Origin: Paragordius varius | Taxonomy: Eukaryota; Animalia; Nematomorpha | Reading direction: 5' to 3' | Length of the DNA: 64,000 nucleotides | Assembly: GCA_964247055.1 (NCBI GenBank) | Contig: OZ176052.1 | Location: forward strand, 6,820,001-6,884,000 | In this document: piece by piece, positions 1-64,000 of the stretch | How the letters are laid out: each line of letters opens with the position of its first letter | How positions within the stretch are numbered: the stretch's first letter is position 1 | Notes under the pieces: model-generated | What the model saw: only the letters and a program-made list of their open reading frames with translations | Told to the model about the DNA's origin: nothing | The model's database searches: none | Position numbers and translations under genes: made by a program

Positions 1-950
1 GCATTTCTTATCTCCTTCATTAATTATTACGTCCCGTCTAATCTTAGATAATTTGGATCCATTTTTATAGAAAAATATATTTTTTTCATTGGTAAAATTT
101 GTCGATATTAATATGCCAGGAGTTTCAATGCAATAAGACATGCCATTTATTGAATAAATTTTCATTATAAATACAAAAATGTAAAATTCAGCGATGATTC
201 GTTTAATTGTTTTGAATTTCCTAGAAAAATTATTCATCAATTACGATAATACCTATTATTGTTATTTTTTAACAATTGGATATGTAAGTATAAGCGCGAT
301 TGGTAACATATATTATACAAAGTAAACAAATAAATTTTTGATTGCTGAGGCACCCATTTTATCTATATAGTAGTTTATTGCGATATTTTATAAATGGTGC
401 TAGTATTTATCCATCTAATTCTTTTTATCTCTAAATGGGCAGGTATTCATTATGTCTTATATACAATTTATAATAATATTGTTTATTAAAAAAATATGTT
501 AACCCAATTAGTGGCATAGGTGTCATAATTTTAAAGATTTATTTATTAAAAATTTTTGCCTGAGTAAATTATTGGAATCAATAAAAAAGAGGTGTGATTT
601 TTTTGAATTTTTATATTACATTGGAACTGAACTTAATTGATATCCCTTGTGAAATGTTTTAATGCTGTGATCAATTCAGTTTATTTTATTTAGAGATATC
701 TTTATAAAATTTAATTCATTTCTGATAAAAAATCATAAACATTACGCAATTGTAGTAATTATCAAATGCTATTACGACCCTTTTTATAACTTAATATGTT
801 AATAACAGTGATTGATTGGAGCTAAAACTATTTTTATATATTAAATAAGTTATACTCATTACAAAAGGTAAAATAATTTTAAAACGGTTCCTAAACATAG
901 GGTGTTGCCTTCAATCCGTGATTTTTTGCTTTAATTTTTAAAACATTTAG

Positions 951-1529
951 GCATTTAAATAAAGCAATAGTGACTAATGCACCCAACTCGGGCACAATAC
1001 GTACATATGCATTGGGTCAAACCCCAAAACTGCCATTTTACTATCATCAAGATAAAAATTATAATATTATGTACTGATTGGATATTTAAGGGCAATGTTT
1101 GAAGTGAATAAGCATCACTCAGTAAGCGTAATATATAAAATTTATAGCAGGTCGCCAAACGTAAACTAGTTTATATGGAAATATACCATGTAAATGAAAA
1201 GGTAAAACTTAAATACCATTTAATAATATATTTATCTTTTGATTTAGAATCATCCATATTTAATTCGGATTTTTTGTGTGCCCTATCACCCAAAACTACG
1301 CTCACCCATCAAACGACTGATTTTATTACAAAAAAAGATATCCCTAAAGTTATTTCCGTTCAAAATAATAATGTAGATAAACATTTCATTTATTGTTGAC
1401 GTAAGCAAGCAAACACTCGCTACTAGAAATATAAACATTAGGATACCATTAAATGTAAGTGAATGTAAAAGGCTTGATCCCTTGTTAAAATGGTTACAGA
1501 CGCAACATATTAGTTTCAACGCCACACCC
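951..1529 (+). CDS. Spliced internal exons of an unidentified protein gene (ends not resolved)
   Basis: Exons 951-1070, 1091-1121, 1148-1348, 1377-1529 joined by GT-AG introns of 20 nt (1071-1090), 26 nt (1122-1147) and 28 nt (1349-1376). Each non-3n intron restores a stop-free frame: HLNKAIVTNAPNSGTIRTYALGQTPKLPFYYHQDKNYNIM-AMFEVNKHHS-QVAKRKLVYMEIYHVNEK...TTDFITKKDIPK-INISFIVDVSKQTLATRNINIRIPLNVSECKRLDPLLKWLQTQHISFNATP. Includes the frame of supplied ORF 1175..1399. An extra intron inside 1148-1348 is possible. No homology recognised. Confidence 0.55.
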
Positions 1530-2072
1530 GTAAGTGTTTTATTTGAATATGCCAATTATGCTTTTTAGTTATAAATTCAGGCGACTAAAATATATTGATT
1601 ACCAGAACATTAGTATTTTATGGCCTAAAATGCCACCTTTATAGAATTAAGAAACCGGTTAGACATTGTTTCTACCAATCTCAAATTAGATTTTATTACT
1701 ATTTAAAAAGCATTCATAAACTCGATTTTGGGCATCCTTTTTATTCGCAATTATTGAAACTGCCGTGGTAAACACTTTCCTTAAAATTACACATATTCAT
1801 TAATAAGCCTATTCAATATTACTATTAATTATATCAGATTTCGCCCGTAAAATTTTACACAAATATTACGAAAAATATTTTCCTATGATGATTATTTTTA
1901 TATATAAGCGCCCTACATTTGACTAAAAAAGTTTATGATTTTCTTCTAATTTTGTAAATATATTGACAAAGTTTATATTATGCAACTAATCAAATGTCAA
2001 GGATTTTCCCATGAATTACAAAGCCTTCAACATCTTTGTTTATAACATAAAATTTATGATTTAAATTACTAG

Positions 2073-2322
2073 AAATCTGTTACCATTAAAAAACGTGCTT
2101 TGGGTTGTATAAATTATAAAAGGAACACAAGATATGAATGGTCCATTATGACCAACATTTCATGTTTAAGTAAGCATGTTTAAATAAATACTTTAAATAA
2201 ATAAATTCCTAATAAGATATTTCCTAACCAGATATTGATATGGAAAGATTGTGCACCACAGAACTTAATGAAAAACAAGACTTAAATGGGTCTGTCTTTA
2301 GAAGCGCATTAGCAAAATGGAG
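2073..2322 (+). CDS. Two phase-matched coding exons of an unidentified gene
   Basis: Exons 2073-2169 and 2232-2322 with a 62-nt GTAAGC...CCAG intron (2170-2231), phase 1 on both sides: KSVTIKKRALGCINYKRNTRYEWSIMTNISCLN-IDMERLCTTELNEKQDLNGSVFRSALAKW. Followed by donor GTAAAT at 2323. Confidence 0.45.
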
Positions 2323-4170
2323 GTAAATCATCATTTATAGGTTGCTGTTATGTTGTGTAATAATGAAAATAACCAATTAATTAAAATTTAAATGTATTAG
2401 ATATTTGTTTAAAATTTTGGTTCATATTTATAAAGACTATTGATTTTTAGTCAATACGGTCTAGCCGCTTACGAATGCAGCATTTAGCGGTAACCTGTCT
2501 TAATACCACAAACTAAAGAAAAATTTACCACTCAATTGTATATATTTTGTAAAATATATTAATATAATATTATATACCTCAATTTACTCACTCTGGGGGG
2601 ATTGAAACATAATGACCAATACAGTCGGTTGTTCCTCATGTGTGAGAACTGAGAACTGTGATATTAAATATGTTAAGATTTTTTAATCTGATCTTTGTAG
2701 CCCAAATGTATTATTCGTCGCTTAACTCCTTCCATTGAGCCGAGCTGTAGTAAAGATTGGGTTTATTGAAGTAATTTTAAATTTTTATATGCTGTTTTCA
2801 TTGTATATTTAGGATATAGCTATAAGTCCATAGTTTGCATGTTTTCATTTTATTGAAATCAGTTTTAATGATATTCCAAAACTCACATCTGTATTCTTGG
2901 AAAAATTATTGTTCCATTTTAGACGCGTTGTGTCATCGGCACTCAAGATAATGATGGTTTCGCCTATATTGATTCTTTTAGATCTTGCGATCATTTTAGT
3001 TATGCTTGCAAATTAATACTAAATTATAATGGCGATAAAATGCATTTGGTATGATATGATACATCAGGTCTTCCTTCTTTTATTTATGTTTGCCATAATT
3101 TATCGTGATTCCCTCCCTGGGATCATTCAGAAGGCAGATAAAAATCGTTGTAAATTGTTTGGTCATTTTTCTTCTTAAGTTGAAGATTTAATTTCAACAA
3201 CTTCGATGCGCCTAAAACCAGCTTGTTTATTTGATATCAAGTTATCTGCCAATACTCTATCCTCATTTGGATCATTTATATTATTATGCTTTTGAGAGTG
3301 ATTCATTACATTCCTTTTTTGATCCGGTTTAATGCATTTATTTATGAATTAAAACGTGTTTTGTAGCCATTCATTATTAATGCACAGCGCGTTACATAGA
3401 CTTATAATGATGCTTATGGGTGCATGTTTAAGAGAATCTCCAATGGTTTTTCTGATTTGGTAAATCTAAAGGATTTTTCAATTTTTCTTTGTGTAACATT
3501 AGGTCATGATTCGTAAGAAAATTTTTATGGCTGTATATTTTTTAAATTAGTTTCTAGTGTATTCTTCCCATCTTATTTTACCCTCTGTAATTTTAAAATG
3601 CTTATAAGTTTTTAATCTTTTTATTCAATGATTATCTTGTTGCTTGGTAAATAGTTGCTTTTTAAGACATTATAAACAGCCATAACATAAAAGTCTATAT
3701 CACAGCTTGAACAATTTATTTAAAGCATTTAAAATTCACCCTTAAATATTTTAAGCTCACCATCAACATTTCAAATTACTTAAAATTTTTTAACCTTATT
3801 TAACACTTAAAACTAATATTTTAACATTTTAATGTAACACTCAAACCTAATTTTTTGGGCTAATTTGACATTTATAATATTTTATTTTTTCAATATTTAC
3901 ACTCTTTTGTTATTTTTTTAATATTATTTATATATCAAAGGTAAGGTAATATTTGTTTTTAGGTTCTTGTTTTGGTTACTTAGCCAAAATCAGGTAATTT
4001 GTTTTTAGGATTATTTTTAAATGTTCAAGGATAAAAGTGTATAAAATCAAGGGTTAGCTTAAGTGTTAAAGGGTAAAATTATGGGTGTAATATATTTTGA
4101 TATATAGATTTAGTTTTTAAGTCATCAAAAGAATATATTTTCACTTTTATAAAAATTGCGCCATCTAATC

Positions 4171-4222
4171 GTGAAACTACACACAGGGCCATAAAAAAGC
4201 ACTTTTATGGCCGCGGTTTCAC
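4171..4222. other. Stem-loop (perfect 10-bp inner stem plus 7-bp outer stem)
   Basis: GGCCATAAAA (4187-4196) / TTTTATGGCC (4203-4212) with loop AAGCAC; outer GTGAAAC (4171-4177) / GTTTCAC (4216-4222). Function unknown. Confidence 0.5.
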
Positions 4223-4302
4223 TGATTACTATGATATTTGTAGTTTTTGGAATGAAGCGTTTCGCTTTAACCCAAAAATTTTTATTTTCCATATTTTTTT
4301 AG

Positions 4303-4555
4303 GAATGTGCGCGTGATGACAGTAGAACGTCGCTTAGATAAAAATGGTGAATACATTCTAAATTTGATTGTCCATAATTTGGAGTTTTACAACTGGTTTG
4401 TGGAATGGATTTCACAATTTGGAATAAAGGTATGATTAATTTCCATATGGGCATTAAATTGATCAAAGGAAAAAAATTTAATGTATGTGAGCAAGAATGA
4501 TTTTTTTGATTTCTTGATTAAATTATACCGGTTGTCGAATTTGAACGCGAATTAA
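4303..4555 (+). CDS. Two spliced coding exons, probably the 3' part of an unidentified gene
   Basis: Poly-T acceptor, exon 4303-4429 (NVRVMTVERRLDKNGEYILNLIVHNLEFYNWFVEWISQFGIK), 39-nt intron GTATGA...CAAAG (4430-4468) that removes an in-frame TGA, then exon 4469-4555 (EKNLMYVSKNDFFDFLIKLYRLSNLNAN, TAA). Confidence 0.5.
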
Positions 4556-5162
4556 CTTAGTATATATATAGCAAAGAGAATTGATAATGGCTAATAGCAG
4601 AAAAAAACGAATTAATGAACTCTAAGCCAATAATTATCTCCTTTGCTCTTATTATTTTAAATAGTACATAAAAAATCATCCATTTAGAGTGATTCTTACC
4701 ACGGGGTTGAATTTGACTATTTTTTGTTAAATGCAAGGGAGTCGCATGGAGGAGAAGGGGTGTGCTATCACTGATTCATGCACCTGGTTCCAGTACGCCT
4801 CTGTTAGTGTACCAAAATAGGAATTCATTTAGATAATGGTTATTGGCATCTTTCCCAACAATAGAGACACAGAATAACACTGCTCAACAAGGTTTTGCAC
4901 CACCCCATTATTTTTGCATTTTCTGATACCTAATGGCATGGAAAGGCCAAAACAAAAAAGAAAATTGAGGTCACCAATAGGATTTTCCCGATATTTAATT
5001 TTTAAATTTGTATTTAATTTAAAAATAACAATCATTCCTCGTGTATATATGTTTAAATATTCAAACAAACAAGTCGATACAAGTAATATTCCATGCATGA
5101 ATAACAAAATTCTAGGCATTAATTAAGATACTAAACAAGCTAAGAGCCAAAGTATTAAAAAT

Positions 5163-5423
5163 CTAAAAGGGGCTTATGTATAGTGTGATAGATCCGGGTG
5201 GCTGCACAAGCTCTGCATATCCCCCAAGCGATCCAATTATGCCAGATATGGCAAAGATAACAATAAGTAATCGTAAAGCCCGATAAGAGAGACTTGCAAG
5301 CAAAATCCAGGCAAATTGACATGTCAAATTAACCAATTCACAGAATAAAGTTAAATAAATTCTACAATTATTGAATAAAAAGATTAGGTAAATACAAATG
5401 GTCCAATCCCATAATAGTAAATT
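5163..5423 (-). CDS. Possible hydrophobic (membrane-protein-like) exon
   Basis: 86 stop-free codons after an acceptor-like TTTTAGTAG: ...ELVNLTCQFAWILLASLSYRALRLLIVIFAISGIIGSLGGYAELVQPPGSITLYISPF. A competing minus-strand frame (ORF 4829..5119) also looks hydrophobic, so the frame is unresolved. Confidence 0.2.
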   Translation of the reverse strand, partial: NLLLWDWTICIYLIFLFNNCRIYLTLFCELVNLTCQFAWILLASLSYRALRLLIVIFAISGIIGSLGGYAELVQPPGSITLYISPF

Positions 5424-7052
5424 CTACTAAAAGTGGCTACACAACATCCATCTGAAATTAAAAATACAAAACACCAATAATTTAAAAAAATAAAGTATAT
5501 CCACTAGGTATAAATAAAGGATTTTTTTGTAAGAACCAACTCAAGAAAAAAAGCCTTATAAATACTAGAAAGAACGAAAACTAACAAAAAAAATATAGCC
5601 TATCTAAAAGCCGAAGGTTTAAACCATAGAATGCCTTTTTTAGTATTTTTTTAAAAAATTTTATACGTATTAAAAATTCACTTGAAAGAAAAAGACTAAA
5701 TTTTGACGTTTAAGTCCCTACTATTTTTTTCTCTCTGATATTTAAATGATATATTTATATTCAAAAGATAGAGTTTAAAACGCTTTATTAAATGATATTA
5801 AGTTTATAATATAATAACATTTTATTATAAAGTTATATTTAATTTTCTCTCGATTTTCTCTTGTTTTTGAAAAATTGAAAAACCTATAATATTTCAAAAT
5901 TCTGATTGGCGGGATCAAAAATTCTTTCACATTCGGTTTTAAAACACTAATCATAATTTAAAAGTTTGAGTGGTGGTGCTCAAAAATGTCCAAATTTGTC
6001 GACTAGTGTAATTTATCCATTATTATATCTGTTAATATTCTGTGATACTTTGTTAATTAAGAAAGTAATATTTTTAGTATGTTGTAAAGGACAACAGTGT
6101 TATTGTCAATACGAATCTGATGTGCCCTCAAGAATCATTTGATCAAAGAAGTTAGTTAATATTATAAATATATTTAAAATCTTATTTGATTTTATTCCAC
6201 CTAATTATTGACTATTAGTTTGCACACATATTTAAAGCGGGTACGCTTTTAATTTAAAAGAGCTTTGATTGTTGTCGTTTCCACATAAAATTATTTATTA
6301 TACAATATATTATGTTTAGAGATGATATTTTACACATCATATTACCAGCTCTGGGACGATATAATATTGCACAAATCTTTTTATATGGGCAACTTCTTTC
6401 GCAATATTACCGATTCGAGGTAAAATTATTTAATTGGGGTGATACAAAACAAATTTTATTTAAATTGAAGATATTTTTGAATAAAAGCACACGTAAATTA
6501 CTAAAAGTAAATACAAGCGTTTTTCTTATATTGATTAATATCTTTTGGGGAATATAATAATTTATAGCAAGCAATTCTAACTATTGACTGTGAGAAGATT
6601 AGCAGAGCGTTGTTTGATCTAAATTTTTACCTTTTTTTAACATCAAATATTGTCTTATCTTTGAATACTTTTATGTGTTTTTTTTAAAAATAAATTGGGA
6701 ATTATACAGCCTACAAGAAGAATAATTAAAATCAAAATGTACCAGGCAGCAAATTATAAGTATTATGGCCCTATGATTAAAGGCATGGTAAAACATTTGA
6801 AAATTATATCATATATATTTATTTCAGCATTTTAACGAACTTCTTTCATTATGAGTATTGGTTAAAGTTAAAGCATTGTTTTTTTATGTTTCGAATATGG
6901 CTTAAATACTGATTAGCTATAAACGTATTTTATTTTATTATTTATTTTTATCCTATGTGCCGTTCGACCCCCATTTTTTCAGATTCTGATTTCCTATTAA
7001 TCTATTTCTTTTGCCGCAAAAATGATGTCAAATTTTTAAGTCCTATATCATT

Positions 7053-8368
7053 CGATAGGTAACTTTAAGATCAATATTGAAACAATAAATACCAGAAAAA
7101 ATGATTTTTATCTAGCTCAAAGTCAAAAATCGCATTATATCGCTATAAAAGCAAATACAATAAAAAACGCGCCTACTAAATTTTAATTTTGTCTAACCTA
7201 ATGTGTAATTAAATGCTTTTAATACCATAATTAACTCTTTTTATTGTATTTTAACCGCATTTACATTTTGATTTCACTATTATGAAGCATTTGGCTATCG
7301 ATATATGATGATTAACATTTATTTTTGCGTATCAGGTTTGTTTAACCTACTATGATATAAAAATATTTATCTAAACTTTCTACTAAAAAAACCAGCGTAT
7401 TTGTAAATATTTAATGTTATTGATTAATTAATTTATAGATTAAAGGAATTAAGACTCACCATTCCAAAGTATATGCCCTTTGATCGATTTTTCGTTAATT
7501 TAACCAAACTCAAGGATCCATTACAGATTTGGAAGGAATTGGAAGATAATACTAATTTAACTGTTCAGGCAAAAGTAAAAATTAAAAATTACTTTTAGGT
7601 TTATAAAACGACTCAGTTATCCTATAATTGTCCGAATAAGTTAACAATAAATGCCAATGATTATGTTAAAAAGGGCATGGAAGTTAAGTGTTTTCTTTCT
7701 GAAAATCCACCAAGCTCCATTTACTTGTCCCTTATGATAGAATATACGAAAGGTATGCTTATATTATCAATTAATTATTTGTTAATAGCTAATGAGGCCG
7801 TTGTATAACTTGAGGGTACGCGGCAAAAATCAATATTATGGCAATGTAATTTGTGCAATAAAATTTTTAAACATCGATGCAAAAAAATCGTGAAAAGAAT
7901 AAAAATAGGTAAAATAATGAAATAGTTTATAAACTTTTAATTATATACTGCTTTTTAGCATTATTGAATGCCCTAAATCACACCTTCTTCACAAATAATA
8001 AAAAATTACTATTGGAGAAAAGAGTGATTTTGTTTCTTGTTATGTATAATCATAGTAGAAATATTTTAAATCTAAATTTTATATAATTTTTAATATTTAC
8101 CACATAAATACTATAATAAATCCATATATGTTACGTTAAAAAAATTAGCTTTGCAAAAAGTTATGTTTTATAACAATCAGGTCTAATTTATGAAACTATA
8201 AAATCCTAATAAAAAATAAAGATACTCATTTGTGTACATATTATCATAAAAGTTAACTTAGTTTCCTTATTTATTATTTGTACGCAAAAATGCGATTTTT
8301 TGATTTAGGCTGAAAAAAATGAAACCAGTATTTGAACCATATTTATTGTTTAAATGTCTAGCTATCGT
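7053..8368. repeat. Degenerate inverted repeat pair (~80 bp arms at ~7053-7136 and ~8289-8368)
   Basis: ATTTTTATCTAGCTCAAAGTCAAAAATCGCATT (to 7136) aligns with the reverse complement of AATGCGATTTTTTGATTTAGGCTGAAAAAAAT (from 8289). Both arms also share AAACAATAAATA and CGATAG in inverted orientation. Confidence 0.4.
7439..7752 (+). CDS. Two spliced coding exons of an unidentified gene
   Basis: Exon 7439-7574 (LKELRLTIPKYMPFDRFFVNLTKLKDPLQIWKELEDNTNLTVQAK), 24-nt intron GTAAAA...TTTTAG (7575-7598) whose terminal TAG would otherwise be an in-frame stop, exon 7599-7752 (VYKTTQLSYNCPNKLTINANDYVKKGMEVKCFLSENPPSSIYLSLMIEYTK), donor GTATGC at 7753. Confidence 0.6.
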
Positions 8369-8477
8369 ACATTTTATATATCTTGTCTCAGTGTTTATAA
8401 GGGCAGCAAATAATTTGCAGAAATAAATGAATGCAAACCCTCTGCTTTATAAATGTTATATAAATACTTTATTATAG

Positions 8478-8712
8478 AGTTGGAAGTGGCTGAGGATATA
8501 TGTAAACAAGCTGGTGATTATAATAATTTGGGACAAATATTTATAAATACTTTTGAAAAGTTTATCATTCATTATAATTTTTTAGGGTTCCGAATGATTC
8601 ACAGATTGAATTAAAGCAGGATGACAATGGAAACATTAATATATGGGTTAATCGGAATGTAAAAGATTGGCTTAATCAATATTCATTGTACCCCAAAAAA
8701 TATTCAGTATAA
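8478..8712 (+). CDS. Two spliced coding exons (may continue the 7439-7908 gene)
   Basis: Exon 8478-8559, 26-nt intron (8560-8585), exon from 8586 to TAA at 8710-8712: LEVAEDICKQAGDYNNLGQIFINTFEK-VPNDSQIELKQDDNGNINIWVNRNVKDWLNQYSLYPKKYSV. Phase-1 entry matches the donors at 7753 and 7909. Confidence 0.6.
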
Positions 8713-8803
8713 TATATAGTTATTTTCAATAACTCATTATGGCGTTTCTTAAAAAAATACCGCCGTCTGCGTAAGTTATGAAAACACGTTTAAATGTATC
8801 TAG

Positions 8804-9427
8804 GCTGACTTATATATAAATTTTATGATATGGCACAGGTATTTTGGAGTTTACTCATTCAAAAATATATTATTGTTTAGAGGAGCTGCACCCATGACAC
8901 AGATGATATGAATTTTAGTGGTTTAACTACTCTTAATCGCGACACTAATGAAGTAGTCTATAGTTGTATAATTATAGGCTTCAAAAAATCATTGTAAACA
9001 ATGGAAACTTACTCTTGGACACTGCAAAGGTAAGCGTATGGGATTTATTTAATATAGAAATAACGGAAAACGAAACAAAAATAAAAGATGAACGCTTTAA
9101 AAATCAATTTTTGGAAACATTTGTCTTGTTAGAGGATAAATGGATACAAAACCTTTTGTTTAACATAAAATTTATTGGCCAAGTTTGTTTGACTTAATGA
9201 GTATTAGTTAGAAATATCAGCTAAAATCAATGGTACCGTAGAAATAGCTTTTGCTCGATATCACTCAATCAAGCACATGCATTTCCATTTTGAGGTATAA
9301 TCAATCTCTTATTAATTTAAAATTACGGTTCTAATATGATACTATTTTAATCTAAAATTTTTATGTTGCAATATATTTTAAATATTATTTACATATTATT
9401 AATATTCGTTATCAGGATACAAATTAA
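8804..9427 (+). CDS. Multi-exon coding segment with consecutive tiny introns, product unknown
   Basis: Exons 8804-8848, 8881-8952, 8978-9029, 9058-9182, 9208-9294, 9416-9427; introns of 32, 25, 28, 25 and 121 nt, all GT-AG and phase-consistent: ADLYINFMIWHRYFG-RSCTHDTDDMNFSGLTTLNRDTNE-ASKNHCKQWKLTLGHCK-EITENETKIKDERFKNQFLETFVLLEDKWIQNLLFNIKFIGQ-LEISAKINGTVEIAFARYHSIKHMHFHFE-DTN(TAA). The fourth exon is the frame of supplied ORF 8964..9197. Confidence 0.65.
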
Positions 9428-9890
9428 ATCCTAATATTTAACATATTTGAAAAGTATTTTGGCGGTATTGTTTAACGCATTAATAATATTCAATGTTGCG
9501 TACAAATTTAAGTAAATGCCTGCCATGTTGTTAATGATATGATTTTTAATACGGATTGAAGGTAGAATCTTTATATAAACTATTCTTAATTTTTAACTTT
9601 TAAATATGGTCTCTAATCACTTTCATTATTATTAGTAATTTTTTTTGAACCAAAATTTAATATCAATATAGACATATAATTAATTCAAATAATTATTACA
9701 ATTTTGGAAAGTTAAGTAAAAGTACTAAACCTTAATTTGTACAATTTTAAACACATAAAAGCATACTGGTCAAAGATTGCAAAGCATAGGATTTGCGTTT
9801 ATTCATATGATATTACTTTATAAATCATATTATATGATTTTTAATATGTCGTTATATTATTTTAGGGTTTGTTAGCTATTTTTCAAATAG

Positions 9891-10009
9891 GAAATAACAT
9901 GAGGATTAACGGAATCGATTGCATGGGATGTATATTAATGGACATATATGCTATTAAATCAAATATATCTGTTAATGGGAATGTTTTAATTGAATATGTG
10001 AGAAAATAA
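9891..10009 (+). CDS. Possible terminal coding exon
   Basis: Acceptor TTTTTCAAATAG, then 38 stop-free codons NNMRINGIDCMGCILMDIYAIKSNISVNGNVLIEYVRK ending in TAA. Upstream partner exon not established. Confidence 0.3.
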
Positions 10010-10416
10010 ATTTTGTTTATTACACTTTGCATTCATTAATAATCGCAAAAAAGTTTTAAGGTGTTTCAAAAAAAAATTTGTTTAAAACAATCCTTAACTA
10101 AAAATATCAAATTTTATTGATTAAGGTAAAAAAGCTTGAGATATTATAAAAAAATAAATATGGATCATAAAAATCCATTTTTTTAATAATAAAAAATATT
10201 ATTTGGCCATTTCGCTCAAATACTAAAAATTAAATTAGTTGACACAAAAACAGATCAATTTTTTATTTGTGCTATTTTCATTTATTTAACTTATATACCA
10301 CTTTTCAGTCAAAAACAACATTTTTTCAAGCAAATGAAACAATTTTTTAAAATTGAAAACAATTATTTTTATTTTATGACAATTTATTATTATTATTGAG
10401 TATTTAATAATTTTAA

Positions 10417-10907
10417 CACGTTGACGGACAATTGCGGCTCTAGCCGTAAAAGCGAAGTTCACAATGTGGCATGACTGCTATAGCCGTCCAAAACGAAACG
10501 GTCGTTTTTAGACACTACGGCTATAGCAGCACAAATGTGCACTTATTGGCGTATACGTAGAAGCATAGTGTCGTGTTTTGAAAACATCTTTTTAGGTTGA
10601 AGTTCATATTTCACCTGTTATACGAGTTGCAGATTCAGTATGCACGTGGTTGTGAAGGGAAAAGTGCGATCGTGTTTTCTATTGAATTTATAGTTCTTAT
10701 TGATACGTTTAACGATATTTATTATTATTTATATAACTATACTGGTATGTCGGTTATAGCCGCAACCTAATTAAAGGTACTAAATTAATCAAAATTAAGT
10801 TTATTTAAGCAGAAAGAGTAAAACTATACTTTCTAACATTCTAAAAATCACAAAAACATATAGTGTCAATTTTCGAACTTCGCTTGTTCCTACTGTCCGT
10901 CAACGTG
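10417..10907. mobile_element. Non-autonomous piggyBac-type element (MITE), 491 bp
   Basis: TTAA at 10413-10416 and 10908-10911 (target-site duplication). Perfect 14-bp TIRs CACGTTGACGGACA (10417-10430) / TGTCCGTCAACGTG (10894-10907). Subterminal 11-bp inverted repeat AAGCGAAGTTC (10450-10460) / GAACTTCGCTT (10875-10885) with asymmetric 19- and 8-bp spacers. No transposase ORF. Locally higher GC/CpG. Confidence 0.85.
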
Positions 10908-11117
10908 TTAAGTTACTTACTAGTTTTAGCGTTGAACTACAATTTTTATTGTTGCATTCTCAATATTTGGTGGTAAAATGATTTCAAACATATTCATTTT
11001 GACCATAATATATTATTTGCGAAAAGTGTCCTTGAAAACTTCAATTTGGTCTTTGACACATTGGGTTAGTGCTTAAACATTTTAAATTGATCCTTAAAAT
11101 TTTTAAATTTGGATTAG

Positions 11118-12170
11118 TCTAGAGAGTTTCAGAAAATACATGTGTTTTATTGATTACAGACAAGCCTTCGATTCGATTAATTATGACTCCTTGTGGGAAA
11201 CATTAAAGTTAGTAGGGGTATCGTCCCACTTAATAAGATTGATTAGCTCTCTCTATGTAAAACAAAGCGCGATCATAAGAATCAGCGGGGGACACAGAAG
11301 AAATACCTATCTTGAAAGGAGTCAGACAAGGGTGTTGCTTATCCCTTATCTGTTCAATATGTGCACAGAAATGATAATGAGGAAGTTAGATGGTAAATCA
11401 ATAATTTAAGGTTTGCAGACGATACCTACTCTTATAGCTGAAAATGTAAATGATTTAAAGGAATTGATCGAAGAGATTCGAAAGGAAAGTTTGAGGTATG
11501 GTCTTATGCTTAACCCTAACAAAACCAAAATATTATGTACTGGAGGAAAGGCTACAATTATTATAGAGGGCGTAGAAATAGAAGTAGTTAAACAGTTAAC
11601 GTTTTTAGGTGCAGTAATTTCAGAGGATGGGTCTTCAACTCCTGACATCAGAAAGAGAATAAGATTGGGTAAAGAAGCGATGACCAAACTAATAAAGATT
11701 TGGAAAAACAAAAGCGTAGGAATTGAAACTAAAAAAAGATTGCTCTACTGTTTTGTTTTCCCGGTCACCACAGATGGTTGTGAGAGCTGGACTCTCAGAA
11801 AAAGGGACAAAGACTCATGGCTTTCGAAAGGAGCAGCTGGCGTGATGCTAGGATACACCTGGAAGGATAAAATTAAGAATGGAAATCTAACTAGAGAAAT
11901 AAAGCCTAAAACAAACATCCTTGAGATAATTCTAAAAAGAAAGTTAACATATTTTGGTCATGTCATGCGATCGAATTCTCTAGGGAAGATACAATGTTTG
12001 GGAAGGTAGAAGGACAAAGGAAACGAGGCCGACCACCGATGAGGTGGTTGGATATGATAAAGGAGGAGACTAAAATGACATTGAACTATCTCAATCTAGC
12101 GTAAAAGATAGAAGAAAGTGGAAAGAAATAGTAAAAACTATATCCAAAAAATCGTTTACGACTTAGGAAT
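11118..12170 (+). mobile_element. 5'-truncated, frameshifted RTE-clade non-LTR retrotransposon (reverse transcriptase and C-terminal region), pseudogenised
   Basis: RT motifs across shifting frames: SREFQK / MCFIDYRQAFDSI (11118-11180), GVRQGCCLS(P)YLFN (from 11318), NLRFADDT (11403-11426), YGLMLNPNKTKIL, FTFLG-like QLTFLGAVISEDGSSTPDIRKRIRLGK, GCESWTL, LTYFGHVMR, and the RTE-type terminus GKVEGQRKRGRPPMRWLD (12000-12053). At least six indels break the frame. No endonuclease domain present. Confidence 0.9.
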
Positions 12171-12180
12171 AACGAACCAA

Positions 12181-15100
12181 TTATTAATATTTTGGTCTTT
12201 CCAACAATAACCCAAGTATTTATAAATATCAAATAATATTTGTAACAATCTTTTTATGTCACCATTTATATTTAATTATTCCCAACAATCACCCAAATAT
12301 TAACAATCATTTTATATCACCCATTAATATTTATTTATTCTCAACAATCAACCATATATTTCTACCAATTATTTTATATCACTCATTAATATTTTAGTCT
12401 TTCCAACAATCAACCGAATATTTATAACAATCAAAAACTATTTGCAACAATCATTTTAGGTCACCATTAAAATTTAATTATTCCCAACAATCAACCATAT
12501 ATTTAAAAAAATCAATTTATATCACCCATTTTATATTTTAGTCTTTCCAACAATAAACCAACTATTTATAACAATCAAATAATATTAGCAACAATCCTTT
12601 TATGTCACCATTTATATTTAATTATTCCCAACAATCAACCATATATTTTTAGCAATCAATTTGTATTACCCATTAATATTTTAGTCTGTCCAACAATCAT
12701 CCAAAAATTTATAACAATCAAATAATATTTGCAACAATCATTTTATGTCACCATTAATATTTAATTATTTCCAACAATCCACCATATATTTCCAACAATT
12801 AATTTATTTCACCCATTAATACTTTAGTCTTTACAATAATCACCCAAATATTTATAAAAATAAAATAATATTTGCAACAATCATTTTATGTCACCATTAA
12901 TATTTAATTATTTCCAACAATCAACCATATATTTCCAACAATTAATTTATATCACCCATTAATATTTTAGTTTTTCTAACAATCACACAAATATTTATAA
13001 CAATCAAATAATATTTGCAATGATATTTTATATCACCCATTATTATATAATTATTCTTAACAATCAAACATATATTTGCAACAATCATTTTGTATTACCC
13101 ATTAATATTTTAGTCTTTCTAACAATCAACCAAATATTTATAACAATCAAATAATATTTGCAACAATCATTTTATGCACCCATTAATATTTAATTATTCC
13201 AACAATCAACCATATATTTGCAACAATCAATTTATATTAACCATTAATATTATACTCTTATCAACAATCAACCAAATATTAATAACAATCAAATAATATT
13301 CAATCATTTTATGCACCCATTAATATTTCATTATTCCAACAATCAACCATATATTTGCAACAATCAATTTGTATTACCCATTAATATTTAAGTCTTTCCA
13401 ACAATCAACCAAATATTTATAACAATCAACCAAATATTTGCAACAATCAATTTGTATTAACCATTAATATTATACTCTTACCAACAATCAACCAAATATT
13501 AATAACAATCAAATAATATTCAATCATTTTATGCACCCATTAATATTTCATTATTCCAACAATCAACCATATATTTTCAACAATCAATTTGGATTACCCA
13601 TTAATATTATACTCTTACCAACAATCAACCAAATATTTATAACAATCAAATAATATTTGCAACAATCATTTTATGCACCCATTAATATTTAATTATTCCA
13701 ACAATCAACCATATATTTGCAACAATCAATTTATATTAACCATTAATATTATACTCTTACCAACAATCAACCAAATATTAATAACAATCAAATAATATTC
13801 AATCATTTTATGCACCCATTAATATTTCATTATTCCAACAATCAACCATATATTTTCAACAATCAATTTGGATTACCCATTAATATTATACTCTTACCAA
13901 CAATCAACCAAATATTTATAACAATCAAATAATATTTGCAACAATCATTTTATGCACCCATTAATATTTAATTATTCCAACAATCAACCATATATTTGCA
14001 ACAATCAATTTATATTAACCATTAATATTATACTCTTACCAACAATCAATCAAATATTTATAACAATCAAACAAATATTTGCAACAATCATTTTATGCAC
14101 CCATTAATATTTAATTATTCCAACAATCAACCATATATTTGCAATAATCAATTTATATTAACCATTAATATTATACTCTTACCAACAATCACCCATATAT
14201 TTATAACAATCAAATAATATTTTCAACAATCATTTTATGCACCCATTAATATTTAATTATTCCAACATTCAACCATATATTTGCAACAATCAATTTATAT
14301 TAACCATTAATATTATACTCGTACCAACAATCACCCATATATTTATAACAATCAAATAATATTTGCAACAATCATTTTATGCACCCATTAATATTTAATT
14401 ATTCCAACATTCGACCATATATTTGCAACAATCAATTTGTATTATCCATTAATATTTTAGTCTTTCCAACAATCAATCAAATATTTATAACAATCAAATA
14501 ATATTTGCAACAATCATTTTATGCACCCATTAATATTTAATTATTCCAACAATCAACCATATATTTGCAACAATCAATTTGTATTACCCATTAATATTTT
14601 ACTCTTTCCAACAATCCTCAAATATTTATAACAATCAAATAATATTTGCAACAATCATTTTATGCACCCATTAATATTTAATTATTCCAACAATCAACCA
14701 TATATTTGCAACAATCAATTTGTATTACCCATTAATATTTTAGTCTTTCCAACAATCAACCAAATATTTATAACAATCAAATAATATTTGCAACAATCAT
14801 TTTATGCACCCATTAATATTTAATTATTCCAACAATCAACCATATATTTGCAATAATCAATTTGTATTACCCATTAATATTTTAGTCTTTCCAACAATCA
14901 CCCATATATTTATGACAATTAAATAATATTTGCAACAATCATTTTATGCACCCATTAATATTTAATTATTCCAACAATCAACCATATATTTGCAACAATT
15001 AATTTATTTCACCCAATAATATTTTAGTCTTTCCAACAATCACCCAAATATTTAAACAATAAAATAATATTTGCAACAATCATTTTATGTCAACATTAAT

Positions 15101-18100
15101 ATTTAATTAATCCAACAATCAACCATATATTTACAACAATCAATTTGAATTACCAATTAATATTATACTCTTTCCAACAATCCTCAAATATTTATAACAA
15201 TCAAATAATATTTGCAACAATCATTTTATGTCACCCATTAATAACAATTATGCCAAAAATCAACCATATATTTTCAACAATCAATTTGTATTACCCATTA
15301 ATATTTTAGTCTTTCCAACAATCACCCAAATATTTATAACAATAAAATAATATTTGCAACAATCATTTTATGTCAACATTAATATTTAATTAATCCAACA
15401 ATCAACCATATATTTACAACAATCAATTTGAATTACCAATTAATATTATACTCTTTCCAACAATCCTCAAATATTTATAACAATCAAATAATATTTGCAA
15501 CAATCATTTTATGTCACCCATTAATAACAATTATGCCAAAAATCAACCATATATTTTCAACAATCAATTTGTATTACCCATTAATATTTTGGCCTTTAAA
15601 ACAATCAACCAAGTATTTGTTATAAACAAATAATATTTTATACAATCATTTTATATCTCCCATTAATATTAAATTATTCAAACAAACAACCAAATATTTA
15701 TCACAATCAAATAATATTTGCAACAATCATTTTATGCACCCATTAATATTTAATTATTCCAACAATCAACCATATATTTGCAATAATCAATTTGTATTAC
15801 CCATTAATATTTTAGTCTTTCCAACAATCAACCAAATATTTATAACAATTAATATTTGCAACAATCATTTTATGTCAACATTAATATTTAATTAATCCAA
15901 CAATCAACCATATATTTACAACAATCAATTTGAATTACCAATTAATATTATACTCTTTCCAACAATCCTCAAATATTTATAACAATCAAATAATATTTGC
16001 AACAATCATTTTATGCACCCATTAATATTTAATTATTCCAACAATCAACCATATATTTGCAACAATTAATTTATTTCACCCATTAATATTTTAGTCTTTC
16101 CAACAATCACCCAAATATTTATAACAATAAAATAATATTTGCAACAATCATTTTATGTCAACATTAATATTTAATTAATCCAACAATCAACCATATATTT
16201 ACAACAATCAATTTGAATTACCAATTAATATTATACTCTTTCCAACAATCCTCAAATATTTATAACAATCAAATAATATTTGCAACAATCATTTTATGTC
16301 ACCCATTAATAACAATTATGCCAAAAATCAACCATATATTTTCAACAATCAATTTGTATTACCCATTAATATTTTGGCCTTTAAAACAATCAACCAAGTA
16401 TTTGTTATAAACAAATAATATTTTATACAATCATTTTATATCTCCCATTAATATTAAATTATTCAAACAAACAACCAAATATTTATCACAATCAAATAAT
16501 ATTTGCAACAATCATTTTATGCACCCATTAATATTTAATTATTCCAACAATCAACCATATATTTGCAACAATTAATTTATTTCACCCAATAATATTTTAG
16601 TCTTTCCAACAATCACCCAAATATTTATAACAATAAAATAATATTTGCAACAATCATTTTATGTCAACATTAATATTTAATTAATCCAACAATCAACCAT
16701 ATATTTACAACAATCAATTTGAATTACCAATTAATATTATACTCTTTCCTACAATCCTCAAATATTTATAACAATCAAATAATATTTGCAACAATCATTT
16801 TATGTCACCCATTAATAACAATTATGCCAAAAATCAACCATATATTTTCAACAATCAATTTGTATTACCCATTAATATTTTAGTCTTTCCAACAATCACC
16901 CAAATATTTATAACAATAAAATAATATTTGCAACAATCATTTTATGTCAACATTAATATTTAATTAATCCAACAATCAACCATATATTTACAACAATCAA
17001 TTTGAATTACCAATTAATATTATACTCTTTCCAACAATCCTCAAATATTTATAACAATCAAATAATATTTGCAACAATCATTTTATGTCACCCATTAATA
17101 ACAATTATGCCAAAAATCAACCATATATTTTCAACAATCAATTTGTATTACCCATTAATATTTTGGCCTTTAAAACAATCAACCAAGTATTTGTTATAAA
17201 CAAATAATATTTTATACAATCATTTTATATCTCCCATTAATATTAAATTATTCAAACAAACAACCAAATATTAATAACAATCAAATAATATTCAATCATT
17301 TTATGCACCCATTAATATTTCATTATTCCAACAATCAACCATATATTTGCAACAATCAATTTGTATTACCCATTAATATTTAAGTCTTTCCAACAATCAA
17401 CCAAATATTTATAACAATCAACCAAATATTTGCAACAATCAATTTGTATTAACCATTAATATTATACTCTTACCAACAATCAACCAAATATTAATAACAA
17501 TCAAATAATATTCAATCATTTTATGCACCCATTAATATTTCATTATTCCAACAATCAACCATATATTTTCAACAATCATTTTATGTCAACATTAATATTT
17601 AATTAATCCAACAATCAACCATATATTTACAACAATCAATTTGAATTACCAATTAATATTATACTCTTTCCAACAATCCTCAAATATTTATAACAATCAA
17701 ATAATATTTGCAACAATCATTTTATGTCACCCATTAATAACAATTATGCCAAAAATCAACCATATATTTTCAACAATCAATTTGTATTACCCATTAATAT
17801 TTTGGCCTTTAAAACAATCAACCAAGTATTTGTTATAAACAAATAATATTTTATACAATCATTTTATATCTCCCATTAATATTAAATTATTCAAACAAAC
17901 AACCAAATATTAATAACAATCAAATAATATTCAATCATTTTATGCACCCATTAATATTTCATTATTCCAACAATCAACCATATATTTTCAACAATCAATT
18001 TGGATTACCCATTAATATTATACTCTTACCAACAATCAACCAAATATTTATAACAATCAAATAATATTTGCAACAATCATTTTATGCACCCATTAATATT

Positions 18101-21100
18101 TAATTATTCCAACAATCAACCATATATTTGCAACAATCAATTTATATTAACCATTAATATTATACTCTTACCAACAATCAACCAAATATTAATAACAATC
18201 AAATAATATTCAATCATTTTATGCACCCATTAATATTTCATTATTCCAACAATCAACCATATATTTTCAACAATCAATTTGGATTACCCATTAATATTAT
18301 ACTCTTACCAACAATCAACCAAATATTTATAACAATCAAATAATATTTGCAACAATCATTTTATGCACCCATTAATATTTAATTATTCCAACAATCAACC
18401 ATATATTTGCAACAATCAATTTATATTAACCATTAATATTATACTCTTACCAACAATCAATCAAATATTTATAACAATCAAACAAATATTTGCAACAATC
18501 ATTTTATGCACCCATTAATATTTAATTATTCCAACAATCAACCATATATTTGCAATAATCAATTTATATTAACCATTAATATTATACTCTTACCAACAAT
18601 CACCCATATATTTATAACAATCAAATAATATTTTCAACAATCATTTTATGCACCCATTAATATTTAATTATTCCAACATTCAACCATATATTTGCAACAA
18701 TCAATTTATATTAACCATTAATATTATACTCGTACCAACAATCACCCATATATTTATAACAATCAAATAATATTTGCAACAATCATTTTATGCACCCATT
18801 AATATTTAATTATTCCAACATTCGACCATATATTTGCAACAATCAATTTGTATTATCCATTAATATTTTAGTCTTTCCAACAATCAATCAAATATTTATA
18901 ACAATCAAATAATATTTGCAACAATCATTTTATGCACCCATTAATATTTAATTATTCCAACAATCAACCATATATTTGCAACAATCAATTTGTATTACCC
19001 ATTAATATTTTACTCTTTCCAACAATCCTCAAATATTTATAACAATCAAATAATATTTGCAACAATCATTTTATGCACCCATTAATATTTAATTATTCCA
19101 ACAATCAACCATATATTTGCAACAATCAATTTGTATTACCCATTAATATTTTAGTCTTTCCAACAATCAACCAAATATTTATAACAATCAAATAATATTT
19201 GCAACAATCATTTTATGCACCCATTAATATTTAATTATTCCAACAATCAACCATATATTTGCAATAATCAATTTGTATTACCCATTAATATTTTAGTCTT
19301 TCCAACAATCACCCATATATTTATGACAATTAAATAATATTTGCAACAATCATTTTATGCACCCATTAATATTTAATTATTCCAACAATCAACCATATAT
19401 TTGCAACAATTAATTTATTTCACCCAATAATATTTTAGTCTTTCCAACAATCACCCAAATATTTATAACAATAAAATAATATTTGCAACAATCATTTTAT
19501 GTCAACATTAATATTTAATTAATCCAACAATCAACCATATATTTACAACAATCAATTTGAATTACCAATTAATATTATACTCTTTCCAACAATCCTCAAA
19601 TATTTATAACAATCAAATAATATTTGCAACAATCATTTTATGTCACCCATTAATAACAATTATGCCAAAAATCAACCATATATTTTCAACAATCAATTTG
19701 TATTACCCATTAATATTTTAGTCTTTCCAACAATCACCCAAATATTTATAACAATAAAATAATATTTGCAACAATCATTTTATGTCAACATTAATATTTA
19801 ATTAATCCAACAATCAACCATATATTTACAACAATCAATTTGAATTACCAATTAATATTATACTCTTTCCAACAATCCTCAAATATTTATAACAATCAAA
19901 TAATATTTGCAACAATCATTTTATGTCACCCATTAATAACAATTATGCCAAAAATCAACCATATATTTTCAACAATCAATTTGTATTACCCATTAATATT
20001 TTGGCCTTTAAAACAATCAACCAAGTATTTGTTATAAACAAATAATATTTTATACAATCATTTTATATCTCCCATTAATATTAAATTATTCAAACAAACA
20101 ACCAAATATTTATCACAATCAAATAATATTTGCAACAATCATTTTATGCACCCATTAATATTTAATTATTCCAACAATCAACCATATATTTGCAATAATC
20201 AATTTGTATTACCCATTAATATTTTAGTCTTTCCAACAATCAACCAAATATTTATAACAATTAATATTTGCAACAATCATTTTATGTCAACATTAATATT
20301 TAATTAATCCAACAATCAACCATATATTTACAACAATCAATTTGAATTACCAATTAATATTATACTCTTTCCAACAATCCTCAAATATTTATAACAATCA
20401 AATAATATTTGCAACAATCATTTTATGCACCCATTAATATTTAATTATTCCAACAATCAACCATATATTTGCAACAATTAATTTATTTCACCCATTAATA
20501 TTTTAGTCTTTCCAACAATCACCCAAATATTTATAACAATAAAATAATATTTGCAACAATCATTTTATGTCAACATTAATATTTAATTAATCCAACAATC
20601 AACCATATATTTACAACAATCAATTTGAATTACCAATTAATATTATACTCTTTCCAACAATCCTCAAATATTTATAACAATCAAATAATATTTGCAACAA
20701 TCATTTTATGTCACCCATTAATAACAATTATGCCAAAAATCAACCATATATTTTCAACAATCAATTTGTATTACCCATTAATATTTTGGCCTTTAAAACA
20801 ATCAACCAAGTATTTGTTATAAACAAATAATATTTTATACAATCATTTTATATCTCCCATTAATATTAAATTATTCAAACAAACAACCAAATATTTATCA
20901 CAATCAAATAATATTTGCAACAATCATTTTATGCACCCATTAATATTTAATTATTCCAACAATCAACCATATATTTGCAACAATTAATTTATTTCACCCA
21001 ATAATATTTTAGTCTTTCCAACAATCACCCAAATATTTATAACAATAAAATAATATTTGCAACAATCATTTTATGTCAACATTAATATTTAATTAATCCA

Positions 21101-24100
21101 ACAATCAACCATATATTTACAACAATCAATTTGAATTACCAATTAATATTATACTCTTTCCAACAATCCTCAAATATTTATAACAATCAAATAATATTTG
21201 CAACAATCATTTTATGTCACCCATTAATAACAATTATGCCAAAAATCAACCATATATTTTCAACAATCAATTTGTATTACCCATTAATATTTTGGCCTTT
21301 AAAACAATCAACCAAGTATTTGTTATAAACAAATAATATTTTATACAATCATTTTATATCTCCCATTAATATTAAATTATTCAAACAAACAACCAAATAT
21401 TTATCACAATCAAATAATATTTGCAACAATCATTTTATGCACCCATTAATATTTAATTATTCCAACAATCAACCATATATTTGCAATAATCAATTTGTAT
21501 TACCCATTAATATTTTAGTCTTTCCAACAATCAACCAAATATTTATAACAATTAATATTTTCAACAATCATTTTATGTCAACATTAATATTTAATTAATC
21601 CAACAATCAACCATATATTTACAACAATCAATTTGAATTACCAATTAATATTATACTCTTTCCAACAATCCTCAAATATTTATAACAATCAAATAATATT
21701 TGCAACAATCATTTTATGCACCCATTAATATTTAATTATTCCAACAATCAACCATATATTTGCAACAATTAATTTATTTCACCCATTAATATTTTAGTCT
21801 TTCCAACAATCACCCAAATATTTATAACAATAAAATAATATTTGCAACAATCATTTTATGTCAACATTAATATTTAATTAATCCAACAATCAACCATATA
21901 TTTACAACAATCAATTTGAATTACCAATTAATATTATACTCTTTCCAACAATCCTCAAATATTTATAACAATCAAATAATATTTGCAACAATCATTTTAT
22001 GTCACCCATTAATAACAATTATGCCAAAAATCAACCATATATTTTCAACAATCAATTTGTATTACCCATTAATATTTTGGCCTTTAAAACAATCAACCAA
22101 GTATTTGTTATAAACAAATAATATTTTATACAATCATTTTATATCTCCCATTAATATTAAATTATTCAAACAAACAACCAAATATTTATCACAATCAAAT
22201 AATATTTGCAACAATCATTTTATGCACCCATTAATATTAAATTAGTCCAACAATCAACCAAATATTTCTAACAATAAAATAATATTTGCAACAATCATTT
22301 TATGTCACCCATTAATATTTAATCATTACAACAATAAACCATATATTTGCAACAATCAACTTGTATTACCCATTAATATTTTAGTCTTTCCAACAATCAA
22401 CCAAATATTTATAACAATCAAATAATATGTGCAACAATCATTTTATGTCATTCATTAATATTTAATTATTCCAACAATGAACCATATATTTGCAACAATC
22501 AACTTGTATTACCCATTAATATTTTAGTCTTTCCAACAATCAACCAAATATTTATAACAATCAAATATTATGTGCAACAATCATTTTATGTCACCCATTA
22601 ATATTAAATTAGTCCAACAATCAACCAAATATTTCTAACAATAAAATAATATTTGCAACAATCATTTTATGTCACCCATTAATATTTAATCATTACAACA
22701 ATAAACCATATATTTGCAACAATCAACTTGTATTAACCATTAATATTTTAGTCTTTACAACAATGACCAAATATTTATAACAATCAAATAATATGTGCAA
22801 CAATCATTTTATGTCACCCATTAATATTTAATCATTACAACAATAAACCATATATTTGCAACAATCATTTTATTTCACCCATTAATATTTAATCATTACA
22901 ACAATAAACCATATATTTGCAACAATCAACTTGTATTACCCATTAATATTTTAGTCTTTCCAACAATCAACCAAATATTTATAACAATCAAATATTATGT
23001 GCAACAATCATTTTATGTCACCCATTAATATTAAATTAGTCCAACAATCAACCAAATATTTCTAACAATAAAATAATATTTGCAACAATCATTTTATGTC
23101 ACCCATTAATATTTAATCATTACAACAATAAACCATATATTTGCAACAATCAACTTGTATTAACCATTAATATTTTAGTCTTTACAACAATGACCAAATA
23201 TTTATAACAATCAAATAATATGTGCAACAATCATTTTATGTCACCCATTAATATTTAATCATTACAACAATAAACCATATATTTGCAACAATCATTTTAT
23301 TTCACCCATTAATATTTAATCATTACAACAATAAACCATATATTTGCAACAATCAACTTGTATTACCCATTAATATTTTAGTCTTTCCAACAATCAACCA
23401 AATATTTATAACAATCAAATAATATGTGCAACAATCATTTTATGTCATCCATTAATATTTAATTATCTCAACAATAAACCATATATTTGTAACAATCAAC
23501 TTGTATTACCCATTAATATTTTAGTCTTTCCAACAATCAACCAAATATTTATAACAATCAAATATTATGTGCAACAATCATTTTATGTCACCCATTAATA
23601 TTTAATCATTACAACAAACTATATATTTGCAACAATCAACTTGTATTACCCATTAATATTTTAATCTTTCCAACAATCAACCAAATATTAATAACAATCA
23701 AACAATATTTGCAACAATCATTTTATGTCACCCATTAATATTCCAACAATCAACCATATATTTGGAACAATCAATTTGTATTACCCATTAATATTTTAGT
23801 CTTTCCAACAATCAACCAAATATTAATAACAATCAAATAATATTAGCAACAATCATTTTATGTCACCCATTAATATTTAATTATTCCAACAATCAACCAT
23901 ATATTTGGAACAATCAATTTGTATTACCCATTAATATTTTAGTTTTTCCAACAATCAACCAAATATTAATAACAATGATATAATATTTGCTACAATCATT
24001 TTATGTCACCCATTAATATTTAATCTTTACAACAATAAACTATATATTTGCAACAATCAACTTGTATTACCCATTAATATTTTAATCTTTCCAACAATCA

Positions 24101-27100
24101 ACCAAATATTAATAACAATCAAACAATATTTGCAACAATCATTTTATGTCACCCATTAATATTCCAACAATCAACCATATATTTGGAACAATCAATTTGT
24201 ATTACCCATTAATATTTTAGTCTTTCCAACAATCAACCAAATATTAATAACAATCAAATAATATTTGCAACAATCATTTTATGTCACCCATTAATATTTA
24301 ATTATTCCAACAATCAACCATATATTTGGAACAATCAATTTATGTCACCCATTATATTTTAGTCTTTTCAACAATCAAATAATATTTGCAACAATCCTTT
24401 TATATCACCCATTAATATTTAATCATTCAACAATAAACCATATATTTGCAACAATCAACTTGTATTACCCATTAATATTTTAGTCTTTCCAACAATCAAA
24501 TAATATGTGCAACAATCATTTTATGTCACCCATTAATATTTAATCATTACAACAATAAACCATATATTTGCAACAATCAACTTGTATTAACCATTAATAT
24601 TTTAGTCTTTACAACAATGACCAAATATTTATAACAATCAAATAATATGTGCAACAATCATTTTATGTCACCCATTAATATTTAATCATTACAACAATAA
24701 ACCATATATTTGCAACAATCATTTTATTTCACCCATTAATATTTAATCATTACAACAATAAACCATATATTTGCAACAATCAACTTGTATTACCCATTAA
24801 TATTTTAGTCTTTCCAACAATCAACCAAATATTTATAACAATCAAATAATATGTGCAACAATCATTTTATGTCATCCATTAATATTTAATTATCTCAACA
24901 ATAAACCATATATTTGCAACAATCAACTTGTATTACCCATTAATATTTTAGTCTTTCCAACAATCAACCAAATATTTATAACAATCAAATATTATGTGCA
25001 ACAATCATTTTATGTCACCCATTAATATTTAATCATTACAACAATAAACTATATATTTGCAACAATCAACTTGTATTACCCATTAATATTTTAATCTTTC
25101 CAACAATCAACCAAATATTAATAACAATCAAACAATATTTGCAACAATCATTTTATGTCACCCATTAATATTCCAACAATCAACCATATATTTGGAACAA
25201 TCAATTTGTATTACCCATTAATATTTTAGTCTTTCCAACAATCAACCAAATATTAATAACAATCAAATAATATTAGCAACAATCATTTTATGTCACCCAT
25301 TAATATTTAATTATTCCAACAATCAACCATATATTTGGAACAATCAATTTGTATTACCCATTAATATTTTAGTTTTTCCAACAATCAACCAAATATTAAT
25401 AACAATGATATAATATTTGCTACAATCATTTTATGTCACCCATTAATATTTAATCTTTACAACAATAAACTATATATTTGCAACAATCAACTTGTATTAC
25501 CCATTAATATTTTAATCTTTCCAACAATCAACCAAATATTAATAACAATCAAACAATATTTGCAACAATCATTTTATGTCACCCATTAATATTCCAACAA
25601 TCAACCATATATTTGGAACAATCAATTTGTATTACCCATTAATATTTTAGTCTTTCCAACAATCAACCAAATATTAATAACAATCAAATAATATTTGCAA
25701 CAATCATTTTATGTCACCCATTAATATTTAATTATTCCAACAATCAACCATATATTTGGAACAATCAATTTATGTCACCCATTATATTTTAGTCTTTTCA
25801 ACAATCAAATAATATTTGCAACAATCCTTTTATATCACCCATTAATATTTAATCATTCAACAATAAACCATATATTTGCAACAATCAACTTGTATTACCC
25901 ATTAATATTTTAGTCTTTCCAACAATCAAATAATATGTGCAACAATCATTTTATGTCACCCATTAATATTTAATTATTCCAACAATGAACCATATATTTG
26001 CAATAATCAATTTGTATTACCCATTTATATTTTAGTCTTTACAACAATGACCAAATATTTATAACAATCAAATAATATTTGCAACAATCATTTTATGTCA
26101 CCCATTAATATTTAATCATTCCAACAATCAACCATATGTTTGCAACAATCAATTTATATTACCCATTAATATTATACTCTTTCCAACAATCCTCAAATAT
26201 TTATAACAATCAAATAATATGTGCAACAATCATTTTATGTCACCCATTAATATTCCAACAATCAACCATATATTTGGAACAATCAATTTGTATTACCCAT
26301 TAATATTTTAGTCTTTCCAACAATCAACCAAATATTAATAACAATCAAATAATATTAGCAACAATCATTTTATGTCACCCATTAATATTTAATTATTCCA
26401 ACAATCAACCATATATTTGGAACAATCAATTTGTATTACCCATTAATATTTTAGTTTTTCCAACAATCAACCAAATATTAATAACAATGATATAATATTT
26501 GCTACAATCATTTTATGTCACCCATTAATATTTAATCTTTACAACAATAAACTATATATTTGCAACAATCAACTTGTATTACCCATTAATATTTTAATCT
26601 TTCCAACAATCAACCAAATATTAATAACAATCAAACAATATTTGCAACAATCATTTTATGTCACCCATTAATATTCCAACAATCAACCATATATTTGGAA
26701 CAATCAATTTGTATTACCCATTAATATTTTAGTCTTTCCAACAATCAACCAAATATTAATAACAATCAAATAATATTTGCAACAATCATTTTATGTCACC
26801 CATTAATATTTAATTATTCCAACAATCAACCATATATTTGGAACAATCAATTTATGTCACCCATTATATTTTAGTCTTTTCAACAATCAAATAATATTTG
26901 CAACAATCCTTTTATATCACCCATTAATATTTAATCATTCAACAATAAACCATATATTTGCAACAATCAACTTGTATTACCCATTAATATTTTAGTCTTT
27001 CCAACAATCAAATAATATGTGCAACAATCATTTTATGTCACCCATTAATATTTAATTATTCCAACAATGAACCATATATTTGCAATAATCAATTTGTATT

Positions 27101-27940
27101 ACCCATTTATATTTTAGTCTTTACAACAATGACCAAATATTTATAACAATCAAATAATATTTGCAACAATCATTTTATGTCACCCATTAATATTTAATCA
27201 TTCCAACAATCAACCATATGTTTGCAACAATCAATTTATATTACCCATTAATATTATACTCTTTCCAAAAATCCTCAAATATTTATAACAATCAAATAAT
27301 ATGTGCAACAATCATTTTATGTCACCCATTAATATTTAATCATTCCAACAATCAACCATATGTTTGCAACAATCAATTTATATTACCCATTAATATTATA
27401 CTCTTTCCAACAATCCTCAAATATTTATAACAATCAAATAATATGTGCAACAATCATTTTATGTCACCCATTAATATTTAATTATTCCAACAATGAACCA
27501 TATATTTGCAATAATCAATTTGTATTACCCATTAATATTTTAGTCTTTACAACAATGACCAAATATTTATAACAATCAAATAATATTTGCAACAATCATT
27601 TTATGTCACCCATTAATATTTAATCATTCCAACAATCAACCATATATTTGCAATAATCAATTTATATCACCCATTAATATTTTAGTCTTTCCAACAATCG
27701 ACCAAATATTTATAACAATCAAATAATATTTGCAACAATCATTTTATGTGACCAATAATATTTAATTAGTCCAACAATCAACCAAATATTTATAACAATC
27801 AAATAATATTTGCAACAATCATTTTATGACACCATTAATATTTAATTAATCCAACAATCAACCATATATTTACAATAATCAATTTGTATTACCCATTAAT
27901 ATTTTTGTCTTTTCAACAATCAACCAAATATTTATAACAA
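12181..27940. repeat. Satellite domain I: 142-bp dimer (61-bp + 81-bp units)
   Basis: Alternating CCCATTAATATTTAATTATTCCAACAATCAACCATATATTTGCAACAATCAATTTGTATTA (61) and CCCATTAATATTTTAGTCTTTCCAACAATCAACCAAATATTTATAACAATCAAATAATATTTGCAACAATCATTTTATGCA (81). Period 142 checked at 14641 vs 14783 and by the supplied ORFs at 27218 vs 27360. Confidence 0.95.
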
Positions 27941-30900
27941 ACAAATTATATCACCATTAATATTTTAGTCTTTTCAACAATCAACCGTATATTTTCAACA
28001 ATCAAATTATATCACCCATTAATATTTTAGTATTTCCAACAATCAACCATGTATTTTCAACAATCAAATTCAATCACCTATTAATATTTTAGTATTTCCA
28101 ACAATCAACCAAATATTTTCATCAAATATTTATTAACCATTAATATTTTAGTCTTTCCAACAATCAACCATATATTTTCAACAATTAAATTATATCACCA
28201 TTAATATTTTAGTCTTTCCAACAATCAACCATATAATTTCAACAATCAATATGTATTACCCATTAATATTTTAGTCTTTTCAACAATCAACCGTATATTT
28301 TCAACAATCAAATTATATCACCCATTAATATTTTAGTATTTCCAACAATCAACCATATATTTTCAACAAACAAATTATATCACCATTAATATTTTAGTAT
28401 TTCCAACAGTCAACCATATATTTTCAACAATCAAATTTAATCACCTATTAATATTTTAGTATTTCCAACAATCAATCAAATATTTTCAACAATCAATATG
28501 TATTAACCATTAATATTTTAGTCTTTCCAAAAACCATATATTTTCAACAATTAAATTATATCACCATTAATATTTTAGTCTTTCCAACAATCAACGATAT
28601 AATTTCAACAATCAATATCTATTACTTATTAATAATTTAGACTTTCCAACAATCAACCATATATTTTCAACAATTAAATTATATCACCATTAATATTTTA
28701 GTCTTTCCAACAATCAACCATATAATTTCAACAATCAATATGTATTACCCATTAATATTTTAGTCTTTTCAACAATCAACCGTATATTTTCAACAATCAA
28801 ATTATATCACCCATTAATTTTTTAGTATTTCCAACAATCAACCATGTATTTTCAACAATCAAATTCAATCACCTATTAATATTTTAGTATTTAAAACAAT
28901 AAACCATATATTTTCAACAATTAAATTATATCACCATTAATATTTTAGTCTTTCCAACATTCAACCATATAATTTCAACAATCAATATGTATTACCCATT
29001 AATATTTTAGTCTTTTCAACAATCAACCGTATATTTTCAACAATTAAATTATATCACCCATTAATATTTTAGTATTTCCAACAATCAACCAAATATTTTC
29101 AACAATCAATATGTATTAACCATTAATATTTTAGTCTTTCCAACAATCAACCATATATTTCCAACAAACAAATTATATCACCATTAATATTTTAGTCTTT
29201 TCAACAATCAACCGTATATTTTCAACAATCAAATTATATCACCCATTAATATTTTAGTATTTCCAACAATCAACCATGTATTTTCAACAATCAAATTCAA
29301 TCACATATTAATATTTTAGTATTTCCAACAATCAACCAAATATTTTCATCAAATATTTATTAACCATTAATATTTTAGTCTTTCCAACAATCAACCATAT
29401 ATTTTCAACAAACAAATTATATCACCATTAATATTTTAGTCTTTCCAACAATCAACCATATATTTTCAACAATCAATATGTATTACCCATTAATATTTTA
29501 GTTTTTTCAACAATCAACCAAATATTTCCAACAATCAATATGTATTACCCATTAATATTTTTGTCTTTTCAACAATCAACCAAATATTTATAACAAACAA
29601 ATTATATCACCATTAATATTTTAGTCTTTTCAACAATCAACCGTATATTTTCAACAATCAAATTATATCACCCATTAATATTTTAGTATTTCCAACAATC
29701 AACCATGTATTTTCAACAATCAAATTCAATCACCTATTAATATTTTAGTATTTCCAACAATCAACCAAATATTTTCATCAAATATTTATTAACCATTAAT
29801 ATTTTAGTCTTTCCAACAATCAACCATATATTTTCAACAATTAAATTATATCACCATAAATATTTTAGTCTTTCCAACAATCAACCATATAATTTCAACA
29901 ATTAATATGTATTACCCATTAATATTTTAGTCTTTTCAACAATCAACCGTATATTTTCAACAATCAAATTATATCACCCATTAATATTTTAGTATTTCCA
30001 ACAATCAACCATATATTTTCAACAAACAAATTATATCATCATTAATATTTTAGTATTTCCAACAGTCAACCATATATTTTCAACAATCAAATTCAATCAC
30101 CTATTAATATTTTAGTATTTCCAACAATCAATCAAATATTTTCAACAATCAATATGTATTAACCATTAATATTTTAGTCTTTCCAACAACCATATATTTT
30201 CAACAATTAAATTATATCACCATTAATATTTTAGTCTTTCCAACAATCAACGATATAATTTCAACATCTATTACTTATTAATAATTTAGACTTTCCAACA
30301 ATCAACCATATATTTTCAACAATTAAATTATATCACCATTAATATTTTAGTCTTTCCAACAATCAACCATATAATTTCAACAATCAATATGTATTACCCA
30401 TTAATATTTTAGTCTTTTCAACAATCAACCGTATATTTTCAACAATCAAATTATATCACCCATTAATTTTTTAGTATTTCCAACAATCAACCATGTATTT
30501 TCAACAATCAAATTCAATCACCTATTAATATTTTAGTATTTCCAACAATCAACCATATATTTTCAACAATTAAATTATATCACCATTAATATTTTAGTCT
30601 TTCCAACATTCAACCATATAATTTCAACAATCAATATGTATTACCCATTAATATTTTAGTCTTTTCAACAATCTATATTTTCAACAATTAAATTATATCA
30701 CCCATTAATATTTTAGTATTTCCAACAATCAACCAAATATTTTCAACAATCAATATGTATTAACCATTAATATTTTAGTCTTTCCAACAATCAACCATAT
30801 ATTTCCAACAAACAAACTATATCACCATTAATATTTTAGTCTTTTCAACAATCAACCGTATATTTTCAACAATCAAATTATATCACCCATTAATATTTTA

Positions 30901-33900
30901 GTATTTCCAACAATCAACCATGTATTTTCAACAATCAAATTCAATCACCTATTAATATTTTAGTATTTCCAACAATCAACCAAATATTTTCATCAAATAT
31001 TTATTAACCATTAATATATTAGTCTTTCCAACAATCAACCATATATTTTCAACAATTAAATTATATCACCATTAATATTTTAGTCTTTCCAACAATCAAC
31101 CATATAATTTCAACAATCAATATGTATTACCCATTAATATTTTAGTCTTTTCAACAATCAACCGTATATTTTCAACAATCAAATTATATCACCCATTAAT
31201 ATTTTAGTATTTCCAACAATTAACCATATATTTTCAACAAACAAATTATATCACCATTAATATTTTAGTATTTCCAACAGTCAACCATATATTTTCAACA
31301 ATCAAATTCAATCACCTATTAATATTTTAGTATTTCCAACAATCAATCAAATATTTTCAACAATCAATATGTATTAACCATTTATATTTTAGTCTTTCCA
31401 ACAACCATATATTTTCAACAATTAAATTATATCACCATTAATATTTTAGTCTTTCCAACAATCAACGATATAATTTCAACAATCAATATCTATTACTTAT
31501 TAATAATTTAGACTTTCCAACAATCAACCATATATTTTCAACAATTAAATTATATCACCATTAATATTTTAGTCTTTCCAACAATCAACCATATAATTTC
31601 AACAATCAATATGTATTAACCATTAATATTTTAGTCTTTCCAACAATCAACCATATATTTCCAACAAACAAATTATATCACCATTAATATTTTAGTCTTT
31701 TCAACAATCAACCGTATATTTTCAACAATCAAATTATATCACCCATTAATATTTTAGTATTTCCAACAATCAACCATGTATTTTCAACAATCAAATTCAA
31801 TCACCTATTAATATTTTAGTATTTCCAACAATCAACCAAATATTTTCATCAAATATTTATTAATCATTAATATTTTAGTCTTTCCAACAATCAACCATAT
31901 ATTTTCAAAAACAAAATATATCACCATTAATATTTTAGTCTTTCCAACAATCAACCATATATTTTCAACAATCAATATGTATTACCCATTAATATTTTAG
32001 TTTTTTCAACAATCAACCAAATATTTCCAACAATCAATATGTATTACCCATTAATATTTTTGTCTTTTCAACAATCAACCAAATATTTATAACAAACAAA
32101 TTATATCACCATTAATATTTTAGTCTTTTCAACAATCAACCGTATATTTTCAACAATCAAATTATATCACCCATTAATATTTTAGTATTTCCAACAATCA
32201 ACCATGTATTTTCAACAATCAAATTCAATCACCTATTAAGATTTTAGTATTTCCAACAATCAACCAAATATTTTCATCAAATATTTATTAACCATTAATA
32301 TTTTAGTCTTTCCAACAATCAACCATATATTTTCAACAAACAAATTATATCACCATTAATATTTTAGTCTTTCCAACAATCAACCATATATTTTCAACAA
32401 TCAATATGTATTACCCATTAATATTTTAGTTTTTTCAACAATCAAGCAAATATTTCCAACAATCAATATGTATTACCCATTAATATTTTTGTCTTTTCAA
32501 CAATCAACCAAATATTTATAACAAACAAATTATATCACCATTAATATTTTAGTCTTTTCAACAATCAACCGTATATTTTCAACAATCAAATTATATCACC
32601 CATTAATATTTTAGTATTTCCAACAATCAACCATGTATTTTCAACAATCAAATTCAATCACCTATTAATATTTTAGTATTTCCAACAATCAACCAAATAT
32701 TTTCATCAAATATTTATTAACCATTAATATTTTAGTCTTTCCAACAATCAACCATATATTTTCAACAATTAAATTATATCACCATTAATATTTTAGTCTT
32801 TCCAACAATCAACCATATAATTTCAACAATCAATATGTATTACCCATTAATATTTTAGTCTTTTCAACAATCAACCGTATATTTTCAACAATCAAATTAT
32901 ATCACCCATTAATATTTTAGTATTTCCAACAATCAACCATATATTTTCAACAAACAAATTATATCACCATTAATATTTTAGTATTTCCAACAGTCAACCA
33001 TATATTTTCAACAATCAAATTTAATCACCTATTAATATTTTAGTATTTCCAACAATCAATCAAATATTTTCAACAATCAATATGTATTAACCATTAATAT
33101 TTTAGTCTTTCCAACAATCAACCATATATTTTCAACAATTAAATTATATCACCATTAATATTTTAGTCTTTCCAACAATCAACCATATAATTTCAACAAT
33201 CAATATGTATTACCCATTAATATTTTAGTATTTCCAACAATCAACCATGTATTTTCAACAATCAAATTCAATCACCTATTAATATTTTAGTATTTCCAAC
33301 AATCAACCAAATATTTTCATCAAATATTTATTAACCATTAATATTTTAGTCTTTCCAACAATCAACCATATATTTTCAACAATTAAATTATATCACCATT
33401 AATATTTTAGTCTTTCCAACAATCAACCATATAATTTCAACAATCAATATGTATTACCCATTAATATTTTAGTCTTTTCAACAATCAACCGTATATTTTC
33501 AACAATCAAATTATATCACCGATTAATATTTTAGTATTTCCAACAATCAACCATATATTTTCAACAAACAAATTATATCATCATTAATATTTTAGTATTT
33601 CCAACAGTCAACCATATATTTTCAACAATCAAATTTAATCACCTATTAATATTTTAGTCTTTCCAACAACCATATATTTTCAACAATTAAATTATATCAC
33701 CATTAATATTTTAGTCTTTCCAACAATCAACGATATAATTTCAACAATCAATATCTATTACTTATTAATAATTTAGACTTTCCAACAATCAACCATATAA
33801 TTTCAACAATCAATATGTATTACCCATTAATATTTTAGTCTTTTCAACAATCAACCGTATATTTTCAACAAAATTATATCACCCATTAATATTTTAGTAT

Positions 33901-36900
33901 TTCCAACAATCAACCATATATTTTCAACAATCAAATTCAATCACCTATTAATATTTTAGTATTTCCAACAATCAACCATATATTTTCAACAATTAAATTA
34001 TATCACCATTAATATTTTAGTATTTCCAACAATCAACCAAATATTTTCAACAATCAATATGTATTAACCATTAATATTTTAGTCTTTCCAACAATCAACC
34101 ATATATTTTCAACAATTAAATTATATCACCATTAGTATTTTAGTCTTTCCAACAATCAACCATATAATTTCAACAAACAATATGTATTACCCATTAATAT
34201 TTTAGTCTTTTCAACAATCAACCGTATATTTTCAACAATCAAATTATATCACCCATTAATATTTTATTATTTCCAACAATCAACCATGTATTTTCAACAA
34301 TCAAATTCAATCACCTATTAATATTTTAGTATTTCCAACAATCAACCAAATATTTTCATCAATCAATATTTATTAACCATTAATATTTTAGCCTTTCCAA
34401 CAATCAACCATATATTTTCAACAAACAAATTATATCACCATTAATATTTTAGTCTTTCCAACAATCAACCATATATTTTCAACAATCAATATGTATTACC
34501 CATTAATATTTTAGTCTTTCCAACAATCAACCATATATTTTCAACAATATTATGTATTACCCATTAATATTTTAGTTTTTTCAACAATCAACCATATATT
34601 TTCAACAATCAAATTATATCACCCATTAATATTTTAGTCTTTCCAACAATCAACCATATATTTTCAACAATCAATATGTATTACCCATTAATATTTTAGT
34701 CTTTTCAACAATCAACCATATATTTTCAACAATCAAATTCAATCACCTATTAATATTTTAGTATTTATCAACAATCAACCATATATTTTCAACAATTAAA
34801 TTATATCACCATTAATATTTTAGTCTTTCCAACAATCAACCATATAATTTCAACAATCAATATGTATTACCCATTAATATTTTAGTCTTTTCAACAATCA
34901 ACCGTATATTTTCAACAATCAAATTCTATCACCCATTAATATTTTAGTATTTCCAACATTTAACCATATATTTTCAACAATTAAATTATATCACCATTAA
35001 TATTTTAGTCTTTCCAACAATCAACCATATAATTTCAACAATCAATATGTATTACCCATTAATATTTTAGTCTTTTCAACAATCAACCGTATATTTTCAA
35101 CAAAATTATATCACCCATTAATATTTTAGTATTTCCAACAATCAACCATATATTTTCAACAATCAAATTCAATCACCTATTAATATTTTAGTATTTCAAA
35201 CAATCAACCATATATTTTCAACAATTAAATTATATCACCATTAATATTTTAGTCTTTCCAACAATCAACCATATATTTTCAACAATCAATATGTATTACC
35301 CATTAATATTTTAGTCTTTTCAACAATCAACCATATATTTTCAACAATTAAATTATATCACCATTAGTATTTTAGTCTTTCCAACAATCAACCATATAAT
35401 TTCAACAATCAATATGTATTACCCATTAATATTTTAGTCTTTTCAACAATCAACCGTATATTTTCAACAATCAAATTATATCACCCATTAATATTTTAGT
35501 ATTTCCAACAATCAACCATATATTTTCAACAATCAAATTCAATCACCTATTAATATTTTAGTATTTCCAACAATCAACCAAATATTTTCAACAATCAATA
35601 TGTATTAACCATTAATATTTTAGTCTTTCCAACAATCAACCATATATTTTTAACAAATAAATTATATCACCATTAATATTTTAGTATTTCCAACAATCAA
35701 CCATATATTTTCAACAATCAAATTCAATCACCTATTAATATTTTAGTATTTCCAACAATCAACCAAATATTTTCAACAATCAATATGTATTAACCATTAA
35801 TATTTTAGTCTTTCCAACAACCATATATTTTCAACAATTAAATTATTTCACCATTAATATTTTAGTCTTTCCAACAATCAACGATATAATTTCAACAATC
35901 AATATCTATTACTTATTAATAATTTAGACTTTCCAACAATCAACCATATATTTTCAACAATTAAATTATATCACCATTAATATTTTAGTCTTTCCAACAA
36001 TCAAACATATAATTTCAACAATCAATATGTATTACCCATTAATATTTTAGTATTTCCAACAATCAACCATATATTTTCAACAATCAAATTCAATCACCTA
36101 TTAATATTTTAGTATTTCCAACAATCAACCAAATATTTTCAACAATCAATATGTATTAACCATTAATATTTTAGTCTTTCCAACAACCATATATTTTCAA
36201 CAATTAAATTATTTCACCATTAATATTTTAGTCTTTCCAACAATCAACGATATAATTTCAACAATCAATATCTATTACTTATTAATAATTTAGACTTTCC
36301 AACAATCAACCATATATTTTCAACAATTAAATTATATCACCATTAATATTTTAGTCTTTCCAACAATCAAACATATAATTTCAACAAACAATATCTATTA
36401 CTTATTAATATTTTAGACTTTCCAACAATCAACCATATATTTTCAACAATTAAATTATATCACCATCAATATTTTAGTCTTTCCAACAATCAACCATATA
36501 ATTTCAACAATTAATATGTATTACCCATTAATATTTTAGTCTTTTGAACAATCAACCGTATATTTTCAACAATCAAATTATATCACCCATTAATATTTTA
36601 GTATTTCCAACAATCAACCATATATTTTCAACAATCAAATTCAATCACCTATTAATATTTTAGTATTTATCAACAATCAACCATATAATTTCAACAATTA
36701 AATTATATCACCATTAATATTTTAGTCTTTCCAACAATCAACCATATAATTTCAACAATCAATATGTATTACCCATTAATATTTTAGTCTTTTCAACAAT
36801 CAACCGTATATTTTCAACAATCAAATTCTATCACCCATTAATATTTTAGTATTTCCAACATTTAACCATATATTTTCAACAATTAAATTATATCACCATT

Positions 36901-39900
36901 AATATTTTAGTCTTTCCAACAATCAACCATATATTTTCAACAATCAATATGTATTACCCATTAATATTTTAGTCTTTTCAACAATCAACCGTATATTTTC
37001 AACAAAATTATATCACCCATTAATATTTTAGTATTTCCAACAATCAACCATATATTTTCAACAATCAAATTCAATCACCTATTAATATTTTAGTATTTCC
37101 AACAATCAACCAAATATTTTCAACAATCAATATGTATTAACCATTAATATTTTAGTCTTTCCAACAATCAACCATATATTTTCAACAATTAAATTATATC
37201 ACCATTAGTATTTTAGTCTTTCCAACAATCAACCATATAATTTCAACAATCAATATGTATTACCCATTAATATTTTAGTCTTTTCAACAATCAACCGTAT
37301 ATTTTCAACAATCAAATTATATCACCCATTAATATTTTATTATTTCCAACAATCAACCATGTATTTTCAACAATCAAATTCAATCACCTATTAATATTTT
37401 AGTATTTCCAACAATCAACCAAATATTTTCATCAATCAATATTTATTAACCATTAATATTTTAGCCTTTCCAACAATCAACCATATATTTTCAACAAACA
37501 AATTATATCACCATTAATATTTTAGTCTTTCCAACAATCAACCATATATTTTCAACAATCAATATGTATTACCCATTAATATTTTAGTCTTTCCAACAAT
37601 CAACCATATATTTTCAACAATATTATGTATTACCCATTAATATTTTAGTTTTTTCAACAATCAACCATATATTTTCAACAATCAAATTATATCACCCATT
37701 AATATTTTAGTATTTCCAACAATCAACCATATATTTTCAACAAACAAATTATATCACCATTAATATTTTAGTCTTTCCAACAATCAACCATATAATTTCA
37801 ACAATCAATATGTATTACCCATTAATATTTTAGTCTTTTCAACAATCAACCGTATATTTTCAACAAAATTATATCACCCATTAATATTTTAGTATTTCCA
37901 ACAATCAACCATATATTTTCAACAATCAAATTCAATCACCCTATAATATTTTAGTATTTCAAACAATCAACCATATATTTTCAATTAAATTATATCACCA
38001 TTAATATTTTAGTCTTTCCAACAATCAACCATATATTTTCAACAATCAATATGTATTACCCATTAATATTTTAGTCTTTTCAACAATCAACCATATATTT
38101 TCAACAATTAAATTATATCACCATTAGTATTTTAGTCTTTCCAACAATCAACCATATAATTTCAACAATCAATATGTATTACCCATTAATATTTTAGTAT
38201 TTCCAACAATCAACCATGTATTTTCAACAATCAAATTCAATCACCTATTAATATTTTAGTATTTCCAACAATCAACCAAATATTTTCATCAAATATTTAT
38301 TAACCATTAATATTTTAGTCTTTCCAACAATCAACCATATATTTTCAACAATTAAATTATATCACCATTAATATTTTAGTCTTTCCAACAATCAACCATA
38401 TAATTTCAACAATCAATATGTATTACCCATTAATATTTTAGTCTTTTCAACAATCAACCGTATATTTTCAACAATCAAATTATATCACCGATTAATATTT
38501 TAGTATTTCCAACAATCAACCATATATTTTCAACAAACAAATTATATCACCATTAATATTTTAGTATTTCCAACAGTCAACCATATATTTTCAACAATCA
38601 AATTTAATCACCTATTAATATTTTAGTCTTTCCAACAACCATATATTTTCAACAATTAAATTATATCACCATTAATATTTTAGTCTTTCCAACAATCAAC
38701 GATATAATTTCAACAATCAATATCTATTACTTATTAATAATTTAGACTTTCCAACAATCAACCATATAATTTCAACAATCAATATGTATTACCCATTAAT
38801 ATTTTAGTCTTTTCAACAATCAACCGTATATTTTCAACAAAATTATATCACCCATTAATATTTTAGTATTTCCAACAATCAACCATATATTTTCAACAAT
38901 CAAATTCAATCACCTATTAATATTTTAGTATTTCCAACAATCAACCATATATTTTCAACAATTAAATTATATCACCATTAATATTTTAGTATTTCCAACA
39001 ATCAACCAAATATTTTCAACAATCAATATGTATTAACCATTAATATTTTAGTCTTTCCAACAATCAACCATATATTTTCAACAATTAAATTATATCACCA
39101 TTAGAATTTTAGTCTTTCCAACAATCAACCATATAATTTCAACAATCAATATGTATTACCCATTAATATTTTAGTCTTTTCAACAATCAACCGTATATTT
39201 TCAACAATCAAATTATATCACCCATTAATATTTTATTATTTCCAACAATCAACCATGTATTTTCAACAATCAAATTCAATCACCTATTAATATTTTAGTA
39301 TTTCCAACAATCAACCAAATATTTTCATCAATCAATATTTATTAACCATTAATATTTTAGCCTTTCCAACAATCAACCATATATTTTCAACAAACAAATT
39401 ATATCACCATTAATATTTTAGTCTTTCCAACAATCAACCATATATTTTCAACAATCAATATGTATTACCCATTAATATTTTAGTCTTTCCAACAATCAAC
39501 CATATATTTTCAACAATATTATGTATTACCCATTAATATTTTAGTTTTTTCAACAATCAACCATATATTTTCAACAATCAAATTATATCACCCATTAATA
39601 TTTTAGTCTTTCCAACAATCAACCATATATTTTCAACAATCAATATGTATTACCCATAAATATTTTAGTCTTTTCAACAATCAACCATATATTTTCAACA
39701 ATCAAATTCAATCACCTATTAATATTTTAGTATTTATCAACAATCAACCATATATTTTCAACAATTAAATTATATCACCATTAATATTTTAGTCTTTCCA
39801 ACAATCAACCATATAATTTCAACAATCAATATGTATTACCCATTAATATTTTAGTCTTTTCAACAATCAACCGTATATTTTCAACAATCAAATTCTATCA

Positions 39901-42900
39901 CCCATTAATATTTTAGTATTTCCAACATTTAACCATATATTTTCAACAATTAAATTATATCACCATTAATATTTTAGTCTTTCCAACAATCAACCATATA
40001 ATTTCAACAATCAATATGTATTACCCATTAATATTTTAGTCTTTTCAACAATCAACCGTATATTTTCAACAAAATTATATCACCCATTAATATTTTAGTA
40101 TTTCCAACAATCAACCATATATTTTCAACAATCAAATTCAATCACCTATTAATATTTTAGTATTTCAAACAATCAACCATATATTTTCAACAATTAAATT
40201 ATATCACCATTAATATTTTAGTCTTTCCAACAATCAACCATATATTTTCAACAATCAATATGTATTACCCATTAATATTTTAGTCTTTTCAACAATCAAC
40301 CATATATTTTCAACAATTAAATTATATCACCATTAGTATTTTAGTCTTTCCAACAATCAACCATATAATTTCAACAATCAATATGTATTACCCATTAATA
40401 TTTTAGTCTTTTCAACAATCAACCGTATATTTTCAACAATCAAATTATATCACCCATTAATATTTTAGTATTTCCAACAATCAACCATATATTTTCAACA
40501 ATCAAATTCAATCACCTATTAATATTTTAGTATTTCCAACAATCAACCAAATATTTTCAACAATCAATATGTATTAACCATTAATATTTTAGTCTTTCCA
40601 ACAATCAACCATATATTTTTAACAAATAAATTATATCACCATTAATATTTTAGTATTTCCAACAATCAACCATATATTTTCAACAATCAAATTCAATCAC
40701 CTATTAATATTTTAGTATTTCCAACAATCAACCAAATATTTTCAACAATCAATATGTATTAACCATTAATATTTTAGTCTTTCCAACAACCATATATTTT
40801 CAACAATTAAATTATTTCACCATTAATATTTTAGTCTTTCCAACAATCAACGATATAATTTCAACAATCAATATCTATTACTTATTAATAATTTAGACTT
40901 TCCAACAATCAACCATATATTTTCAACAATTAAATTATATCACCATTAATATTTTAGTCTTTCCAACAATCAAACATATAATTTCAACAATCAATATGTA
41001 TTACCCATTAATATTTTAGTATTTCCAACAATCAACCATATATTTTCAACAATCAAATTCAATCACCTATTAATATTTTAGTATTTCCAACAATCAACCA
41101 AATATTTTCAACAATCAATATGTATTAACCATTAATATTTTAGTCTTTCCAACAACCATATATTTTCAACAATTAAATTATTTCACCATTAATATTTTAG
41201 TCTTTCCAACAATCAACGATATAATTTCAACAATCAATATCTATTACTTATTAATAATTTAGACTTTCCAACAATCAACCATATATTTTCAACAATTAAA
41301 TTATATCACCATTAATATTTTAGTCTTTCCAACAATCAAACATATAATTTCAACAAACAATATCTATTACTTATTAATATTTTAGACTTTCCAACAATCA
41401 ACCATATATTTTCAACAATTAAATTATATCACCATCAATATTTTAGTCTTTCCAACAATCAACCATATAATTTCAACAATTAATATGTATTACCCATTAA
41501 TATTTTAGTCTTTTGAACAATCAACCGTATATTTTCAACAATCAAATTATATCACCCATTAATATTTTAGTATTTCCAACAATCAACCATATATTTTCAA
41601 CAATCAAATTCAATCACCTATTAATATTTTAGTATTTATCAACAATCAACCATATAATTTCAACAATTAAATTATATCACCATTAATATTTTAGTCTTTC
41701 CAACAATCAACCATATAATTTCAACAATCAATATGTATTACCCATTAATATTTTAGTCTTTTCAACAATCAACCGTATATTTTCAACAATCAAATTCTAT
41801 CACCCATTAATATTTTAGTATTTCCAACATTTAACCATATATTTTCAACAATTAAATTATATCACCATTAATATTTTAGTCTTTCCAACAATCAACCATA
41901 TATTTTCAACAATCAATATGTATTACCCATTAATATTTTAGTCTTTTCAACAATCAACCGTATATTTTCAACAAAATTATATCACCCATTAATATTTTAG
42001 TATTTCCAACAATCAACCATATATTTTCAACAATCAAATTATATCACCATTAGTATTTTAGTCTTTCCAACAATCAACCATATAATTTCAACAATCAATA
42101 TGTATTACCCATTAATATTTTAGTCTTTTCAACAATCAACCGTATATTTTCAACAATCAAATTATATCACCCATTAATATTTTAGTATTTCCAACAATCA
42201 ACCATATATTTTCAACAATCAAATTCAATCACCTATTAATATTTTAGTATTTATCAACAATCAACCATATAATTTCAACAATTAAATTATATCACCATTA
42301 ATATTTTAGTCTTTCCAACAATCAACCATATAATTTCAACAATCAATATGTATTACCCATTAATATTTTAGTCTTTTCAACAATCAACCGTATATTTTCA
42401 ACAATCAAATTCTATCACCCATTAATATTTTAGTATTTCCAACATTTAACCATATATTTTCAACAATTAAATTATATCACCATTAATATTTTAGTCTTTC
42501 CAACAATCAACCATATATTTTCAACAATCAATATGTATTACCCATTAATATTTTAGTCTTTTCAACAATCAACCGTATATTTTCAACAAAATTATATCAC
42601 CCATTAATATTTTAGTATTTCCAACAATCAACCATATATTTTCAACAATCAAATTCAATCACCTATTAATATTTTAGTATTTCCAACAATCAACCAAATA
42701 TTTTCAACAATCAATATGTATTAACCATTAATATTTTAGTCTTTCCAACAATCAACCATATATTTTCAACAATTAAATTATATCACCATTAGTATTTTAG
42801 TCTTTCCAACAATCAACCATATAATTTCAACAATCAATATGTATTACCCATTAATATTTTAGTCTTTTCAACAATCAACCGTATATTTTCAACAATCAAA

Positions 42901-45900
42901 TTATATCACCCATTAATATTTTATTATTTCCAACAATCAACCATGTATTTTCAACAATCAAATTCAATCACCTATTAATATTTTAGTATTTCCAACAATC
43001 AACCAAATATTTTCATCAATCAATATTTATTAACCATTAATATTTTAGCCTTTCCAACAATCAACCATATATTTTCAACAAACAAATTATATCACCATTA
43101 ATATTTTAGTCTTTCCAACAATCAACCATATATTTTCAACAATCAATATGTATTACCCATTAATATTTTAGTCTTTCCAACAATCAACCATATATTTTCA
43201 ACAATATTATGTATTACCCATTAATATTTTAGTTTTTTCAACAATCAACCATATATTTTCAACAATCAAATTATATCACCCATTAATATTTTAGTATTTC
43301 CAACAATCAACCATATATTTTCAACAAACAAATTATATCACCATTAATATTTTAGTCTTTCCAACAATCAACCATATAATTTCAACAATCAATATGTATT
43401 ACCCATTAATATTTTAGTCTTTTCAACAATCAACCGTATATTTTCAACAAAATTATATCACCCATTAATATTTTAGTATTTCCAACAATCAACCATATAT
43501 TTTCAACAATCAAATTCAATCACCCTATAATATTTTAGTATTTCAAACAATCAACCATATATTTTCAATTAAATTATATCACCATTAATATTTTAGTCTT
43601 TCCAACAATCAACCATATATTTTCAACAATCAATATGTATTACCCATTAATATTTTAGTCTTTTCAACAATCAACCATATATTTTCAACAATTAAATTAT
43701 ATCACCATTAGTATTTTAGTCTTTCCAACAATCAACCATATAATTTCAACAATCAATATGTATTACCCATTAATATTTTAGTCTTTTCAACAATCAACCG
43801 TATATTTTCAACAATCAAATTATATCACCCATTAATATTTTAGTATTTCCAACAATCAACCATATATTTTCAACAATCAAATTCAATCACCTATTAATAT
43901 TTTAGTATTTCCAACAATCAACCAAATATTTTCAACAATCAATATGTATTAACCATTAATATTTTAGTCTTTCCAACAATCAACCATATATTTTTAACAA
44001 ATAAATTATATCACCATTAATATTTTAGTATTTCCAACAATCAACCATATATTTTCAACAATCAAATTCAATCACCTATTAATATTTTAGTATTTCCAAC
44101 AATCAACCAAATATTTTCAACAATCAATATGTATTAACCATTAATATTTTAGTCTTTCCAACAACCATATATTTTCAACAATTAAATTATTTCACCATTA
44201 ATATTTTAGTCTTTCCAACAATCAACGATATAATTTCAACAATCAATATCTATTACTTATTAATAATTTAGACTTTCCAACAATCAACCATATATTTTCA
44301 ACAATTAAATTATATCACCATTAATATTTTAGTCTTTCCAACAATCAAACATATAATTTCAACAATCAATATGTATTACCCATTAATATTTTAGTATTTC
44401 CAACAATCAACCATATATTTTCAACAATCAAATTCAATCACCTATTAATATTTTAGTATTTCCAACAATCAACCAAATATTTTCAACAATCAATATGTAT
44501 TAACCATTAATATTTTAGTCTTTCCAACAACCATATATTTTCAACAATTAAATTATTTCACCATTAATATTTTAGTCTTTCCAACAATCAACGATATAAT
44601 TTCAACAATCAATATCTATTACTTATTAATAATTTAGACTTTCCAACAATCAACCATATATTTTCAACAATTAAATTATATCACCATTAATATTTTAGTC
44701 TTTCCAACAATCAAACATATAATTTCAACAAACAATATCTATTACTTATTAATATTTTAGACTTTCCAACAATCAACCATATATTTTCAACAATTAAATT
44801 ATATCACCATCAATATTTTAGTCTTTCCAACAATCAACCATATAATTTCAACAATTAATATGTATTACCCATTAATATTTTAGTCTTTTGAACAATCAAC
44901 CGTATATTTTCAACAATCAAATTATATCACCCATTAATATTTTAGTATTTCCAACAATCAACCATATATTTTCAACAATCAAATTCAATCACCTATTAAT
45001 ATTTTAGTATTTATCAACAATCAACCATATAATTTCAACAATTAAATTATATCACCATTAATATTTTAGTCTTTCCAACAATCAACCATATAATTTCAAC
45101 AATCAATATGTATTACCCATTAATATTTTAGTCTTTTCAACAATCAACCGTATATTTTCAACAATCAAATTCTATCACCCATTAATATTTTAGTATTTCC
45201 AACATTTAACCATATATTTTCAACAATTAAATTATATCACCATTAATATTTTAGTCTTTCCAACAATCAACCATATATTTTCAACAATCAATATGTATTA
45301 CCCATTAATATTTTAGTCTTTTCAACAATCAACCGTATATTTTCAACAAAATTATATCACCCATTAATATTTTAGTATTTCCAACAATCAACCATATATT
45401 TTCAACAATCAAATTCAATCACCTATTAATATTTTAGTATTTCCAACAATCAACCAAATATTTTCAACAATCAATATGTATTAACCATTAATATTTTAGT
45501 CTTTCCAACAATCAACCATATATTTTCAACAATTAAATTATATCACCATTAGTATTTTAGTCTTTCCAACAATCAACCATATAATTTCAACAATCAATAT
45601 GTATTACCCATTAATATTTTAGTCTTTTCAACAATCAACCGTATATTTTCAACAATCAAATTATATCACCCATTAATATTTTAGTATTTCCAACAATCAA
45701 CCATATATTTTCAACAATCAAATTCAATCACCTATTAATATTTTAGTATTTATCAACAATCAACCATATAATTTCAACAATTAAATTATATCACCATTAA
45801 TATTTTAGTCTTTCCAACAATCAACCATATAATTTCAACAATCAATATGTATTACCCATTAATATTTTAGTCTTTTCAACAATCAACCGTATATTTTCAA

Positions 45901-48900
45901 CAATCAAATTCTATCACCCATTAATATTTTAGTATTTCCAACATTTAACCATATATTTTCAACAATTAAATTATATCACCATTAATATTTTAGTCTTTCC
46001 AACAATCAACCATATATTTTCAACAATCAATATGTATTACCCATTAATATTTTAGTCTTTTCAACAATCAACCGTATATTTTCAACAAAATTATATCACC
46101 CATTAATATTTTAGTATTTCCAACAATCAACCATATATTTTCAACAATCAAATTATATCACCATTAGTATTTTAGTCTTTCCAACAATCAACCATATAAT
46201 TTCAACAATCAATATGTATTACCCATTAATATTTTAGTCTTTTCAACAATCAACCGTATATTTTCAACAATCAAATTATATCACCCATTAATATTTTAGT
46301 ATTTCCAACAATCAACCATATATTTTCAACAATCAAATTCAATCACCTATTAATATTTTAGTATTTATCAACAATCAACCATATAATTTCAACAATTAAA
46401 TTATATCACCATTAATATTTTAGTCTTTCCAACAATCAACCATATAATTTCAACAATCAATATGTATTACCCATTAATATTTTAGTCTTTTCAACAATCA
46501 ACCGTATATTTTCAACAATCAAATTCTATCACCCATTAATATTTTAGTATTTCCAACATTTAACCATATATTTTCAACAATTAAATTATATCACCATTAA
46601 TATTTTAGTCTTTCCAACAATCAACCATATATTTTCAACAATCAATATGTATTACCCATTAATATTTTAGTCTTTTCAACAATCAACCGTATATTTTCAA
46701 CAAAATTATATCACCCATTAATATTTTAGTATTTCCAACAATCAACCATATATTTTCAACAATCAAATTCAATCACCTATTAATATTTTAGTATTTCCAA
46801 CAATCAACCAAATATTTTCAACAATCAATATGTATTAACCATTAATATTTTAGTCTTTCCAACAATCAACCATATATTTTCAACAATTAAATTATATCAC
46901 CATTAGTATTTTAGTCTTTCCAACAATCAACCATATAATTTCAACAATCAATATGTATTACCCATTAATATTTTAGTCTTTTCAACAATCAACCGTATAT
47001 TTTCAACAATCAAATTATATCACCCATTAATATTTTATTATTTCCAACAATCAACCATGTATTTTCAACAATCAAATTCAATCACCTATTAATATTTTAG
47101 TATTTCCAACAATCAACCAAATATTTTCATCAATCAATATTTATTAACCATTAATATTTTAGCCTTTCCAACAATCAACCATATATTTTAAACAAACAAA
47201 TTATATCACCATTAATATTTTAGTCTTTCCAACAATCAACGATATATTTTCAACAATCAATATGTATTACCCATTAATATTTTAGTCTTTCCAACAATCA
47301 ACCATATATTTTCAACAATATTATGTATTACCCATTAATATTTTAGTTTTTTCAACAATCAACCATATATTTTCAACAATCAAATTATATCACCCATTAA
47401 TATTTTAGTATTTCCAACAATCAACCATATATTTTCAACAAACAAATTATATCACCATTAATATTTTAGTCTTTCCAACAATCAACCATATAATTTCAAC
47501 AATCAATATGTATTACCCATTAATATTTTAGTCTTTTCAACAATCAACCGTATATTTTCAACAAAATTATATCACCCATTAATATTTTAGTATTTCCAAC
47601 AATCAACCATATATTTTCAACAATCAAATTCAATCACCCTATAATATTTTAGTATTTCAAACAATCAACCATATATTTTCAATTAAATTATATCACCATT
47701 AATATTTTAGTCTTTCCAACAATCAACCATATATTTTCAACAATCAATATGTATTACCCATTAATATTTTAGTCTTTTCAACAATCAACCATATATTTTC
47801 AACAATTAAATTATATCACCATTAGTATTTTAGTCTTTCCAACAATCAACCATATAATTTCAACAATCAATATGTATTACCCATTAATATTTTAGTCTTT
47901 TCAACAATCAACCGTATATTTTCAACAATCAAATTATATCACCCATTAATATTTTAGTATTTCCAACAATCAACCATATATTTTCAACAATCAAATTCAA
48001 TCACCTATTAATATTTTAGTATTTCCAACAATCAACCAAATATTTTCAACAATCAATATGTATTAACCATTAATATTTTAGTCTTTCCAACAATCAACCA
48101 TATATTTTTAACAAATAAATTATATCACCATTAATATTTTAGTATTTCCAACAATCAACCATATATTTTCAACAATCAAATTCAATCACCTATTAATATT
48201 TTAGTATTTCCAACAATCAACCAAATATTTTCAACAATCAATATGTATTAACCATTAATATTTTAGTCTTTCCAACAACCATATATTTTCAACAATTAAA
48301 TTATTTCACCATTAATATTTTAGTCTTTCCAACAATCAACGATATAATTTCAACAATCAATATCTATTACTTATTAATAATTTAGACTTTCCAACAATCA
48401 ACCATATATTTTCAACAATTAAATTATATCACCATTAATATTTTAGTCTTTCCAACAATCAAACATATAATTTCAACAATCAATATGTATTACCCATTAA
48501 TATTTTAGTATTTCCAACAATCAACCATATATTTTCAACAATCAAATTCAATCACCTATTAATATTTTAGTATTTCCAACAATCAACCAAATATTTTCAA
48601 CAATCAATATGTATTAACCATTAATATTTTAGTCTTTCCAACAACCATATATTTTCAACAATTAAATTATTTCACCATTAATATTTTAGTCTTTCCAACA
48701 ATCAACGATATAATTTCAACAATCAATATCTATTACTTATTAATAATTTAGACTTTCCAACAATCAACCATATATTTTCAACAATTAAATTATATCACCA
48801 TTAATATTTTAGTCTTTCCAACAATCAAACATATAATTTCAACAAACAATATCTATTACTTATTAATATTTTAGTCTTTTGAACAATCAACCGTATATTT

Positions 48901-51900
48901 TCAACAATCAAATTATATCACCCATTAATATTTTAGTATTTCCAACAATCAACCATATATTTTCAACAATCAAATTCAATCACCTATTAATATTTTAGTA
49001 TTTATCAACAATCAACCATATAATTTCAACAATTAAATTATATCACCATTAATATTTTAGTCTTTCCAACAATCAACCATATAATTTCAACAATCAATAT
49101 GTATTACCCATTAATATTTTAGTCTTTTCAACAATCAACCGTATATTTTCAACAATCAAATTCTATCACCCATTAATATTTTAGTATTTCCAACATTTAA
49201 CCATATATTTTCAACAATTAAATTATATCACCATTAATATTTTAGTCTTTCCAACAATCAACCATATATTTTCAACAATCAATATGTATTACCCATTAAT
49301 ATTTTAGTCTTTTCAACAATCAACCGTATATTTTCAACAAAATTATATCACCCATTAATATTTTAGTATTTCCAACAATCAACCATATATTTTCAACAAT
49401 CAAATTCAATCACCTATTAATATTTTAGTATTTCCAACAATCAACCAAATATTTTCAACAATCAATATGTATTAACCATTAATATTTTAGTCTTTCCAAC
49501 AATCAACCATATATTTTCAACAATTAAATTATATCACCATTAGTATTTTAGTCTTTCCAACAATCAACCATATAATTTCAACAATCAATATGTATTACCC
49601 ATTAATATTTTAGTCTTTTCAACAATCAACCGTATATTTTCAACAATCAAATTATATCACCCATTAATATTTTATTATTTCCAACAATCAACCATATAAT
49701 TTCAACAATCAATATGTATTACCCATTAATATTTTAGTCTTTTCAACAATCAACCGTATATTTTCAACAATCAAATTATATCACCCATTAATATTTTAGT
49801 CTTTCCAACAATCAACCATATATTTTCAACAATCAATATGTATTACCCATTAATATTTTAGTCTTTTCAACAATCAACCATATATTTTCAACAATTAAAT
49901 TATATCACCATTAGTATTTTAGTCTTTCCAACAATCAACCATATAATTTCAACAATCAATATGTATTACCCATTAATATTTTAGTCTTTTCAACAATCAA
50001 CCGTATATTTTCAACAATCAAATTATATCACCCATTAATATTTTAGTATTTCCAACAATCAACCATATATTTTCAACAATCAAATTCAATCACCTATTAA
50101 TATTTTAGTATTTCCAACAATCAACCAAATATTTTCAACAATCAATATGTATTAACCATTAATATTTTAGTCTTTCCAACAATCAACCATATATTTTTAA
50201 CAAATAAATTATATCACCATTAATATTTTAGTATTTCCAACAATCAACCATATATTTTCAACAATCAAATTCAATCACCTATTAATATTTTAGTATTTCC
50301 AACAATCAACCAAATATTTTCAACAATCAATATGTATTAACCATTAATATTTTAGTCTTTCCAACAACCATATATTTTCAACAATTAAATTATTTCACCA
50401 TTAATATTTTAGTCTTTCCAACAATCAACGATATAATTTCAACAATCAATATCTATTACTTATTAATAATTTAGACTTTCCAACAATCAACCATATATTT
50501 TCAACAATTAAATTATATCACCATTAATATTTTAGTCTTTCCAACAATCAAACATATAATTTCAACAATCAATATGTATTACCCATTAATATTTTAGTAT
50601 TTCCAACAATCAACCATATATTTTCAACAATCAAATTCAATCACCTATTAATATTTTAGTATTTCCAACAATCAACCAAATATTTTCAACAATCAATATG
50701 TATTAACCATTAATATTTTAGTCTTTCCAACAACCATATATTTTCAACAATTAAATTATTTCACCATTAATATTTTAGTCTTTCCAACAATCAACGATAT
50801 AATTTCAACAATCAATATCTATTACTTATTAATAATTTAGACTTTCCAACAATCAACCATATATTTTCAACAATTAAATTATATCACCATTAATATTTTA
50901 GTCTTTCCAACAATCAAACATATAATTTCAACAAACAATATCTATTACTTATTAATATTTTAGACTTTCCAACAATCAACCATATATTTTCAACAATTAA
51001 ATTATATCACCATCAATATTTTAGTCTTTCCAACAATCAACCATATAATTTCAACAATTAATATGTATTACCCATTAATATTTTAGTCTTTTGAACAATC
51101 AACCGTATATTTTCAACAATCAAATTATATCACCCATTAATATTTTAGTATTTCCAACAATCAACCATATATTTTCAACAATCAAATTCAATCACCTATT
51201 AATATTTTAGTATTTATCAACAATCAACCATATAATTTCAACAATTAAATTATATCACCATTAATATTTTAGTCTTTCCAACAATCAACCATATAATTTC
51301 AACAATCAATATGTATTACCCATTAATATTTTAGTCTTTTCAACAATCAACCGTATATTTTCAACAATCAAATTCTATCACCCATTAATATTTTAGTATT
51401 TCCAACATTTAACCATATATTTTCAACAATTAAATTATATCACCATTAATATTTTAGTCTTTCCAACAATCAACCATATATTTTCAACAATCAATATGTA
51501 TTACCCATTAATATTTTAGTCTTTTCAACAATCAACCGTATATTTTCAACAAAATTATATCACCCATTAATATTTTAGTATTTCCAACAATCAACCATAT
51601 ATTTTCAACAATCAAATTCAATCACCTATTAATATTTTAGTATTTCCAACAATCAACCAAGTATTTTCAACAATCAATATGTATTAACCATTAATATTTT
51701 AGTCTTTCCAACAATCAACCATATATTTTCAACAATTAAATTATATCACCATTAGTATTTTAGTCTTTCCAACAATCAACCATATAATTTCAACAATCAA
51801 TATGTATTACCCATTAATATTTTAGTCTTTTCAACAATCAACCGTATATTTTCAACAATCAAATTATATCACCCATTAATATTTTATTATTTCCAACAAT

Positions 51901-54900
51901 CAACCATATAATTTCAACAATCAATATGTATTACCCATTAATATTTTAGTCTTTTCAACAATCAACCGTATATTTTCAACAATCAAATTATATCACCCAT
52001 TAATATTTTAGTATTTCCAACAATCAACCATATATTTTCAACAATCAAATTCAATCACCTATTAACATTTTAGTATTTCCAACAATCAACCAAATATTTT
52101 CAACAATCAATATGTATTAACCATTAATATTTTAGTCTTTCCAACAATCAACCATATATTTTCAACAATTAAATTATATCACCATTAGTATTTCTTTCCA
52201 ACAATCAACCATATAATTTCAACAATCAATATGTATTACCCATTAATATTTTAGTCTTTTCAACAATCAACCGTATATTTTCAACAATCAAATTATATCA
52301 CCCATTAATATTTTATTATTTCCAACAATCAACCATATATTTTCAACAATATTATGTATTACCCATTAATATTTTAGTTTTTTCAACAATCAACCATATA
52401 TTTTCAACAATCAAATTATATCACCCATTAATATTTTAGTATTTCCAACAATCAACCATATATTTTCAACAATTAAATTATATCACCATTAATATTTTAG
52501 TCTTTCCAACAATCAACCATATATTTTTAACAATCAATATGTATTACCCATTAATATTTTAGTCTTTTCAACAATCAACCATATATTTTCAACAATTAAA
52601 TTATATCACCATTAGTATTTTAGTCTTTCCAACAATCAACCATATAATTTCAACAATCAATATGTATTACCCATTAATATTTTAGTCTTTTCAACAATCA
52701 ACCGTATATTTTCAACAATCAAATTATATCACCCATTAATATTTTAGTATTTCCAACAATCAACCATATATTTTCAACAATCAAATTCAATCACCTATTA
52801 ACATTTTAGTATTTCCAACAATCAACCAAATATTTTCAACAATCAATATGTATTAACCATTAATATTTTAGTCTTTCCAACAATCAACCATATATTTTTA
52901 ACAAACAAATTATATCACCATTAATATTTTAGTGTTTCCAACAATCAACCATATATTTTCAACAATCAAATTCAATCACCTATTAATATTTTAGTATTTC
53001 CAACAATCAACCAAATATTTTCAACAATCAATATGTATTAACCATTAATATTTTAGTCTTTCCAACCATATATTTTCAACAATTAAATTATATCACCATT
53101 AATATTTTAGTCTTTCCAACAATCAACGATATAATTTCAACAATCAATATCTATTACTTATTAATAATTTAGACTTTCCAACAATCAACCATATATTTTC
53201 AACAATTAAATTATATCACCATTAATATTTTAGTCTTTCCAACAATCAACCATATATTTTCAACAAACAAATTATATCACCATTAATATTTTAGTGTTTC
53301 CAACAATCAACCATATATTTTCAACAATCAAATTCAATCACCTATTAATATTTTAGTATTTCCAACAATCAACCAAATATTTTCAACAATCAATATGTAT
53401 TAACCATTAATATTTTAGTCTTTCCAACAACCATATATTTTCAACAATTAAATTATATCACCATTAATATTTTAGTCTTTCCAACAATCAACGATATAAT
53501 TTCAACAATCAATATCTATTACTTATTAATAATTTAGACTTTCCAACAATCAACCATATATTTTCAACAATTAAATTATATCACCATTAATATTTTAGTC
53601 TTTCCAACAATCAACCATATATTTTCAACAATCAATATGTATTACCCATTAATATTTTAGTCTTTTCAACAATCAACCATATATTTTCAACAATTAAATT
53701 ATATCACCATTAGTATTTTAGTCTTTCCAACAATCAACCATATAATTTCAACAATCAATATGTATTACCCATTAATATTTTAATCTTTTCAACAATCAAC
53801 CGTATATTTTCAACAATCAAATTATATCACCCATTAATATTTTAGTATTTCCAACAATCAACCATATATTTTCAACAATCAAATTCAATCACCTATTAAT
53901 ATTTTAGTATTTCCAACAATCAACCAAATATTTTCAACAATCAATATGTATTAACCATTAATATTTTAGTCTTTCCAACCATCAACCATATATTTTTAAC
54001 AAACAAATTATATCACCATTAATATTTTAGTGTTTCCAACAATCAACCATATATTTTCAACAATCAAATTCAATCACCTATTAATATTTGAGTATTTCCA
54101 ACAATCAACCAAATATTTTCAACAATCAATATGTATTAACCATTAATATTTTAGTCTTTCCAACAACCATATATTTTCAACAATTAAATTATATCACCAT
54201 TAATATTTTAGTCTTTCCAACAATCAACGATATAATTTCAACAATCAATATCTATTACTTATTAATAATTTAGACTTTCCAACAATCAACCATATATTTT
54301 CAACAATTAAATTATATCACCATTAATATTTTAGTCTTTCCAACAATCAACCATATATTTTCAACAATCAATATGTATTACCCATTAATATTTTAGTCTT
54401 TCCAACAATCAACTATATATTTTCAACAATATTATGTATTACCCATTAATATTTTAGTTTTTTCAACAATCAACCATATATTTTCAACAATCAAATTACA
54501 TCACCCATTAATATTTTAGTATTTCCAACAATCAACCATATATTTTCAACAATTAAATTATATCACCATTAATATTTTAGTCTTTCCAACAATCAACCAT
54601 ATATTTTCAACAATCAATATGTATTACCCATTAATATTTTAGTCTTTTCAACAATCAACCATATATTTTCAACAATTAAATTATATCACCATTAGTATTT
54701 TAGTCTTTCCAACAATCAACCATATAATTTCAACAATCAATATGTATTACCCATTAATATTTTAGTCTTTTCAACAATCAACCGTATATTTTCAACAATC
54801 AAATTATATCACCCATTAATATTTTAGTATTTCCAACAATCAACCATATAATTTCAACAATCAATATGTATTACCCATTAATATTTTAGTCTTTTCAACA

Positions 54901-57900
54901 ATCAACCATATATATTCAACAATCAAATTATATCACCATTAATATTTTAGTATTTCCAACAATCAACCATATATTTTCAACAATCAAATTCAATCACCTA
55001 TTAATATTTTAGTATTTCCAACAATCAACCAAATATTTTCAACAATCAATATGTATTAACCATTAATATTTTAGTCTTTCCAACAACCATATATTTTCAA
55101 CAATTAAATTATATCACCATTAATATTTTAGTCTTTCCAACAATCAACCAAATATTTTCAACAATCAATATGTATTAACCATTAATATTTTAGTCTTTCC
55201 AACAATCAACCATATATTTTCAACAATTAAATTATATCACCATTAGTATTTTAGTCTTTCCAACAATCAACCATATAATTTCAACAATCAATATGTATTA
55301 CCCATTAATATTTTAGTCTTTTCAACAATCAACCGTATATTTTCAACAATCAAATTATATCACCCATTAATATTTTATTATTTCCAACAATCAACCATGT
55401 ATTTTCAACAATCAAATTCAATCACCTATTAATATTTTAGTATTTCCAACAATCAACCAAATATTTTCATCAATCAATATTTATTAACCATTAATATATT
55501 AGCCTTTCCAACAATCAACCATATATTTTCAACAAACAAATTATATCACCATTAATATTTTAGTCTTTCCAACAATCAACCATATATTTTCAACAATCAA
55601 TATGTATTACCCATTAATATTTTAGTCTTTCCAACAATCAACCATATATTTTCAACAATATTATGTATTACCCATTAATATTTTAGTTTTTTCAACAATC
55701 AACCATATGTTTTCAACAATCAAATTATATCACCCATTAATATTTTAGTATTTCCAACAATCAACCATATATTTTCAACAATTAAATTATATCACCATTA
55801 ATATTTTAGTCTTTCCAACAATCAACCATATATTTTCAACAATCAATATGTATTACCCATTAATATTTTAGTCTTTTCAACAATCAACCATATATTTTCA
55901 ACAATTAAATTATATCACCATTAGTATTTTAGTCTTTCCAACAATCAACCATATAATTTCAACAATCAATATGTATTACCCATTAATATTTTAGTCTTTT
56001 CAACAATCAACCGTATATTTTCAACAATCAAATTATATCACCCATTAATATTTTAGTATTTCCAACAATCAACCATATATTTTCAACAATCAAATTCAAT
56101 CACCTATTAATATTTTAGTATTTCCAACAATCAACCAAATATTTTCAACAATCAATATGTATTAACCATTAATATTTTAGTCTTTCCAACAATCAACCAT
56201 ATATTTTTAACAAACAAATTATATCACCATTAATATTTTAGTATTTCCAACAATCAACCATATATTTTCAACAATCAAATTCAATCACCTATTAATATTT
56301 TGGTATTTCCAACAATCAACCAAATATTTTCAACAATCAATATGTATTAACCATTAATATTTTAGTCTTTCCAACAACCATATATTTTCAACAATTAAAT
56401 TATATCACCATTAATATTTTAGTCTTTCCAACAATCAACGATATAATTTCAACAATCAATATCTATTACTTATTAATAATTTAGACTTTCCAACAATCAA
56501 CCATATATTTTCAACAATTAAATTATATCACCATTAATATTTTAGCCTTTCCAACAATCAACCATATATTTTCAACAAACAAATTATATCACCATTAATA
56601 TTTTAGTGTTTCCAACAATCAACCATATATTTTCAACAATCAAATTCAATCACCTATTAATATTTTAGTATTTCCAACAATCAACCAAATATTTTCAACA
56701 ATCAATATGTATTAACCATTAATATTTTAGTCTTTCCAACAACCATATATTTTCAACAATTAAATTATATCACCATTAATATTTTAGTCTTTCCAACAAT
56801 CAACGATATAATTTCAACAATCAATATCTATTACTTATTAATAATTTAGACTTTCCAACAATCAACCATATATTTTCAACAATTAAATTATATCACCATT
56901 AATATTTTAGTCTTTCCAACAATCAACCATATATTTTCAATAATCAATATGTATTACCCATTAATATTTTAGTCTTTTCAACAATCAACCATATATTTTC
57001 AACAATTAAATTATATCACCATTAGTATTTTAGTCTTTCCAACAATCAACCATATAATTTCAACAATCAATATGTATTACCCATTAATATTTTAGTCTTT
57101 TCAACAATCAACCGTATATTTTCAACAATCAAATTATATCACCCATTAATATTTTAGTATTTCCAACAATCAACCATATATTTTCAACAATCAAATTCAA
57201 TCACCTATTAATATTTTAGTATTTCCAACAATCAACCAAATATTTTCAACAATCAATATGTATTAACCATTAATATTTTAGTCTTTCCAACAATCAACCA
57301 TATATTTTTAACAAACAAATTATATCACCATTAATATTTTAGTGTTTCCAACAATCAACCATATATTTTCAACAATCAAATTCAATCACCTATTAATAAT
57401 TTAGTATTTCCAACAATCAACCAAATATTTTCAACAATCAATATGTATTAACCATTAATATTTTAGTCTTTCCAACAACCATATATTTTCAACAATTAAA
57501 TTATATCACCATTAATATTTTAGTCTTTGCAACAATCAACGATATAATTTCAACAATCAATATCTATTACTTATTAATAATTTAGACTTTCCAACAATCA
57601 ACCATATATTTTCAACAATTAAATTATATCACCATTAATATTTTAGTCTTTCCAACAATCAACCATATATTTTCAACAATCAATATGTATTACCCATTAA
57701 TATTTTAGTCTTTCCAACAATCAACCATATATTTTCAACAATATTATGTATTACCCATTAATATTTTAGTTTTTTCAACAATCAACCATATATTTTCAAC
57801 AATCAAATTACATCACCCATTAATATTTTAGTATTTCCAACAATCAACCATATATTTTCAACAATTAAATTATATCACCATTAATATTTTAGTCTTTCCA

Positions 57901-60900
57901 ACAATCAACCATATATTTTCAACAATCAATATGTATTACCCATTAATATTTTAGTCTTTTCAACAATCAACCATATATTTTCAACAATTAAATTATATCA
58001 CCATTAGTATTTTAGTCTTTCCAACAATCAACCATATAATTTCAACAATCAATATGTATTACCCATTAATATTTTAGTCTTTTCAACAATCAACCGTATA
58101 TTTTCAACAATCAAATTATATCACCCATTAATATTTTAGTATTTCCAACAATCAACCATATATTTTCAACAATCAAATTCAATCACCTATTAATATTTTA
58201 GTATTTCCAACAATCAACCAAATATTTTCAACAATTAATATGTATTAACCATTAATATTTTAGTCTTTCCAACAATCAACCATATATTTTTAACAAACAA
58301 ATTATATCACCATTAATATTTTAGTATTTCCAACAATCAACCATATATTTTCAACAATCAAATTCAATCACCTATTAATATTTTAGTATTTCCAACAATC
58401 AACCAAATATTTTCAACAATCAATATGTATTAACCATTAATATTTTAGTCTTTCCAACAACCATATATTTTCAACAATTAAATTATATCACCATTAATAT
58501 TTTAGTCTTTCCAACAATCAACGATATAATTTCAACAATCAATATCTATTACTTATTAATAATTTAGACTTTCCAACAATCAACCATATATTTTCAACAA
58601 TCAAATTCAATCACCTATTAATATTTTAGTATTTCCAACAATCAACCAAATATTTTCAACAATTAATATGTATTAACCATTAATATTTTAGTCTTTCCAA
58701 CAATCAACCATATATTTTTAACAAACAAATTATATCACCATTAATATTTTAGTATTTCCAACAATCAACCATATATTTTCAACAATCAAATTCAATCACC
58801 TATTAATATTTTAGTATTTCCAACAATCAACCAAATATTTTCAACAATCAATATGTATTAACCATTAATATTTTAGTCTTTCCAACAACCATATATTTTC
58901 AACAATTAAATTATATCACCATTAATATTTTAGTCTTTCCAACAATCAAACATATAATTTCAACAATCAATATGTATTACCCATTAATATTTTAGTCTTT
59001 TCAACAATCAACCGTATATTTTCAACAATCAAATTATATCACCCATTAATTTTTTAGTATTTCCAACAATCAACCACATATTTTCAACAATTAAATTATA
59101 TCACCATTAATATTTTAGTCTTTCCAACATTCAACCATATAATTTCAACAATCAATATGTATTACCCATTAATAATTTAGTCTTTTCAACAATCAACCGT
59201 ATATTTTCAACAATTATATTATATCACCCATTAATATTTTAGTATTTCCAACAATCAACCAAATATTTTCAACAATCAATATGTATTAACCATTAATATT
59301 TTAGTCTTTCCAACAATCAACCATATATTTCCAACAAACAAATTATATCACCATTAATATTTTAGTCTTTTCAACAATCAACCGTATATTTTCAACAATC
59401 AAATTATATCATCCATTAATATTTTAGTATTTCCAACAATCAACCAAATATTTTCAACAATCAAATGATATCACCATTAATATTTTAGTCTTTTCAACAA
59501 TCAACCGTATATTTTCAACAATCAAATTATATCACCCATTAATATTTTAGTCTTTCCAACAACCATATATTTTCAACAATTAAATTATATCACCATTATT
59601 ATTTTAGTCTTTCCAACAATCAACGATATATTTTCTACAATCAATATGTATTACCCATTAATATTTTTGTCTTTTCAACAATCAACCATATATTTTCAAC
59701 AATCAAAATGTATTACCCATTAATATTTTATTTCCAACAATCAACCAAATATTTTCAACAATCAATATGTATTACTCATTAATATTTTAGTCTTTCCAAC
59801 AATCAACGATATAATTTCAACAATCAATATCTATTACTTATTAATAATTTAGACTTTCCAACAATCAACCATATATTTTCAACAATTAAATTATATCACC
59901 ATTAATATTTTAGTCTTTCCAACAATCAACCATATATTTTCAACAATCAATATGTATTACCCATTAATATTTTAGTCTTTCCAACAATCAACCATATATT
60001 TTCAACAATATTATGTATTACCCATTAATATTTTAGTTTTTTCAACAATCAACCATATATTTTCAACAATCAAATTACATCACCCATTAATATTTTAGTA
60101 TTTCCAACAATCAACCATATATTTTCAACAATTAAATTATATCACCATTAATATTTTAGTCTTTCCAACAATCAACCATATATTTTCAACAATCAATATG
60201 TATTACCCATTAATATTTTAGTCTTTTCAACAATCAACCATATATTTTCAACAATTAAATTATATCACCATTAGTATTTTAGTCTTTCCAACAATCAACC
60301 ATATAATTTCAACAATCAATATGTATTACCCATTAATATTTTAGTCTTTTCAACAATCAACCGTATATTTTCAACAATCAAATTATATCACCCATTAATA
60401 TTTTAGTATTTCCAACAATCAACCATATAATTTCAACAATCAATATGTATTACCCATTAATATTTTAGTCTTTTCAACAATCAACCATATATATTCAACA
60501 ATCAAATTATATCACCATTAATATTTTAGTATTTCCAACAATCAACCATATATTTTCAACAATCAAATTCAATCACCTATTAATATTTTAGTATTTCCAA
60601 CAATCAACCAAATATTTTCAACAATCAATATGTTTTAACCATTAATATTTTAGTCTTTCCAACAACTATATATTTTCAACAATTAAATTATATCACCATT
60701 AATATTTTAGTCTTTCCAACAATCAACCAAATATTTTCAACAATCAATATGTATTAACCATTAATATTTTAGTCTTTCCAACAATCAACCATATATTTTC
60801 AACAATTAAATTATATCACCATTAGTATTTTAGTCTTTCCAACAATCAACCATATAATTTCAACAATCAATATGTATTACCCATTAATATTTTAGTCTTT

Positions 60901-63900
60901 TCAACAATCAACCGTATATTTTCAACAATCAAATTATATCACCCATTAATATTTTATTATTTCCAACAATCAACCATGTATTTTCAACAATCAAATTCAA
61001 TCACCTATTAATATTTTAGTATTTCCAACAATCAACCAAATATTTTCATCAATCAATATTTATTAACCATTAATATTTTAGCCTTTCCAACAATCAACCA
61101 TATATTTTCAACAAACAAATTATATCACCATTAATATTTTAGTCTTTCCAACAATCAACCATATATTTTCAACAATCAATATGTATTACCCATTAATATT
61201 TTAGTCTTTCCAACAATCAACCATATATTTTCAACAATATTATGTATTACCCATTAATATTTTAGTTTTTTCAACAATCAACCATATATTTTCAACAATC
61301 AAATTATATCACCCATTAATATTTTAGTATTTCCAACAATCAACCATATATTTTCAACAATTAAATTATATCACCATTAATATTTTAGTCTTTCCAACAA
61401 TCAACCATATATTTTCAACAATCAATATGTATTACCCATTAATATTTTAGTCTTTTCAACAATCAACCATATATTTTCAACAATTAAATAATATCACCTA
61501 TTAATATTTTAGTATTTCCAACAATCAACCAAATATTTTCAACAATCAATATGTATTAACCATTAATATTTTAGTCTTTCCAACAATCAACCATATATTT
61601 TCAACAATCAATATGTATTACCCATTAATATTTTAGTCTTTCCAACAATCAACCATATAATTTCAACAATCAATATGTATTACCCATTAATATTTTAGTC
61701 TTTTCAACAATCAACCGTATATTTTCAACAATCAAATTATATCACCCATTAATATTTTAGTATTTCCAACAATCAACCATATATTTTCAACAATCAAATT
61801 CAATCACCTATTAATATTTTAGTATTTCCAACAATCAACCAAATATTTTCAACAATCAATATGTATTAACCATTAATATTTTAGTCTTTCCAACAATCAA
61901 CCATATATTTTTAACAAACAAATTATATCACCATTAATATTTTAGTGTTTCCAACAATCAACCATATATTTTCAACAATCAAATTCAATCACCTATTAAT
62001 ATTTTAGTATTTCCAACAATCAACCAAATATTTTCAACAATCAATATGTATTAACCATTAATATTTTAGTCTTTCCAACAACCATATATTTTCAACAATT
62101 AAATTATATCACCATTAATATTTTAGTCTTTCCAACAATCAACGATATAATTTCAACAATCAATATCTATTACTTATTAATAATTTAGACTTTCCAACAA
62201 TCAACCATATATTTTCAACAATTAAATTATATCACCATTAATATTTTAGCCTTTCCAACAATCAACCATATATTTTCAACAAACAAATTATATCACCATT
62301 AATATTTTAGTGTTTCCAACAATCAACCATATATTTTCAACAATCAAATTCAATCACCTATTAATATTTTAGTATTTCCAACAATCAACCATATAATTTC
62401 AACAATCAATATGTATTACCCATTAATATTTTAGTCTTTTCAACAATCAACCGTATATTTTCAACAATCAAATTATATCACCCATTAATATTTTAGTATT
62501 TCCAACAATCAACCATATATTTTCAACAATCAAATTCAATCACCTATTAATATTTTAGTATTTCCAACAATCAACCAAATATTTTCAACAATCAATATGT
62601 ATTAACCATTAATATTTTAGTCTTTCCAACAATCAACCATATATTTTTAACAAACAAATTATATCACCATTAATATTTTAGTGTTTCCAACAATCAACCA
62701 TATATTTTCAACAATCAAATTCAATCACCTATTAATATTTTAGTATTTCCAACAATCAACCAAATATTTTCAACAATCAATATGTATTAACCATTAATAT
62801 TTTAGTCTTTCCAACAACCATATATTTTCAACAATTAAATTATATCACCATTAATATTTTAGTCTTTCCAACAATCAACGATATAATTTCAACAATCAAT
62901 ATCTATTACTTATTAATAATTTAGACTTTCCAACAATCAACCATATATTTTCAACAATTAAATTATATCACCATTAATATTTTAGTCTTTCCAACAATCA
63001 ACCATATATTTTCAACAATCAATATGTATTACCCATTAATATTTTAGTCTTTCCAACAATCAACCATATATTTTCAACAATATTATGTATTACCCATTAA
63101 TATTTTAGTTTTTTCAACAATCAACCATATATTTTCAACAATCAAATTACATCACCCATTAATATTTTAGTATTTCCAACAATCAACCATATATTTTCAA
63201 CAATTAAATTATATCACCATTAATATTTTAGTCTTTCCAACAATCAACCATATATTTTCAACAATCAATATGTATTACCCATTAATATTTTAGTCTTTTC
63301 AACAATCAACCATATATTTTCAACAATTAAATTATATCACCATTAGTATTTTAGTCTTTCCAACAATCAACCATATAATTTCAACAATCAATATGTATTA
63401 CCCATTAATATTTTAGTCTTTTCAACAATCAACCGTATATTTTCAACAATCAAATTATATCACCCATTAATATTTTAGTATTTCCAACAATCAACCATAT
63501 ATTTTCAACAATCAAATTCAATCACCTATTAATATTTTAGTATTTCCAACAATCAACCAAATATTTTCAACAATCAATATGTATTAACCATTAATATTTT
63601 AGTCTTTTCAACAATCAAACATATATTTTCAACAATCAATATGTATTACTCATTAATATTTTAGTCTTTCCAACAATCAACGATATAATTTCAACAATCA
63701 ATATCTATTACTTATTAATATTTTAGACTTTCCAACAATCAACCAAATATTTTCAACAATCAATATGTATTACCCATTAATATTTTATTTCCAACAATCA
63801 ACCATATATTTTCAACAATTAAATTATATCACCATTAGTATTTTAGTCTTTCCAACAATCAACCATATAATTTCAACAATCAATATGTATTACCCATTAA

Positions 63901-64000
63901 TATTTTAGTCTTTTCAACAATCAACCATATATATTCAACAATCAAATTATATCACCATTAATATTTTAGTATTTCCAACAATCAACCATATATTTTCAAC
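27941..64000. repeat. Satellite domain II: 61-62-bp monomers with higher-order repeats; runs off the window
   Basis: Consensus about CCATTAATATTTTAGTCTTTCCAACAATCAACCATATATTTTCAACAATCAA plus a variable ~10-nt segment (ATTATATCAC, TATGTATTAC, ATTCAATCAC, TATCTATTAC and others). Successive copies shift 1-2 nt per 60-nt line, giving 61-62 bp. No non-satellite interruption seen. Confidence 0.97.

What the first reader, a model, noticed from the sequence alone, without database searches (positions are those of the whole stretch)
951..9427. Genes built with tiny (20-39 nt) spliceosomal introns
Seen: thirteen candidate GT-AG introns of 20, 26, 28, 62, 39, 24, 36, 26, 32, 25, 28, 25 and 121 nt. Eleven are 39 nt or shorter. 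At 8849-9207 four in a row each hand the frame to a stop-free, acidic/protein-like exon. Known: introns this short are far below the usual animal/plant minimum and typify a few lineages (Paramecium, dicyemid mesozoans, some reduced parasites, nucleomorphs). Inference: this is such a compact-intron genome, yet it also carries RTE and piggyBac elements and a >50-kb satellite. That is an unusual mix of miniaturised genes and expanded repeats.
Basis: partly seen in the sequence, partly recalled or inferred. Interest (0 to 1): 0.75.

Follow-up and report, generated by a model that had tools for sequence, protein, structure and literature searches.

The report
Tiny introns: three supported, most unproven
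This AT-rich animal genome really does cut out introns of only about 22-26 bases, but only three or four of the thirteen proposed here stand above chance, and the genes they sit in match no known protein.

Summary
Partly confirmed. GT-AG pairs of all thirteen stated lengths exist in 951-9427, and the four-in-a-row chain at 8849-9207 is stop-free. Frame logic alone is not evidence: random sequences of the same composition always gave chains of 4-10 such "introns".

A coding-potential test separates the candidates.
- Supported junctions: 1349-1376 (28 nt, with 19- and 37-nt alternatives), 7575-7598 (24 nt) and 8560-8585 (26 nt).
- Marginal: 9183-9207 (25 nt).
- The other nine look like chance pairs or have equally good rivals. 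Examples are a 174-nt intron 8707-8880 instead of the 32-nt one, and a 74-nt intron instead of the 25- and 28-nt pair.

The exons are single copy. They matched nothing in Pfam or PDB. The two longest stop-free stretches also matched nothing in the word-indexed protein search, and one of them found only junk among 1.84 billion representatives. No RNA data were reachable.

Micro-introns are real elsewhere in this genome. Pfam profile continuity shows them in REEP-like (22 nt) and Fcf1 (25 nt) genes, and less exactly in an RRM gene (23 nt). All three start GTT. Six of eleven Ras-family junctions imply 19-26 nt.

This is not a compact-intron genome. Ordinary introns of 46-1,500 nt coexist with the tiny ones, some apparently carrying transposon insertions. 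The scan has already noted this micro-intron class many times elsewhere in the same genome.

The parts
1148..1529 (+). Putative coding region G1. Two stop-free stretches, 1148-1348 and 1377-1529 (118 codons when joined), ending at a canonical GTAAGT donor at 1530.
   Evidence: Coding scores are +8.5 and +7.5 bits in the + frames, and every other frame is negative. Stop-free when joined. Single copy. No Pfam hit.
1349..1376 (+). Supported micro-intron candidate, 28 nt, GTT donor and TAG acceptor. Alternatives for the same junction are 1358-1376 (19 nt) and 1373-1409 (37 nt).
   Evidence: Minimum flank coding score is 8.4; no pair reached 7 or more in 300 kb of simulated sequence. The unbiased scan also lists the alternatives. 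Interior GC is 0.25 against 0.33 in the flanks.
4873..6016 (.). Dispersed repeat of 1.14 kb, with at least 40 copies at 92-97% identity. It lies between putative exons, so it is probably intronic or intergenic.
7439..7574 (+). Exon B1 of putative gene B. It follows the acceptor TTTATAG at 7438 and holds a possible ATG at 7473.
   Evidence: Coding score +8.2 bits; all other frames contain stops. Single copy.
7575..7598 (+). Supported micro-intron, 24 nt, GTAAAA...TTTTAG. Its own TAG is the only in-frame stop between B1 and B2. Alternative donor at 7563 (36 nt).
   Evidence: Flank scores 8.2 and 8.9. Chosen by every dynamic-programming parse. Interior GC 0.12 against 0.30 in the flanks.
7599..7752 (+). 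Exon B2.
   Evidence: Coding score +9.5 bits. Single copy with no paralogue. No homologue in the word-indexed search.
7753..8477 (+). Probable ordinary intron of 725 nt (GTATGC...TATTATAG) joining B2 to B3 in frame.
   Evidence: Frame-compatible and stop-free when joined. The 36-nt segment is a multiple of 3, has no in-frame stop, and leads to a stop after 5 codons.
8478..8559 (+). Exon B3.
   Evidence: Coding score +8.3 bits in the proposed frame.
8560..8585 (+). Best-supported micro-intron, 26 nt, GTTTAT...TTTTTTAG. It shifts the frame between B3 and B4.
   Evidence: Flank scores 9.5 and 9.9. Interior GC 0.15 against 0.28 in the flanks. Retained in the parses that traverse this junction. GTT donor, as in the verified micro-introns.
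8586..8706 (+). Exon B4.
   Evidence: Coding score about +9 bits. Single copy.
8707..8880 (+). Probable ordinary intron of 174 nt (GTATAA...TTGTTTAG) joining B4 to B5 in frame.
Evidence: Preferred by the parse at penalties 3, 5 and 7.
8881..8952 (+). Exon B5.
   Evidence: Coding score +8.4 to +8.9 bits over 24 codons; GC 0.39 for the 8881-8955 version of the exon.
8953..9057 (+). Unresolved stretch.
   Evidence: Both routes are stop-free. The parse prefers the 74-nt route. Exon B6 scores only +1.8 to +2.2, and the read-through frame 8964-9194 is open and scores about +7.
9058..9182 (+). Exon B7, the core of the 77-codon open stretch 8964-9194.
   Evidence: Coding score +4.5 bits. No paralogue. 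No real homologue among 1.84 billion representatives.
9183..9207 (+). Marginally supported micro-intron, 25 nt, GTTTGT...TATTAG, with a TTAAT box 10 nt from the 3' end.
   Evidence: Flank scores 8.6 and 4.7; chance expectation is 0.4-1.7 per 8.5 kb. Used by the only parse that extends past 9182, at penalty 3.
9208..9294 (+). Exon B8.
   Evidence: Coding score +3.6 bits.
9295..9415 (+). It cannot be evaluated.
   Evidence: The downstream exon is too short to score.
11107..12006 (+). Frameshifted reverse-transcriptase fragment of a retrotransposon remnant. Its frameshifts mimic micro-intron junctions in my test.
   Evidence: Weak RVT_1 hits below Pfam's cut-off. Pseudo-junctions appear at 11385-11988, with GC-rich interiors for three of the four.
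12228..64000 (.). Satellite array with units of 62, 81 and 142 nt and strong strand asymmetry.

Best explanation
The interval holds one or two single-copy, lineage-restricted protein-coding genes on the + strand.
- G1 is about 1148-1529.
- Gene B is about 7439-9294 or 7439-9427, some 270-280 codons.

Their exons are joined by two kinds of GT-AG intron.
- Micro-introns of about 24-28 nt: 1349-1376 or a neighbouring alternative, 7575-7598, 8560-8585 and probably 9183-9207.
- Ordinary introns: 7753-8477 (725 nt) and 8707-8880 (174 nt).

The micro-introns belong to a genome-wide class of about 19-26 nt that is AT-rich and often starts GTT. They are presumably removed by the ordinary U2-type spliceosome through intron definition, with a branch A a few bases from the 3' AG.

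Shown: the sequence anatomy, the coding-potential statistics, and the reality of the class in conserved genes elsewhere in this genome. Inferred: that these particular segments are removed from RNA, and the splicing mechanism.

The remaining nine candidates are chance GT-AG pairs, or mis-paired real splice sites. For example, the real acceptor at 8880 and the real donors at 1530, 4430 and 7753 may have been paired with the wrong partner.
For: Coding signal on the + strand:
- Exons B1-B5 each score +8 to +9.5 bits (7-14 per 40 codons). The median is 7.1 for known long ORFs and 0.6 for stop-free random segments, whose 95th percentile is 5.9.
- The best frame-linked chain on the + strand scores 42.6. 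The maximum over 40 simulations is 20.2, and the - strand scores 17.1.

Junction test:
- Only three loci in 1-12,200 outside the retrotransposon remnant pass a minimum flank score of 6.
- The simulated rate at a score of 7 or more is zero in 300 kb.
- The intron interiors are AT-rich (GC 0.12-0.25 against 0.28-0.33 in the flanks), like the verified introns and unlike the retrotransposon frameshifts.

Micro-introns shown elsewhere in the genome:
- TB2_DP1_HVA22 profile positions 51|52 span a 22-nt segment.
- Fcf1 profile positions 22|split codon|24 span a 25-nt segment.
- An RRM_1 domain resumes at profile position 32 after a 23-nt segment.
- Six of eleven adjacent Ras-family exon matches imply 19-26 nt.

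The joined models are stop-free over 269-279 codons.
Against: - No homologue for any exon. Pfam and PDB found nothing. The two longest stop-free stretches found nothing in the word-indexed search. One of them found only a junk repeat translation among 1.84 billion representatives.
- So no junction could be checked against a conserved protein.
- No RNA data were reachable.
- Each supported junction could equally be a frameshift or nonsense change in a decaying gene, or an assembly indel. The reading frames overlap at 1377-1396 and 8578-8611, and the retrotransposon remnant produces similar junctions.
- A high-scoring false junction was found inside a real homeobox exon.
- With a stricter intron penalty the gene-B chain is only marginally above the null: 17.5 against a 95th percentile of 14.1 and a maximum of 28.8.
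- The coding model was trained on only about 50 long ORFs from one 180-kb region.
Confidence: 0.55

Rival explanations
1. Decaying unitary pseudogene, or assembly indels. The open stretches are remnants of one former gene, and the three "junctions" are frameshift or nonsense lesions that happen to be bracketed by GT and AG.
For: - Reading frames overlap at two junctions, so a 1-2-nt indel would fuse them.
- The third junction is a single in-frame TAG.
- The retrotransposon remnant at 11.1-12.0 kb gives four comparable pseudo-junctions.
- A suitable GT-AG pair is nearly always available by chance.
- The locus sits beside a 50-kb satellite and transposon debris.
Against: - The interiors are much more AT-rich than the flanks and end in T-rich tracts plus AG, like verified introns. 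Three of the four retrotransposon pseudo-junctions are instead GC-rich.
- Lengths of 24-28 nt lie in or near the verified 19-26-nt class.
- The coding signal is undiminished across five exons.
Confidence: 0.2
2. No gene at all. The interval is non-coding DNA near a satellite, and all thirteen segments are chance GT-AG pairs in AT-rich sequence.
For: - Chains of 4-10 such "introns" arise in every random sequence.
- Stop-free runs of 70-100 codons are expected a few times per 12 kb at this composition, by my own estimate, and several were seen.
- No homologue and no paralogue.
- The protein-language-model recognition value for exon B2 is below that of typical known proteins.
Against: - Five consecutive frame-compatible segments on one strand each score in the range of real exons.
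- The + strand chain scores 42.6 against a null maximum of 20.2 and 17.1 on the - strand.
- Exon-level searches are weak in this genome: a true Fcf1 exon, and the probable next exon of the same gene, missed PDB entirely.
Confidence: 0.17
3. All thirteen segments are real introns and the genes are built almost wholly from introns of 20-39 nt with micro-exons.
For: The chain 8825-9427 and the extended model 7439-9427 are stop-free and end at a TAA. Every boundary is GT-AG.
Against: - Nine candidates have flank scores at chance level.
- The 36-nt segment is not needed for the frame and leads to a stop after 5 codons.
- The 39-nt candidates lead to exons of 5 codons or fewer, or to non-coding-like sequence.
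- The 8-codon first exon scores negative, and a 174-nt intron using the same acceptor joins two strong exons.
- Lengths of 32-39 nt fall in the gap between the two size classes inferred from Ras genes (small sample).
Confidence: 0.03

Closest known systems
Ultra-short introns of myxobolid myxozoans (Henneguya salminicola median 27 bp; Thelohanellus kitauei and Myxobolus rasmusseni 22 bp). Hadjez et al. 2026, PMC13644364.
   Same: Animal GT-AG introns well under 30 nt, AT-rich, with little room for a polypyrimidine tract and a presumed branch A close to the 3' AG. Standard annotation tends to miss them.
   Different: - In myxobolids tiny introns are the norm (the median intron) and the 5' site is reduced to GTa.
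- Here they are one of two size classes beside introns of 46 nt to over 1 kb.
- The three verified by homology start GTT.
- This genome also has many myosin loci and a cadherin-like gene, and its size and GC (110.6 Mb, about 27% GC) differ from the H. salminicola assembly (74.9 Mb, 29% GC).
Dicyema japonicum short introns (mean 38 bp, 67.5-Mb genome, 36.7% GC, 49% repeats). Lu et al. 2019, PMC6736024.
   Different: In Dicyema short introns are genome-wide, not a minority class. The reported 5' signal is GTa.
Paramecium introns of about 25 nt (10.1101/2021.08.05.455221; PMC5014332).
   Same: Similar length, and recognition presumably by intron definition.
   Different: Paramecium is a ciliate with a reassigned genetic code and a somatic genome nearly free of repeats. 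Here conserved genes read in the standard code and the organism is an animal.

Membership tests
Ultra-short U2-type (GT-AG) spliceosomal introns | GT at the 5' end and AG at the 3' end | tested here: met
   All thirteen candidates have them. The feature is non-specific: about 29 such pairs of 20-39 nt occur per kb per strand in simulated sequence.
Ultra-short U2-type (GT-AG) spliceosomal introns | Removal restores a reading frame that matches a conserved protein across the junction | tested here: inconclusive
   No homologue exists for any exon in the window. The feature is met for introns elsewhere in the genome: REEP-like 22 nt, Fcf1 25 nt and, less exactly, RRM 23 nt.
Ultra-short U2-type (GT-AG) spliceosomal introns | Both flanks are coding and both reading frames end near the junction | tested here: met
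   Met for 1349-1376, 7575-7598 and 8560-8585. Marginal for 9183-9207. Not met for the other nine.
Ultra-short U2-type (GT-AG) spliceosomal introns | The segment is absent from mature mRNA | not testable with these tools
Word-indexed searches found no transcript-derived fragments.
Ultra-short U2-type (GT-AG) spliceosomal introns | Length within the genome's own micro-intron class (about 19-26 nt) | tested here: met
   The 24, 25, 25, 26 and 26-nt candidates fit. The 28-nt ones are borderline. The 32, 36 and 39-nt ones fall in the gap between the classes inferred from Ras-family junctions, which were 19-26 and 46-71 nt with n=11.
Compact-intron genome (Paramecium, dicyemid or myxobolid type: the typical intron is under 40 nt) | The majority or median of introns is tiny | tested here: not met
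   - Myosin gene: introns of about 60-130 nt.
- Homeobox gene: intron of about 88 nt.
- Cadherin-like gene: modelled introns of 94-1,530 nt.
- Five of eleven Ras junctions are 46-71 nt.
- No 20-30-nt peak appears in pattern or ORF-rescue counts over 212 kb.
Compact-intron genome (Paramecium, dicyemid or myxobolid type: the typical intron is under 40 nt) | Ciliate-type genetic code, as for Paramecium | tested here: not met
   Conserved domains (myosin head, Ras, Fcf1, RRM, homeodomain) read in the standard code. Some Ras genes show no internal stops over 160 profile positions.

The most novel reading that the evidence does not exclude
An animal outside Myxozoa and Dicyemida has a discrete class of 19-28-nt spliceosomal introns. 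Many have a T at intron position +3 (GTT), which mismatches the canonical U1 pairing. They coexist with ordinary GTA-type introns in a repeat- and satellite-rich 110-Mb genome. Lineage-restricted genes beside a 50-kb satellite, such as gene B here, use both classes in one transcript. That would point to a second mode of 5' splice-site recognition tied to intron length.
Probability: 0.4. Interest if true: 0.75.

Novelty: new variant of a known kind. Interest (0 to 1): 0.42.

Why it matters
A September 2026 paper (PMC13644364) states that introns under 30 bp are known in only two animal lineages, both parasites in which tiny introns are the rule. A genome in which a 19-26-nt class sits beside ordinary introns, apparently with its own GTT donor, would differ from both. 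It would test how a spliceosome chooses between two intron types and what the minimum intron size is. In practice, gene finders with a minimum intron length of 30-40 nt would break many genes in this genome. This window adds little to that case: its genes have no homologues and no RNA support, and most of the listed introns do not stand up. Its main use is as a caution that frame logic alone over-calls tiny introns in AT-rich DNA.

Tried and rejected
Homology searches that found nothing for the window's exons:
- Pfam on 20 stop-free stretches. PDB sequence search on four exons.
- Word-indexed protein search on two stretches.
- Full HMMER search of 1.84 billion representatives with 8964-9194. 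The only hit was a translated tandem repeat.
- ESM Atlas look-alikes for exon B2: phage hypothetical proteins, uninformative.
- Own-genome paralogue searches for five exons: self-hits, plus one chance-level match (E 0.15).

Approaches that proved too weak or too noisy:
- Codon-usage score alone was too weak, so I replaced it with a 3-periodic Markov model.
- ORF-rescue counts and donor-to-acceptor distance histograms over 212 kb showed no 20-30-nt peak. The sample is too small and too noisy.
- Self-training gene finding merged neighbouring genes into one chain.
- The paralogue pair L017/L019 with a 26-nt candidate comes from too recent a duplication to be informative.
- PDB search on a true Fcf1 exon and the probable next exon failed, which shows how weak exon-level searches are here.

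Organism identity:
- 18S copies were found but could not be compared with any reference.
- A homeobox query returned only a mite homeodomain hit.
- The hairworm attribution in earlier notes is therefore untested here.

Limits met:
- The ciliate reading was rejected (standard genetic code, animal genes).
Joined models were only checked for stop codons in a script.


Full report
CONTEXT. The window is G000:C3:6820001-6884000 of a 110.6-Mb assembly in 44 contigs. GC is about 26%.
- Bases 12,228-64,000 are a satellite with units of 62, 81 and 142 nt and a GC skew near -0.76.
- A frameshifted reverse-transcriptase fragment lies at 11,107-12,006.
- A 1.14-kb repeat with at least 40 copies at 92-97% identity lies at 4873-6016.
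- Short dispersed repeats lie at 4649-4793 and 7228-7326.
- The rest of 951-9427 is single copy at DNA level. The five exons tested are single copy at protein level.
- The 20 kb upstream holds a cadherin-like gene on the + strand, with DxNDN motifs in several exons and one weak Cadherin hit. It also holds a hAT remnant and a reverse-transcriptase-like ORF (by eye; no Pfam hit).
- The organism is an animal that uses the standard genetic code. I could not identify it further. Earlier notes of this scan call it a hairworm relative, which I did not test.

THE OBSERVATION. GT-AG pairs of all thirteen stated lengths exist.
- I could place most of them: 1122-1147 (26), 1349-1376 (28), 7575-7598 (24), 7753-7788 (36), 8560-8585 (26), 8849-8880 (32), 8953-8977 (25), 9030-9057 (28), 9183-9207 (25) and 9295-9415 (121).
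- The 20-, 62- and 39-nt ones have several possible sites.
- The four-in-a-row chain is stop-free and ends at a TAA at 9425-9427.

IS IT MORE THAN CHANCE? By frame logic, no. I ran a dynamic programme that looks for chains of GT-AG segments of 20-39 nt joining stop-free exons of at least 24 nt.
- It found 4-10 in a row in each of 40 random sequences of the same length and second-order composition.
- In the real interval the longest such chains lie elsewhere, at 6675-7151 on + and 987-1501 on -.
- At this composition a stop-free exon of 20-40 codons is cheap.

A BETTER TEST. I trained a 3-periodic second-order Markov coding model on 53 long ORFs from a 180-kb stretch of contig 1.
- In cross-validation, 40-codon pieces of real ORFs score a median of 7.1 bits. 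Stop-free random segments score 0.6, with a 95th percentile of 5.9.
- For each GT-AG pair I took the weaker of the two flank scores.
- In 300 kb of simulated sequence no pair of 20-39 nt reached 7. About 0.4 per 8.5 kb reach 5, and about 7 reach 3.
- 9183-9207 is marginal (4.7). All the others score 3.3 or less.
- An unbiased scan of 1-12,200 on both strands finds exactly these three junction loci plus pseudo-junctions inside the retrotransposon remnant, and nothing on the - strand.
- At the three loci both reading frames end close to the junction. The interiors are AT-rich (GC 0.12-0.25 against 0.28-0.33 in the flanks), as in verified introns. Three of the four retrotransposon pseudo-junctions are instead GC-rich.

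GENE MODELS. Exons B1-B5 (7439-7574, 7599-7752, 8478-8559, 8586-8706, 8881-8952) each score +8 to +9.5 bits in one frame, and almost every other frame of each contains stops.
- They link in frame through the 24-nt intron, a 725-nt intron (7753-8477), the 26-nt intron and a 174-nt intron (8707-8880).
- From B5 onward two routes are stop-free. The other is a 74-nt intron (8956-9029) followed by the 25-nt intron at 9183. The scoring slightly prefers the second.
Its upstream 8-codon exon scores negative.
- The 36-nt segment is a multiple of three without a stop and runs into a stop five codons later. Its donor more likely belongs to the 725-nt intron.
- The best frame-linked chain on the + strand scores 42.6. 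The null maximum is 20.2, and the - strand scores 17.1. With a stricter intron penalty the margin is slim (17.5 against a 95th percentile of 14.1).
- G1 (1148-1348 plus 1377-1529) behaves similarly, with scores of +8.5 and +7.5. It ends at a canonical GTAAGT donor whose 39-nt partner leads nowhere.

HOMOLOGY. No exon hits Pfam or PDB.
- The two longest stop-free stretches hit nothing in the word-indexed database.
- The 77-codon stretch 8964-9194 found only a translated tandem repeat among 1.84 billion representatives.
- This does not show that the DNA is non-coding. A genuine Fcf1 exon of this genome, and the probable next exon of the same gene, also miss PDB.

ARE MICRO-INTRONS REAL IN THIS GENOME? 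Yes.
- In a REEP-like gene the TB2_DP1_HVA22 profile runs to position 51 at the last residue of one exon. It resumes at position 52 at the first residue of the next, 22 nt later (L006:3567-3588).
- In the neighbouring Fcf1 gene the profile runs 1-22, then a split codon, then position 24 onward across 25 nt (L006:2813-2837, - strand).
- An RRM domain resumes at profile position 32 after 23 nt (L008:1365-1387).
- All three start GTT. The ordinary introns I saw start GTA. A paralogue pair has a 26-nt GTAA candidate, so the rule is not absolute.
- Coordinates of adjacent Ras-family exon matches imply six junctions of 19-26 nt and five of 46-71 nt, with none between.
- Ordinary introns are common: a myosin gene at about 60-130 nt, a homeobox gene at about 88 nt, and the cadherin-like gene at 94-1,530 nt. 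So this is a two-class genome, not a compact one.

RIVALS. A frameshifted unitary pseudogene or assembly indels would give the same junction statistics. The retrotransposon remnant shows this, and I also found one high-scoring false junction inside a real homeobox exon. Composition and length favour introns, but only RNA can settle it.

LITERATURE. Introns under 30 bp are published for myxobolid myxozoans and Dicyema only, with a reduced GTa donor (PMC13644364; PMC6736024). This genome's size, GC, gene content and two-class pattern do not fit what those papers report.

EARLIER NOTES. Earlier notes of this scan describe the same micro-intron class, and the GTT donor, in many other windows of this genome. 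This finding is therefore a further and comparatively weak instance.

VERDICT. Three junctions are probably real micro-introns, one is possible, and nine are unsupported.

Noticed in passing
L006:3567-3588(+), L006:2813-2837(-), L008:1365-1387(+): The three micro-introns supported by Pfam profile continuity (22, 25 and 23 nt) all start GTT. Ordinary introns seen in the same data start GTA. A T at intron position +3 is unusual for U1 pairing.
   Followed up: partly
window 4873-6016: A 1.14-kb dispersed repeat with at least 40 copies at 92-97% identity on many contigs, so a young element. By eye the ends look like imperfect inverted repeats (CACT.../...AGTG), but the gapless repeat tool did not confirm this.
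   Followed up: partly
window 4649-4793 and 7228-7326: Two short dispersed repeats of about 145 and 100 nt, with dozens of copies at 74-88% identity, possibly SINE or MITE fragments.
   Followed up: no
window 12228-64000: The satellite changes character. Up to about 27.8 kb it has mixed 62, 81 and 142-nt units at 70-85% match. From 27,794 it is a homogeneous 62-nt unit at 85-87% match. Strand asymmetry is extreme (GC skew -0.76).
   Followed up: no
L024:3400-10100 and L025:5211-5366 (the 20 kb upstream of the window): A cadherin-like gene on the + strand with DxNDN motifs in several exons and a likely transmembrane exon. A hAT dimerisation-domain remnant (L025:2938-3165) and a reverse-transcriptase-like ORF (by eye; no Pfam hit) lie in the long gaps between its putative exons. 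G1 in the window could be its cytoplasmic tail.
   Followed up: partly
L008:8354-9085(+): A 244-codon open exon with a beta-eliminating lyase (tryptophanase-type) domain, which I would not have expected in an animal genome.
   Followed up: no
G000:C2:1811658-1995730: An rDNA array with at least 12 18S copies on the - strand, spaced about 9-46 kb apart, so irregularly rather than as a uniform tandem array.
   Followed up: no
G000:C10:1742396-1742872 and G000:C11:1307111-1307587: Two Ras-family hits with identical length, score and E-value on different contigs. They may be a duplicated segment or uncollapsed haplotigs.
   Followed up: no
G000:C5:5361143-5361730(+): A Ras-family gene whose four exon matches abut within 1-4 nt with overlapping profile positions. 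This implies three consecutive micro-introns of about 19-22 nt.
   Followed up: partly
L007:756-1796(-): A homeobox gene with the classic intron at homeodomain position 46/47, here about 88 nt with a GTAAAA donor. A high-scoring false micro-intron candidate lies inside its long first exon and is a useful negative control.
   Followed up: yes
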